The notes under the pieces were generated by a model. It had not been told where the DNA came from, did no database searches, and saw only the letters and a program-made list of their open reading frames with translations. Shown piece after piece: positions 1-64,000 of a stretch of DNA of 64,000 bases. Numbering within the stretch: position 1 is the first letter of the stretch; each line of letters starts with the position of its first letter. Made by a program: the position numbers and the translations under genes. This stretch comes from Myxococcota bacterium (GTDB taxonomy: Bacteria > Myxococcota_A > SURF-8): NCBI GenBank assembly GCA_965140415.1, contig OZ223209.1, positions 832,001 to 896,000 on the forward strand, given 5' to 3'.

Positions 1-1220
1 CGGAAGATCTGGCCGGTTACGTGCGCGGCGAAGCGTTGGCGTTTCACACGGTGGATGTCAGCAAAAGCGGACCGCCTTTCCAATTGCGCGACTATCAGGC
101 CGAAGCGGTTCGCACCTTTCATGCAGCCGGTGGTGTAAAAGGCGGATCCGGAGTGATTGTCATGCCTTGCGGCGCGGGAAAGACGATCATCGGCATTGGC
201 GTGATGGAAGCCGTGCAGGCATCCACCTTGATTATTACCACCAGCGTCACGGCGTTGCGACAATGGATCTCGGAATTATTGGACAAAACCGATCTTACAC
301 CGGATCAGATCGGAGAGTATTCCGGGCATCGAAAGGATGTCAAGCCGATCACCGTGACGACTTACCAGATTCTGACGCACCGTAAAAAGAAGTCCGACGA
401 GTTTCCGCATTTCGCGTTGTTCAACGAGCGCGACTGGGGCATGATCGTTTACGATGAAGTTCACGTGCTGCCTGCGCCGGTTTTTTCGATCACAGCCGAG
501 ATCCAGGCGCGCCGCCGGTTGGGATTGACGGCGACCCTCGTGCGGGAAGATGGCAAGGCCGAGGATGTCTTCGCGTTGATCGGTCCGAAAAAAGCGGATG
601 TTCCCTGGAAGGAATTGGAGAAAAGCGGCTGGATCGCCCCGGCGGTTTGTCGCGAGGTGCGTTTGCCGCTACCAACGAGCATACGCATGGATTACGCGCT
701 GGGTGATCGTCGGCAGCAGTTTCGGCTGGCCAGTGAAAATCCGGACAAGCTGGATCTCGTAATGGAAATTTTACGGCGGCACGCAGGCGAGCCGACTCTG
801 GTTATCGGGCAATATCTGGATCAACTGGAAGAAATTTCCAGAAGTATCGATGCGCCCATCATTACCGGTAAAACGCCGCAAGGCGCGCGCGACGAACTGT
901 ACCGGGAATTCCGCGAAGGTCGCCTGCCGGTGCTGGTTGTCAGCAAAGTCGCCAACTTCGCCATTGACCTTCCTGACGCCCGCGTGGCGATTCAGGTGTC
1001 CGGTACGTTTGGAAGTCGGCAGGAAGAGGCGCAACGATTGGGGCGGATTCTGCGACCGAAGGAAGACGGCGGGCGCGCTTACTTCTATACACTGGTGACC
1101 CGCGATACCTCCGAATTGGAATTTTCCCAGCATCGCCAGCTATTTCTAACCGAGCAGGGCTACGCCTATGAAATTCTCTTTGCGGATGCCCTGCTGGAGC
1201 GGGCGGAGACTGCCCAATGA
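1..1220 (+). CDS. XPB/Rad25-like SF2 DNA helicase, 5'-truncated by the window edge
   Basis: Walker A PCGAGKT, DEVH box, LGLTAT, SKVANFAIDLP and QEEAQRLGR motifs. The frame is open upstream of the called GTG (EDLAGYVRGEA from nt 3). Confidence 0.9.
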   Translation, partial: EDLAGYVRGEALAFHTVDVSKSGPPFQLRDYQAEAVRTFHAAGGVKGGSGVIVMPCGAGKTIIGIGVMEAVQASTLIITTSVTALRQWISELLDKTDLTPDQIGEYSGHRKDVKPITVTTYQILTHRKKKSDEFPHFALFNERDWGMIVYDEVHVLPAPVFSITAEIQARRRLGLTATLVREDGKAEDVFALIGPKKADVPWKELEKSGWIAPAVCREVRLPLPTSIRMDYALGDRRQQFRLASENPDKLDLVMEILRRHAGEPTLVIGQYLDQLEEISRSIDAPIITGKTPQGARDELYREFREGRLPVLVVSKVANFAIDLPDARVAIQVSGTFGSRQEEAQRLGRILRPKEDGGRAYFYTLVTRDTSELEFSQHRQLFLTEQGYAYEILFADALLERAETAQ

Positions 1221-1441
1221 CGCCGAAACCGCAGGCGATTCATCGCAATCTGGTCTTTTGCCAGATTTCCGATCCCGGCTTGTTCGAAGTCGTGACCGGC
1301 GATCCGATCCTGGCTCCGAAGATCGTGGCCCATTTCGAAGGTGGCGTTCTGGCCGTGCGGCGAACCGATGAAGACTCGCTGGTGGCGTTTCTGAATAAAA
1401 TAGGTGTGCGACCGCGCATGTTCGGGAGATGGCTGGCATGA
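1217..1441 (+). CDS. Small 74-aa protein resembling an internal domain of the downstream helicase-associated protein
   Basis: ATGA overlap with the XPB stop. Gapless 12/54 identity, by eye, to the segment encoded at 3445-3606. Confidence 0.65.
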   Translation: MTPKPQAIHRNLVFCQISDPGLFEVVTGDPILAPKIVAHFEGGVLAVRRTDEDSLVAFLNKIGVRPRMFGRWLA

Positions 1442-3933
1442 GTGGGGAGGTGAAGTACAATACCCGGCCCGAATCCTGTTTGAACGCTTACAGCAACAAA
1501 CTGTTACGCGAAATCGCCCAGCAATGGGATGTCGCCACGGCGAGCAAGGCGATCATGTCGAGTCAGTTGATGGATCGCTTATCCAGCCCGACCGTGGTTT
1601 CCTCGAAATTGAAAAAGCTGGAACTGGACGATCTGCGCTTGCTGGCGATTCTGAACGAATCTCCCGGCGGCGTCGCGATCTCCCTGCAATTTCTCCGTTC
1701 TGCTCACTTCAAAGGTGTGAGTCAGGTCAACTTTCGCTATAAAAGCTTATTGGGTATGGGATTGATTCTGGTTGCGATGGATGAAGGCGCGCAGCCCTTG
1801 CCGCATACCGCGGCTTACAATCTGGAATCCCGCTTGCCGGTGTATCTGTTACCGGTCGTGGCCGATCTGCTCCCGGAAATCGCGGCGCGTCCTCCGGTGT
1901 TCGACGATCCGGGCATCCCGATGGAAGGGACGCTGCGCAGCGACCGCCCGGTGAGAATTCTGCGGGAATTCGATCTGGTGCTGACGTATGTCGACGAGCA
2001 TCCGGTCGAGATCACCAAAGGGGGTCACATCAAGGTGACCTATATGAAGCGCATGCAGAAAACGCTGGCCGCTTATCTGCCATCGATCGGCAGCAGTCGT
2101 ATCCTGTTGTTATTGAACCTCTGCAATTCGCGCCAATTTCTCTCCGATCGCCAGCAGCCTTACCAATATCGATTGACACCCGAGGGATACCGGACCCAGC
2201 AAAAGGAACCGATAGAGAAACTGGCGTTGCTCTGGCAGGCCGCTACGGACCCTGGTTTCGATTTCGATCAACTCGAGTATTTCCGTCAATCGCAATTGAA
2301 CGACCGTTACCGGTCCTATTACGATCTTCAATACATGATGCTGCGGGTGCATGAGGATTGGCCTTTGTTGGCCGATATTCTCAAACTGGCCTCGCATGAC
2401 CGCTGGGTGCGCATTCAGGATCTGGTGGATTATGCCGGATCGGAATTTCCGTTCATGTTTTTCCGAATGTACAATCCCGGTTATGCGCCAAGCGCCCAGA
2501 TTCCGGAACGACCCAACGAAACGCAGCGAACCATCCAGCAAACGATTGTCGCCGGGTTTATCGAAGAGATCGCCTTTCCGCTGGGTGTGGTGGACTGGGC
2601 AATCGGACCCAAGCGCCGTCTACTGGTGCGGTTGACGGAGTTGGGTCAGTATCTGCTGGGCAAGATCGATCGTAAGGAATACGAACGCAACCGGAAAGCG
2701 CCGCTTGCCGTGGATGACGGCCATCCGGCGATTGTGGTGCAGCCGGATTTCGAAATCATTTCTTTTGCCGATCGCCTGCATTTTGAGGAATTGCAAAGTT
2801 TGTATGACGTAGCAATGCCGGTGGGCGATCCATCCCCCTCCGATCCGGTGCGGCGTTTCAAGCTGACGAAGGAAACCGTTCAGTGGGCCGTCAATCGCGG
2901 CCAGACACCCAATGGCATTCTTTCCAGGTTGCGCAAGTTAAACGGTACGGATCTGCCGGGGAATGTCGAAACGGAATTCAAGGAATGGGTAGGAAGCCTC
3001 GAACAGGCTACGGTGTACCGTGGTTTCGATCTGCTGCAATTTCATTCGCAGGCCCAGCGCGATAAGGCAATGTCCCGATATGACGACGCCCAGGCGGTTG
3101 GTGATCGCTTTTTATTGACCGCCGAAACGAAAGAAAAGGCGACGGAGAAGGATGTCGTCGACTACGAATCCCCGGTGGAAAAGACGCTCAGCGTTTCCGC
3201 TGAAGGCTTGTTGCAATTGCATGACAATAAGCCGCCTGACCTGCAAACCTTGTCGTTATTGGATGGATTGGCCGATTCCCGTGGGGGAAATCGCTGGATG
3301 ATCACCCGGCAGTTGGTGCAGCAGATGAACATGCCGCTAAACGAAATGGTGCGGCGGCTGGAAAAACGCTGTCACCATTTGCCTGCGCCGCTCTACGCCC
3401 GGCTTCAGGGCTGGGGCGGAGGTTCACCCGAATTGCCCAATGCCCTGCTTCGCGTCGTGGAAATTCAAGACGAGCGGATCGTACGCGGGCTCGTGAAAGA
3501 CAAGGCGGCGAGCCAATTCATTCGCGGAGCTATCGGCAAGAACCTGCTGGCCGTGGATGAAAAAGACTGGACCGCTTTTCAGGCGGCGCTGGAGGAGTTC
3601 GGATTGGCAGTCGATCCTAAACGCTCCCCTGATTTCGGCGATGCGAATCGTCCGATGCAGGAAGGGGAGGTGGATATGAATGATTTATCGGGATTCCAGC
3701 TTGTGGCAGGTAAGCAGAAACGGCAACTGTTGCAACAGGCGATTGATAAAGGCCGACCGATTGGGGTTTTATACCTGAAGCAACGCAATCGCTACGGCAG
3801 CCCGACATTGCAATGCGAACAACTGCTTGCCGAAAGTCTACCCGCGCAGAGAAACTGGGCGGTCTTTCTCGATTCCGCACTGGGATACCGCGTCGAAATC
3901 GAGTTACGTCACATCAAAGCGCTGCGGCTGTAA
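1429..3933 (+). CDS. XPB-associated protein with Helicase_C_3-like domain and possible C-terminal WYL-like domain
   Basis: IVVQPDFEII...FKLTKETVQWAVNRG...LPGNV pattern typical of Helicase_C_3; operonic with XPB; C-terminal LLQQAIDKGRPIGVLY...IELRHIKAL. Confidence 0.7.
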   Translation: MAGMSGEVKYNTRPESCLNAYSNKLLREIAQQWDVATASKAIMSSQLMDRLSSPTVVSSKLKKLELDDLRLLAILNESPGGVAISLQFLRSAHFKGVSQVNFRYKSLLGMGLILVAMDEGAQPLPHTAAYNLESRLPVYLLPVVADLLPEIAARPPVFDDPGIPMEGTLRSDRPVRILREFDLVLTYVDEHPVEITKGGHIKVTYMKRMQKTLAAYLPSIGSSRILLLLNLCNSRQFLSDRQQPYQYRLTPEGYRTQQKEPIEKLALLWQAATDPGFDFDQLEYFRQSQLNDRYRSYYDLQYMMLRVHEDWPLLADILKLASHDRWVRIQDLVDYAGSEFPFMFFRMYNPGYAPSAQIPERPNETQRTIQQTIVAGFIEEIAFPLGVVDWAIGPKRRLLVRLTELGQYLLGKIDRKEYERNRKAPLAVDDGHPAIVVQPDFEIISFADRLHFEELQSLYDVAMPVGDPSPSDPVRRFKLTKETVQWAVNRGQTPNGILSRLRKLNGTDLPGNVETEFKEWVGSLEQATVYRGFDLLQFHSQAQRDKAMSRYDDAQAVGDRFLLTAETKEKATEKDVVDYESPVEKTLSVSAEGLLQLHDNKPPDLQTLSLLDGLADSRGGNRWMITRQLVQQMNMPLNEMVRRLEKRCHHLPAPLYARLQGWGGGSPELPNALLRVVEIQDERIVRGLVKDKAASQFIRGAIGKNLLAVDEKDWTAFQAALEEFGLAVDPKRSPDFGDANRPMQEGEVDMNDLSGFQLVAGKQKRQLLQQAIDKGRPIGVLYLKQRNRYGSPTLQCEQLLAESLPAQRNWAVFLDSALGYRVEIELRHIKALRL

Positions 3934-3939
3934 GAGGCA

Positions 3940-4012
3940 GTAGGATGGGCAATTGCTTTGCCCATCAATCCGTTCGTTTGTCTGTGATGGGCATGGCAAA
4001 TGCCCATCCTAC
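3940..4012. repeat. GTAG-type REP doublet (REPIN), family 1
   Basis: GTAGGATGGGC...GCCCATC spacer GATGGGCATGGCAAATGCCCATCCTAC, lying between convergent genes. Related copies at 21801 and 37309. Confidence 0.85.
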
Positions 4013-4064
4013 AAGGTTATATCAACCGGCAGGGTAAATGTCTGACCCGACAATCCAATGCTCG

Positions 4065-5867
4065 CTATTGGCAGTACCATTTCATGTCGAAGGGATTGCT
4101 GCCGCCATCAATCGTAATGTTTAGGTTCTGCTGGAGTTGGGAACCGTCCACTGCCACTGGCGAGTTTTCACTGCCTGAGCCGCCAAGAGGATAACACCAG
4201 TAACCCAGGCTGGGGTCCGTATCGCTGGTGCCGATGAATGCCGCTAAATTCCAGTTGCCGCCCGCAATGGGAAAACCGGTGAAGGTGGTGCTGAAGTTGG
4301 CGCGCGAGCCGCTGAAGACCGCATCCGCCCAGCCGCCGACATCGGTGATTTCCGTCTCCATACTGAACGGCACCCAGGTAATGTCCCATTCCATTTCAAC
4401 GAACATCACGCGCGCCCAGATCGGCGTGGCGGAATCGAAGGTGGAATGAGTCACGGTCAAGGTGCCGCTGACTTCGGTAATCGGCATCTGGAAATCGATG
4501 CCGGTCCAGTCGCGTTTTACGGTGTCGCTCTGCTGTTGTGCGTCGAAACCGATTTCGAGATATTGCGCCGAGTACCATTTGGGGTAATAGGCGCCGGTCA
4601 AGTGGGTTTCATCCAGCACGGAAAGTGCGGCGACGATGTAGCGTTCGCCGTCCTGCAAATTTCCCAACGTGTAGGGAAGTTGCGTGCTGCCGTCGTTTTT
4701 AACCAGCAAGATGGTTTCCGCCTGGCAGAACTCCACCGGCTCTTCTTCCGGGTTTTCCGGCGTTACGGTCTGCGCCGAGCAAAGCGACACGCCCACCTGT
4801 TTTCCGGGGAGTGCGGCTGGTAATTCGATTATGCCGCTAATCGATCCCCAGTTGGGATCTTTTACGCCGATGTAGAACATCTCGTCAGTGTAGGATTGCT
4901 GTCCCTCGCGTTCGTCCAGTGAGATTTGGTAGGGACCATAGGGCGAATAGTACCCCAGAAGCGGCAGGCTTTCCCCGTAATCGACGATCGCCATCAAAAA
5001 GAAGTTGCCTCCGTTCAGGTTGGTCAACGAGAAGCTGCGGGCCATTTGATCGGGAGCAGGATTTAGAAACTGCACCGAACTGGGCCAGGCGTCGATGATA
5101 TTGTTGCCGCTTTCATCTACGCCCTTGAACTCCACCGCCATCAGATACACCCGTTTCTCCTGGTAGGCGCTGGAGAGCATCAGGGTGCCGCTGATCGAGC
5201 CTTTCTCGGGATTGTCCAGGCCGATGTACAAATCCACACTTTCGATATCGCGGAACTGCGGATCGATGGGAACGATGGAGACAATATCGGGATAGACGGC
5301 GCCGACGTCGTTACTGGCATCGTCATCATCGCCGACATCCACCCGCATCATCACGTAGTACTGCCCGCCGATCAACTCGGTGAAAGAATACAGTTCGGCG
5401 GTGTTGCCGCTGCCTGCCAATTCGATCTGTTTGAGCGGCGTGATGGAAAAGTCAGAATAGGGGTTTTCGTCGTACAGAAAAACGATGCGACGAACTCCGG
5501 CGTAGTCATTGCTGGCGAAGACCGTGCCTGAAATGCTGCCCAGTTGCGAAGGGTTCTCGTCGCCGTCAGTCATATCGCCATCGGTGTGATCACCATCGGC
5601 AATGTCGCCATCGGTGGTGTCGCCGTCAGTCGTATCGCCATCGGTTGTGTCACCATCGGTGCTATCGCCATCCGGCAGAGGGCTGTCTCCATCACTCGTA
5701 TCGCCATCGATGACGTCGTCGGTATCCGAGTCGCCATCCACAATGGAATCCCCATCGGGAGTGCCATCGCCGTCTGCTTCGTCGTCACTGTCGCCGCAGC
5801 CGCAGATCAACGATAACGAAAGCACTAACAATACAAATAAAAAAACACTCCAAACATTCCGTTTCAT
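4065..5867 (-). CDS. Putative lipoprotein with DGD-repeat linker and about 4 beta-sandwich modules
   Basis: Signal peptide ending LICGC; DGDTT tandem repeats; repeated GSISG/EVSGT module starts; GGAG RBS upstream. Confidence 0.8.
   Translation of the reverse strand: MKRNVWSVFLFVLLVLSLSLICGCGDSDDEADGDGTPDGDSIVDGDSDTDDVIDGDTSDGDSPLPDGDSTDGDTTDGDTTDGDTTDGDIADGDHTDGDMTDGDENPSQLGSISGTVFASNDYAGVRRIVFLYDENPYSDFSITPLKQIELAGSGNTAELYSFTELIGGQYYVMMRVDVGDDDDASNDVGAVYPDIVSIVPIDPQFRDIESVDLYIGLDNPEKGSISGTLMLSSAYQEKRVYLMAVEFKGVDESGNNIIDAWPSSVQFLNPAPDQMARSFSLTNLNGGNFFLMAIVDYGESLPLLGYYSPYGPYQISLDEREGQQSYTDEMFYIGVKDPNWGSISGIIELPAALPGKQVGVSLCSAQTVTPENPEEEPVEFCQAETILLVKNDGSTQLPYTLGNLQDGERYIVAALSVLDETHLTGAYYPKWYSAQYLEIGFDAQQQSDTVKRDWTGIDFQMPITEVSGTLTVTHSTFDSATPIWARVMFVEMEWDITWVPFSMETEITDVGGWADAVFSGSRANFSTTFTGFPIAGGNWNLAAFIGTSDTDPSLGYWCYPLGGSGSENSPVAVDGSQLQQNLNITIDGGSNPFDMKWYCQ
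5575..5775 (-). repeat. Coding 15-bp tandem repeats encoding DGDxx
   Basis: DGDST DGDTT DGDTT DGDTT DGDIA DGDHT DGDMT DGDE in the translation. Confidence 0.85.
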
Positions 5868-6061
5868 TTACTGCTCCTTCGGATTGGCTTGGCCGATTGT
5901 CTCTTTCAATTCATTACGAGCAACGGGTTGCTACTGAACAACAGGCAGGCTTAGCGTTCGGATAAAAGCAGGATCTCTCCCGCAGATAAAACGAACATTA
6001 CAAACACAATTTTTCAAAACCGGTAGGATCGTTGAACTGGATGTCGATTCGTGGTGAAAGG

Positions 6062-8065
6062 TTACAGATCGTCCGGTTCGCTTTTCAAAAATTCGTCCAA
6101 CTCCCGTACTGCGGTTTCGAAATCCACATCATCTTCATCAAGAGTAAATTCCGGGCTCGCAGGTTCGGTATCGATTGCAAGCATTTTCTTGGCCTCTTCC
6201 AATAAGGCCAAGGCTTCCGTTGCTTTCGAATCGCTGATTTTGCTAGACGCCTTTTTCTTCTTCTTGCGCTTTCCGTTGGATGGATCCTCGGATTGCGCTT
6301 CCTGCTCGCTTCGATCTTCAGTATCGGGAGCCTCAGCAGGTTCCGCATCCAGCCCAAAGGTTTCCTTGGGAACGTCGCTTGCGTCTGCAAGCGCGGCGGT
6401 TTGAATGACACCGGATTTGGAATTGTCGTACAAATCCTCTAAATCCAGGCTCCAGTCATCTTCCCCCAAGCCGTCTTCAGATGCGTCTGCCGCTTTGTCC
6501 GGTGAGAGTTGTTCGTCTTCGCTTTCAGCGCCATCCACGGAGAAGTCGTCCAGATCGGAGGACTCTTGCGATGTTTCCTTGTCTTTCGAGGAACCGAGTG
6601 CAGGTAAGGACGAATAAGAACCGCTGGGGGAATCCTCGAACTCGGGAGCTTCGGGAATGTCGAAGTCGAAGTCGTCCAGATCATCATCGGAATCATCCAA
6701 CTCGTTTTCCGATTTGGAAGAGGATTGATCCGCCTCAATCGGTCCGGATTCTTTCTGGACGCCGAATTCGAAACTTTCATCGTCCCAGTCGAGGTCTTTG
6801 TCTTTTCCATCCGGTTTGGCAGCGGAGGATGCTGCGCCTGGTTCTTCTATGTCGAAATCATCAAACGGGTCATCATCCAGGCTGAAGTGTTCGCCGTCGC
6901 TCTTTTCTTCCGATTCTTCTTCGATGTCGCTGAAGTCCAGATCGTTATCCATGCCAAAGGCGTGTTCCTGCCGCGTTTTGGTGGCTTCTTCCTGACGCTT
7001 GAGAATCTCATCGTCTTCATTGGCGAAATTCACCATGTTCAGGGAAAGGAAATCGCTGCTTTCTCCACTATCCGCTTCCGGCTTGTCATCCAATTCGATA
7101 AACGAATCGCTTTCCGCAGCGGAATCTTCCGTTTGCTCTTGCGGGCTGGGAGACTCCAGCTCGCCCATGTCAAGATCCAGATCCAGATCAATGCTGACAT
7201 CATCGAGTTCAATGCCACCTTCGGTTTCGATTTCCGGGGCGGCCTGAGTGCCTGTTTCGGTTACTGCGGCTACCGGCTCGATACCCAAGTCATCCGAATC
7301 CGCGATTTCCGAATCCTCAATCAAGTCAATGCCGGCGAAATCATCGTCCGCTTGTTTCGATTGCTCTTGCCCGGCTTCTTCTTCAACGTCGATTTCCACC
7401 GGCTCGGCTTCAAGAATCTCCGCCTGTTCGGGTTCTCCCTGCTCATCAGGAATTGGGGGAAGGGCGTCTGCTTGAATTTCAGGCAGTTTCTCGGGAGCAT
7501 CTTCGCTGGTGGAAGAAACCTCTCCCCAGGGATCCGGACTTGATGGAGCCGCTGTTTGTGTTGCTTCCGGATCGCGGTTGAAAGAAGGCCGTGTGCGTTT
7601 TCGTTTACCCGAAGGCCCTTTGACGGGTCTCAGGTAACGGTCAATGGCCATTTGTATTTGAGATGCCGTGGAAACCACGACCTTAACGGGCTTATGGGTG
7701 ATTTCCTCTATTTTTGCAAGAGTCTCTGCGGTGGTAGGATCGAAGAATGCGACATAAAGGACTTCTTCGTTGCCCTCGTTTTTCGTGGAAACCGGAATCA
7801 CCTGTAATTTTAGCGCCATTTCCCTGGGAATCAGCTTGGCGACGTAACCGGGTATGCGAAGTTGGTTGAGCATGACGAACGGAACGCCGAGTTGGGTGCT
7901 CAACGCCTGTGCCATTTCCTGTTCCGAAAACAGCTCGTCTTCCAGCATCAACTGAACGCAGGGGCGTTTTGTCGTACGCTCGCGAGCATTATAGCCCTCA
8001 AGTTGAACGTCATCTATAACGCCAGCCTCAACTAGAATTTTCCCCAGGCTAGAACCTGCTACCAT
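6062..8065 (-). CDS. MshEN/GspE-N domain protein with long acidic disordered C-terminus and no ATPase
   Basis: SLGKILVEAGVI...QALSTQLGVP...AFFDP N-terminal domain; remainder D/E/S-rich; no Walker motifs. ATG at 8065 preferred over the called start at 8071. Confidence 0.8.
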   Translation of the reverse strand: MVAGSSLGKILVEAGVIDDVQLEGYNARERTTKRPCVQLMLEDELFSEQEMAQALSTQLGVPFVMLNQLRIPGYVAKLIPREMALKLQVIPVSTKNEGNEEVLYVAFFDPTTAETLAKIEEITHKPVKVVVSTASQIQMAIDRYLRPVKGPSGKRKRTRPSFNRDPEATQTAAPSSPDPWGEVSSTSEDAPEKLPEIQADALPPIPDEQGEPEQAEILEAEPVEIDVEEEAGQEQSKQADDDFAGIDLIEDSEIADSDDLGIEPVAAVTETGTQAAPEIETEGGIELDDVSIDLDLDLDMGELESPSPQEQTEDSAAESDSFIELDDKPEADSGESSDFLSLNMVNFANEDDEILKRQEEATKTRQEHAFGMDNDLDFSDIEEESEEKSDGEHFSLDDDPFDDFDIEEPGAASSAAKPDGKDKDLDWDDESFEFGVQKESGPIEADQSSSKSENELDDSDDDLDDFDFDIPEAPEFEDSPSGSYSSLPALGSSKDKETSQESSDLDDFSVDGAESEDEQLSPDKAADASEDGLGEDDWSLDLEDLYDNSKSGVIQTAALADASDVPKETFGLDAEPAEAPDTEDRSEQEAQSEDPSNGKRKKKKKASSKISDSKATEALALLEEAKKMLAIDTEPASPEFTLDEDDVDFETAVRELDEFLKSEPDDL

Positions 8066-8248
8066 CTGCAACCTCTTTTACTTTCTCACTATTTCCGATT
8101 ATACATATCATTTGTCCGGGACACAACAAATTTCCTCGTCTTGCAACGTCTCGAAAATAACAAGGGAAAACGCGTTTTAGCCTTTGCATAACCTATTAGA
8201 ATTGTTGTAATATGACTTTGAATCAGGCTTCATCTACAGAAAGGGACG

Positions 8249-8782
8249 ATGCCAGTGAAACGGCAATGCGAGGCAAATCACCAACAAATTCTTCTGCTTG
8301 CTTTCTTGATGGCCCTCCTTTTCGGCTGTGCAAGTTCCAGCTATCGCGAGGGAATATTTGAAGATTCCTTTAACCGCTACCGAGTGCAGGCGCCCTCATC
8401 GGGGTGGAAGCAAGTCAAGGTAAAGCAGGCAAATCTCTCATTTTTCAATACCAGGGCAAACGCGGCGATCATGGTCAATTCGACCTGCGATACCTATCGC
8501 GACGCGCCACTTCGTGCGATGGCCAATCATATGTTCATTGGAATCGAAAACAAGACCTACCTGCTTCAGGAATCCCACAAGGTCGATGGCCGCGAGGCGG
8601 TTTACTCCGTGGTAAAGGGCATGCTGGACGGCGCGCCGATCAAGATTGCGGCGATCACAATCGCAAAAAATTATTGCACGTACGACCTGACCTATTCCGC
8701 GCCGCCGGAAACATTTGAAGATGGTTTAGCGGATTTCGAGCGACTGGTGGACAGCTTTTCTGTTCTGGAACGGAAGCGTTAA
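8249..8782 (+). CDS. Lipoprotein at the head of the MCE operon
   Basis: Lipobox LLFGC; stop codon 2 nt before the mlaE start. Confidence 0.75.
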   Translation: MPVKRQCEANHQQILLLAFLMALLFGCASSSYREGIFEDSFNRYRVQAPSSGWKQVKVKQANLSFFNTRANAAIMVNSTCDTYRDAPLRAMANHMFIGIENKTYLLQESHKVDGREAVYSVVKGMLDGAPIKIAAITIAKNYCTYDLTYSAPPETFEDGLADFERLVDSFSVLERKR

Positions 8783-8784
8783 GC

Positions 8785-9564
8785 ATGGCCGATTCGGAGA
8801 CTTTTCACAAAACAGTCAGTCTTGAATGGCTGCTCACATTATTGGGTGATCTGGGCATCCTGCTTGCGCAGGTGATCCACCGTATCTTTACCGGTGTACC
8901 CGAAGTGCGCGAAACGGCATATCAAATCCGCTTACTGGGTATCAAGTCCCTTGGAATTGCGGTGCTGACTGCCGTGTTCGCCGGTATGGTGCTGACTTTG
9001 CAATTCGGGACCAGCATGGCGCGTTTCGGTGCGCAGGAGATGGTCGGACAGGTTGTGGCCATCGCCATTTTGCGAGAGCTGGGTCCGGTCTTGACGGCCC
9101 TGATGGTCGGTGGGCGCATCGGTGCGGGAATGACTGCCGAACTCGGATCGATGAAAGTCACCGAGCAGATCGATGCTTTGCGCGTATTGGGTGCGGACCC
9201 GATCGCCAAGTTGATCGTCCCGCGTGTGTTGGCTTCGACGCTGATTATGCCGATTCTTACCGCCATTGCCGATATCGTTGGCGTATTGGGCGGGTTGATC
9301 ATCTCCAGCCTGGAATTCGGGATTTCCAGTAACTATTATTACTCCTCGATCATCGAAATTACGGAAATCAACGACTTTATGTCCGGTATCGGCAAGGCAG
9401 CGGTTTTCGGTTTCTGTATCGGGCTGATTGCTTGCCGCCAGGGATTCCAGACAAGTGGTGGTACGGAAGGTGTCGGTCAGTCGACGACTTCCACCGTGGT
9501 GATTGCTTCGGTAACGGTTCTGGTCGCCGATCTATTGTTGACCAAACTATTCATGGTACTGTAG
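8785..9564 (+). CDS. mlaE: MlaE-family ABC permease
   Basis: RELGPVLTALMVGGRIG, ELGSMKVTEQIDALRVLGADP and GGTEGVG motifs. Confidence 0.93.
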   Translation: MADSETFHKTVSLEWLLTLLGDLGILLAQVIHRIFTGVPEVRETAYQIRLLGIKSLGIAVLTAVFAGMVLTLQFGTSMARFGAQEMVGQVVAIAILRELGPVLTALMVGGRIGAGMTAELGSMKVTEQIDALRVLGADPIAKLIVPRVLASTLIMPILTAIADIVGVLGGLIISSLEFGISSNYYYSSIIEITEINDFMSGIGKAAVFGFCIGLIACRQGFQTSGGTEGVGQSTTSTVVIASVTVLVADLLLTKLFMVL

Positions 9565-9571
9565 GGAGCAG

Positions 9572-10339
9572 ATGGACGAACAGCGAGAAATCGTCATTTC
9601 CATTCACGATGTTCATAAGGCCTTTGGCAGTAACGTCGTTTTCGCCGGGTTGGATCTGGAGATCTACAAAGGTGAAACCATTACGATAATGGGTGGATCG
9701 GGAACGGGTAAAAGCGTTTCGCTGAAATTCATGGTCGGTTTGTTGACCGCCGATTCGGGCGATGTGCAGGTGCTGGGGCAGTCCACAAAGGGCCTGAAAG
9801 AAACGGAATGGCTCCCGATCCGTCGCAGGGTATCGATGTTGTTTCAATCCGGTGCCTTGTTCGATTCGCTTAACGTGCGGGAGAATATCGCCTATCCTTT
9901 GCGGATTCACTTTCCGGAACTGACACAAAAAGAGGTCGATATCAAGGTCGCGGAAAAACTGGAATTGGTCGGTTTGCCGGGTATCGAGCAGATGAAGCCC
10001 GCCGATCTTTCCGGCGGTATGCGAAAGCGCGTCGGTCTGGCGCGGGCCATTGCCACCGATCCGGAGGTGATTCTCTGGGATGAGCCGACTACCGGTCTCG
10101 ATCCGATAAATACCAGTCGTATCAACCTGTTGATCAGCCGTATGCAGCAGGTTCTCAAATGTACCAGCGTCGTCGTCACCCATGACATGGGCACCGCGTT
10201 TTCGGTCAGCGATCGAATCGCGTTTCTGCATGACAAGCGCATCGTTTTAACCGATACGGTAGAGCGGGTGAAAAACTCCGAGATTCCGGAAGTACGCAAT
10301 TTCATTACCGGCAAATTCGAAGGGCTTCTGGAAGAATAG
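9572..10339 (+). CDS. mlaF: MlaF-family ABC ATPase
   Basis: GGSGTGKS, FQSGALFDSL, LSGGMRKRVGLARA, DEPTTGLDP and VTHD motifs. Confidence 0.93.
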   Translation: MDEQREIVISIHDVHKAFGSNVVFAGLDLEIYKGETITIMGGSGTGKSVSLKFMVGLLTADSGDVQVLGQSTKGLKETEWLPIRRRVSMLFQSGALFDSLNVRENIAYPLRIHFPELTQKEVDIKVAEKLELVGLPGIEQMKPADLSGGMRKRVGLARAIATDPEVILWDEPTTGLDPINTSRINLLISRMQQVLKCTSVVVTHDMGTAFSVSDRIAFLHDKRIVLTDTVERVKNSEIPEVRNFITGKFEGLLEE

Positions 10340-10355
10340 GGAACGGGGAAAATAG

Positions 10356-11504
10356 ATGGAAAGCAAAGGCTTGACCACGAAAGTGGGATTATTCGTCGCA
10401 GTTGGTATCTTACTGATTTTCGGTGTGGTTTTCATGCTTGGGCAGGAACGCAGCCTGTTTGAGCCGACCGCCAGACTGTACATTGCCTTCAGCGACGTCG
10501 GCGGCTTGAAACCCGGTGCGCAGGTGCGGCTGGCGGGCGTCAATATCGGCACGGTCGGCAGCATCGAATTCTCCCCGATTCTGGATGACAAGAAACTGCA
10601 TGTGGAAATCCACGTGCGAACCAAAATGTTGGAGCGTATTCGCAAGGATTCGGTTGCAACCATCGGCACGAAAGGTCTGTTGGGAGATAAAGTCATTGAA
10701 ATCACGATTGGAAATCAGAGTTCCGATCCGATCAACGAAGGATCTTTCCTGGCGTCTCAGGAGCCGCCCGATCTCTTCCAGATTCTGGAAAAAGGGCAGG
10801 CCTTGATTTCAAACGGTGCGGATGTCGCCTATGGGCTGAAAAACGTCATCAACAAGTTGACCGATGAAGAAAACGTCCAGAATGTCAAAGGAATCGTGTC
10901 TTCGGTCAACAATGTGCTCAATGAAATCGAAACTGGCGACGGCGTCGTTCATGGATTGATCTACGACCGCAAGGTGCAGCAGGATTTGAAAGGCACCATG
11001 TCCAATATCCGGCTGGCCAGCGCCGGACTCAACCGCAGCATCGCGCATGTGGAAAAGGTTGTCGAGGAAATCCGTACCGGCAAGGGCACCATTCATGGAT
11101 TGATTTACGATGAAGACGGCAAGCAGATCGTCGAAAATCTGCGGCGTGCCACCGCAACCATTGCCGAGGTGGTGGATGCAATCAAAACCCAGAAAGGTAT
11201 GCTGCATACTCTTATTTACGAAGAGGACAAGGGCAACATCATTCGTAACCTGAACGAGGCCACCGACGATCTACGCAAACTGACCCAGTATATCCAATCC
11301 GGTCAGGGGACCGTCGGAATGCTGATCAAAGATCCTACCTTATTCGAAGACTTGAAGATGATTTTAAGCGATTTAAAGCGTAACAAGGCACTAAAAACCT
11401 TGATTCGCATGTCATTGGAATCGGAAGAGCGCGAAAAACTGGACGAAGCCAAAATCTCGCCGCCTCCGCAACCGCCCGAGGAAGTTGAACCCGCCAGTGA
11501 GTGA
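10356..11504 (+). CDS. mlaD: MlaD/MCE-domain protein with helical extension
   Basis: N-terminal TM helix; GGLKPGAQVRLAGVNIG and GLLGDK MCE motifs; repeated GxGxxHGLIYD units. Confidence 0.9.
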   Translation: MESKGLTTKVGLFVAVGILLIFGVVFMLGQERSLFEPTARLYIAFSDVGGLKPGAQVRLAGVNIGTVGSIEFSPILDDKKLHVEIHVRTKMLERIRKDSVATIGTKGLLGDKVIEITIGNQSSDPINEGSFLASQEPPDLFQILEKGQALISNGADVAYGLKNVINKLTDEENVQNVKGIVSSVNNVLNEIETGDGVVHGLIYDRKVQQDLKGTMSNIRLASAGLNRSIAHVEKVVEEIRTGKGTIHGLIYDEDGKQIVENLRRATATIAEVVDAIKTQKGMLHTLIYEEDKGNIIRNLNEATDDLRKLTQYIQSGQGTVGMLIKDPTLFEDLKMILSDLKRNKALKTLIRMSLESEEREKLDEAKISPPPQPPEEVEPASE

Positions 11505-12426
11505 TTATCTGACCATCGTTTCCAAAAGCCTGGTCACGTCGTTGCGTGGCTGGTTGCTGGTTCTGGCCTTATTGGGTGTGCGTATGGCCATCGCCATCGC
11601 CGGAGCCTTGCCCTTTGTGCTGGGTATCGTCCTATTGGTGCGCTTGTTCCTTGCGGCTCCGATTGGCAGTGACGGCTATGCCGATCTGGATGTCCTATGG
11701 CGGCACTGGGTTCAAAATCCCTGGTTTATTACAGGGATAGCCGGAAGTATCGCTACGGTCTGGAGCATCCAATTTCTATTGGCAACCCTGCTGGATGCCG
11801 GAGTGGTGGGGGAACTGGCCAGGGCGGTGCGTGAAAAGCGCGAAGTGACGGTAAGTGGATTCATCAGTAGTTCCATGCATTTCTTCAGTCGTATGGTGCT
11901 GTTGCGCATGTTGTATGGTCTGGCAATGGTGGTGATAAGCGGGCTGCTGGCTATCGTCTTACTTCTCGGCCTTTTCGCATTGGGCCTGCAAGACGTCCAC
12001 CAGCTTTCCGATCTGGCGAATGCCGGTATGCTGCTGTGGACGCTGATGATTCTTTCGTTTGGCTCGGTTGTATATGTATTGTTGATTTTACTGGCAACCG
12101 GTATTGCGGCGGCAATGACGATGGACGACCTTCCGTTTGCCGACGCCTTCGCGTGTGGCTTTCGTCACGTTCGCGACCATGCGGATAAGATGCTGGTATT
12201 ATTCAGCTTTAGCTTTGTTCTCGTCGTATGGGTCGGGCTGTTGTCGTTGGCTGGAAACATTTGGTGGCTGCAACTGAGCGCCTTGGAGCAGAGCGCCTCG
12301 TGGGGAGCCACCGCCGCCAATGCCTGGGAATTGACCTTCGCGGTGTTGGGAGAATTCCTGTTGCTGTTCATCGTGACCAGTCAATTACAGATCTATGAAA
12401 AATGCCGGAGTTCGTCTTCGGAATGA
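11497..12426 (+). CDS. Polytopic membrane protein of unknown function
   Basis: About 6 hydrophobic segments; overlaps the mlaD stop (GTG at 11497; track start is 11485). Confidence 0.7.
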   Translation: MSDYLTIVSKSLVTSLRGWLLVLALLGVRMAIAIAGALPFVLGIVLLVRLFLAAPIGSDGYADLDVLWRHWVQNPWFITGIAGSIATVWSIQFLLATLLDAGVVGELARAVREKREVTVSGFISSSMHFFSRMVLLRMLYGLAMVVISGLLAIVLLLGLFALGLQDVHQLSDLANAGMLLWTLMILSFGSVVYVLLILLATGIAAAMTMDDLPFADAFACGFRHVRDHADKMLVLFSFSFVLVVWVGLLSLAGNIWWLQLSALEQSASWGATAANAWELTFAVLGEFLLLFIVTSQLQIYEKCRSSSSE

Positions 12427-12536
12427 CAGCTTCGCTTTTAGTCGCTTGATTTTTTGAATATTTTTCGAGATACTGGATCGAAATAGAGTGGAAGCCTAAC
12501 GTGGATGATTCACGCCGGATGGCGATGGAGAGAGTG

Positions 12537-13340
12537 ATGCACAGAATCCATCGGTCTTTTGTCTTATCGGTTTTGTTTCTGCTGGTTCCGTTGAACCTGC
12601 TGTGGGCACAGCAAGCGGAACCGTCGAAAAACACCAAGCAGATCAAGCGCATCCCGCGCGTGCTGCTGCTGATCGTCGAGCAGAATGTGGGAGAGGCCAG
12701 CAGTTCCTGGTGGACGGCGCCGCCAAGTGATAAAAGTGATAAAGGGGAGAATCCGCAGCAGAACCAACAGGTTCCGCCAGGAGCGTCCCCTAATCAGCCC
12801 ATGCCGCCGGGAGCCATGCCACAACCGAATGGCACCGGCGATCCGAACCAGCCGCCGCCCGGTTTTCCTCCGCCTGCGCCGACCGGCGGATTGATCACCA
12901 CCAGTTTGGGATTGGTGGAAAATCATTTTGCCGATGCCTTTCTTCACACCGGCTTCGAGGTCATCGACCACCAGGTATTATCCGGGAAAATCACCATCGA
13001 TGCACCCCTGCGCATTCCCTCGCCAAACAACCAGCAGGCCGCCCAGATCGGCGAACTGTTCGATGCCGACTTCGTACTGATCGGAAAAGCCGTTGCAACG
13101 ACCACCGGCAATATCGCCGACGTGCAGATCGTTTCGGCCCATGCGACCACGTCGGTGCGCGTGGTGGCGGTAAAAACGGCGGAGATCATCGCCTCCGGTT
13201 CCGAGGATGGCACCGGCGTGCATTCCAACAATCAGGTGGCCGGATCGAAAGCGCTGAAAGCTTCTGCTGAAAAGCTGGCGGACAAACTGATCAAGGCCAT
13301 AAACAGCCGTCCGGGAATCAAGGCATTTGTTTTCGATTAA
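12537..13340 (+). CDS. Secreted protein with Pro/Gln-rich insert and alpha/beta domain (CsgG/FlgT-like, tentative)
   Basis: Signal peptide ending LWA-QQ; PPG-rich linker; ADFVLIGK...VRVVAVKTAEIIAS pattern. Confidence 0.6.
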   Translation: MHRIHRSFVLSVLFLLVPLNLLWAQQAEPSKNTKQIKRIPRVLLLIVEQNVGEASSSWWTAPPSDKSDKGENPQQNQQVPPGASPNQPMPPGAMPQPNGTGDPNQPPPGFPPPAPTGGLITTSLGLVENHFADAFLHTGFEVIDHQVLSGKITIDAPLRIPSPNNQQAAQIGELFDADFVLIGKAVATTTGNIADVQIVSAHATTSVRVVAVKTAEIIASGSEDGTGVHSNNQVAGSKALKASAEKLADKLIKAINSRPGIKAFVFD

Positions 13341-13599
13341 GCGTTGGATTAATTTGCATTTTACATCGCCTACAATGTAAGATGATTTGAGTGTCTACGT
13401 TCTTACTCGCCACGTTTTGACCAAGCCGATTTGGAGTGAGAAGTAGTATTTAGTGACCTGGCGAAAACACGAAGATACCGAAATCTACACGATTCAACTG
13501 ATTGTTTAATTCAGCCAGGGTCGAATATTCGATAGACGAAGCCTGTGGCCGAGGTGCCATCGGCGTGATCCGTTGTGGATACCAAGTAAGGAGAGGTTG

Positions 13600-16500
13600 A
13601 TGCATTACCTAACCCCGAAACGAGCGTTGATGTTGACCATCGCCATAAGCCTGTTGGCTTTTAAAATGATTTCCTGCGATGGCGGTCTGGACTTGGGTTG
13701 TGGCGGCGAGGGCGACGAAGAAGGCCCTATGCGTATGTTGGAATGGGGTGAGTATCCCATCGAGGAGAAAGTGAACAACCTGGGGCAGGTTCGCTTGACC
13801 AACAATGCCTTTTCGTTTCTGGAACAGAATGCAGCAAGCATCATCGCCGCTGCGTTGGGTGGCGAGTTGGCCTTCGATATCCCGGAAGGTGAACTTTACG
13901 ACCTGTGGCTGATCGATTGCTCCTATTGCCCCGGTGACTGTCACCTGCAACTGGAAATCGCGTCGATCAATGTCACGCCGGTCGAGCCGGATCGGCTGGA
14001 AGTCAAAGTCCGTTTAACGGCTCCGGCTCCCGCGCGTCGCATCGTGATTCCCACGGGCGGCATCGGTTGTCTCGGCTGCAATGCATACATCAGCTTCCTG
14101 GATGACTTCGGCAACCACAATCCGTTGGAAATCACCGTGCCGATCTCCTTCCAGATCGACGGTGCCAGCCGCATGCTGAATCTGGTGATCGGAGATCCGC
14201 AGTTCGATCTGGACTCGATCGATTTCGGTGTGGAAAACTGGTTGGTATGCGATATCGCCAGTTCGTTGATCGATCTGCTCAAGGGGATCATCGCTCCGTT
14301 TATCGCCGATCCGATTTCCAATGCCGTCACCGAGTTGGTGGAAGGTTTCAAATGTGTCAAGTGTGATGAAGACAACAACAACTACTGCCCCGATCCCTTC
14401 GGCCAGGGCTTTAGCTGCGATACGGACACCACCATCTGCCGTCGTCCGGATGGCTTCTGCCTGTTGCAGCCGCTGGGTATCGAAATGGAAGTGGATATCG
14501 GCTCTTTCCTGGCCGACTTCATGCCGGGTGTGGAATCGAAGATCTGGCTCTCGCTGATGGCCGGTGGCCGGGCGGAAGTCAAACAGGGTGGTGTCGAAAT
14601 CGGCATGATGGGTGGTACCATGGTCCCGCCGGGTTCCGCCGATCCCTGCACCGACGAAGTCAACCTGCGTATCGACGCCCTGCCGCCGATCGAGGTTTCC
14701 AATGTCAACGAGCATCTCAATCCGCCTGCACCGTATCATTTGAGCCTTGCGATTCACGAAGTGCTGCTGGATCAGGCGGGATACACGATTCAGAATTCGG
14801 GCTTGCTCTGCCTGACTCTGGATGAATCCATTCCCGATGTCGGCGGCTTTATCGGACTGGCCAACTTCGCTCTGATCATGCCGTCCATCAAGAAACTGAC
14901 TCATGGCGCCAACGTCGCCACGGCGATCAAGCTCGAACCGGGCGATCCGATCGACTTCGCCATTATCGATGGTCCTACAGCCTTCCCCGATGTCGAAGGC
15001 GTGCCTTCCGGCGTGGATGTGGCGTTACAGGTACGCATTCGCGATCTGAAATTGAATGCATACGGCCTGATCGACGAACGTTTCATGCGTGTCTTCCAGC
15101 TTATGCTGGATGCCGACGTGACGCTGGGTATCGACAACCAGGAAGCGGCCATCCAGATCGTGTTCGGTTTGGACAACCTGGTACTGAAGAACATGCGCAT
15201 TCCGTATTCGGTGTTGGGTGAAGATCCGATCGAAATGCCGGACTTGATTGAAGGCTTGATTGACGGCGTGTTGACTGGTCTGGGTCTTGAAATCGATATC
15301 GAACCGTTCGAGATTCCGGGCTTCGACATCAATAGCGACGACGTCAACGATCTGTACATCGACATTCAGTCCATCGTGGGTGAAGTGCCGACCAGCACGC
15401 CGTCTGAATTCGCTGCGTTGAACGTCTACGCGGAATTGATCAGCGCCAATCGCGATGGCGAACGACCTGCACCCGAGTATGTGGCCGAAACGGAGGCGTC
15501 CATCCGTACCAGCTTCCTGCCGACTCCATTCGAATTCACGGAGAAGGGCCTGCGTCCGCGTGTCGAACTGGATCTGTCCGGTATCGATGCCGACGGCGGC
15601 AGCAGCCATTTGGAATATCAGTTGGCGCTGGATCAGAAACGTTGGACTCCGTATTACGCCACTGACAATCCGGTGATCAGTGTGCCGCGCTTGTACTTGC
15701 AGGGCAAGCACACCATTTATGTACGTGCCCGCGATGCCCGTTTCAAGCGTTCCGGCGATCCCACTCCGGTGGCGTTGAACTTCATCACCGACTTTACGGC
15801 TCCGAACCTCAGAATGATGCAGACCGGCAGCCAGCTTCGCTTTGTCGGTTCCGATAACGTATCGGGCACCAAGGATCTGAGCTATCGCTATCGTATCAAT
15901 GACGGCGCTTGGAGTGATTGGAGCATGGACAACCAACTGAATCTGGCGAACATCAGGAAATTCCCGGTGGAAGTAACTGCGCAGGTACGCGACGAAGTCG
16001 GCCTGTCTCAAACGGAGAGCCGCATTTACAAGAGCGCCGGTGTTAGCAAGAAGGCCGAGCGCGTAACGGCTCTGCCGGGAACCGGAACGAATGCCAGCGA
16101 TGGCGCGGGCTGCTCCAGCAGCAGCCAGTCCGGTTGGCTGCTGCCGTTGTTGCTGCTGCCGCTGGCCTTGTTGCGTCGCCGCACCAATTGGCGCGGAACG
16201 GTTGCACTGCTTGGCGTCGTTGGAATTCTATCGCTTAGTGCGCTGGGATGTAGCGATTCCGCTTCCGGCGAATGTCTCAAGAACTCCGATTGTCCCATCG
16301 GTCAGCAGTGCGTGAACGAACAGTGCGTACCGGCGGATGATATTACCGATGGCGATATCGAAGCGCCGGTTGGCGATGTCCCCGATCCGGATGGCGACGA
16401 GGAAAGCTCGATCTACTGCAACCTGGACGAAGGTATCGATTGTCCGAAGTGCTACTATTGTTCTCGTCGCAGCAATGTCTGTGTTTTGCAGCTTTGCGAC

Positions 16501-18612
16501 CCGGAGTGCACCGATGAATCGCTGGGCGTGGTGAGTTGCGAGGAAAGCACGGGAGATAGTTGTTCCCAATGCGTTACGACCAATGCGGCTTACGAATGCA
16601 AAGCGCCTCGCTGTACCGTGGCGAATGTCGAAACCGACTGCGCTTGCCGCACCTGCCCGGAAGGCCGGGCGGTGATCTGTCTCGAAGATACCGGCGTATG
16701 CGCCTGTTCGGACCCCTGCGGTGGTGGTTGCGGGGATGGTTCCCAGTGCTGCACCGCCTTCAACCCGGAAGGCTCCTGTGTCGCCTGTACCGAATGGTGC
16801 GAAGGCGTGACCTGCCAGCCGGGATTCAGTGTCGGTTGCCCGGGTGGCAGCGATCAATGCGGAAACCCGGATGAATTCACACTGTGCGACAACTACAATC
16901 CGGATACCTGCGATTTCTCCGGTCCCGGAACGCCTGGTGATCCGTCCTGTTCCTGCATCGAGAATGAACCGCTGCCCTTCGGCTTCTACGGACGTTTCCT
17001 GGGCATGGATATCTTCAACGACGAAGAAATCTGGCTCTCCGCATACAACGAGACCTACGGCGATCTGATTTTCGGTCGCGCCAAGGTCAGCACGATTCCC
17101 CCGGCAGGCAGTGAAGACATCGACTGGTACTACCTTGACGGTGTACCGGATGTCGATCCCGATGCTGCTCCCAGTGGCCCGCGTGCGGGTATCTCCAAGA
17201 AGGGCGCGGATGTCGGCAAGTTCACCTCGATCAAGCTTTCCGCCGAGGGCTGGCCGCGCATCGCCTATCAGGATGCGGACAACGGTCACCTGGTTTTCGT
17301 GTATACAAACGGCGAGCAGGACATCCCGGTTGACGGCGATGCCGATACCACGGTGGACGGCGATGTCGTGACCGATGGCGATGTCGTGACCGATGGTGAT
17401 GTCGTAGCCGATGGCGATGCGGATGTAACCGGCGGTGGCGGCGGCTTCCGTGGTGATTCCGATACGGTAGTTGTCGACGGCGATGTGGTTACCGATGGCG
17501 ACGCCGAAGTGGTCGTCCCCGATGGCGATGAAGACGTTCAGGTTCCCGATGAATGGACGGACACCTTAGAAGCCGGTTCCTATACCTGGACCAAGATCGT
17601 GGTGGATCACGAAGGCGTGACCGGCCTGTACAATGAATTATGGCTGGATGCACAGGGTCGCCCGGTGATCGTGTACATGACCAAGTCACAAGAAGATGGC
17701 GAAGGCAACGAATGGTCCCATCTGAAGCTTGCCATGGCGCGCGTACCGAATCCGACGGGACCGGAAGACTTTAGCATTATCGTGCTCGACAGCGCGTTGG
17801 TTGGTCCTGAATTCTGCGAAGAAGACGTCCCCGATGGCGATGCTGCTGCACCGGCGGAATCCTCCTGCACCTTCATGGACAAAGTCACCTTCGGTACCGG
17901 TTTGAATCCGACCATCGCGATTCGTCCGACGACCGAGCAGCCCGACGGCCAGTTCGAAGTCTACTACTACCACAACACCAGCTACGACGGCGTGGACAAC
18001 GTCAAGCAGGGCAACCTGATGCGCGTCTGGGTGGATGGCGGTATGCCGAACTACGACACGTTGGCAACCGGCTGGCATAAGGAAGTCTTTGCGGGTACCG
18101 GCGATACGCTGGTAACGGGCGATGTCGGCCAGTTCAATTCCTTCGCCGTGATGCAAACGACAGGCTGGTGGCTGGTGAGTTTCTATAACGCCACCTTGAA
18201 CCAGCTCCAGTTCATCTACGATTTCGGCGCGGGTGCGCGGTTGTACACCGCCGATGACGGTTGGTATCAGGACGATCAGGGCGACTGGCACCAGGATTAT
18301 CTGGGTGCGGATTGCGCCACGGTCATTTCGCCCAACGGCGTGCGTGTCATTTACCAGAATCAGACTCGAACCAAAATGATGTATTATTCCGGTCTGTGCA
18401 CGGTAAACGGTTGCAGCGACTCGGATCATACTCCGATTATGGAGCAGTCTACCGGTGAATACGGAAAGAGCTTTGGCTACTATCCGAACCAGTATCTCAT
18501 CGGCGTGAAGTCGGTGGTGGCGTCCTACGTAGTGGATATGATGTTCGAAGATTCCGACGATTACAAACTCTACGTACGATTGAACACCGCGCCGCCTACC
18601 GTCAATCCCTAG
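13600..18612 (+). CDS. Very large Cys-rich surface lipoprotein with internal MYXO-CTERM-like segment
   Basis: RBS AAGGAGAGG before ATG 13600; lipobox-like MISC; internal GAGCSSSS..WLLPLLLLPLALLRRR followed by a second lipobox LSALGC; Cys-rich region; DGDVVT repeats; C-terminal beta-propeller-like repeats (G-x-F/Y-x-S-I). Confidence 0.8.
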   Translation: MHYLTPKRALMLTIAISLLAFKMISCDGGLDLGCGGEGDEEGPMRMLEWGEYPIEEKVNNLGQVRLTNNAFSFLEQNAASIIAAALGGELAFDIPEGELYDLWLIDCSYCPGDCHLQLEIASINVTPVEPDRLEVKVRLTAPAPARRIVIPTGGIGCLGCNAYISFLDDFGNHNPLEITVPISFQIDGASRMLNLVIGDPQFDLDSIDFGVENWLVCDIASSLIDLLKGIIAPFIADPISNAVTELVEGFKCVKCDEDNNNYCPDPFGQGFSCDTDTTICRRPDGFCLLQPLGIEMEVDIGSFLADFMPGVESKIWLSLMAGGRAEVKQGGVEIGMMGGTMVPPGSADPCTDEVNLRIDALPPIEVSNVNEHLNPPAPYHLSLAIHEVLLDQAGYTIQNSGLLCLTLDESIPDVGGFIGLANFALIMPSIKKLTHGANVATAIKLEPGDPIDFAIIDGPTAFPDVEGVPSGVDVALQVRIRDLKLNAYGLIDERFMRVFQLMLDADVTLGIDNQEAAIQIVFGLDNLVLKNMRIPYSVLGEDPIEMPDLIEGLIDGVLTGLGLEIDIEPFEIPGFDINSDDVNDLYIDIQSIVGEVPTSTPSEFAALNVYAELISANRDGERPAPEYVAETEASIRTSFLPTPFEFTEKGLRPRVELDLSGIDADGGSSHLEYQLALDQKRWTPYYATDNPVISVPRLYLQGKHTIYVRARDARFKRSGDPTPVALNFITDFTAPNLRMMQTGSQLRFVGSDNVSGTKDLSYRYRINDGAWSDWSMDNQLNLANIRKFPVEVTAQVRDEVGLSQTESRIYKSAGVSKKAERVTALPGTGTNASDGAGCSSSSQSGWLLPLLLLPLALLRRRTNWRGTVALLGVVGILSLSALGCSDSASGECLKNSDCPIGQQCVNEQCVPADDITDGDIEAPVGDVPDPDGDEESSIYCNLDEGIDCPKCYYCSRRSNVCVLQLCDPECTDESLGVVSCEESTGDSCSQCVTTNAAYECKAPRCTVANVETDCACRTCPEGRAVICLEDTGVCACSDPCGGGCGDGSQCCTAFNPEGSCVACTEWCEGVTCQPGFSVGCPGGSDQCGNPDEFTLCDNYNPDTCDFSGPGTPGDPSCSCIENEPLPFGFYGRFLGMDIFNDEEIWLSAYNETYGDLIFGRAKVSTIPPAGSEDIDWYYLDGVPDVDPDAAPSGPRAGISKKGADVGKFTSIKLSAEGWPRIAYQDADNGHLVFVYTNGEQDIPVDGDADTTVDGDVVTDGDVVTDGDVVADGDADVTGGGGGFRGDSDTVVVDGDVVTDGDAEVVVPDGDEDVQVPDEWTDTLEAGSYTWTKIVVDHEGVTGLYNELWLDAQGRPVIVYMTKSQEDGEGNEWSHLKLAMARVPNPTGPEDFSIIVLDSALVGPEFCEEDVPDGDAAAPAESSCTFMDKVTFGTGLNPTIAIRPTTEQPDGQFEVYYYHNTSYDGVDNVKQGNLMRVWVDGGMPNYDTLATGWHKEVFAGTGDTLVTGDVGQFNSFAVMQTTGWWLVSFYNATLNQLQFIYDFGAGARLYTADDGWYQDDQGDWHQDYLGADCATVISPNGVRVIYQNQTRTKMMYYSGLCTVNGCSDSDHTPIMEQSTGEYGKSFGYYPNQYLIGVKSVVASYVVDMMFEDSDDYKLYVRLNTAPPTVNP
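17332..17530 (+). repeat. Coding 18-bp repeats encoding DGDVVT
   Basis: Repeated gatggcgatgtcgtgacc units. Confidence 0.8.
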
Positions 18613-18640
18613 GCGTTTTTTAAAGCGCGTTCGTTTCTCT

Positions 18641-18669
18641 CCGGCGGGTGGTAACACCCGCCGGTTTTT
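18641..18669 (+). terminator. Intrinsic terminator
   Basis: CCGGCGGGTG-GTAA-CACCCGCCGG followed by TTTTT. Confidence 0.85.
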
Positions 18670-18687
18670 CGTGGCGTGATGTTGAAT

Positions 18688-18789
18688 TAGAGTAGGCTTA
18701 TTGTTAGCCACGATTCGATGATATTGTGCCATAGTCTTACGCGATCGAAGATCGTGGAAGGCTGTGTGTCTTCAATAGGTTACACACGG
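18688..18789 (+). mobile_element. Truncated copy A of the structured MITE-like repeat
   Basis: Shares TGTGCCATAGTCTTACGCGATCGAAGATCGTGGAAGGCTGTGTGT...ACACACGG with copies B-D. Confidence 0.75.
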
Positions 18790-18982
18790 TGGGTGGCATG
18801 GGCTAAGCGCAGCTTGCCCATGGGAAATGAATAAGATGAACACGGGCAAGCGTCGTTTCTCTTCGCTTCGTCCCTGCTACACGTAAGCTTATGTTTCACC
18901 GCTACAAGAAGACATCGCTAATCGCCAATAGAGTAGGTATTATTTGAAATGCGCAACTTTACAAACTCGTCATTCTGAGGTC

Positions 18983-19168
18983 TATAGCGGTTCTTAATCA
19001 TTTTTAGCCATTAATTTGAATAATGTGTGCCATAGTCTTACGCGATCGAAGATCGTGGAAGGCTGTGTGTTTTCTTGTAGTTACACACGGCCTCCCGGAA
19101 TCTCCATTCCGTGAGACCATGGCACATCGTGATTACTCGATGGACAGAAATGAGTAATACCTACTCTA
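18983..19168 (+). mobile_element. Structured MITE-like repeat, full copy B (186 bp)
   Basis: TA ends, imperfect 29-bp terminal inverted repeats (20/29 by eye) and an internal four-stem fold. Confidence 0.8.
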
Positions 19169-19248
19169 GCCGAAGAATCTCGAATCGAACCTTCGTTGCA
19201 CTCTAGATGGCGATGTGTTATTTTGAGCCAGATAGAAATAATGTTGGC

Positions 19249-19435
19249 TAGAATAACTCTTAATCATTTTTAGTCACGGATTCTATGATTTTGTGCCATA
19301 GTCTTACGCGATCGAAGATCGTGGAAGGCTGTGTGTCTTCAATATATTACGCACGGCCTCCCGGAATTTCCATTCCGTGAGACCATGGCACATCATGATT
19401 ACTAGATGGACAGAAATGACTAATAGAGAGTCTCC
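19249..19435 (+). mobile_element. Structured MITE-like repeat, copy C with diverged ends
   Basis: Core nearly identical to copy B. Confidence 0.78.
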
Positions 19436-19818
19436 AGGCAACACGAAAACTTACTTGTAAGTAAAAATTCGGAGCGAATAAAATCATGAATCTTTTTTTA
19501 CAGATCATCGCCGATACCGCGTTCATTTTTTCCGTTTACGCACTCTTCGTTTTGCTGCGTCATGATAAAAGCTGACAATCATTGGGGTATTTCGGGACGT
19601 CGTCGCGGATGCCCTGTATTGCAAGCTGTTATAAAGTAACAATAATTCTATCCAATTTCTGCATACGCAAATAATCATCCATGAAATCAAACAGTTCCAC
19701 CACGATTCCGCCCTGCCGAAATAACATTTTTCCTTGACTCACCTGTCTAAATAAGTTACACAGGCGTCTGTGTTCATTCTCATTTCGCTCTTGTTGACAT
19801 CTGAAAAAGGTAAGTTGA

Positions 19819-20259
19819 ATGAAGCTGACAGCGCAAATTGAATATGCTTATTGGGCCCTGTTGGATATCGCAGAACGCTACGACCCCAACACCACCGTCA
19901 ACCTCAACGAGATTTCCAAACGAAACGGCATCCCGGAAAAATACCTGCTGCAAGTTATGCTGAAACTGAAAAAGCAGGGACTGGTTCGCTCGCGTCGCGG
20001 TAGCGGCGGCGGTTTCCAGTTGACAAAATCGCCGGACAAGATCGATCTGGCTGATGTCGTGCGCATTTTAGGCGGCGCTCAGCAGGAAATCCATACGGCT
20101 TTCAAAGGCAGTAGCAACGGCAAGCCCCCGCATCCCCGCTGTGCTTTCTTTGACATCTGGAAATCCGGTCACAACGCTTTCTTCAATGAATTGAAGGGCT
20201 TTGACTTGGAAACCCTGTTGAAGAAAGAAAAGCGCGCCAAAAGCCGCAAGCGGAAATAA
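19819..20259 (+). CDS. Rrf2-family transcriptional regulator lacking the three-Cys Fe-S motif
   Basis: MKLT..EYA..AL, IPEKYLLQVMLKLKKQGLVRSRRGSGGGFQL; only one Cys in the protein. Confidence 0.9.
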   Translation: MKLTAQIEYAYWALLDIAERYDPNTTVNLNEISKRNGIPEKYLLQVMLKLKKQGLVRSRRGSGGGFQLTKSPDKIDLADVVRILGGAQQEIHTAFKGSSNGKPPHPRCAFFDIWKSGHNAFFNELKGFDLETLLKKEKRAKSRKRK

Positions 20260-20322
20260 TCCGTTTCCGTCCTTTCGCCTGTCTCGGTTGACAGGGTCGA
20301 TTTTTGGCCCTATCCTGACGTC

Positions 20323-21252
20323 ATGGCAATCATCAGTGCTTCCAGACGAACCGATCTCCCCGCTTCACACGGGGAGTGGTTCGTCCGGCGTTTGAAAGAC
20401 GGCTATTGCTGGGTGCGCCTCCCATACGGAGGCGCGACCCGGCGCGTCGATCTGCGCCCGCAAATGGTGGAAGCCTTTGTTTTCTGGACGAAAAATCCCA
20501 CTCCCTTTCTTCCCTATCTTTCCCGAATCGAAGATCTCGGGTATCGTAGTTTCGTTTTCCAGGTGACGTTGACCGGCCTGCCATCCTGGATGCAGCCGGG
20601 CGTTCCCGACGCCGAGAGCGTACTTGCCGGAATGCGAAAATTAGCCGAGCGCTATGGAGAACAGGCGCTGGTCTGGCGCTACGATCCTATTGTAATTACT
20701 AAGGAATTGACGCCAGGTAAGCATCTGAAGCGTTTCGAGTATTTCTGCGAACAGCTACAGGGAAGCACCAATGAAGTCATTACCAGCGTATTGGATCGTT
20801 ACGCAAAAACCGACCGCAACCTGATTCCCGAATTGACTCGACGCGGGGATGAACTGCCGGATGCGAAAAGCGAGCGAAGCCAGGAAGTAGAACATGAGCT
20901 ACTGCTGGAATTGTCCAGTATTTCCAAACGGTTCGGCATCAAATTGACGCTCTGCTGCGAGCCGGTTCACGTGGGTGCGCAGTTGGAAGCGGCTCATTGC
21001 GTGGACCCGGTGCGAATCGAGGCGATTTGCGGAAAGAAGTTGCAGGTTGCAAGCCATCCCACGCGCCCCGGCTGCGGCTGTTTTTCCTCAATCGATATCG
21101 GCAGTTACAATACCTGCCCGCATGGTTGCTTGTATTGTTATGCCAATGCTTCTCCGAAATCCGCGCGGCATAACGCCGCTCGCATCGACCCCGACAATCC
21201 CGCCCTCTGGCCGGAAGCGATTTCACCGCCCCAACCGGAGTTGTTCGATTGA
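20323..21252 (+). CDS. DUF1848 family protein (radical SAM-related)
   Basis: IISASRRTDLPA, VFWTKNP, WRYDPI and CGC..SIDIGSYNTCPHGCLYCYA motifs. Confidence 0.88.
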   Translation: MAIISASRRTDLPASHGEWFVRRLKDGYCWVRLPYGGATRRVDLRPQMVEAFVFWTKNPTPFLPYLSRIEDLGYRSFVFQVTLTGLPSWMQPGVPDAESVLAGMRKLAERYGEQALVWRYDPIVITKELTPGKHLKRFEYFCEQLQGSTNEVITSVLDRYAKTDRNLIPELTRRGDELPDAKSERSQEVEHELLLELSSISKRFGIKLTLCCEPVHVGAQLEAAHCVDPVRIEAICGKKLQVASHPTRPGCGCFSSIDIGSYNTCPHGCLYCYANASPKSARHNAARIDPDNPALWPEAISPPQPELFD

Positions 21253-21271
21253 AAGCAGGGCGGCATGGCGA

Positions 21272-21458
21272 TAGAGTAGGTATTACTCATTTCTGTCCAT
21301 CGAGTAAACACGATGTGCCATGGTCTCACGGAATTGAAATTCCGGGAGGCCGTGTGTAACTACAAGAAAACACACAGCCTTCCACGATCTAGGATCGCGT
21401 AAGACTATGGCACAAAACTCACAGAATCTGTGGCTGAAAATGATTGAGAACCGGTATA
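21272..21458 (-). mobile_element. Structured MITE-like repeat, full copy D (inverted)
   Basis: Reverse complement of copy B, running TAGAGTAGGTATTACTC...GAGAACCGGTATA. Confidence 0.8.
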
Positions 21459-21516
21459 ATTGCGGAACGGCATAGGTATATGATAATACAGGGCAAATGC
21501 CTATCCATCTTAAAAA

Positions 21517-21732
21517 TCCGACCGAAGACCACCACTAAATGACCGCAAAACGACCACTAGATGACCGTAAACGAGCAGTACTCCATTTGCGTATGCTGCT
21601 TGGTGATACCAACCGCTACGATGCGTAGCCTCATGATGTTTCATGTTGCCTCATGCTGCACTGTCGCTTACCTGTCATTTAGTGGTGGTTTAGTGTGCGT
21701 TTACCGGTCAAACAGGTGCGCTTACGGTCGGA
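21517..21732. repeat. Inverted array of degenerate 11/22-bp subrepeats
   Basis: TCCGACCGAAG...CTTACGGTCGGA termini; CCACCACTAAATGAC mirrored by GTCATTTAGTGGTGG; TGACCG units spaced about 21-22 bp apart. Confidence 0.6.
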
Positions 21733-21800
21733 GCAAAATCAGGGAAAGAATGGTTCCAGACAGGAGCCTTGAACCATCAAAGAGAGAAATCAATATCTGT

Positions 21801-21873
21801 GTAGGATGGGCATTTGCCATGCCCATCATATTAAAACGATTGGAGTGATGGGTAAAACAATTACCCATCCTAC
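21801..21873. repeat. REP doublet, family 1
   Basis: GTAGGATGGGCATTTGCCATGCCCATC...GATGGGTAA..TTACCCATCCTAC. Confidence 0.85.
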
Positions 21874-21899
21874 TTACTTGAAAAAGAGTGACAAAAACC

Positions 21900-21965
21900 G
21901 TAGGTCGGTCAGATTTTCTGACCGACAATCTAATCCATGTCGGACAAAAAATTTGTCCGACCTAC
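21900..21965. repeat. REP doublet, family 2
   Basis: GTAGGTCGGTCAGA..TCTGACCGAC...GTCGGACAAA..TTTGTCCGACCTAC. A singlet lies at 36711-36736. Confidence 0.8.
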
Positions 21966-22038
21966 TAAAATATAATGCATCTGGTGAATGACCGACAATC
22001 CAATTCATGCCTACCCAATGGTTAAAATAAACCTCATA

Positions 22039-22066
22039 AAAAGGAAAAGCCCCGCCGAAGCGGGGC
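22039..22066 (-). terminator. Intrinsic terminator of atpBE
   Basis: GCCCCGC-CGAA-GCGGGGC hairpin with an A-run on +, read as a U-run on -. Confidence 0.8.
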
Positions 22067-22100
22067 CTCTCGAAATCAAGCAGCGTTGCCTGATCACCAA

Positions 22101-22433
22101 TTAGACGCTCACCTTGAAGGTCAACATGATGGTGATGACGAACGCATAAATGACCAGGGACTCGATCAGGGCGAGACCGATGATCATCGGGGTCAGGATC
22201 TTGCCGCTGGCTCCCGGATTACGAGCAATGCCTTCCAGCGCGGAGCTGGCAGCTTTGCCTTGACCGAGCGCGCCACCAAACGCCGCCAGGCCGATGCCCA
22301 GGCCGGCTGCCAGCGCGATGTACCCCATGGTCGAATCCGCTGCGGCGCCTTCCGAAGCGAAAGCCGAGAACGAGTACAGTAACGACACGATTCCCAACAA
22401 CACTGAAGCCAATAAACCTTTCTTCTGGAACAT
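22101..22433 (-). CDS. atpE: ATP synthase subunit c with N-terminal signal-like extension
   Basis: GxGxAAxGGAxGQG, ARNP and LIESLVIY motifs; ATG 22433 has an AAGGAG RBS. Confidence 0.95.
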   Translation of the reverse strand: MFQKKGLLASVLLGIVSLLYSFSAFASEGAAADSTMGYIALAAGLGIGLAAFGGALGQGKAASSALEGIARNPGASGKILTPMIIGLALIESLVIYAFVITIMLTFKVSV

Positions 22434-22500
22434 TCCAATTCTCCTTTCATCCACCATAATCAAGTATATCGAACCTAACAGAATCAAACTCGGTTTTAAT

Positions 22501-23235
22501 TTAGTGCTCGTGCGACTCCGCAAGCGCGATGTAGATCGTGGACAGCAGCGTAAAAACGAACGCCTGGATAAAGGCTACGAAAAGCCCCAACCCCACGAAG
22601 ATCATCGGAATCACAATATATGTCATGTCGGTAAAAATGCCCAACACCATATGGTCACCGGTGATGTTTCCTGCAAGACGCAAGGAAAGGCTGATCGGAC
22701 GAACCAGGTGGCCGATCAACTCGATGGGAATCATCAACCACGCCAGCCAGATCACCGGACCGGCAAACTGCTTCAGGTAGCCGATGCCGTGCGCGCGAAA
22801 ACCGGAGTAGTTGTAGTACACGAAAATGAAGACAGCTGCAGCCGCATTGGTCGCGACAGTCGAGGTCGGCGGCGGAAAGCCGGGAATCGACCCGATAAGA
22901 TTGGAGAAGAAAATAAAGATGAAGGTTCCCGCAAGCACCGGAACGTGTTTTTCGGCACCGTGGCCGATGGTGTCTTTTACCAGACCTTCAAGCTGTTCGA
23001 CCATGAATTCGAACAGAGCAATAATGCCGAAACGCCTTGGCGGAACCACCATGGCTTCCGGATTACTGTATTTTCTTTTAATCATAAAGGCGACTATCAG
23101 CAGGAACAGAAACACGATCGTAGCGGAAATCATGTGCTGGGCGGTACTCGTTTCGCCCAGAAAGCCGATATGTCGGAGCCATTCGTTTAACGGTTCATAG
23201 AACGGGAGCCAGCTATACCATGAGAAATGTTGCAT
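22501..23235 (-). CDS. atpB: ATP synthase subunit a
   Basis: NLIGSIPG, RPISLSLRLAGN and QAFVFTLL motifs. Start uncertain (23235 or 23274). Confidence 0.95.
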   Translation of the reverse strand: MQHFSWYSWLPFYEPLNEWLRHIGFLGETSTAQHMISATIVFLFLLIVAFMIKRKYSNPEAMVVPPRRFGIIALFEFMVEQLEGLVKDTIGHGAEKHVPVLAGTFIFIFFSNLIGSIPGFPPPTSTVATNAAAAVFIFVYYNYSGFRAHGIGYLKQFAGPVIWLAWLMIPIELIGHLVRPISLSLRLAGNITGDHMVLGIFTDMTYIVIPMIFVGLGLFVAFIQAFVFTLLSTIYIALAESHEH

Positions 23236-23291
23236 GTTTGCACCGTAAGCCGTTGGTTCCGAAGGGTGTTGCACCCATCGGGTGGCCTGCG

Positions 23292-23528
23292 CTACTTGTC
23301 GGAATTCTCCTGATCTTCATCCATCAAACGGATGATTCGGAGTATCCTCCAGAACACAGCCACCGTTGCCAAAAGAACGAGAGTTATCACGAATAAGGGA
23401 GCTGTACCAATCCACATGTCCAGCAAATACCCGAGAAACGCGGAAGTCCCTACCGCTCCGCCTACCTCGGCTCCGAGAGATAAAAACACGGCAGACTTAA
23501 CGAACTTCGACTGCCTTGTCTTTTTCAT
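23292..23528 (-). CDS. AtpZ/AtpI-family membrane protein
   Basis: Two TM helices with GYLLDMWIGTAP motif, directly upstream of atpB. Confidence 0.8.
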   Translation of the reverse strand: MKKTRQSKFVKSAVFLSLGAEVGGAVGTSAFLGYLLDMWIGTAPLFVITLVLLATVAVFWRILRIIRLMDEDQENSDK

Positions 23529-23770
23529 ATTGCCAGCACCTCGTTGGCTGAATACGGCTCCAGCGCTTTCGGTCCTACCATACTGGAAAGCAAGAGTCAA
23601 GCTTTAAGGAAAACTCAGGCCGCTTTCCCATAAAAAGGTTGAAAGGTTCTATATAATGGGTATGGATAAAAAGAGCACATTTGGCAAGGATGGAAAACCT
23701 TATTGATTTCAAACGAGTGCGGAAATCAGAACTCTCTAAAGCGTACCAGGACGGCAAAGAACAGGTTTTT

Positions 23771-25258
23771 TTAGCTGGTCTGCTTTTTTTTCAGAACCGA
23801 AAGAAAGGTGCTTAAATCGTCACGTTTAAGCTCCCGGAAGACCAGTAGGGAGGCTCCGAACAACCCGGTCATGCCGATTCCTTTTATGATGATCAACAGC
23901 TTGGACTCCGGCTGCCAGGCCCATCCGGCGGCAAAGAGCAGCGCGCTGATGACGAGCAGACGCAGCAAGGTGGCCAGCGGAAAGCGTGCGTGGAAACGAT
24001 GTTTCAAATAGGCAACGGCTACGACCGCGCCTAAAGCCATTGCCGCCGCTGTCGCTGCCGCCGCGCCGTTAATGCCGTAAAGCGGAATCGCCAAGGCGTT
24101 GAATCCCGCGCTTAGCGCCAGAGTAACCGCACAGATAATCACACTGACCCAGGGACGACCCGAACCGGAGATCATGGTCGAAAAGATCATGATAAAGGAA
24201 TAGGCCAGATACGCCAGCGGCAACAGTGTCAGTACCGGCCAGCCCTGATGGAAGATCGGCGAAAAGATCAGGCGCAGCACGTCTAATGCGCAGGCGGAAA
24301 GCGTGACCGCCAATAGCGAGACCAGAATCAGGCTGTAGCGCGTGGTGGTATAGATGTAGCTGCGGGTGCGTTCCAGATCTTCCGCATAGCTGGAGGCGCT
24401 GATCAGCGGGAAAATCACGAAGGTGACGGAAATGATCGCGATGTAGGGTAGCCGCGCCATTTGCAGGGCGACGGAATAAATGCCGACCTGGGTGTCGTCC
24501 GGTCCCAGGGCTTTGACCAGGTACAAATCGAAGTTCATTAACAGGTTGCTGAATAACGCGAACAGGATGATCCAGATTTCAAAGCGCAGAATGTCTTTCC
24601 AATTGATCTCGTTGGAACGCGGGCCGCTGCCGACGAACAACGCCGCCACGACCAGCATGATGACCGACGTGGTTGCAAAGCCACCGACGGCTCCCATCAC
24701 GCCGAAGCCCAAGTAGGCCAGTAACAGAATCAACCCGACCTTCAGGGTTGCGAATATGGTATCCATTGCGGCCTGATGAAAGAACATCTTGCGGCCATTG
24801 AAGCAGCCGATCAGAGCGGCATAGATCGCGTAGGCGAAAATGATGATCGAAGCCACGCGCAAGTAAGGACTGAGCGAGGCGTCGTTGAGCAGGTGCTCGG
24901 CGACCAGGGGCGCGAGCAGAAAAAAGAGAGCCGCACTGATACCGCCGAAGACGGTTTGCAATAAAAGCGCCTGGCGTTTGACGGTGCCGAAACGGCTTTC
25001 ATCTTCGGAAATGAATTTACTGACTGCCTGGATGGTGCCGGTGATCATCATCATGGTGATCGGGTTCAATACGCTGATGACCACCGTGAAGGTGCCGTAG
25101 AGCTTGGCGCGTTCTTCATCGCCGGTGGCGATGAGCTTGGGCAGCAGGGTAATCAGCGCGACGCCGGTCAGCATGAAATAGACCTTTGCGCCGGTGATCC
25201 ACAAAAATCCCCGTCCGGCCTGCTTGGCCTGCGTTTGAGATGTATCGGATTGACTCAT
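23771..25258 (-). CDS. Wzx-like oligosaccharide flippase (MOP superfamily)
   Basis: About 14 TM segments; VGIYSVA, FPLIS and IPLYGINGAAAAT motifs. Confidence 0.85.
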   Translation of the reverse strand: MSQSDTSQTQAKQAGRGFLWITGAKVYFMLTGVALITLLPKLIATGDEERAKLYGTFTVVISVLNPITMMMITGTIQAVSKFISEDESRFGTVKRQALLLQTVFGGISAALFFLLAPLVAEHLLNDASLSPYLRVASIIIFAYAIYAALIGCFNGRKMFFHQAAMDTIFATLKVGLILLLAYLGFGVMGAVGGFATTSVIMLVVAALFVGSGPRSNEINWKDILRFEIWIILFALFSNLLMNFDLYLVKALGPDDTQVGIYSVALQMARLPYIAIISVTFVIFPLISASSYAEDLERTRSYIYTTTRYSLILVSLLAVTLSACALDVLRLIFSPIFHQGWPVLTLLPLAYLAYSFIMIFSTMISGSGRPWVSVIICAVTLALSAGFNALAIPLYGINGAAAATAAAMALGAVVAVAYLKHRFHARFPLATLLRLLVISALLFAAGWAWQPESKLLIIIKGIGMTGLFGASLLVFRELKRDDLSTFLSVLKKKQTS

Positions 25259-25279
25259 GCCGTTTTCCTTGCCGATTCC

Positions 25280-27526
25280 CTACTGAATCTCGGTTGTGCC
25301 CAGAACGATGCGGTTCTCTGCATCCAGGGGAACGTTCCCGCTGACTTTGGCGCGGTAGTTGCCCTGATACAGGCCGACGTAAAAGCCCAGTTCTCCGGCG
25401 GTGGTATCGGGTGGAACGTCGAGCATGTACACATCTTTGATGTACTCGCCCTCCTTCCAGCGGGTAGTCGGGTAGCGGCTCTCCACCGGCACGTGATCGC
25501 CGCGCAATCGGAAGAGATTGTCCCGCTCGGCATGAACGAAAATCTTGTAGTCGCGCGTGGGGCGCTTGAGAACTTTGAAATAGAGCGTGATTTCCACTTC
25601 GGTTCCCGGCTTGAGTTTCTTCGGGATAGGCTTGTATCCGACCAACTCGATGTCGTTGTCGATCATGGCGTTGACCGCCTGCTCGGGTTTGAAGGGTTCT
25701 TTACGAACGAACGTTTTCAGCCGTTGCTTGATCTGCTCGTTGCTCAGTCGCTTGGAGCGCCCCTGGTTGTCCTGGTTGGAGATCAGCCAGAACTCCGGGC
25801 GATAGGGCTGGCCGGGAACGGCGTCGTCGGCAATTTTGACGAGTTGCTCGCCGCCGGACACTTCCTGCCACAAGGTGTTGATGCGGCTGAAGTGTTTCTG
25901 CTTCTGCTCGATGATGATGAATACCCGCTTGCCCTTGTATTGCTGGTAGAAACGCTTCACGCTTTGTAGGCTGTTCTGCATGCGGTAATAGCGGTAGTTG
26001 TACTTTTCCTTCAGTTCGTCGAAGGGGATGTAATACTTGATGCTGCGCGATTTCCAGGTCTGGGTGAATTCGCCGATCGGTTCTTCCGGTCCCGTACGCA
26101 GCGCCAGATAGGTGCGCATCATCGAGCGGGCCGAGAACATTTCGGTCAAGGTCGGGATCATCTTCATGTTGATGTAGAACGAGTAGGCCACCGCCAGAAC
26201 GATCAACCCGGCCATGATGTAGCGATTGAAGCGCCGCCAGATCATGGCGATGCCCAAGACGACGCCCCACAGGATAAAGATCACCGAGAAGAAAACACTC
26301 GGATCGGCTACCGCCGGGTGCCAGTCTTGCAGGCGCTCGGTGGTGATGAAGTAGAAGATGGTGCGATAGTTCTTTTGATCGAGCAGATCCGGTGCGACGA
26401 TCACCAGCACCAGCAGGGCAAGGAACAGTGTCATGCGATTGATCAAGCCCAGGCGATCGTCCGTAAAGAGCTTATCCAGATAAATGGCCAGCATGGCCGC
26501 GACCATCGGCACCACCGGGAAGATGTAATGCGGGAACTTGGTACTGATGGCGGAGAAGAAGGTAAAAGAAACCAGAAAACCGGTTAAGAAGAACAGTTCG
26601 GTTCGCTTGCTGTCCGCTTCGCGCTTACCCCAGGGAATCAGCGAAATCAGGGTTTGCGGCAGGAAGGTGATCCAGGGCAGGATGCCGATGGAGAAATAGA
26701 GCACGAACATTTCGAAGGTGTCGTCGGGCTTGTCGAGCTTGCCCATGGCGCGTTCGAAATGATGGTCCCAGAAGAACTTGGTGACGTAGGGCATGCCGTA
26801 CTTGGATGTCATGTAAAAATACCAGGGCGCGGCGACGATCAGGTAAATCAGCGCGCCGCGATGCAGGCGCATGCGCTTTAATAGCCCCCAGTCCATGGAG
26901 ATCAGGCAGTAGAAGAAAATGTTACCGCCCACCAGAATCAACGGAGTCAGCCCTTTGGCTAGCGAAGACAGACCCATGAAAACATAGAAGAGGGTGTACC
27001 AGAGCGAGCGCCCCTCTTTTTCACCGAGTAGTAAAAATCCGATTGCGACCCACATGAAGCCGACGAAAGGCAGATCCACCATGTAGGCGCGTGAAATCAG
27101 AAAATAGGTTGGTGAGGTAATCAGCAACAAGCCGGTGAGCAGGCCCACCCGCCGCGTGTATAGTCGCGACATGAAGAAAACGGTCAGTAGAATGACCAAC
27201 AAGCTGGTGAGCGCAATCGGGAAGCGGATGCTCCACTCGCTGTCGCCGAACAGTTTGACGAAGGGATAGGACATCCAGAAAATCATGATCGGTTTGGACC
27301 AGAACGTGCCGGGAGCCGCGCCTTCATCCGAACCGACTTTGCTGGTCGGGGTGATCGAGTTGCCGTCGTCCATGACCATCTCGCGCACGACCTGACCGTA
27401 ATTCGGCTCCCATTGCATTTGCAGGGGGTAGGTTCCCAGCCGGGTGAAGAGAATCACCACGGTAAGAATCAACAACGCCCAGATGGCGTACCGTTCGAAT
27501 GTTGAATTTTGGTCGTTCAAGTCCAT
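25280..27526 (-). CDS. ArnT/PMT-like GT-C glycosyltransferase with C-terminal beta-sandwich domain
   Basis: WEPNY..VVREM, FWSKP, RFP, LAKG, APWY and TKFPHYIFP motifs; C-terminal YPTTRWKEGEYIKD domain. Confidence 0.85.
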   Translation of the reverse strand: MDLNDQNSTFERYAIWALLILTVVILFTRLGTYPLQMQWEPNYGQVVREMVMDDGNSITPTSKVGSDEGAAPGTFWSKPIMIFWMSYPFVKLFGDSEWSIRFPIALTSLLVILLTVFFMSRLYTRRVGLLTGLLLITSPTYFLISRAYMVDLPFVGFMWVAIGFLLLGEKEGRSLWYTLFYVFMGLSSLAKGLTPLILVGGNIFFYCLISMDWGLLKRMRLHRGALIYLIVAAPWYFYMTSKYGMPYVTKFFWDHHFERAMGKLDKPDDTFEMFVLYFSIGILPWITFLPQTLISLIPWGKREADSKRTELFFLTGFLVSFTFFSAISTKFPHYIFPVVPMVAAMLAIYLDKLFTDDRLGLINRMTLFLALLVLVIVAPDLLDQKNYRTIFYFITTERLQDWHPAVADPSVFFSVIFILWGVVLGIAMIWRRFNRYIMAGLIVLAVAYSFYINMKMIPTLTEMFSARSMMRTYLALRTGPEEPIGEFTQTWKSRSIKYYIPFDELKEKYNYRYYRMQNSLQSVKRFYQQYKGKRVFIIIEQKQKHFSRINTLWQEVSGGEQLVKIADDAVPGQPYRPEFWLISNQDNQGRSKRLSNEQIKQRLKTFVRKEPFKPEQAVNAMIDNDIELVGYKPIPKKLKPGTEVEITLYFKVLKRPTRDYKIFVHAERDNLFRLRGDHVPVESRYPTTRWKEGEYIKDVYMLDVPPDTTAGELGFYVGLYQGNYRAKVSGNVPLDAENRIVLGTTEIQ

Positions 27527-27783
27527 ACCTCCTGCAACTGAAGGACGATCCGGCGAGTCTCAGATCGAAGAATCGCGGCAGCTTAGCATATCGACTATTA
27601 TGCGTCAAATTTGTTAGCAACCAAATGTGAGGAGTGAAAAGAGGAAATTCAACAAGCCACTTGCTGCATTTTCGAGACTTTTTCCCATGTACGGATTGCC
27701 GCCGAAGAGATGCGTGATGCCGCTTGCCTGTGAATGTCGGACATGCTACATCCTGGATAGGAGCACAGATCGGAGAGGCATGG

Positions 27784-29130
27784 ATGAATCCGCAGTTCAA
27801 AGAAGCCGGTGGCATCGTTCGCAGCTTGCAGCAGGCGGGGCAGCGTGCCTATTTCGCGGGTGGAGCGGTGCGGGATCATCTGCTCAAGCGTTCACCGAAA
27901 GATATCGACATCGCGACCGACGCCGACCCGGAGCGCATTTTAGAACTGTTTCCACAGGCCAAGTCGGTCGGTCGCGCGTTCGGGGTGCTTCTGCTTAAAG
28001 GCGAATACGGCAACTATGAAATCGCGAGCTTCCGCACTGACGGTCCATACAGCGACGGACGTCATCCCGATTGGGTACGGCTGGGAAACGCCGAGCAGGA
28101 TGCTCACAGGCGCGATTTCACCGTGAATGGAATGTTCTACGATCCGGTGAGCGGGGAGGTCATCGATTACGTCGGTGGGCGGGAGGATCTGCATCGGAAA
28201 CGCCTGCGCTGCATCGGAGATCCCAACCAACGCTTTAGCGAAGATTTTCTGCGCCTGTTCCGCATGGTGCGTTTTGCCACGCGCTTGGATTTCGAGATTG
28301 ATTCAGCCACCTGGCAGGCTGCTTGCGATCTGGCTCCGAAGGCTTTCCGGCTCGCGCCGGAGCGGGTCTTGTCCGAACTGACGGCGATTCTAAAGGGTCC
28401 GCAGGCGGATCGGGGCTTGCACCTGTTGACGGACTCGGGCTTATTGCAAGACTGGTTACCGGAAGTCGCTGCGCTTGAGGGTGTGGAGCAGCCGTCGGCC
28501 TACCACCCGGAAGGCGATGTGCTGACCCATACGGCGCTGTGCCTCGCTGCGCTTGACGCGCCATCCGATTGCCTGGCCTGGGGAGCGTTGCTGCACGATA
28601 TCGGTAAACCGAAAGTGCTGGCGTACAAGAACGGAATACCCGTCACGCCTCGTCACGCTCACGTAGGAAGGGAAATGGTAGAGAATGTCGCTCGGCGTTT
28701 GCGATTTTCCAACCAGTTGAAAGATTGCGTTTGTGAATTGGTCGGCCAGCACATGCGCTTTGTGGAGTTTCCCAACATGCGCCCGGCGACTCGTCTTCGG
28801 TTTCTGGCTCAGGATCGATTCGAAGACATGCTTTTGTTGCATCGCGCCGACTGTATGGCCAGTCATGGTGATCTGAGTATCTATCAAAGCGTCGAAGAAG
28901 AGCTTGGGGAATTGTCTCGGAAAGTGCAGCTTCCGCCTGCGCTGATCGATGGTCATGACCTTCTGAAACTGGGATATCGGCCCGGTCCCGAACTGGGTGC
29001 GATGCTGGCCGACGTCCGGGAGAGGCAGTTGAACGGGGAGTTGTCGAATCGCGCCGAGGCGCTGAAATTCGTACTGCAACAAGCGAATACGTGTACAAAT
29101 CCAGGTAAAAAAGAAAGTTTGAAAGAGTAG
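27784..29130 (+). CDS. cca: Class II tRNA nucleotidyltransferase (CCA-type) with HD domain
   Basis: GGAVRD, DIDIAT, RRDFTVN, EDFLRLFR, HPEGDVLTHT..LLHDIGK; ATG 27784 follows GGAGAGG. Confidence 0.88.
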   Translation: MNPQFKEAGGIVRSLQQAGQRAYFAGGAVRDHLLKRSPKDIDIATDADPERILELFPQAKSVGRAFGVLLLKGEYGNYEIASFRTDGPYSDGRHPDWVRLGNAEQDAHRRDFTVNGMFYDPVSGEVIDYVGGREDLHRKRLRCIGDPNQRFSEDFLRLFRMVRFATRLDFEIDSATWQAACDLAPKAFRLAPERVLSELTAILKGPQADRGLHLLTDSGLLQDWLPEVAALEGVEQPSAYHPEGDVLTHTALCLAALDAPSDCLAWGALLHDIGKPKVLAYKNGIPVTPRHAHVGREMVENVARRLRFSNQLKDCVCELVGQHMRFVEFPNMRPATRLRFLAQDRFEDMLLLHRADCMASHGDLSIYQSVEEELGELSRKVQLPPALIDGHDLLKLGYRPGPELGAMLADVRERQLNGELSNRAEALKFVLQQANTCTNPGKKESLKE

Positions 29131-29296
29131 GATAATACGCCGGGAGCGATCTTGGAAATTCGGGTTTTTGGAAACATTGACGAAAACGCTTATGGAAAAC
29201 TTGACAAGTGTCGGGATTTTGTGGTACGCCAACCAAGGTCACGTCCGAAGCACTGATTCGATGCTTTTGACCCGCAAATAAAAATTAGAGGATGCA

Positions 29297-29734
29297 ATGG
29301 CTGGGATCGACTTGCTCAATATTGACGCCTCCGTAATTTACCAGTTCACGATCTATCTGCTCACGCTGATCATCCTTAGCCGCTGGTTGATTCGCCCTGT
29401 TACCGCCACTTTGGCTCTTCGCCGAGAGCGTCTTGCTCCGGCTGACGTGCGTAGTGGTCTGGAAGACTCGGTGAAAGAGAAGGAAGAGGAGTATGCACGG
29501 GTGCTACAGGATGTTCGTGGCACCCAGTCCCGGCTACGGCAGGAAGAGCGTGTGGAGGCCAAGGCCGACGAAAGGTCGGTAATCGAAAAGGCGCAAGGTT
29601 TGGCCGCCGAAAAATTACAGGCGGGCCGCCAGCACATACAAGAAACGATTCAAGCTGCGGAAAAGGAAGTTGAACAAGACATTCCAAAGCTTGCCAAGGC
29701 ACTTGCTCGCACAATCCTAGGCCGGGAGCTATAG
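29297..29734 (+). CDS. atpF2: ATP synthase subunit b'
   Basis: N-terminal TM helix followed by coiled coil; first gene of the F1 cluster. Confidence 0.85.
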   Translation: MAGIDLLNIDASVIYQFTIYLLTLIILSRWLIRPVTATLALRRERLAPADVRSGLEDSVKEKEEEYARVLQDVRGTQSRLRQEERVEAKADERSVIEKAQGLAAEKLQAGRQHIQETIQAAEKEVEQDIPKLAKALARTILGREL

Positions 29735-30334
29735 ATGCGTGACTGCACATTCGTCTCTACCGTAATCACCGGACTTCTTTGGGTGTTGCCGATCGGTTTA
29801 GCCTGCGCTTCAGAAGCGGCAGGACATGGTGACGCTCACGGTCATGGTGCCAGTCTCGGCTTCATTTTAAGCCTGTTCTTCAACTTCATCGCGTTCGTAC
29901 TCTTACTCTTTTTCCTACTGAAAAAGCCGGTTTCCGGTTTCTTCGCCACCCGCTCGAAAGAGGTGGAAGATCAGTTGGCTGCCGCCGATCGCCGTCGGGC
30001 CGAAGCGGAAGCGAAGATCAAGGAATATGGGAGCAAAATCGACGAGTTGATGGCGACTCGCGACGAAGTGCTGCAAAAAGCCAAAAAAGAGGCGGCTTAC
30101 GAGCGGGAATGTCTGCTCGATCAGGCTCGCCGTCAGGCAGAATCCATCGTCGAAGATGCCCAGCGCTCGATTGACGTGGAGTTAGGCAAAGCTGAAAAAC
30201 GCTTCCGGACCGAGGCCATCAAGACTATCGCGGAGGAAGCGGAGCGCCTGTTGAAGACCTCTTTAAACGAGGAAGATACGGTTCGCATGGCGGATGACTA
30301 CATTGAAATGCTGCGGGAGGTGAAGCGCGCATGA
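29735..30334 (+). CDS. atpF: ATP synthase subunit b
   Basis: NFIAF..LKKPV..FF..R plus coiled coil; N-terminal signal-like and His-rich extension. Confidence 0.88.
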   Translation: MRDCTFVSTVITGLLWVLPIGLACASEAAGHGDAHGHGASLGFILSLFFNFIAFVLLLFFLLKKPVSGFFATRSKEVEDQLAAADRRRAEAEAKIKEYGSKIDELMATRDEVLQKAKKEAAYERECLLDQARRQAESIVEDAQRSIDVELGKAEKRFRTEAIKTIAEEAERLLKTSLNEEDTVRMADDYIEMLREVKRA

Positions 30335-30873
30335 AACGATCCGCACTGGCAAAACGATATGCCCGCGCTTTTGTCGACTTCGCCGGTTCCAATAGTGATG
30401 CCGGTAAGTTAGCCGACGAATTGTCCCTGTTCCAGCAAGCCGTGGATACCTGTGATGACCTAAAAAGCGTAATGCACAACCCGAGATTTGCGGCCCAGCG
30501 CGATGCCGTGCTTGAGTCTGTAATTGCGGAATTGAAATTGAGCCGCCCCTGCCAGCAGGTGTTGGCCTTGCTTGTTCAACGAGATCGGTTACGCTATGTC
30601 GGCGATATTGCTGAAGCAATCCGCCAGCAAGTGGAAGAAAAAACCGGGCGGGTGCGTGCGACGGTGGTTTCGGTCAAGCCGTTACCCGAGGATCGCTACC
30701 AGCGCATCCGAGCGGCTGTTGAACGTATCACCGGCAAAATGGTGGTTTTAGAAAAGCTGACCGATCCCAATCTGATAGGCGGGATCGTTACGCACATCGG
30801 ATCGACCGTGTACGACGGGAGTGTACGGTCGCAGTTGAATCGTTTCAGATCCTCTATCGGCAAGGAGAGTTGA
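30331..30873 (+). CDS. atpH: ATP synthase delta
   Basis: AKRYARA and [16 protein letters not shown] motifs. Confidence 0.95.
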
Positions 30874-30874
30874 G

Positions 30875-32545
30875 TTGGAGATCAGACCAGCAGACATCAG
30901 CAGGATCATCCGGCAACAGATCGGCGATTTCGAAAGCCGTCTGGACGTTGCCGAAACAGGTTCCGTTCTCACCGTTGGTGACGGTATCGCCCGTGTCTAC
31001 GGACTCGAAGACGCGATGGCCGGGGAGCTGTTGGAGTTCCCGAACCAACTGTTCGGAATGGTGCTAAACCTGGAAGAGGACAACGTGGGTGTAGCGCTGT
31101 TCGGTGAAGACCGGCACGTTCGCGAAGGCGATACGGTCAAACGTACCGGCAAGATCGCTTCCGTTCCAGCAGGCGAAGCCGTGCTGGGCCGCGTTATGAA
31201 CGCTTTGGGGCAGCCCATCGATGGATTGGGTCCGATCGAGACGACCGAGACTCGACGTATCGAGCTGAAAGCGCCGGGAATCGTTGCTCGTCAATCGGTT
31301 AAGGAGCCGCTCCAGACCGGTTTGAAGGCGATCGATTCCATGATTCCGATTGGTCGCGGCCAGCGTGAGTTGATCATCGGTGACCGCCAGACGGGTAAAA
31401 CCGCCATCGCCATCGATACGATCATCAACCAGAAAAAAACGCATGAGACCGATTCTCCGGTCTATTGCATTTACGTTGCGATTGGACAGAAGCAGTCCAC
31501 CGTGGCCATGGTGGTGGATCGCCTGAAGAAGTCCGGAGCGATGGAATACACCACCGTCGTAACCGCAGGCGCCAGCGAAATGGCCCCGTTGCAGTTCATC
31601 GCACCCTATACGGGCTGCTCCATGGGCGAATGGTTCCGCGACAATGGCCGCCATGTCGTGATCATTTACGACGATCTGTCCAAACAGGCCGTCGCCTATC
31701 GTCAGCTCAGCTTGCTACTGCGCCGTCCGCCGGGCCGCGAAGCCTATCCGGGCGACGTCTTCTACCTGCATTCCCGCTTGCTTGAGCGTGCCGCGAAGAT
31801 GGCGGAGCATTACGTCATCGTTAAAAAGGACGCCGAGCCCACCGTGGAAAATGCTTTGGGCGGCAAGGTGTACTCCAACGTGCTGCTGCACATCGAAGGT
31901 AAAAAGAAACTGGCCGAGCATCCGGACAAGGACAGCCTGGCTTGGAAGAAACTGCCTGGCACCGGTGGTTCGCTGACGGCACTGCCGATCATCGAAACGC
32001 AGGCCGGTGACGTTTCCGCCTACATTCCGACGAACGTCATTTCGATTACGGATGGCCAGATCTTCCTGGAGACGGACTTGTTCTACTCCGGTATGCGCCC
32101 CGCTGTGAACGCCGGTCTGTCGGTGTCCCGCGTCGGTGGTAACGCTCAGATCAAGGCCATGAAGTCGGTTGCCGGTAAACTCCGCCTGACCTTGGCACAA
32201 TACCGCGAGTTGGCGGCGTTTGCCCAGTTCGGTTCCGATCTGGACAAGGAAACCCAGCGCCAGTTGCACAAAGGTGCACGTCTGACGGAAATCCTGAAGC
32301 AGAAGCAATATACACCGTTGTCTGTCGCCAAGCAGATTCTGATCATTTTCGCCGCCAACCGCGATTATCTCAACGATTATGAGTTGAGTGCGATCGGCAA
32401 ATATGAAGAAGAACTGTATACGTTTGTCGACGACAATCATCCCGGACTGCTGCGTGAAATCTCGGACAAGAAGGTTCTGACCGACGAAATCGAAGCGCAG
32501 ATCATTAAAGTTCTGGATGAGTTCAAGGCCATTTTCCAACCCTAA
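30875..32545 (+). CDS. atpA: ATP synthase alpha (TTG start)
   Basis: [31 protein letters not shown]. Confidence 0.98.
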
Positions 32546-32573
32546 CGGGACTGCTTAACCGGGTAGAGGCGCC

Positions 32574-34909
<2,336 letters not shown>

Positions 34910-34931
34910 CTAACCGAAAGAGGCGACGACT

Positions 34932-35348
34932 ATGGCTGAAAAGCTGAAACTTGTCATCGTGACGCCCGCCGGGGAAAAACTGGCGGGGGAAGCCGATGAG
35001 ATTGTAGCGCCGGGATACAACGGACAGTTCGGAGTCATGCCGGGGCACATCGAATTTTTCACGACCAATCCGCCGGGTGTATTCAAAGCCACCGATGGCG
35101 GCAAAGAATCGATCTGGGCCGTGGGCAAGGGCTTCATCGAAGTCTCCAACGACGAGGTACAACTGCTGGTGCAGTCTGCCGAACCCGCCGAGAAGATCGA
35201 CGTTTCGCGCGCGGAAGCCGCAAGGAAACGCGCCGAAGAGAGCTTGGACAAACTGGAAGGCAACCAGTCCGATGAAGATTGGGAGCACCAGAACCTGCGC
35301 CTGCAACGCGCCGTAGCGCGACTGGAAGCGGTAGGAGCGGCCAAGTAG
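34932..35348 (+). CDS. atpC: ATP synthase epsilon
   Basis: IVTP, GQFGVMPGH and GFIEV motifs; C-terminal helices. Confidence 0.95.
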   Translation: MAEKLKLVIVTPAGEKLAGEADEIVAPGYNGQFGVMPGHIEFFTTNPPGVFKATDGGKESIWAVGKGFIEVSNDEVQLLVQSAEPAEKIDVSRAEAARKRAEESLDKLEGNQSDEDWEHQNLRLQRAVARLEAVGAAK

Positions 35349-35372
35349 CTCATCAGATTTTACGAGATCACC

Positions 35373-35403
35373 AAAGCGCCTCCAATCCGGGGGCGCTTTT
35401 TTT
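35373..35403 (+). terminator. Intrinsic terminator of the atp F1 operon
   Basis: AAAGCGCCTCC-AATCC-GGGGGCGCTTTTTTT. Confidence 0.85.
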
Positions 35404-35536
35404 GTGAGTGGGGGAGGGGGGTGTATTCATAATAAAAAATATTGGGACTTGTATTTCTGTTATAAAATCGTGATATACTTTCCAGGCAAAAGCCGGAAAA
35501 TGAAATCGTAAGATCGGACCGAAAAGAAATTGGTTC

Positions 35537-36592
35537 ATGGTAAGGACTGAATCTGTAATGAAAGCTAAAAAGGCTTATAAGAATATACATTTACTGTGGA
35601 TCTGCTTAATGGTGTTGTTGGGTGTCGTTCTTGTTGTTGGTCTTAAACAGTATTATTGCTGGTTTACAGGAACAGAATATCCTTTTAAAGACTTTCTAAA
35701 TAGCAATCCCTGGACACTTGTTACTGGATTGGCGGCTGTTCCCGCTTTGTTACTCACATGGTATTGGCGACAGAATAATCGCAGGGAAGATCTGGAGATC
35801 GCCCGTGATGCGCAATTGACCGATCGTTTTGCTACCGCAGTGAAATTACTGGGAGATCCCAGCATGGAGGTGCGCTTGGGTGGCATTTATGCCTTGGAAC
35901 GGATTTCCAGAAATTCACCCGATGATCACTGGTCCGTTGTTGAAACGCTGGCAGCTTTCATTCGGGAAAACGCACCGATTCGCAAAAAAAGCCATCCGGT
36001 TTCTCACCCATTCAATCTTGGTAGTGAAGCCTTACCGAAACCCGAAGAAAGGGTGAAACCCAGAACGGATATTCAAGCAGCGTTGACGGTGTTGGGAAGG
36101 CGATGGCATACGGAGGACGAAACTCCCGATCAAATCATCGATTTGAGCTATACGGATTTGAGCGGGGCGGATTTAAGAAAGACAACCTTTAAAAAGGCGA
36201 TTTTTATTGGTTCGAACTTGGAAAAAGCGGAAATGTCTGCAGCGAATTTGAGGAAAGCTGATTTTTCAGAATCAAGTTTGAAAAAAGCAAAACTTTTTGA
36301 CTGTAAGTTGTTTAATGCAAAACTTGAATATGTAAATTTTAAAGATGCCAGTTTACAACATGCAAATCTTGCAGCATCTCTCATCATTGGATCATATTTT
36401 CAGGGAACAGATTTGTATGATGTTGATTTACAGGCAAGTATTCTTTTTGGTAGCAATTTCGAAGGGTGCTCTCATTTGAAATTCGCCAAATTAGATGGCG
36501 CTCGTTTTTCTGTAACTGACAAGGTTTACCCAAGAACCATTTTTCCCCAAGGATTCGATCCAGATGAACAAAATATGAAAAGAGGCGATTAG
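35537..36592 (+). CDS. Membrane-anchored pentapeptide-repeat protein
   Basis: Two TM helices; RFATAVKLLG..VRLGGIYALERI; DIQAALTVLGRR; A(D/N)Lxx repeats. Visibly more AT-rich than the atp genes. Confidence 0.85.
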   Translation: MVRTESVMKAKKAYKNIHLLWICLMVLLGVVLVVGLKQYYCWFTGTEYPFKDFLNSNPWTLVTGLAAVPALLLTWYWRQNNRREDLEIARDAQLTDRFATAVKLLGDPSMEVRLGGIYALERISRNSPDDHWSVVETLAAFIRENAPIRKKSHPVSHPFNLGSEALPKPEERVKPRTDIQAALTVLGRRWHTEDETPDQIIDLSYTDLSGADLRKTTFKKAIFIGSNLEKAEMSAANLRKADFSESSLKKAKLFDCKLFNAKLEYVNFKDASLQHANLAASLIIGSYFQGTDLYDVDLQASILFGSNFEGCSHLKFAKLDGARFSVTDKVYPRTIFPQGFDPDEQNMKRGD

Positions 36593-36600
36593 GGTTTTCC

Positions 36601-36700
36601 GTTGGAGCATGGGCTCCCGTCCTGCTCCAAGTGTTTGTCTTCATTGGTCGGGACAGGAGCCCCGACCGGAAACCGACGGTTCAAGACAGGAGCCTTGAAG
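36601..36700. repeat. 100-bp three-hairpin repeat, copy 1
   Basis: 94/100 identical to 37202-37301; hairpins carry a GAC(A/G)GGAGCC core. Confidence 0.85.
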
Positions 36701-36754
36701 CATCATGAAATGTCGGGCAGAATCTGCCCGACCTACTACTGCCCGACTTACAGC

Positions 36755-36780
36755 TGGATTCCCGCCTTCGCGGGAATGAC
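36755..36780. repeat. ATTCCC-N8-GGGAAT palindromic repeat (dRS3-like pattern)
   Basis: GGATTCCCGCCTTCGCGGGAATGAC. Confidence 0.7.
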
Positions 36781-36823
36781 AGGCAACTTGAACAATCAAC
36801 AGTAACCAAGTAATAGGAGAATA

Positions 36824-37171
36824 ATGATGGAAATGCAATCCCTGGCATACTGTGGCCTCGACTGCTTCCAATGTCCGGCCTATCTGGCGACAAAAAACAA
36901 CGATGATCAACTGCGGGCAACGACTGCCGCCCAATGGTCGGCCATGTTCCAGGCAGAGATCAAGGCAGAGCAAATCAACTGCGACGGCTGCAAGAGCGGA
37001 ACGGAACGGAAGTTTTTCCACTGCTCGCAATGCGAGATTCGCTCCTGCGCGGAAGGGAAGAAATACGAGACCTGCGCCGAATGCGCCGATTTCGCCTGTG
37101 AGAAGGTGGCGTTTGTTGTGGACAACGTCCCGGAAGCCAAAGCGGCATTGGAAGCGCTTCGAAAAGCGTAG
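36824..37171 (+). CDS. DUF3795 family Cys-rich putative metal-binding protein
   Basis: YCGLDCxxCP, CDGCK, CEIRSC and TCAECADFAC motifs; AGGAG RBS. Confidence 0.85.
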   Translation: MMEMQSLAYCGLDCFQCPAYLATKNNDDQLRATTAAQWSAMFQAEIKAEQINCDGCKSGTERKFFHCSQCEIRSCAEGKKYETCAECADFACEKVAFVVDNVPEAKAALEALRKA

Positions 37172-37201
37172 GAAATTGTCGGACAGAATATATGACTCTT
37201 C

Positions 37202-37301
37202 GTTGGAGCATGGGCTCCCGTCCTGCTGCAAGTGTTTGTCTTCATTGGTCGGGACAGCAGCCCCGACCGAAAAGCGATAGTTCAAGACAGGAGCCTTGAA
37301 G
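37202..37301. repeat. 100-bp three-hairpin repeat, copy 2
   Basis: Direct repeat of 36601-36700. Confidence 0.85.
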
Positions 37302-37308
37302 TATCAAC

Positions 37309-37368
37309 AGGTTTTGCCCATCGATCCAATCGTCTAAATAAGATGGGCATGGCAAATGCCCATCCTAC
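37309..37368. repeat. REP doublet family 1, left arm truncated
   Basis: TTTGCCCATC...GATGGGCATGGCAAATGCCCATCCTAC. Confidence 0.75.
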
Positions 37369-37733
37369 TCTAGGCTTCTCCTCCCAGAATATGACCAAAA
37401 TCCGGGATTGAATTCCTACCGAAGTTCTGCGTTTTTTGTTTTCAACTGGTTCGAAATTCCCCACTTAAATCATTAACAATCTATTAAATAGAATTCATTA
37501 TTAAACAATATTTTGTAAATTTTATTGAAAATTTGCCGAATTTAGGTTAGAAATAAGAGAACGATTCTTGTCAGAGTGTGGTTGAGGCGTTTTTCCCTAC
37601 CAGGTGGGTTGCTATCTAAGGAGGGAAAAGCAAGCAAAAAAGGATCGATTTAAAGACTTATGAATAAATGCAGGGTGATTGCTGTAGTGTGTGCTGCGGT
37701 AGGTACCTTTTTGTATGCTAAGGAAAAACGTAT

Positions 37734-38786
37734 ATGAAAGCCGTAACCGTTATCGGGACGCGACCCGAAATCATCAAGATGGCTCCCCTGATTCCGTTGC
37801 TGGATGACAGCTTCGAACATACATTTCTCTTTACAAGCCAGCATTATTCCAGCAATATGGTCGAGATCTTTCTAAACGAAATGGGGGTTCGTCGTCCTGA
37901 CCGGTTTTTGAATGTGGCCGACAGCGATGTCAATAAGCTGGAGGCGGCCATTCGTCCGGCGCTAGAGGAACTGAACCCGAAATGGTTGTTGATTTACGGC
38001 GATACGAACTCGACGCTTGCGGCGGCTCGTGCGGCAGGACCGGATACGGCCATCGTGCATATCGAGGCGGGCATTCGCAGTTTCGATGAACGCATGCCAG
38101 AAGAGCGCAACCGTATCGAGACCGATGGTCTGTCCAAATGGCGGCTGGCGCCGACCGGACTGGCCAAGTATTTCCTTACGGACTACGAAGGCTACCCGGC
38201 TCAGAGCATCGAAGTGGTCGGGAATCTGGTGGTGGATGCCTACTACCGGAACCGGGATCGTATCCTGGCTGCTCCATTGCCTGAAGGTTTGACGGCGGGT
38301 CAGTATTGCCTGCTGACCATGCACCGGGCGGAGAATGTCGATGATCCGGAACGTTTGAAGGACATCATGGAAAGCCTGGCGCAGATTCCGATGACGGTGG
38401 TTTTCCCGGTGCATCCGCGCACCGAAAAACGAATGCGTGATTTCGGTTTGACGTGGCCCGAAAATTTGCGTACGTCAGAGCCGATTGGATACTACCCCTT
38501 CATGCGCATGATGGCTGACTGTTATGTGATTATCACCGATTCGGGCGGTGTGCAGGAAGAGGCGATTACATTGGGTGTGCCCTGTGTCACGTTGCGAGAC
38601 AACACGGAGCGCATGGAAACGGTGTTTTTGAAAGCGAACCAGTTATACGATGCGGCCCACCGACGCGACCTGCATGAGGTCGTGCAACAGATGGCCGGGC
38701 AGCGTGAGCGAATTCAGAAATTGACGAATCCCTTCGGCAACGGCGACAGCGCCGAGCGGATTCTGGCATTTTTACAGTCGCACTGA
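37734..38786 (+). CDS. wecB: UDP-N-acetylglucosamine 2-epimerase (non-hydrolysing)
   Basis: GTRPEIIK, HIEAGIRS..MPEERNR, TDSGGVQEEA, RDNTER and NPFGNG motifs. Confidence 0.93.
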   Translation: MKAVTVIGTRPEIIKMAPLIPLLDDSFEHTFLFTSQHYSSNMVEIFLNEMGVRRPDRFLNVADSDVNKLEAAIRPALEELNPKWLLIYGDTNSTLAAARAAGPDTAIVHIEAGIRSFDERMPEERNRIETDGLSKWRLAPTGLAKYFLTDYEGYPAQSIEVVGNLVVDAYYRNRDRILAAPLPEGLTAGQYCLLTMHRAENVDDPERLKDIMESLAQIPMTVVFPVHPRTEKRMRDFGLTWPENLRTSEPIGYYPFMRMMADCYVIITDSGGVQEEAITLGVPCVTLRDNTERMETVFLKANQLYDAAHRRDLHEVVQQMAGQRERIQKLTNPFGNGDSAERILAFLQSH

Positions 38787-38805
38787 ATCTGGGGAAGCGG
38801 GCACG

Positions 38806-40521
38806 TTGAAATTAAAGCAACGATTTTCGGCTAAGATTTCACTTGGTCTGGCTATGGGGCTGCTGGCCATGGTGGTATGGGCACTCTTGTGCTCGTCTCC
38901 CGCGCTGGCAGGCACGTCCAAATACGCCGTGCGTCAGTCCATCGAGCAGCGTTATAAGCTGGTTTCCGAAGGCTTCCAGGCGATGGAGCAGAAGGACTAC
39001 GACCGCGCGTCGCAGCTTTTCGATGATTCCTTACAGGTCTATCTGCCACCCGAGCAGGAAGAGAACGTTTCGCCTTCGCGGCTGGAGTTGCAGAAATACC
39101 ACTATTACTCGCTCAAGTCCGGTGGTCACGAGGAACTCTCCTATCGCAAGCTGCGCATGCTGGAGGACGTGTTCCCGCAAGACGAAGACATTCACCGCGA
39201 GTTGGGGTACTACTATCTCTCCAAATACGAGTTGCGCTATGCCCGCGACGAATTCGTGATTTTATGCGAGCGCAACCCGGAAAACCTGGATTACTGCCTG
39301 CAAAAAGCCTATCTCTACCTGCAATTGGGAGATAGTCCGGCGGCGATTGTGGCTTTCAGCGACATTCTGCACCACCATCCCGAGCATTCCGTCAGCCGCT
39401 CCGAGTATGCCTATTTGATGTTCGAAGCGGAGGATTACGAAGAGGCGGCCACGCAGTATGAGTTACTGCGCATGGAAGATCCGGAAAATCCCAAAACCTT
39501 GTTGATGCTTTACTATTGCTTCCGGCGTCTGGATCGCCCGGAAGATGCCAAGGAATACCTGCTGCATCTGTTGGAAATCCAGCCTTACCGCTGCGACTTG
39601 TGGATGGAGCTTGGCTATCTGTATTTCTCGCAGAAGGAATACGATCAGGCCGAGGAAGTCTTTAAAAAGGTCGAAAAAGACTGTGAAGACGAGGAAGTTC
39701 GAGAGTCGGCGAAGGCGGCGGCGGAAAATGTCGGGATCTCCAGACCCAAATGGTGGTTTGCCGATGTCTACGCGCATTCGTTCTTCACGGCGCGTTTCCC
39801 CAACCTGATCAACACGGGGCGGGCGCGTATCGGGCTGGTTCCCCCGCTTGTTCCGCTGAAGTTTTATCTTGGGTTGCGCCTGACGCGCGATATTCGCAGC
39901 AAAGGCGTTGCAACCGACAAGATCTACGAGGACAACGTGGGTATTCCGCATGTCGGTATGGATTTCACTCCGGGTGCGGACTTGTTCCCATACCTGACAC
40001 TCTTTTTCGAAATCGGACCGGCCATCTACTTATATGACCGAGATCCGCAGGATCAGGTCGTGTTGGATATGCGCGCCGGGGCGGCATTCGGCATCGATTG
40101 GCAGCAGAACGGACCGGTGCCCAATGCGGAAAAGAACTGGCTGGTGCCGTTGCAGCAGGATGATTTGTCGAAAGCGTTTTTCGGTGAATTGTATACGGAT
40201 CTGATCTGGTTCTACCGCTTCAACAATAACTGGATCGGGACTTTCCAGATCAAGGAAGGTATCAACCTGTTCCAGTATGGCATGCTGCTGGATCAGCTTT
40301 ACCTGCGGTTCAACTTGGGTTATGATGTCGATGGCGTTTTCTACAACAACTATGCGGAGTTGGGAGCAGGCATGAGGGTCATGCCCTGGGACTGGCTCGG
40401 TTTTCAGTTTTATGCAGAGTACATTCTCGGGTTTTACATTCCACGTACGAACTCGGGTAATCCGTACTCGACCGTGTACAACGATGGCCGCATCGGCGTG
40501 TTGTTTTCTCATTACTGGTAA
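38806..40521 (+). CDS. TPR plus C-terminal beta-barrel outer-membrane protein (NfrA/BcsC-like export porin)
   Basis: Signal peptide ending ALA-G; about 6 TPR-like repeats (ELGY..., P-D/E-N turns); aromatic-rich amphipathic strands ending in Trp. Confidence 0.75.
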   Translation: MKLKQRFSAKISLGLAMGLLAMVVWALLCSSPALAGTSKYAVRQSIEQRYKLVSEGFQAMEQKDYDRASQLFDDSLQVYLPPEQEENVSPSRLELQKYHYYSLKSGGHEELSYRKLRMLEDVFPQDEDIHRELGYYYLSKYELRYARDEFVILCERNPENLDYCLQKAYLYLQLGDSPAAIVAFSDILHHHPEHSVSRSEYAYLMFEAEDYEEAATQYELLRMEDPENPKTLLMLYYCFRRLDRPEDAKEYLLHLLEIQPYRCDLWMELGYLYFSQKEYDQAEEVFKKVEKDCEDEEVRESAKAAAENVGISRPKWWFADVYAHSFFTARFPNLINTGRARIGLVPPLVPLKFYLGLRLTRDIRSKGVATDKIYEDNVGIPHVGMDFTPGADLFPYLTLFFEIGPAIYLYDRDPQDQVVLDMRAGAAFGIDWQQNGPVPNAEKNWLVPLQQDDLSKAFFGELYTDLIWFYRFNNNWIGTFQIKEGINLFQYGMLLDQLYLRFNLGYDVDGVFYNNYAELGAGMRVMPWDWLGFQFYAEYILGFYIPRTNSGNPYSTVYNDGRIGVLFSHYW

Positions 40522-40530
40522 GCGGAATCA

Positions 40531-43500
40531 ATGGACGGTAACTGGTTGACAGGTTTGTTTGCTGCGATTTTCTCCGATGAGGTTTTCGGAGTGCTCGCAA
40601 TTATCGCTACCTGGGGATTTTTTATCTCCGGGCTTGATGACCTGTTCATCGATCTGCGCTATACGGTTGCCGCCGTTTTCAGCCGTAAGCCGGACCGAAT
40701 CCGCATGGCGCTGGCCGACAAGCATCCACAAAAGCCGATTGCCGTTATGGTGCCTGCCTGGCAGGAGGCCAACGTCATTCAGCAGATGCTGATGCGTAAC
40801 ATTGCCAATATCGACTACCTGAATTACCACCTGTTCGTAGGTACTTATCCCAACGATCAGGCTACCCAGGATGCCGTGGACCGTGCCATCGAGTTTTATC
40901 GGCGTATGCGCTTTAACGGCAAAGAAAATGGAAAGGGGCGTGTACATAAGGCGCCCATCGATTTCATTCATAAAGTGGTGACGGCAAGGCCCGGTCCTAC
41001 CAACAAAGCAGACAACCTGAATTGCGTGTTCGAGCATATCAAAAAGGTCGAGCGCGCGCTGCTGGACAAAGGGCATTTAAGTCAGCCCTTCGAAGTCTTC
41101 GTCATGCACGACAGCGAAGACGTGATCCATCCCAAGGAATTCAAGGTTTTCAACTACCTGATTTCGGATCGGCCCGAACGCGAGCGACCTCGCAACGAAA
41201 CCTTCTGCGAGCAGTTCGATTTCGTGCAACTGCCCGTTTTCCCGTTGGAAATCAGCATTATTCCCACTCGCGAACAGCGTTTGAAGCAGATCGAAGCCTG
41301 GGAACGATTTACCAAGGGAGGGATTTCCGTTAAGGTCAAGGAAACCCCGGTGGTGATGTACGAAACGATGCGGGCGGTTTCCACCTACTTCACGAACGTA
41401 TGGCGTTATTGCGTTTCTGCAACGTACATGGACGAATTCGCCGAGCATCACACCAAGGATATGGTGGTGCGGCGTGCCATTCGCGGCCTGGTGCCTTCGG
41501 CAGGAACCGGCACGGCGATGAACCGGCGCTCGTTACTGAAGTTAGAGGAGATGAACCCGAAAAAGTCCATCTTCAACGACATCCACTTGACCGAAGATTA
41601 TGAAATCAGCCTAGCGCTGAAGAATCTGGGCGCGAAGCAGTTCTTCCTGGTCGAGCCGGTGCGTATGGAGAAATATCGCGGCGGACGTATGGATCTGATC
41701 ACCGAAGAAGACGAGTTCGTCGCCACCAAAGAATATTTTCCGGACTCCTTCCAGAAGGCGATTCGCCAGAAATCGCGCTGGGTTATGGGTATTACTTTCC
41801 AGACCATGTTCCCCGGTAAGAGTAAAAACCTGCTGGTGGACTTTATGAAGGGCTGGGAAGGCAATATGGTCACGAAGTACACGCTGCTGCGCGACAGAAA
41901 GTCGCTGGTGACCAACTACATTAATATGTTGGGTTACATCGTTTTCATTTACTGCGTGGCGCGACTTTTCATGGTGGAAGTGTACGATGACGATTGGTCC
42001 TTCTCCAACATCTTCCCGCCCAACTCCGTGTTGTGGTGGCTCTTGTTGTTCAACATCGTCGTCATGGTGGAGCGCTACCTGCAACGTTACCACGCCATCA
42101 GCAAGATTTACGGTGTTAAACAGGCGGTTTACTTCCTGATCCGATCGATCACCTTGGTCGGTTTGTTCCTGGGTAACTTCATCAACTTCGTATCTACCTT
42201 AAGCGCGACCAAGCGCTATTTCAGCTATGTCTGGCAGGCGTTATTGGATCGCTTGTTCCCCAAACGCAAAACGAAGACAGTGGTGCGCAAAACCGCAGAA
42301 GGCACGGAAGAAACCGTCGTGACGCGCAAAAGCGCCGAACCGGCCTGGGGCAAAACCGACCACAGTTATCTGTCCGACGAGCAGATGCGGGAATACGTCA
42401 ACCGTATCGGGCAATTGGCCATGCGTACGCGACTGATGCAGGTGGAAGAGTTGGAAGAGGCCCTGCGGCGGCAACGGGAAGAGCATCAGCGGTTGGGTGA
42501 AATCCTGAAAAACATGGGTGTTGTCGATGATGTCGGGTTTTCCATGTTGTACGCTCAACAGCTTTCCGTACCCATGCATGAAATCGATTTCTTCCAGGTC
42601 GATCCGGAGGTGCTGAAACAGGTGCCGGAGAGTATCGCCTCGGAGTTCGGACTGGTTCCGCTGTTCATCGATGAAGGTGGAAACCTGATCGTGGCGGTGA
42701 GTGAACCGATACACGAGGACAACCGGCGACGCATCGAGCAACGGCTGGGCAAGCCGGTCAAGTTTGTTATTACGTACCAGTCGGATATTGAATTCTCGCG
42801 CCAGCGCGCCTATGGTCACATGGTGCAACGTCAGGCATCGCAGATTCCCAAGTTAGGTATTCTGCTGTTAGGCCAAGAGGCGGTAACGGAAAAACAATTG
42901 GGCGAGGCGCTCAAATTGCAACGTGAAAAGCGCCAGCCGCTAGGCCGCATTTTGGTGCAGATGGGCGCCATCGACAAGGAGACGCTTTCTCAGGCGCTTT
43001 TCAAGCAGAAGCAGTCTCGCTTGACTTTGGGTGAAAGCTTGCTTGAAAAGGGGCGTATCAATTACGACCAGTTGCAGCAGGCGCTTTACCAGCAGAAAAT
43101 CAATCGCAAGCCGCTAGGTGAAATCTTGTTGGAAATGAAGGCGGTTGATGAAAGTGACCTGGACGAGTTCTTCCGCGCTACCTTGAACATCGGCTATCGG
43201 GATATACGTCCCGAAGAAATCGATTTCGGAGTACAACAGCGGTTCTCCCCGGCTTTTTGCCGCATTTACCGCACGATACCGATCTGTCAAAGCGAGGATG
43301 GTGAAGTCGTCACGTTCGCCTTGGCGACGACTGCGGTGCGCGGTGCGATTGCGAGCCTGGAAGAACGTATGGGATTTACGGCGGAAGTATTCCTTGCGCC
43401 GGAAGCGAGTATCCGCAAAGCGATCGAAACCTGTTTCGACAAACTGGATGTGGTTACTCAGCAAGCCCACTTACTGGGAAATCGTCTGGTGGCGGAAGGA

Positions 43501-43938
43501 ATCATCGACGAGCACATCCTGCAAGAGGCGCTCAAGCAGCATCGCGAAGAAGGCTCGCGACTGGGCGAGGTGCTGGTCAACTATGGCTACTGCGACGAAG
43601 AGAGCTTCTTGGAAGTGTATTCCGGCGTGTTACAGTTGCCGGTAATCGAGTTACACCGCGACGAGGTGGACCCGTCGCTTGCGCCGACATTCATGTATAT
43701 GGAGGCGGTCAACCGAACCGTGGCGCCGGTGGCGCAGGATGGCGACACGTTGACCTTTGCGCTGCCGTTCGATTTCAAGGTGGAGGATATCCGCTTTATC
43801 GAGGAGCGCTTCCCCAATATGCGGCTTTCTTATGTATTGGCGAAAAAAGAAGATATCCGACGCGTGATCAGCGCTATCTATACTCCCGGTGGCCGGCATG
43901 AAATGACGAGAAGCGAGGAACGCCTGGCTGCAACATAA
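40531..43938 (+). CDS. nfrB: NfrB-like processive GT2 polysaccharide synthase with expanded MshEN domains
   Basis: PAWQE, GTYPND, PTNKADNLN, HDSED, YMDEFAE, VPSAG, LTEDY and RQKSRW match the NfrB motif series; TM helices; about 8 xLGxxL MshEN motifs. Confidence 0.88.
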   Translation: MDGNWLTGLFAAIFSDEVFGVLAIIATWGFFISGLDDLFIDLRYTVAAVFSRKPDRIRMALADKHPQKPIAVMVPAWQEANVIQQMLMRNIANIDYLNYHLFVGTYPNDQATQDAVDRAIEFYRRMRFNGKENGKGRVHKAPIDFIHKVVTARPGPTNKADNLNCVFEHIKKVERALLDKGHLSQPFEVFVMHDSEDVIHPKEFKVFNYLISDRPERERPRNETFCEQFDFVQLPVFPLEISIIPTREQRLKQIEAWERFTKGGISVKVKETPVVMYETMRAVSTYFTNVWRYCVSATYMDEFAEHHTKDMVVRRAIRGLVPSAGTGTAMNRRSLLKLEEMNPKKSIFNDIHLTEDYEISLALKNLGAKQFFLVEPVRMEKYRGGRMDLITEEDEFVATKEYFPDSFQKAIRQKSRWVMGITFQTMFPGKSKNLLVDFMKGWEGNMVTKYTLLRDRKSLVTNYINMLGYIVFIYCVARLFMVEVYDDDWSFSNIFPPNSVLWWLLLFNIVVMVERYLQRYHAISKIYGVKQAVYFLIRSITLVGLFLGNFINFVSTLSATKRYFSYVWQALLDRLFPKRKTKTVVRKTAEGTEETVVTRKSAEPAWGKTDHSYLSDEQMREYVNRIGQLAMRTRLMQVEELEEALRRQREEHQRLGEILKNMGVVDDVGFSMLYAQQLSVPMHEIDFFQVDPEVLKQVPESIASEFGLVPLFIDEGGNLIVAVSEPIHEDNRRRIEQRLGKPVKFVITYQSDIEFSRQRAYGHMVQRQASQIPKLGILLLGQEAVTEKQLGEALKLQREKRQPLGRILVQMGAIDKETLSQALFKQKQSRLTLGESLLEKGRINYDQLQQALYQQKINRKPLGEILLEMKAVDESDLDEFFRATLNIGYRDIRPEEIDFGVQQRFSPAFCRIYRTIPICQSEDGEVVTFALATTAVRGAIASLEERMGFTAEVFLAPEASIRKAIETCFDKLDVVTQQAHLLGNRLVAEGIIDEHILQEALKQHREEGSRLGEVLVNYGYCDEESFLEVYSGVLQLPVIELHRDEVDPSLAPTFMYMEAVNRTVAPVAQDGDTLTFALPFDFKVEDIRFIEERFPNMRLSYVLAKKEDIRRVISAIYTPGGRHEMTRSEERLAAT

Positions 43939-44029
43939 GGGAGTGGGTGCGAAGAATAGAGGGACAAAGGACAACCGAAACGGTTGCATTCGGACGATAC
44001 AGGGCGAAAAAGGAATAGCGAGGTGGACG

Positions 44030-46330
44030 ATGCGAAAAACAAACACAACGGGAAGGCTCCTGGGGCTGGTGCTTGCACTGATGCTCGTGCTCGGCAGTCT
44101 TCCGATTGCCGAGGCTGCTGAAACAGCCAGAATCGAGGGGCGTTATTACAACGGGCGCGCACCCAGTATTCAGAAACTGGAAGAGCCGCGTTGGGGCGTT
44201 ATCGATTTGGAAGAGCACCTGTTTATTGCCAAAGACCTGACGTTGAACGGTATCGCAGGTTACTATCGGCTTGATTTCTCGATTCCGAGAACCTGGAAGC
44301 CGGTGGATGGTAGCAAGCTGGAGCTGGTTTTGTCGCATAGTCCTTCCTTGATTCCCGCGCTCAGTTCCGCGCGCGTGATTCTGAACGGTACCGTGATTTA
44401 CACGGTGCGACTGGACGAGGGAAATCAACTCGCCACCAAGTACATCATCGAAATTCCGACGGATCAGCTGAAGGAATTCAACGCCCTGGAATTGGTTGCG
44501 AATCAGCACTACATGATCGAGTGCGAGGATCCGTTCGATCCGACGTTGTGGACGGCTGTGTCCAAGAACAGCAAAATTCACGTTCATTATCGTCCCGTGG
44601 CTCCGTTTGTGGACCTGGCCGCTTATCCCTACCCGATTTTCGACGAGTGGGATTTCTCGCGCACCATGTTGCACTTTGTGTTGCCTTCGCAGCCTTCCGC
44701 CCAAACGCTGCGTTCGATTGCCCGTTTGCAGGTCGCCTTGGGGCGTCAGATCAACTGGCGCAAAGTCGATTTCGATGTCACTACCGTAACACCGACAACT
44801 TATAATGGACATACGGTGCTGGTGGGAACGCCGGATGAGAACCCGGCCATCATGGCCTTGATGGATCTACCTCCGGAAAAACAGTTCCCATTGATGTTGG
44901 AACGCGGGCGCGGGTTCTCCACCCCAGGCGGAACCCGTGTGGGCGACAGCGAAGGTGTGTTGATCTTTACCTATCATCCTGAAAATCCTGATCTTTCCTT
45001 GCTGATCGTTTCGGGTAACACGCCCGCCGGTGTCGAGAAAGCCATCGAAGCCTTGGCGGTGCTCCCCTACGAGCGTGGCATCAACGGTCAGGCGCTGGTC
45101 GTGCAGAGCGTGCAACCGCGCCCGCAAGTTGAGGAACGTATAAAGGAAACCCACATTCCTTTGAAAGACGAGTTTACACTTGAAGAGATCGGCTTCGATG
45201 ATTTGACCGTACGCGGTTTCTATGCCTCGCCGATTATGTTGGATCTGCTGGAACATGCGGATGCGCATCCCGTCGATTTCAAGCAGAAATTCAAGCTGGT
45301 GTATTCCTACGGCGCACAGTTGCAGAACCGCTTGTCTTCGTTGGAAATCGTGTTCAATGGAGTCTCGATCGGGTCGAAAAACCTGAACAATCCCGAAGGT
45401 GAAAACCTGGCCGAACTGACGGTGGATATTCCGGCACGATTGATTGCGCCGCACAACCGCCTGGTCATCCGTTTCCACCTGTACCCGGACAACTTCTTCT
45501 ATTGTGGCCGCACCGGCGACCGGCATCTGTGGGCGACCGTACACAAGACCTCTACACTTACCATGCCGCGTAACTTCTACACCCATCTGCCGGATCTGGG
45601 ACTGTTACGTTACGAATGGTTCCCCTACACGATGTATCAGGATTTGCAGCAGACCACGATTGTGGTGCCCGATCATCCCAGTGCAATGGACTGGGCGGGC
45701 TTGTTGACCGTTTCCAACGAACTGGGTCGCGCCACCATTTCCGATGGCATTCTGCTGGATGCTTACACCTTCTCCAACCTGCCGAGTGAAGCGAAAGCCA
45801 ACGATCACCTGATCGTGATCGATTCCAGCCCGAGCGCGGAAGTGGTTAAGAAACTGGTTGGAAATACAAGGCTCTACTACAATTCCGAAACCAACCGCGT
45901 GATGAAGACCATCGAAGACCGCGAGCTGAAATCGATCCATTTCGCCACGGCGGGTATCATCGAGCAGATTGTGTCCCCGTTCAACGAGGAACGCACGGTG
46001 TTGTTGCTGCGCGGACAGGATGACGAATCCTTGAAGCAGGCGTTGGAATCGGTTGCCGATCCGGCCAAGCGCGCCAAACTGGAAGACAACCTGGCTTTCG
46101 CCTATTCGGATGAAAACCTGAAATCGGTGAAAACCGCAGATAAAAAACTCTTTGGAAAACTGCCGGTTAAAGAAGAAACGCAACGCTGGGTTTACTTGAA
46201 TTTCTGGCAGACGGCGTTATTGATCATCGTCGCCTTTATCCTGATTTACATCATCGTGGCCGTCATTCGTCTGATTGCCCGCCGCCGCCGTGAAAGCCGT
46301 CGGAGAATCAGCGATAAAGATCTTAGATAA
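44030..46330 (+). CDS. BcsB-like periplasmic co-polymerase
   Basis: Signal peptide; two repeats of a beta-sandwich plus alpha/beta module (DLAAYPYPIFD; FTLEEIGFDDLTVRG; LPDLGLL..FPYT); C-terminal TM helix followed by RRRR. Confidence 0.8.
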   Translation: MRKTNTTGRLLGLVLALMLVLGSLPIAEAAETARIEGRYYNGRAPSIQKLEEPRWGVIDLEEHLFIAKDLTLNGIAGYYRLDFSIPRTWKPVDGSKLELVLSHSPSLIPALSSARVILNGTVIYTVRLDEGNQLATKYIIEIPTDQLKEFNALELVANQHYMIECEDPFDPTLWTAVSKNSKIHVHYRPVAPFVDLAAYPYPIFDEWDFSRTMLHFVLPSQPSAQTLRSIARLQVALGRQINWRKVDFDVTTVTPTTYNGHTVLVGTPDENPAIMALMDLPPEKQFPLMLERGRGFSTPGGTRVGDSEGVLIFTYHPENPDLSLLIVSGNTPAGVEKAIEALAVLPYERGINGQALVVQSVQPRPQVEERIKETHIPLKDEFTLEEIGFDDLTVRGFYASPIMLDLLEHADAHPVDFKQKFKLVYSYGAQLQNRLSSLEIVFNGVSIGSKNLNNPEGENLAELTVDIPARLIAPHNRLVIRFHLYPDNFFYCGRTGDRHLWATVHKTSTLTMPRNFYTHLPDLGLLRYEWFPYTMYQDLQQTTIVVPDHPSAMDWAGLLTVSNELGRATISDGILLDAYTFSNLPSEAKANDHLIVIDSSPSAEVVKKLVGNTRLYYNSETNRVMKTIEDRELKSIHFATAGIIEQIVSPFNEERTVLLLRGQDDESLKQALESVADPAKRAKLEDNLAFAYSDENLKSVKTADKKLFGKLPVKEETQRWVYLNFWQTALLIIVAFILIYIIVAVIRLIARRRRESRRRISDKDLR

Positions 46331-46362
46331 GTCGAGAGACTCATTGCATTAGGTCATTTTGG

Positions 46363-46399
46363 GCGACGGTTCCTCTGGCAGGAGCCGTCGCTTTTTTTT
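46363..46399 (+). terminator. Intrinsic terminator of the EPS operon
   Basis: GCGACGGTTCCT...AGGAGCCGTCGC followed by T8. Confidence 0.85.
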
Positions 46400-46571
46400 C
46401 GGTGATGCTTCACGTTGTTTCGTGGTGTAGCGTACTGCATTTTGGAATATCACGACGCAACTTTTCGCTTGACGCAAAGTGAGAAAATCCGCGTTTTTCC
46501 CTCATTTTTTCCTTGATTTTTGCTGCTTGCTGACTACAATATTTTTGCATCTAGGTCTGGTGTTGAGATCA

Positions 46572-46600
46572 GGTGGGCTTTCAGGCCCACTTTTTTATTG
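46572..46600 (+). promoter_or_regulatory. rimP leader hairpin (attenuator-like)
   Basis: GTGGGC-TTTCAG-GCCCAC-TTTTTTATT just upstream of rimP, as widely seen ahead of rimP-nusA. Confidence 0.75.
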
Positions 46601-46627
46601 GGTTTCACACCGTTTTGGGAGAAGGTG

Positions 46628-47128
46628 TTGGCATCGCAGGCTCACAATTTGACGGAGCGACTTACACAGTTGCTCGAACCGACGATACAGGCCGAAGGAT
46701 TGGAACTGTGGGCGTTGGAGCATAGCGGTGGAAGTGGCCGATTGACGTTGCGGGTATATCTGGAAAGCCCCAACGGCGTTACGGTCGACGATTGCGCCCG
46801 TATCAGCCGGGCGCTTGGTGCCTTGCTGGATGTGGACGATCCCATCGCCGGGCGTTACAACCTGGAGGTGTCGTCTCCCGGTATCAATCGCGTTCTGGTC
46901 AAGCCGGAGCATTTCAAGCGATTTATCGGCGAGCGGGTGCGCGTTAAAACACGACGCCCGGTGTTGGATAACATGAAGAATTGTTTGGGCATCCTTTCCG
47001 AGTTTCATGAGGAACCGCCCGCAATCACGGTGCAGACCGAGCAAGGAGATGCTCGGATTAACCTTGGCGACATCGTCAAGGCTATGATTGATTTTCCGTT
47101 CGAAGACGTGCCGGTGCCAAAACGATAA
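46628..47128 (+). CDS. rimP: Ribosome maturation factor RimP
   Basis: GVTVDDCARISR and YNLEVSSPGINR motifs; likely TTG/GTG start after GGAGAAGG. Confidence 0.93.
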   Translation: MASQAHNLTERLTQLLEPTIQAEGLELWALEHSGGSGRLTLRVYLESPNGVTVDDCARISRALGALLDVDDPIAGRYNLEVSSPGINRVLVKPEHFKRFIGERVRVKTRRPVLDNMKNCLGILSEFHEEPPAITVQTEQGDARINLGDIVKAMIDFPFEDVPVPKR

Positions 47129-47156
47129 ACCGGCGAAGCATTAGGAGATAACAACG

Positions 47157-48887
47157 ATGCTGCCTAACCTCAACTATCTGATCGAGCAGGTCGGGAAAGA
47201 CAAAGGCATCCCCAAGGATATCATCATTCAAACCCTTGAAGAGGCGATGCTCAAGGCGGCCCAGAAGAAATACGGACTGGAAGAAGACATCGAAGCCCAG
47301 TTCAACGAGGAACTGGGCGAGGTGGAGTTGTTCCATTTCAAAGCGGTGGTTGACATTGTTGAAGACGAGCACACGGAAATCGCCGTAGCCGAAGCCCAAC
47401 AGCTCGATCCGGATGCCATGGTCGGTGATTCGATCGGTATCAAATTGGATAATGAGGATTTCGGGCGTATCGCAGCGCAGGTGGCCAAGCAGGTCATTAT
47501 TCAGCGAGTGCGTGCCGCCGAGCGTGAACATATTTTCAACGACTACAAAGATCGCAAGCACGATCTGATCGCCGGTACCGTGCGGCGTGTGGAACGCGGC
47601 AACATCATTGTGGATCTTGGACGTACGGAAGGCATTCTGTATGCCAAGGATCAGTCTCCGCGCGAGACCTTCCGTCAGCATGACCGCATTCTGGCGTTTG
47701 TGTTGGATGTCACGACAACCACAAAAGGACCGCAGATCATCCTGTCCCGCACCGATATCGGTCTGCTGATGAAACTGTTCGAAATGGAAGTTCCCGAGAT
47801 CGCCGAGGGTATCGTGCAGATCGTAAGCGCGGCGCGTGAACCGGGCAGCCGCAGCAAGATCGCCGTTATTTCGCGTGATAGCGATGTCGACCCGGTCGGC
47901 GCCTGTGTCGGTATGAAGGGAACGCGCGTTCAGAATATCGTGCAAGAACTGCGCGGAGAGAAAATCGATATCGTTACCTACAACTCCGATCCCGTTCGTT
48001 ACGTCTGTAACGCCCTGGCCCCCGCTGTCGTCAGCCAGGTGCTGATCGATGAAGAAGCGCATGCCATGGAAATCACCGTGCCCGATGACCAGCTTTCACT
48101 GGCGATCGGTAAGCGCGGTCAGAACGTGCGCCTGGCTTCGCAGTTGAGTGGTTGGAAGATCGACATTCAGAGTGAGTCCAAGGTCGAGAAGATGGCCGAG
48201 CAGGCTCGCGAGACCTTCCAGCGCATCGATGGTGTGGACGATGAACTGGCCAGCACCTTGACACGGCTCGGGTTCTTGTCCCTCGAAGATATCATTCGGG
48301 CGGATATGGACGATTTGCGCATCATCCCCGGCTTGAATGACAACAGGGCGGATGATTTGGTTGCATTGGCTACTGCCTTGCAGGAAGAAATGCGTGCGAA
48401 CCGTGAAATCGTTGATGACGAGCGCGGTGGTGAACGACGCAAAGCGGCTGCGGCCAAACCCAAGTCCGCTTCCGCTCCGAACGACGGTCGCCCGGAATTG
48501 ATGCGATTGAAGAACATGGACGAGGAATTGATGGAGCGGCTCAAAGAAGCCGGCTACTACACCATCCAGGATGTTATTGATGCCGACTTCGATCCGAAGG
48601 ATTTTTCGGAGAAGTTCGATGTTTCCATGCGCAAGACGCGCGCGATTCTGCATTCCGCCAAGCAGAGAACCGATTCTCCGGATGCGGATGCTGCTGAAGA
48701 CGGCGCTGAGGACGCGAAGCAAGATGCGACTGCGGAAGCTACGGAAGCAGCGGTAGCCGAAGAGGCTTCGGCAGAGGAAAGCGCCGAGGCTGCGGAAACG
48801 GAAGCCGCCGAGGAAAGTCCCGTTGAAGATGCAACGGAACCGACCGAGTCGGATGCTTCTGAGGCGACGGAGAAGGAAGAGGCGTAG
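47157..48887 (+). CDS. nusA: Transcription factor NusA with C-terminal HhH-like repeats and acidic tail
   Basis: [27 protein letters not shown] and [14 protein letters not shown] motifs. Confidence 0.97.
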
Positions 48888-49532
48888 ATGTCTTCCGGGA
48901 AGCGACCGGTTCCGCAGCGTACTTGTGTGGGTTGCGGAAAGGAATTCGACCAGGATCGACTGATCCGACTGGTTGCTTCGCCGGAAGGTGTGATAGAAAT
49001 CGATTATGGGCGAAGGCTGCCCGGGCGTGGAGCGTATCTGTTCCCCAACCGGCGCTGCTTTGAACGTGCCCAGGGTGGCAAAGGTTTTTTTCGATCGTTG
49101 AGACAAAAAAACCTGGTCTTTGAAACTGAACGCTTGTGGGACAACCTGAAGCGGATCAATCGTGAGCGATTGTTGCAGGATCTGGCGCTGGCGAACAAGG
49201 CTGGTGCCGTGATTTCGGGCGGCAATAACGTATCGGTTGAATTGAAGCGAGGAAAACGTGGCGTACTGCTAATTGCCGAGGATGCCTCGGACAATAGCCG
49301 CGATCGCTTTGAAAGCAAAGGGCGGGGTCTGGAATTGACCGTTCTGCGAGCTTTGAATAGGGACGAAATCGGCCATGTGTTGGGGAAAGCCCCACGCGCG
49401 GTCGTACTGGTGGTGCAGCAGGCATTCGCCGATAAGATCATACGGGATGGCGCGATTTACGAAGCGATTAGCCATCGTGTGGATTGCCAATTTGAAAGAG
49501 GTAGGGCGCATGGGCAAACGGCGAGCATATGA
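48888..49532 (+). CDS. YlxR (DUF448)-L7Ae/YlxQ fusion RNA-binding protein
   Basis: PQRTCVGC..GRGAY N-domain; LALANKAG..SG..LIAEDAS..IGHVLGK C-domain. Confidence 0.88.
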   Translation: MSSGKRPVPQRTCVGCGKEFDQDRLIRLVASPEGVIEIDYGRRLPGRGAYLFPNRRCFERAQGGKGFFRSLRQKNLVFETERLWDNLKRINRERLLQDLALANKAGAVISGGNNVSVELKRGKRGVLLIAEDASDNSRDRFESKGRGLELTVLRALNRDEIGHVLGKAPRAVVLVVQQAFADKIIRDGAIYEAISHRVDCQFERGRAHGQTASI

Positions 49533-52473
49533 GCTCATCAAGGAACTTGGGATCGAATTCGACGAACTGACGACGATCGCCGACAAGGCCGGAGTGGTCA
49601 TCAAAAACAAGATGGCCGGCGTGCAGGACGATGAAGTCGATAAGATCATGCAGGTGATCGAACAGGCCAAGAGCGAGCAGGTCGTTGAGAAGCGGGTAGC
49701 CAAGGGTGTCATTCGCCGTAGAGCGGTGGTGCGCAAGGCAAAAGCCGTTCCCAAGCCGGTGGTGGAAGAACCGTCTGTTTCGGAAGAAGAAACGGATGAA
49801 GTGGATTCGTCTGCCGAAATGGCTGTGACCGAATCCGATACATCGGAAGAGCAGGCAACGGAAGTCGCCACCGAGCAGCTGGACGAAAGTGTCGACAGCT
49901 CGGAGGAAGAACCTTCTGATTCCGAACAAGATTCTACGGAGCCGACAGAGGCGGAAACCGCAGAAGCCACAGAAGCTGTCGAGCAAGTGCAAGAACCCGA
50001 GCCGGTTGAGCCTCCGGAGGTTGCGCCGGTATCGGAAGAAGCGCCGAAGCCGGAACCGGAGAAGGAAGAAGCTGCTGCTCAGGTCACTTCCGAGGACGAG
50101 GCCCAGGTTGAAAGCGTAGAAGAAGAGAAATCGGAACCGGTTGCCGAGCAAGAGGCGAAACCGGAAGCCGAGGCTGCTGCTGAACCGAAGAAGAAAACCA
50201 AAGCGGATAAAAAAGCGAAAGCCGATACCAAAGAGTCGGCAGAAGAAACGAAAGAAGAACCCAAGAAGCGCAAGCCCAAGAAAACCCGCACGATTTCTAC
50301 AATTGTCAAGCGTATCGATCTGGACGATCTGGAGCCCGCGCAAAGAACGCCGCTCAATCGTCGTCGTCCGGGTCCTGGCGGGGGACGGCCACAGCAACGC
50401 CCCGGTGCTTCTTCCAATGCTCCTTCGAGATCGGCATCGCGTAACAACGTGATGAACGGTCCGGTCGAGATTGCTCCCCCGATCATGGATGGGGGCAGAC
50501 GGCGTGGTAAAGACTTCGGTGGAGGTGATCCCTTCTCACGCGATGACCGTCGTAAAAGAGGCAAAGGGACTCGCAAGCGACAGGTGATCGACGATAGTTA
50601 TCTCAATCGTCGTGGTCGCGGCGGTAAAGGCAAAAGGGGACGTTACGTTGAGGATGAGTTCGTTCAAACTCAGATCACCGTTCCCAAGGCCAGCAAACGT
50701 ATCATCAAGTTGGCGACGGATACGATTATTGTTTCCGAACTGGCCAAGCGCATGGGAATCAAGGCGACGGCCATTATCAAGGCGTTGATTCAGATGGGCC
50801 TGCAAGTGAATATGAACCAGGCTATCGATCTGGATACGGCAATGCTGGTTGCCAATGACTTCGGCTACGAAGTCGAAAACGTGGCTTTCGAGGAAGACCA
50901 GATTCTAAGCATTTCCGAGCAGGACGATTCGGGCGAAATGCTTCCTCGGTCCCCGGTCGTTACGGTAATGGGCCACGTCGATCACGGAAAAACCAGTATT
51001 TTGGATTATATCCGCAAAGCGAATGTTGCCGGTGGTGAGGCCGGTGGTATCACGCAGCATATCGGTGCGTATGTGGTACGCCGCAGCAGCGGAAGCATTA
51101 CGTTTATCGATACGCCGGGGCATGAGGCGTTTACCTCCATGCGTGCTCGCGGTGCGCAGGTAACGGATATTGTCGTGTTGGTTGTGGCGGCGGATGATGG
51201 CATCATGCCGCAGACGATCGAGGCGATCAATCACGCCAAGGCGGCCAAGGTTCCGATTATTGTCGCCATTAACAAAATCGACAAACCCAATGCCAATTCG
51301 GCTCATGTACGTCAGCAGTTGATGATGCACGAACTGATTCCGGAAGACTTGGGTGGCGATACGATTATCGTGGAAGTGAGCGCCAAAACCGGGCAGAACA
51401 TCGATCAGTTGCTGGAGATGATTCTGCTACAGGCGGAAGTGCTGGAATTACAGGCCAATCCCAAGCGCGAGCAGGGTGAAGGTATCGTGATCGAAGGTAA
51501 GTTGGATCGCGGTCGCGGACCCGTTGGTACCGTGTTGGTTCAGCAGGGTACATTCCGCGTAGGCGATTACTTCGTGAGCGGCGCGCAGACCTCCAAGATC
51601 AAGGCCATGATCGACGATCTGGGACAGCGTGTGGAAGAAGCCGGTCCGGCTACTCCGGTTGAAATTTTAGGTTTCAATGAAGTGCCGACTTCCGGTGAAA
51701 TGTTCAATACGCTTAAAGACGAGAAGCAGGCCAAGATGATCGCGGAAAACCGCTATCGCAAGAAGCGGGAGCAGGAACTGGCCAAGACTTCACGCGTGAG
51801 CCTGGAAGAACTGGTGCAGCGCGCCAAAGAGGGTGAACTGACCACCTTGTCCCTGGTTGTCAAAGGTGACGTGCAGGGAACGGTTGAAGCGTTACGCGAT
51901 ACGTTGGAGAAAGAAAGCAGCGACGAAGTCAAAGTGGACATCATTTCCACGGGCGTCGGCGGCATCACCGAAAGCGATGTGCTCTTTGCCAGCGCTTCCA
52001 AGGCTTTGATCGTCGGTTTCAATGTACGTGCGGAATCCAAAGCCCAGGTGCTGGCCGAATCCGAAGGTGTGGAGATTCGAAACTATTCGGTCATTTACGA
52101 TGTCGTCGAAGACATCCGTGCCGTCGTGCTCGGCCTTGCGGCTCCGAAACTGCGCGAAGAGGTTGTGGGTCACATCGATGTGCGCGAAACCTTTACCATT
52201 CCGAAGATCGGAACCATTGCGGGTTCCTATATTCTGGACGGCAAAGTACATCGCGACAGCCAGGTGCGCTTGTTGCGCGACAACGTGGTCATCTACACCG
52301 GCAAGATCGGTTCGTTGCGGCGCTTCAAGGAAGATGTGGCGGAAGTCGCATCCGGTTTTGAGTGCGGCGTCGGTATCGACGGATATAACGATGTTCATGT
52401 GGGTGACAAGATCGAGGTTTTCCGCACGGTGGAAGTGCCTCCCTCGGCCAAGCTTCCCCAGAACATAGGATGA
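49510..52473 (+). CDS. infB: Translation initiation factor IF-2
   Basis: [16 protein letters not shown] and NKID motifs; ATG 49510 follows GAGGT. Confidence 0.97.
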
Positions 52474-52477
52474 TGTA

Positions 52478-52855
52478 ATGACCAGACGGCCCGATTTCAA
52501 GCGCAATCAGCGGTTGAACCGCCTGCTTAAAGAAGAGTTGAGCTCCTTATTGGGTCGGGAAGTGCGAGATCCGCGCGTGATGGATATCGTGCTTACCGAT
52601 GTCGAATGCACTGAAGATTTAAAGCACGCCAAGATTTACTACTCTACCCATCATAGTGACAAAGAAACGCGCGAGCGCATTCAGCAGGGGCTCAACAATA
52701 CGGCTGCGTTTCTGCGCGGGCGACTGGGCGCGAATTTGCGCATCAGGCGCGCACCGGAACTGGCATTTATTCTGGACCCCGCATTAGACTATGGGGAACG
52801 TATCGAAAGCACGCTTCGTAAGATCAAAGAGGAGACCAACGATGACGGTGCCTAG
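52478..52855 (+). CDS. rbfA: Ribosome-binding factor A
   Basis: RDPR, DLKHAKIY and LRIRRAPELAF motifs. Confidence 0.95.
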   Translation: MTRRPDFKRNQRLNRLLKEELSSLLGREVRDPRVMDIVLTDVECTEDLKHAKIYYSTHHSDKETRERIQQGLNNTAAFLRGRLGANLRIRRAPELAFILDPALDYGERIESTLRKIKEETNDDGA

Positions 52856-53852
52856 AGGGTTGGTTGAACGGCTGCGCGAGGCTAAACGAGTATTATTGCT
52901 GAGTCACCTCAACCCTGACTTCGATACCGCTGCCAGTACCCTGGCCATGATGTTAGCGCTACAGAAAATGGGGAAGGAAGTTGTGGCCTACAATGGCGAC
53001 GGCCTACCTCCGAACATGGGCTTTCTGCCGGGTAGCGAGCAGATGGTTTCCAAGCTGCACCCCAGAAAACGTTTCGATACCACCGTTACGCTGGATGCTT
53101 CCAGCCCCGACCGTTTCGGCGAGCATCTGTTTAACGGTGACAGCCGGGAACGGCTGGGTACGATTTTAAAGGTCGATCATCATTTGAATGGCGACTCGTT
53201 CGGCGATCACGATTACGTGGATTCCAACCGTGCTTCTACCGGTGAACTGGTGGTGGATGTGCTGCATGCCTATCCGGTAGAGATCGATTACGATATCGCC
53301 CTGAATCTGTACGTGGCCATCGTCAGCGATACGGGCGGGTTCCGGTATTCCAACACCAATAGCGATTCTTTCCGTTGCGCCGGTGAAATGCTGGAGCACG
53401 GCGTCAATCCCTGGGATGTAACGACCAAGCTGTTTGAAAGTCGTCCGTTGGCGGAATTGAAGCTGTTATCCTTGGCGCTGGATACCCTGAATGTGTCCGA
53501 TTGCGGCCAGTACGCGACGCTGTTTATCAGTCGAGAGATGTTCGATAAGAGCGGGGCGCAAGAATGGATGACCGACGGCTTCATCAATTACGCTCGCGCC
53601 ATCGACGGCGTAGAGGTGGCGGTGTTGATTCGCGATACCAAGACCCCGGGTACGCTGAAAGCCAGCTTCCGTTCGAAAGGCTCGGTCAACGTGGCGGCCA
53701 TCGCAAAATCACTGGGCGGTGGCGGACACCATAACGCGGCGGGTTGCTCGATCAAGGGTGATTTCGCTACGGTTCAGGCCAAGCTGAAAAAGAAAATCGA
53801 AGCCAAACTTCCCAAACCCTGCAAGAACGGCAGCAAAAGCAAGAAGGCTTAG
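52842..53852 (+). CDS. nrnA: DHH/DHHA1 phosphoesterase (NrnA-like)
   Basis: HLNPDFD, VDHH, SDTGGFRY, SFRSK and GGGHHNAAG motifs. Confidence 0.88.
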   Translation: MTVPRGLVERLREAKRVLLLSHLNPDFDTAASTLAMMLALQKMGKEVVAYNGDGLPPNMGFLPGSEQMVSKLHPRKRFDTTVTLDASSPDRFGEHLFNGDSRERLGTILKVDHHLNGDSFGDHDYVDSNRASTGELVVDVLHAYPVEIDYDIALNLYVAIVSDTGGFRYSNTNSDSFRCAGEMLEHGVNPWDVTTKLFESRPLAELKLLSLALDTLNVSDCGQYATLFISREMFDKSGAQEWMTDGFINYARAIDGVEVAVLIRDTKTPGTLKASFRSKGSVNVAAIAKSLGGGGHHNAAGCSIKGDFATVQAKLKKKIEAKLPKPCKNGSKSKKA

Positions 53853-53909
53853 TGGGGGATGTGAGCATCGCTCTCCGTTTTCTCTGTAATTTTTAATGTC
53901 AGTCGATGG

Positions 53910-54497
53910 GTTTAAATCCCTCGCCTTTAGGCGAAACCTTGAGGTTTTTCAATTGAGCGTGATAATGTCTTTGTCATGGAGAAATATCGCACCAGTTCGC
54001 ATTCGCGTTTCGACCTGAAGTATCACTTTGTTTGGATAACGAAGTATCGGAAACCCATTCTTTCCGGCGCGGTAGGCAAGCGACTAAGGGATTTGGTAAT
54101 TGAAGTTTGCAAGGCGAATGAGATCGAAATACTGCAAGGGCATGTAGCCAAAGATCACGTTCATCTGTTCGTGTCGTGTCCTCCGAATTTGTCTCCAAGC
54201 AAGATCATGCAGAAGATCAAAGGAAAATCGTCACGGAAACTGATGATGGAGTTCAAGCACGTGCAAAAAGCTTTCTGGGGTCGTCATTTGTGGGCGCGAG
54301 GCTACTTTGTTGCGAGCAGCGGTAATGTGACGGATGAGACGATTCAGGAATATATCCGATTGCAGGAAGAAGGGGAACCGCCGGACGGTGGAGCCAATTT
54401 CAGAGTTGAGGGCGAAGATGCGTGACGACTTGAGTCGTCACGCCGTTGAACGACCACCCATAAATCCTTCGCCTTTAGGCGAAGGTAGTTTAATTCA
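53910..54497 (+). mobile_element. IS200/IS605-family element, tnpA only; exact ends approximate
   Basis: Directly repeated subterminal hairpins TAAATCC(C/T)TCGCCTTTAGGCGAA at 53913 and 54461 flanking tnpA. Confidence 0.88.
53976..54425 (+). CDS. tnpA: IS200 HUH (Y1) transposase
   Basis: YHFVWITKYR, DHVHL, KGKSSR, LWARGYF and EYIRLQ motifs. Confidence 0.95.
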   Translation: MEKYRTSSHSRFDLKYHFVWITKYRKPILSGAVGKRLRDLVIEVCKANEIEILQGHVAKDHVHLFVSCPPNLSPSKIMQKIKGKSSRKLMMEFKHVQKAFWGRHLWARGYFVASSGNVTDETIQEYIRLQEEGEPPDGGANFRVEGEDA

Positions 54498-55146
54498 CAA
54501 TAAAAGCAAATATATCCAGCCTGTTATGAGTAACGTGTCAGGATTGGGGCCAGGTGCTTAAACTTTTAGTGTTGGAGAACAAGTCTCCAGCAATAAAAGA
54601 GATTTGTGAGCATACAACACGCTGTTACCGGTCTTGATGTAATCTCTCCATTTCCCGATCTTCAGAAAGAATAAGAATTACATGTACAAGTTAGTGCGAT
54701 TCAAACAAAGGGTTGGAATTTATGATCCATCCACAACCTAAAATCGTTGTCTCTTGCAATATTGTGAATTGTTTGTATGATTAGAAAGGGGTTGCTGTTT
54801 TATTTCGGCGGTTGAATGAGACTGTTATTCTGAAGTGAATCGGAAGAATCCTAAGTGATTTCTTCAAAGTTTTTGATTCTTTGCCAAAGCGTGGAATGAC
54901 GGTTGTTTCGTGCGAGGAAAAGCAATTTGCAACCCGGTATATATTTTAGGGACTGTTCCATCCTTTTCTGTGTCGTGTGGTAGAAGTAAGTAGTTCACAG
55001 CTAACAAATTCAGAAGTGTCAGGGAAGTGAAACCGAATTCAGCTTTCGAGCGGTTGGTTTCTTCTATCGAAGCTGAAGTACAGTAACTGGTCTCTGGTAG
55101 TTGTTTTTCGGCGAATGATCGAATCTACTGTGGGAAAGGATAGCCC

Positions 55147-58100
55147 GTGATTCGTCTGGATGAAGCTTCAATCTACCGAAAACTGGGAATTAAAAAAGCC
55201 TTTGTTTTTATCCTGCTCTTTCTGTCATTTTGTATGATCCCAACTGCTGCACAGGCAGAATCCAAGAACATCTTGATTTTGCATTCCTATCACAAAGGTC
55301 TTTCCTGGACGGACAGCCTGTCCAGTGGTTTGGCCGAAGGTCTGTCCGAAAGATCGGATTTGGTCATTCACAACGAATACCTGGACTCCAAGCGCTATCC
55401 ACAAGTCGATCAAATGGAAACGATGGCTCGTTTTCTTAAATCCAAATACCGGGACATTCGTATCGATATCCTGGTTCTGGTCGACAATAATGCATTGACG
55501 TTTATATTGGAGCGGCGTTCCACACTTTTCCCGAACGTACCGATTGTTTTTGCCGGTATCAATGGTTTTTCTGACGGCATGATTGCCGGTCAGAAAAATA
55601 TAACAGGGGTACTGGATGAAACGGAAGGTTTGGAAACCCTAAAAATCGCTTTGCAGTTACACCCACAAGCGAAAGCGATTCATGTTATCCACGATCGAAC
55701 CGTCACCGCTCTTTTGGAACGCAAGCGACTTCAGAATCAACTCGCCGAATCTCCGCTGGACAAGCCGATTCGTTATTATAGCAACATGGACACTTCTGCC
55801 CTGTTGCAAGAGGTCAAGCGAATTCCAGCATCGGATATCGTTCTTCTCATTGCCTGGAACCGAGATAAACTTGGGCACTATTATGATTATGAAGCAAGCT
55901 CGGAATTGATAACCAAGGCAAGCCAGGCCCCGGTTTTTGCTCTTTGGGACTTCTATTTAAATTATGGTGTCGTCGGCGGAAAGATGGTTCACGCCAGAAC
56001 TCAGGGGCTATCAGCCGCCAAGCTTATCCTACGAGTTTTGGAGGGACAATCCGCCTCTTCCCTGCCGATTATTCGGGATAACCAAAATCGCTTGCTGTTT
56101 GATTTCAGACAACTCCTCCTGTTTGGCATTGATAAAAAGCTGCTTCCAAAAGGCAGCATGGTTTTGTTCGATCCCATGGACTATGACCCGACGAAAATGC
56201 AGGATCATCCGTCTACCTACCGAATCGGCGTACTGGCCAATCGGGGCGAAACCGATTGTCTGAAACGATGGCATGCTACTGCGGACTATTTATCCAGGAA
56301 CATCAAAAACTCACATTTCAAGATCGTTCCTTTGGATTTTGACGATTTACTCACTGCGGTAAAGGATCGTACGATTGACTTTGTTTTAACGAATCCCGTT
56401 CATTATATCGAACTGGAATATGAATACGGCATTCGACGTATCACAACCATCGTCAGTCAAATGGGGGACACACAAACCGTCTTTTTTGGTGGAGTGATTT
56501 TCACCCGGTCGGATATGGCCAATCTTTTTGAACTTAAAGATTTAGTCGGGAAACAATTTGCAGCTGTAGATGCCTCCTCCCTGGGAGGATGGCTTGCGGC
56601 AAAAGTTGAATTGAAGCAAAACGGCATCGATGCAGAAAAAGACTTTAAGACTTTATCCTTCGGCGGTTCACATTATGCAGTAGTGAATGCCGTACTTGGC
56701 GGGGAGGCGGATGCGGGTACCGTCCGAACGGACACGCTGGAACGTATGGCGAAAGTTGGCAAGATTCAAATGTCGGACATACGCGTCCTAAATCCTAAAA
56801 GCCACATGACATTTCCATTTGTTCATTCTACAGCACTTTATCCGGAATGGCCGTTTGCCGCACTTTCACATGTTCCACTAAAGATCATGTCCCTTGTTGC
56901 TGCCGCACTGATGAATATCGATAGCAACGACAAAGCCGCGACAGATGCCCAAATTGCAGGTTGGACTGCACCATTGCATTACGAGAGCGTAAGCTCATTA
57001 CTTAGGAATGTCCGCTATGGACCATTTCGCGATTATGGCAAAGTCTCGATGTGGGAGGTGATCAAGCAAAATTGGTTAGCCGGAGTGTTTGCGATTGCCT
57101 TGTTGATGATTCTTCTTGTTTTCTCGATTCGCTTGACCATTTCGAATCGAAATCTGATGCATACCACGGATGAATTGAAGACAAGCCGTGAGCAGTTCAT
57201 GCTTGCGGTAAATGGATCGCAAGATGGAATCTGGGATTTGGATCTTCGTACAGATGTCTTGTTTCTTTCCAGCAAATGGAAAGAGATGCTTGGGTATCGC
57301 GACGACGAATTGGCCAATCTGTATAAATCCTTACTTGATAATATTCATCCGGATGACATAAAGCCCTTTAACGAAAATCTGGATGACTATCTAAGAGGAA
57401 AAAAAGATCGATATTCCATTGAATTTCGGATGAAGCACAAAGATGGTCACTATGTGGACATTCACTCGCGCGGAGAGGCGATTCGCGACGAAGAGGGACG
57501 CCCATATCGAATGGCAGGGTCGCATACGGACATCTCCGAGCGTAAAAAGGCAGAAAAGGCGCTTGAGGAAAATGAAGCCCGCCTTGCCGCCATTACCAAT
57601 GCCGCTCAAGATGCCATTATCATGATCGATACCGATGGGAACGTCGCCTTTTGGAATCCATCTGCGGAAAGTATTCTGGGTTACAGAGCAGAGGAAATGA
57701 TCGGTAAGAATTTTCATGAAATCATCGCGCCCAAGAAATACCTTGCGGCTCACCATTCTGCATTTCAAAAATTCAAGAAGTCCGGTCAAGGAGATGCAGT
57801 AGGAAAAACACTGGAACTGGAAGCCATTCGGAATGATGGAAAGGAAATCTCCGTTTCGTTATCGCTTTCATCCGTGTTGATTGAAGACCAATGGCATGCA
57901 ATCGGCCTAATTCGGGATATTTCGGATCAGAAGCGCGCTCAAGCGCAATTGTTAGAGACGAATCGCCAATTGGAAAACGCCAATATTGAGGCCCATGAAT
58001 TGGCAATGAAAGCTGAAGTGGCCAATACGGCAAAGAGCCAGTTCCTTGCGAACATGAGCCACGAAATCCGTACACCAATGAATGCCGTTGTGGGTATGGC

Positions 58101-59997
58101 GGACTTGTTACTGGATATGGATCTTTCGCAACGGCAGCAGGAATACGTTTCGGTAATCGCGAAAAGCGCGGATTCGCTTTTAAGCCTGATCAATGACATC
58201 CTGGATTACTCCAAAATCGAGGCCGATCGGCTGGACATCGAAGAAATCGAATTCAACTTGAGAACCTTGGTAGAGGATATTAGTGATATTGTTGCCATTA
58301 GAGCCTATGAGAAGCGGCTGGAATTTGTTAGCTTCCTGCCGCCAGAAGTTCCAACCCGATTGATTGGAGATCCTGGGCGACTTCGGCAGATTCTTACAAA
58401 TCTGGCCAACAATGCGGTAAAATTCACGAATGAGGGAGAGGTCTCCATTCATGTTCGTGCGGTAGAACAAAACGATCCAAATGTCCTGCTTCGGTTTGAC
58501 ATTCGCGATACCGGCATTGGCCTGTCTCTCTCGGAAAAGGAAAAGTTGTTCCAGCCGTTTACTCAGGCGGATTCTTCTACCACGCGACGTTTTGGTGGGA
58601 CGGGGCTTGGTCTTTCGATCTCCAAGCGGTTATCCGAATTGATGGGAGGAGAAATCGGGGTGGATAGCCAACCTGGCCATGGCTCAACGTTCTGGTTTAC
58701 CGTGCGCATGAAAATGCAAGCGGATCAGCCTCCTGATAAAATGGAACAACTTCCAGGCGACATTCGATCGGTTCGTATTCTCGGAGTTGACGACAACGAT
58801 TCCAATCGTATGGTGCTACAAGCGATGCTGGAATCCTGGGATTGTCGATTTGAGATCGTAGAAAACGGTACAGAAGCGCTGCGTCGTTTGGAAGAAGCTC
58901 AACTGAAAAACGATCCTTATGGGATCGTCTTGCTGGACATGGCAATGCCCGATGTGGATGGCGCGGAGATCGGAAGAACTATTCGCAATTCCACGAATAT
59001 GGGAAATCCCATCCTCGTAATGTTGACTTCAGTGGGGCGCAAAGGGGATGCTGCGATATTGAAAGACATCGGATTCAATGCGTACCTTACCAAACCCATT
59101 AAGCGCTCCCAGTTGTTTGATTGCCTAGTGACAGCTATCAGTGAAAACAATATAGATGGAAAACAGCCAAAGACAGACAAACTCATCACGCGGCATTCTT
59201 TGGCCGAAAAGAAAACGTATGAGATGAAGGCGCTGTTGGTGGAGGATAACCCATTCAATCAAATGGTTGCACAGGAAATTCTTGGGAAAATGGGGTTCAC
59301 TGTGTCTACAGCGGATAATGGGAAGATCGCGGTCGAACGACTTTGCAACAACCGTTTCGATTTAGTATTCATGGATATGCAAATGCCGGAAATGGATGGG
59401 CTGGAAGCAACTCGTCTGATCCGTTCGGAGGCTTCCTCTGTTCTGCAACATGATATTCCAATTATCGCGATGACCGCCAATGCAATGAAAGGCGATAGGG
59501 AAGCTTGCATGGAAGCTGGCATGGATGACTATCTCTCCAAACCGATTAATAAAGGAGAGCTTAAGCATATTATCAATAAAGTCATAGAGAAAACGAAACG
59601 GGCCCACAAGCAGCCTAATGGATTAAACCAAGAGAATACCTCTCTGGTAGAAGATTCGTTGTTTGACGAAAGTGCTTTGTTGGAGCGTTTAAGTGGGGAT
59701 GAGGAATTGATGCGAACAATCTTGACGGCTTTTGTTGAAGATGTGGGCGCTCAGATTCAGAAATTGAAAGATCTATTCGAAACGACTGATTTGGTAGCGA
59801 TTAAACGCCAGGCTCATTCGATCAAAGGTGCCGCCGGCAATGCAGGTGCGATGGCGCTCTACGAAATGGCACTGAAAATCGAAAATTACATGAAGGATGG
59901 CGACAGCGATAAAGCCTATGAATCTTTTAATGGGCTGACAAATGAATTCGAACTTGTGGTTCACCTTTTAGAAAAGAAAGGCTGGATCAATGCTTGA
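55147..59997 (+). CDS. Hybrid sensor kinase: two periplasmic binding-protein domains, TM, 2 PAS, HisKA, HATPase, 2 REC, Hpt
   Basis: [12 protein letters not shown]-type sensor; PhnD-like domain ([20 protein letters not shown]); [25 protein letters not shown] and [14 protein letters not shown]. Confidence 0.92.
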
Positions 59998-60934
59998 CAA
60001 CAAAGCAGATCGATTGGAAATCGTCATAGCGGAAGATGACCTCACGTCTCGTATGGTCATGGAAGGATTCGTCGCCAAACTGGGTTACAAAGCGCTTCTG
60101 GCTGAAAACGGCATGCAGGCTTTGCAGATATTGCAGCAACCCGATGCCCCGATGCTGGCGTTGATCGACTGGGAAATGCCGGAAATGGACGGCTTGGAAG
60201 TGATCAAGACACTTCGTTCCGACAATGATGATTTGTTTCGATATTTGATTATGTTGACAGGTAAAAGCGCCCGAGATGAAATCATCGAAGGCATCAGGCA
60301 AGGTGCGGATGATTACATTACCAAGCCATTTGACAGCAAGGAACTGGAAGTTCGCATTCGTGCCGGGCAGCGGATAGTCGATCTGCAAAGGCAACTGCTC
60401 GATGCCAATAGAAAACTTGATGAATTGGCACAAACGGATGAGCTTACCGGTTTTTACAATCGTCTTGCCTTGCATCGCAATTTAAAGCGTCAATTTGAAG
60501 AGACGGAGTATTCTCCACCTCCTGCCACTTTCATTATGGTCGATATCGATCATTTTAAAAGGGTTAATGACAATTTCGGTCATGATGCCGGGGATGCTGT
60601 CTTGAAGCAATTCTCCAAGCGGGTAAAGAAACTTCTTCGCATAGGAGACATCGTTTGCCGAATGGGCGGGGAAGAGTTTTTGATCATTGCCCCCGAAACC
60701 GATGAAACAATGGGAGAAAAGGTTGCACAGCGTGTGCTCCTTACTACAGGTGAAACTCCATATGAGCTTTCCGATGGACAGCGAATTACTGTAACCTGTA
60801 GTCTGGGCGTTTATACGGCTAGTGTCAGTCACACTAATGAGAATTTCGATGAACAGATCAAGAAGGCAGATGCTGCTTTATATCAATCGAAAGAAAACGG
60901 TCGAAATCGTGTAACCGTGTATCAGGAATCTTAA
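59990..60934 (+). CDS. REC-GGDEF diguanylate cyclase response regulator
   Basis: AEDD..DWEMP..KPF receiver; DIDHFKRVNDNFGHDAGD; RIGD I-site; GGEEF active site. Confidence 0.93.
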   Translation: MLDNKADRLEIVIAEDDLTSRMVMEGFVAKLGYKALLAENGMQALQILQQPDAPMLALIDWEMPEMDGLEVIKTLRSDNDDLFRYLIMLTGKSARDEIIEGIRQGADDYITKPFDSKELEVRIRAGQRIVDLQRQLLDANRKLDELAQTDELTGFYNRLALHRNLKRQFEETEYSPPPATFIMVDIDHFKRVNDNFGHDAGDAVLKQFSKRVKKLLRIGDIVCRMGGEEFLIIAPETDETMGEKVAQRVLLTTGETPYELSDGQRITVTCSLGVYTASVSHTNENFDEQIKKADAALYQSKENGRNRVTVYQES

Positions 60935-60948
60935 GTTCGGAAAGTACT

Positions 60949-63900
60949 ATGTCAGTAACCAATGAGGTCAAGGCACATATTGTCATTGTAAATGATACTC
61001 CCTTCCAGCTAAGAATGATGCGTTCCATTCTTGAAAAGGAAGGGTATGCCGTCGATTGCTTCGAAAGCGCAGAAGAAGCGCTTGCGCAAATGACGAAGCC
61101 AAGTGACAACGTACCGCATTTGATCGTCACGGATCTCCATATGCCTGGTATCGATGGCTGGCGCTTTTGCCGATTGTTGCGCTCGCCGGAATATAGGCAT
61201 TTAAACGAAGTTCCGATTCTTATTAATTCGGCTACATTCGCCGGAGAAGATACGAAGACGATTTCCGATCAAGCTGGAGCAAACGCTTTTCTGGGATCTC
61301 CCTATAAGGCTGACGATCTGCTACGCTTCGTTCGGGAACTTATTTCTGGAGGAACGCCGTTTATCAAGTCTCGGTTACTGATCGTGGAAGACAGTAAATC
61401 GCTGGCGAACAATCTAGGGCGTGTGTTGAATGAAGTCGGTTTCGATATTCAAGTCGCTTATGATGGAGACAGCGCTCGTAAAATGTTCAAGGCTCACAAG
61501 CCGGAAACGGTGATACTGGATCATCACCTTCCAGATTCCACTGGTATGCAACTGTTGCAGGAATTCGAAGTTGTCAATCCGTTGGCGGTATATATCATGG
61601 TTACGGGGGATGAAGAACCGGAACTGGCGGTACAAGCCATGAAACTGGGGGCCAGCGCCTTCGTTCGCAAGCCCTGTTCTCACGATTACCTGATTGAGAT
61701 CATACGCAAGGCACATCGGGAAAACAGCCTGTTGGCAGTAGAACGTTTACTAGAAAAACGTACCCAGACTTTATTGGAACAAGAACGCAGGCACAAAGCT
61801 GCCATGGATGCCGCTCACGAAGGCTTTTGCATTTCAGTCGATGCACAACTTCGCTACGTTAATCCCGCGTTTTCACAAATGATAGGCCACCCAATTGAGC
61901 AAGTGATCGGTACAAGTCTATTCGATTATGTGGAGGAAGGGGACCGGGCTGAATTAATGGAAGTCTATCGTTCCTACCAGCGCGGAGATAGGTCGATCAA
62001 ATTACAGCGAGTTCGCTTGAAGACAAACCAGAACGACCATTGTCTTGTCGAAGCATCCGGCAGCCGAATTTATTATGAAGGTGAGCAAGCGCTTTTATGC
62101 GTCGTACGGGACATAACCGAGACTCATCGAATGCGCCAGGAAATGGAACATTCTCTGCGCGAAAACGAGCAACGCTTTCGCTTGGCGGCGGAAAGCAGTT
62201 CGGATGTGGTTTATGAATGGAATTATCAAACCGGGAAACTTTCCTGGTTCGGTGATTTACAGAAACTTCTGAATATAGAAAAGCTACCTGAAAGGATAGA
62301 AGAGTTATCCGGATTCATCCACCCTGAAGATCGAGAAAGGATAATCAGTACAACGAGAGCAGGTATTGCAAACCATACTCGCTGGCAAGAAGAATACCGT
62401 ATCATCGATGGCACAGGAGCTATTCGCTATTGGTATGCAACCGGGAAAGGATTTTATTCGTCGTCGGGAGACATGCAACTTGTTATCGGTAGCGTACAAG
62501 ACATTACGGAAAGGAAACGGATAGAAGAGGATCTCCGTTTCAAATCTCTGGTACTCGATCAGATTACGGATCATGTTACAGTTACCGACTTAAATGGCAT
62601 CATCACGTATGTCAATCAAGCTCAATTAGAGCTTTTTGGAAAATCCGAAGAACAGATGATCGGACAATCCATCCATAGTTTCGGAGAAGATCCGAATTGT
62701 GGCGCGACTCAACGAGAAATTGTCGACCAAACCAAACAAAACGGCCACTGGCGCGGCGAAGTGGTTAATTACTCCAATGATGGAGAAGCGCACATTATGG
62801 ATTGCCGTACACAGTTGGTTCATGACAAACAAGGCAGACCGATCGCGCTTTGCGGAATTGCGACCGATATTACGGAAAGTAGGAAAATCACATCTGCTTT
62901 ACAGGAAAGCGAAAGTCGTTATAGGCTGGTTGCCGAGAATGCCAGCGATAATATCTGGATTCTCTCGCTGGAATCGATGTGTTTCACCTATATCAGTCCA
63001 TCCATTGAAAAACTTTTCGGCCATTCCATTGAGTATGCAATTGAAACCCCATTAGAAGGGCACATGACGCCGGAATCATATGAAATCATTGTAAATGCCC
63101 TGGCGGAAGAGTTGGCCAGGGACAACGATCTTACCTTGGAGCGGGATCGCTCTCGCGTGTTTGAGTTGGAACAGTACGTTCATGATGGAGGAACGATCTG
63201 GACGGAGGTGACGGCATCCTTTGTTCGAGATGACGACGGGAATCCTATCAGTGTGTTGGGCATTACTCGAGACATCAGTGACCGGAAGCGCGCTCAGGAT
63301 GCCCTGAGTCAAAGCGAACAGAAATTCCGATCCATTGCCGAGCAATCCTCGGATTTGATTGCCCTGCTCGGTCAGGAGGGACAAATCCTATATGCTTCTC
63401 CAATCTCCACAAGTATGTTTGGGATTGAACCGGAAGACATGATTGGACTGCACTATAGTCTGTTTTTGCTGGACCAGGATATTGCATTGGCGGCTGCCGC
63501 TTTAGAAGACACAATTCTTAAGCGCCAAAGAATCAAGAGTTTGGAACTTAGGATGAAGCGAAAGGACGGTAGTTCCTTTTTCGGAGAGGTCAATAGTTCT
63601 CCGCATAAAACAGGCGATCAAATTGGATCGCTCATCATGATTCGGGACATCAGTGAACGCAAAGCTGCGGAGAAGGAGAGGGAACGTCTGGAACAACAGC
63701 TAATGCAGTCGCTGAAAATGGAAGCGATCGGGCGCCTTGCCGGCGGCGTCGCCCATGACTTCAATAATCTCCTTACCGGGATATCCGGTCATGCTTCTCT
63801 GGCGATGATGAGCTATTCCGACATACCGGATCTTATGGACTCATTACAGGAAATTAGCGAAGCGACCAATCGAGCAGCGGGATTGACGCGCCAACTTCTG

Positions 63901-64000
63901 GCCTTTAGCCGAAAGCAGATTCTGGAACCTAAAGTGATCAGTATCAATCGACTGATCGAAGACTTGCTGAAAATGCTGGTTCGTTTGATTGGAGAAGATA
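60949..64000 (+). CDS. Cytoplasmic kinase REC-REC-5xPAS-HisKA, 3'-truncated and absent from the ORF track
   Basis: Manual translation from ATG 60949 (MSVTNEVKAHIVIVND..TDLHMP) stays open to the window end; five PAS ends (DITE x3, DISD, DISE); EAIGRLAGGVAHDFNN at 63721. Confidence 0.9.
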   Translation, partial: MSVTNEVKAHIVIVNDTPFQLRMMRSILEKEGYAVDCFESAEEALAQMTKPSDNVPHLIVTDLHMPGIDGWRFCRLLRSPEYRHLNEVPILINSATFAGEDTKTISDQAGANAFLGSPYKADDLLRFVRELISGGTPFIKSRLLIVEDSKSLANNLGRVLNEVGFDIQVAYDGDSARKMFKAHKPETVILDHHLPDSTGMQLLQEFEVVNPLAVYIMVTGDEEPELAVQAMKLGASAFVRKPCSHDYLIEIIRKAHRENSLLAVERLLEKRTQTLLEQERRHKAAMDAAHEGFCISVDAQLRYVNPAFSQMIGHPIEQVIGTSLFDYVEEGDRAELMEVYRSYQRGDRSIKLQRVRLKTNQNDHCLVEASGSRIYYEGEQALLCVVRDITETHRMRQEMEHSLRENEQRFRLAAESSSDVVYEWNYQTGKLSWFGDLQKLLNIEKLPERIEELSGFIHPEDRERIISTTRAGIANHTRWQEEYRIIDGTGAIRYWYATGKGFYSSSGDMQLVIGSVQDITERKRIEEDLRFKSLVLDQITDHVTVTDLNGIITYVNQAQLELFGKSEEQMIGQSIHSFGEDPNCGATQREIVDQTKQNGHWRGEVVNYSNDGEAHIMDCRTQLVHDKQGRPIALCGIATDITESRKITSALQESESRYRLVAENASDNIWILSLESMCFTYISPSIEKLFGHSIEYAIETPLEGHMTPESYEIIVNALAEELARDNDLTLERDRSRVFELEQYVHDGGTIWTEVTASFVRDDDGNPISVLGITRDISDRKRAQDALSQSEQKFRSIAEQSSDLIALLGQEGQILYASPISTSMFGIEPEDMIGLHYSLFLLDQDIALAAAALEDTILKRQRIKSLELRMKRKDGSSFFGEVNSSPHKTGDQIGSLIMIRDISERKAAEKERERLEQQLMQSLKMEAIGRLAGGVAHDFNNLLTGISGHASLAMMSYSDIPDLMDSLQEISEATNRAAGLTRQLLAFSRKQILEPKVISINRLIEDLLKMLVRLIGED

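Follow-up and report, generated by a model that had tools for sequence, protein, structure and literature searches.

An Nfr-type exopolysaccharide operon with a BcsB subunit in a Myxococcota bacterium and its candidate DUF2334-CotH partner

Synthase-dependent polysaccharide systems have evidently been assembled by mixing modules, and the Nfr polymer, a phage receptor, still has an undefined chemistry. A 64,000-nucleotide stretch of DNA from a Myxococcota bacterium (the window) contains an nfrB-like synthase gene directly followed by a bcsB gene, and as a compact, intact test case this locus raises the question of whether an NfrB synthase can work with a BcsB, how a single enzyme is tuned by more than one MshEN domain, and whether the operon is self-contained. 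Its features are as follows:

37376..37733, + strand: upstream AT-rich stretch, probably promoter or other regulatory DNA (its core at 37426-37575 has 26% GC)
37734..38786, + strand: wecB, non-hydrolysing UDP-GlcNAc 2-epimerase, 350 aa (TIGR00236, PF02350, motifs)
38806..40521, + strand: signal peptide, TPR and predicted 12-stranded outer-membrane beta-barrel, 571 aa (TPR families, AlphaFold2)
40531..43938, + strand: NfrB-clade processive GT2 synthase with three MshEN domains, 1135 aa
44030..46330, + strand: BcsB-family periplasmic co-polymerase, 766 aa (PF03170)
46361..46400, + strand: intrinsic-terminator-like hairpin (46361-46393, 14 pairs) and T tract

The four open reading frames in 37734-46330 are all co-oriented on the + strand with intergenic gaps of 19, 9 and 91 nt, which bears out the tight spacing claimed in a sequence-only reading of this DNA. 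An alternative start of the TPR-barrel gene is possible at ATG 38854, as is a longer bcsB frame from GTG 43943, the database copy being 766 aa. The AT-rich upstream region claimed in the same reading is present, its core being the lowest-GC 150 nt of the 64-kb window, and GC this low is seen in just 4 of 39,838 non-overlapping 150-nt windows genome-wide; a sigma-70-like site at 37473-37501 (9/12 match) is not above chance, and promoter matches overall are at chance level. The single terminator also stands, with the longest stem among 18 terminator matches in 35-49 kb, although the number of matches shows no excess over chance (16.3 ± 4.2). Recent horizontal arrival was considered and rejected, because GC3 of the four genes (0.66-0.69) is like that of atp/nusA (0.65-0.69). 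Among three contig sets from one study, one contig spans 37340-46500 with zero differences and may be the source sample. The nearest named relatives are labelled Myxococcales bacterium, a lineage distant from enterobacteria, as had been supposed. Overall, the sequence evidence indicates that the operon is a real four-gene machine, predicted to build a sugar polymer for the cell surface and to export it, with c-di-GMP as the controlling signal.

The synthase contains the complete NfrB motif series that had been pointed out (GTYPND 104, HDSED 193, DEFAE 301, LTEDY 353, RQKSRW 412), is 30.7% identical to E. coli NfrB (E 5e-108), and gave no BLAST match to BcsA or PgaC. In a 23-row tree, the NfrB clade including this synthase has a support of 100, in agreement with the expected clustering away from BcsA/PgaC. 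The protein falls below both NCBIfam NfrB/PRK15489 equivalog cut-offs (NF012033, 479 vs 537; NF008411, 458 vs 1170), and inserts break its NCBIfam NfrB match into 5-6 stretches; lineage-specific inserts lie near the acceptor/interface region of the glycosyltransferase, and a lineage-specific helical hairpin occupies residues 247-292. The glycosyltransferase and membrane helices (residues 1-612) are followed by the three MshEN domains, with eight half-motifs at 625, 654, 774, 803, 832, 861, 981 and 1010 (NF053729, 161 bits in 4 stretches). D169, D267 and W330 of E. coli NfrB correspond to D194, D356 and W417, and its MshEN residues L490, G491, G519 and L537 to I626, G627, G656 and Y674, with conservation of both glycines required in E. 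coli. Arg is absent at the start of five of the eight half-motifs; the first half-motif of E. coli NfrB likewise begins with Pro. An assembly slip was rejected as the source of the extra 58-aa MshEN pair, as DNA likeness between the repeat units is just 36-53% and the pair is also found in P0009 and P0013. The genome has 13 GGDEF matches.

The second gene product, read earlier as a TPR porin, has a signal peptide, TPR family matches and a C-terminal Trp, and its residues 309-571 are predicted by AlphaFold2 to form a compact barrel of 12 strands (pLDDT 93.1). The barrel stands as a prediction. Neither the NfrA_C Pfam family nor an HMM search against the NfrA barrel gave a match in the exporter, but profile-profile comparison shows a distant likeness to NfrA C-termini (93%, E 3e-7 over 140 columns, vs 0.5% for BcsC and 0.3% for PgaA as control profiles). 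Structural searches returned outer-membrane barrels as best matches (PcoB, Z 11.8, rmsd 3.8, 190 aligned); no NfrA structure is listed among their targets, and they thus say nothing on NfrA likeness. Judged by its profile, the predicted barrel is a distant relative of that of NfrA.

The wecB assignment is upheld by TIGR00236 (276.5 bits vs a cut-off of 210.15), by PF02350, and by the motifs GTRPE, HIEAGIRS, PEERNR and DSGGVQEE. The genome has three further full-length WecB-family genes besides the operon copy, and relative G002 has no wecB orthologue above 38% identity. Across metagenome loci, wecB adjoins nfrB in 48 of 80, an adjacency already reported (PMC8669469). The polymer probably contains ManNAc, as the gene families suggest.

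The product of the last gene belongs to the BcsB family, as had been proposed, with PF03170 matched at full length (335 bits, profile positions 11-606 of 606) and solved E. coli BcsB chains matched at E 6e-24. It has a signal peptide, Cys165 and Cys492, both conserved (alignment A5), and a hydrophobic C-terminal helix as membrane anchor. The 94%-complete genome encodes this one BcsB and gave no match to CelA/BcsA (TIGR03030), so that NfrB is its likeliest partner; a complex prediction for NfrB 8-614 and BcsB 380-760 (score 0.01, mark 0.32) carries no weight either way. The protein is up to 35% identical to BcsA-linked BcsBs vs 25-27% to other NfrB-linked ones, and it joins the BcsA-linked BcsBs (SH-aLRT 99) in a 27-row tree from which 17 of 44 rows (long branches, near-duplicates, rows without known context) were left out. 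Because the 44-row tree does not settle its placement and a test of one shared origin for the NfrB-linked BcsBs fails to reject it (p-AU 0.112), independent recruitment from cellulose operons is not claimed.

In a 401-genome sample of the phylum, bcsB lies next to nfrB in 13 of 26 nfrB genomes and is always immediately 3' of it where both occur; the nfrB genomes belong to five families only, and co-occurrence counts therefore overstate the association. The order wecB-barrel-nfrB-bcsB recurs in G015, G036, G196 and metagenome locus L087. No description of the combination had been known in the earlier reading, but the combination has been described: the accessible portion of PMC8669472 reports clustering of nfrA, nfrB, wecB and bcsB in Achromobacter, and that of PMC12507263 a genetic analysis of a version with a more distant glycosyltransferase, Acinetobacter PGR. 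By itself, the four-gene combination is ordinary and already published in other bacteria.

The operon had further been read as self-contained. No hydrolase or modifying gene is found within it, as noted earlier, and an unlinked GH8 gene was rejected as the missing hydrolase (partial match, 3.8 Mb away, unrelated neighbours). Self-containment is nevertheless doubtful: the presence of a DUF2334-CotH gene follows that of nfrB across the phylum, and relatives have it in linkage with the operon, whereas in this genome it is located far away. Two distant features are relevant here:

G000:C1:5128773-5131985: DUF2334-CotH lipoprotein fusion, 4.25 Mb from the operon
G000 C1:4413836-4417835: DUF4956-HlyD-TolC-VTC operon

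The DUF2334 part of the fusion (PF10096, 140 bits) keeps RFED, HGYTH and PHY, which we read as putative CE4-like deacetylase motifs; a sequence search found no solved relative of DUF2334. Its CotH part is complete (PF08757, 165.5 bits, 1-322 of 322), and CotH alignment A7 matches the solved spore-coat kinase 5jd9 (E 1.4e-37), a homology from which kinase activity is predicted. The DUF2334 subfamily occurs in 21 of 27 nfrB genomes vs 1 of 374 genomes without nfrB, with degenerate motifs in G003 and G005, and the CotH subfamily in 11 of 14 genomes with nfrB and bcsB (absent from 3) vs 11 of 387 others. In family f12 and in WOR-3, DUF2334 is part of the nfr operon itself, and CotH adjoins the nfr operon in five genomes of three families (G005, G121, G136, G261, G381), a count that excludes a CotH of another subfamily (19% identity) beside nfrB in G188. 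CotH is next to DUF2334 in G081, G196 and G361, and in two relatives a DUF2334/CotH gene lies in a DUF4956-HlyD-TolC-VTC operon that is head-to-head with the nfr genes. No CotH or VTC was found in the 80 metagenome nfrB loci, and DUF4956 is also present in 18 of 51 genomes without nfrB. A literature search covering few subscription papers found no work linking CotH to NfrB or DUF2334 to exopolysaccharide.

We therefore favor, with reasonable though incomplete confidence, an Nfr-type synthase-dependent exopolysaccharide system that is not self-contained and has the unlinked DUF2334-CotH protein as its partner. WecB would supply UDP-ManNAc, as its family suggests, and c-di-GMP bound by the MshEN tail, most plausibly by the first domain, would switch on the glycosyltransferase, as in E. 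coli NfrB. NfrB would polymerize a ManNAc-containing chain and translocate it across the inner membrane, BcsB, held next to NfrB by its anchor, would guide it over the periplasm, and the TPR-barrel protein would export it, the last two roles being suggested by homology and operon order. The DUF2334-CotH lipoprotein probably acts on the polymer, by partial de-N-acetylation in the periplasm, or on the machine. The DUF4956-HlyD-TolC-VTC operon may belong to the system, with a weaker case. This scheme proposes no explanation for the kinase step of CotH. That step is addressed by a reading we consider quite unlikely, in which, in this lineage, VTC makes polyphosphate, DUF4956-HlyD-TolC carries it, or else a related donor, through the envelope, and the mannosamine polymer is first deacetylated and next phosphorylated by DUF2334-CotH as it emerges; if true, CotH would be a glycan kinase outside the cytoplasm, which would explain the same gene trio beside Gram-positive pel operons.

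It is unlikely that the four genes make an unmodified ManNAc polymer on their own, with DUF2334-CotH and VTC as former neighbors no longer involved. The lack of a modifying gene in the operon and of a DUF2334 match in 6 of 27 nfrB genomes fits this view, as do two IS4 transposases that follow VTC at the place of DUF2334(-CotH) in G003/G005, consistent with cluster break-up; upstream of wecB, DUF2334-CotH, DUF4956 and a second cotH, no shared motif above 200 shuffles and no sigma-54 pattern was found. However, the intact fusion gene retains catalytic-type motifs and shares 58-66% identity with the G002 orthologue, there also on a separate contig, and the near-restriction of the DUF2334 subfamily to nfrB genomes argues against a relic. 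A polymer of another sugar (glucan or GlcNAc-containing), with BcsB taken from a cellulose operon and wecB as a passenger, has a similarly low probability: the affinity of BcsB to BcsA-linked homologues, the wecB orthologue on a separate contig in same-family relatives G003 and G005, the glycosyltransferase inserts and the undefined Nfr polymer even of E. coli would suit it, but the enzyme is firmly within the NfrB clade, the gene order recurs, the operon lacks bcsZ, and one origin of NfrB-linked BcsB is compatible with the trees. That BcsB is a co-transcribed relic or the partner of another glycosyltransferase, NfrB alone sufficing, is highly improbable. E. coli NfrB does work without BcsB, a long NfrB occurs in G188 with bcsB missing, and by profile bcsB did not show at 73 of the 80 metagenome loci with nfrB, many of these contigs breaking off early; against this, BcsB is full length, 49-54% identical within the family and, in the phylum sample, invariably placed, no BcsA is matched in the genome, and in the accessible portion of PMC12507263 the BcsB-fold gene pgrD is needed for phage adsorption in Acinetobacter.

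The DUF2334-CotH fusion, together with its link to VTC/DUF4956, is what this locus adds to earlier descriptions. E. coli NfrB-NfrA-YbcH with WecB/NfrC (the N4 glycan receptor; PMC8669469 and the accessible part of PMC8669472) is alike in its NfrB-clade GT2 with DxD/TED/QxxRW, its MshEN, its TPR-barrel exporter and its WecB supply. The present system differs in a synthase of 1135 aa with three MshEN domains vs 745 aa, an exporter of 571 aa without NfrA_C, the presence of BcsB, wecB inside the operon, and the candidate DUF2334-CotH partner. YbcH/DUF4434 (PF14488), reported as non-essential, was not found in the 94%-complete genome. The Achromobacter xylosoxidans cluster nfrA-nfrB-wecB-bcsB, as given in the accessible part of PMC8669472, has the same four components in a different order and additionally O-acetyltransferases; Variovorax paradoxus CP063167 (wecB-bcsB-GT-nfrA) again differs in order, with a highly divergent BcsB (PF03170, 30 bits) and an exporter that has NfrA_C. 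Acinetobacter baumannii PgrA-G is alike in its GT2, BcsB-fold PgrD, WecB-like PgrF and porin PgrG, and mutation of pgrD or pgrF makes cells resistant to phage StAb3, an effect undone by complementation; PgrC is 17% identical to NfrB and PgrD 9% to BcsB (structural alignments, Table S5), making this a more distant assembly, with a YbcH/PgaB-like PgrE and no mention of MshEN in the accessible portion of PMC12507263.

Cellulose synthase BcsA-BcsB-BcsZ-BcsC shares the BcsB subunit, the TPR-barrel exporter logic and the GT2 fold, whereas the present operon has no BcsA/PilZ, no BcsZ and a barrel unlike BcsC. In Listeria monocytogenes, PssE is a separate c-di-GMP receptor. PssA-E of this organism are alike in a GT2 with the BcsB orthologue PssD and in c-di-GMP control, and make beta-1,4-ManNAc with a deacetylase, PssB (PMC4125290, PMC6307706). 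This system is Gram-positive, has no outer-membrane barrel, and its glycosyltransferase is described as IcaA/BcsA-like, but by analogy it is a precedent for a BcsB orthologue serving a ManNAc polymer with a deacetylase. Finally, Gram-positive pel clusters have the same accessory trio of cotH, polyphosphate polymerase and DUF4956 beside an exopolysaccharide operon (PMC7112168), whereas here the synthase is of Nfr type, the host is diderm, HlyD/TolC-like genes are added, and CotH is fused to DUF2334. The fusion protein provides a direct handle on the role that CotH plays next to exopolysaccharide operons, which the study of Gram-positive pel clusters did not settle (PMC7112168).

What is new in this putative exopolysaccharide system is its apparent link to a DUF2334-CotH fusion and VTC genes, more than the mix of NfrB, BcsB and WecB. 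The four genes of the operon lie where the sequence-only reading had placed them, with gaps of 19, 9 and 91 nt:

37734-38786, + strand, wecB
38806-40521, + strand, gene for the TPR-barrel protein
40531-43938, + strand, nfrB-like synthase gene
44030-46330, + strand, bcsB

The AT-rich upstream region and single terminator reported by that reading also hold: GC falls to 26% in the 150 nt at 37426-37575, as low a value as in just 4 of 39,838 windows across the genome, and the unit ends at 46361-46400 in a hairpin of 14 pairs plus a T tract. The operon is flanked by an ATP synthase operon on one side and rimP-nusA-infB on the other, and because its GC content by codon position is the same as in core genes, it is a long-resident part of the genome; the nearest named relatives carry the label Myxococcales bacterium. 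Between the atp operon and wecB lie a membrane-anchored pentapeptide-repeat gene of low GC (35537-36592; 42%, GC3 0.38) and a DUF3795 gene (36824-37171), both likely acquired separately. Directly 5' of the AT-rich region is a REP/MITE-like palindromic element (37311-37370; 9-bp stem hairpin) with 27 BLAST matches across the genome including itself, at which assembly contigs end.

The synthase shares 30.7% identity with E. coli NfrB (E 5e-108) and has no BLAST match to BcsA or PgaC; in a tree of 23 chosen rows it sits, as had been proposed, in the NfrB clade (support 100) and not with BcsA/PgaC, and its score falls under both NCBIfam cut-offs. Among the catalytic and c-di-GMP residues for which the E. 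coli papers report mutants, L537 alone is not conserved. In the model of the synthase (pLDDT 90.5), a helical hairpin specific to the lineage occupies 247-292, and the protein has three MshEN domains. It carries eight MshEN half-motifs, a count found in 2 of 120 homologues (four in 56 of 120). The first MshEN domain retains Arg-x-Gly, following the motif definition of PMC5013675, in both halves and is, by sequence, the best candidate c-di-GMP binder. The genome has thirteen GGDEF matches. A low-GC signalling block at 55147-64000 encodes a 1616-aa hybrid histidine kinase, a receiver/PAS kinase and a receiver-GGDEF protein (59990-60934), the last a candidate c-di-GMP source 14 kb off the operon; 5' of the block is a short ORF at 53976, which we take to be an IS200-like transposase. 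A genome of the same family, G001 (L030:9072-12743), has a low-GC 582-aa NfrB without MshEN, with a TPR gene and without bcsB, clustering with this synthase (support 91).

WecB scores above the TIGR00236 cut-off. The 571-aa TPR-barrel protein combines a signal peptide and TPRs with a C-terminal domain covered by no Pfam family, for which a search of 1.84 billion representatives returned 270 relatives (105 of the 150 listed were aligned). AlphaFold2 predicts 12 strands for this domain (pLDDT 93.1), and the known structures it resembles most are all barrels of the outer membrane: PcoB (Z 11.8, rmsd 3.8, 190 aligned), those of autotransporters, and porins for sugars, among them VhGalP, KdgM and NanC. 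Because the profile of this domain matches NfrA C-termini (93%, E 3e-7) and neither BcsC nor PgaA, the presumed exporter is probably a compact, distant relative of NfrA.

Far from the operon, G000:C1:5128773-5131985 (the same genome and contig) encodes a lipoprotein-like protein of 1071 aa in which DUF2334, a deacetylase-like domain, is fused to a CotH kinase domain; its DUF2334 shares 31% identity over 502 aa with that encoded inside nfr operons of family f12. Of 401 genomes sampled from the phylum, 22 carry this DUF2334 subfamily (21 of 27 with nfrB versus 1 of 374 without), and the CotH subfamily is found in 11 of 14 nfrB+bcsB genomes versus 11 of 387 others, counts that are inflated by kinship because nfrB is confined to five families; matches are missing from 6 of the 27 and 3 of the 14, respectively. 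The nfr operon of G003 and G005 is head-to-head with DUF4956-HlyD-TolC-VTC-DUF2334(-CotH), the contig end removing CotH in G003, and the DUF2334 motifs are degenerate in both. Here, DUF4956-HlyD-TolC-VTC lies at C1:4413836-4417835 (L167:8836-12836), followed by two IS4-family transposases. CotH is within or adjoining the operon in G121, G136, G261 and G381 and adjoins DUF2334 in G081, G196 and G361; linkage, fusion and co-occurrence thus point in the same direction in three to four families. Among 78 hand-picked genomes, DUF4956 occurs in 26 of 27 with nfrB and also in 18 of 51 without, and neither CotH nor VTC appears in the best 80 of 548 metagenome nfrB loci. A trio of cotH, polyphosphate polymerase and DUF4956 genes beside Gram-positive pel operons is left unexplained in the part of PMC7112168 consulted, and the literature searched contained no paper pairing CotH with NfrB or DUF2334 with exopolysaccharide.

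Several further arrangements were noted. The order in G261 (L042/L170) is nfrB-bcsB-REC-cotH-barrel, CotH lying between core genes; HlyD is separate from a DUF6929-like domain (C1:4674 kb, L169:8072-9202) in the present genome, and the two are fused in G003/G005. A further lipoprotein of this CotH subfamily, 47% identical, is encoded at G000:C1:385586-387349 (L168:7586-9349), adjoining a lysylphosphatidylglycerol-synthase-like membrane gene.

We regard as probable an Nfr-type synthesis in which c-di-GMP would act through the MshEN tail to switch on NfrB, which would polymerise a UDP-ManNAc-derived sugar; BcsB would guide the growing chain, the unlinked DUF2334 domain would partially deacetylate it, the TPR-barrel protein would export it, and CotH may modify the glycan or regulate the machine. 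That the four genes are instead self-contained seems unlikely beside the DUF2334-CotH link. A polymer other than ManNAc is slightly less likely still: the operon BcsB is nearer cellulose-linked BcsBs (35% identity) than other NfrB-linked ones (25-27%), but a single origin of NfrB-linked BcsB is not rejected. That BcsB is a bystander is very improbable; the protein is full length, bearing out its earlier identification, and is the sole BcsB in a 94% complete genome in which CelA/BcsA had no match.

The NfrB-like model matches 26 of the 401 genomes and BcsB 61; bcsB is directly 3' of nfrB in 13 of the 26 (one pair divided over contig ends), with G005, on a short contig, a fourteenth nfrB-bcsB genome. 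The exact order wecB-barrel-nfrB-bcsB is shared by G015, G036, G196 and metagenome locus L087, and a lone receiver-domain gene usually comes next. Such a gene lies 3' of bcsB (of nfrB in G188) in operons of families f10, f33 and f41 (L031, L032, L038-L046, L087, L090) and is absent from the operons of the present family. The short NfrBs of f12 come with DUF2334 and canonical NfrA_C and without BcsB; their operons (L033-L037, L050-L053) read GH113-wecB...DUF2334-nfrB-nfrA, are present in two or more copies in some genomes, and often adjoin an FGE-sulfatase-domain gene. Five WOR-3-type loci have nfrB-bcsB-DUF2334; in L020, L022 and L024-L026, a small Rieske-domain gene precedes nfrB, and L025 has two DUF2334 genes in tandem. 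Among the best 80 of 548 metagenome loci, many incomplete or near-duplicates, BcsB occurs in 7 (WecB also in 6 of those), WecB in 48, DUF4434 in 33 and DUF2334 in 20. Variovorax paradoxus is annotated with wecB-bcsB-GT-nfrA.

The combination had been thought undescribed, a claim that fails on published precedents: a BcsB homologue clustered with nfrA, nfrB and wecB is printed for A. xylosoxidans (PMC8669472), and in Acinetobacter phage infection depends on the BcsB-fold and WecB-like genes at the PGR locus, although the GT there is only 17% identical to NfrB (PMC12507263). Linkage of nfrB to wecB is reported to be general, and NfrB to extend to delta-proteobacteria (PMC8669469); in Listeria a BcsB orthologue adjoins the GT that makes a ManNAc polymer, and a deacetylase is present (PMC4125290, PMC6307706). 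The present system differs from E. coli Nfr in having neither YbcH (its DUF4434 subunit) nor a canonical NfrA and in missing the equivalog cut-offs, and it resembles E. coli Nfr in its probable mode of working and in a synthase of the NfrB clade.
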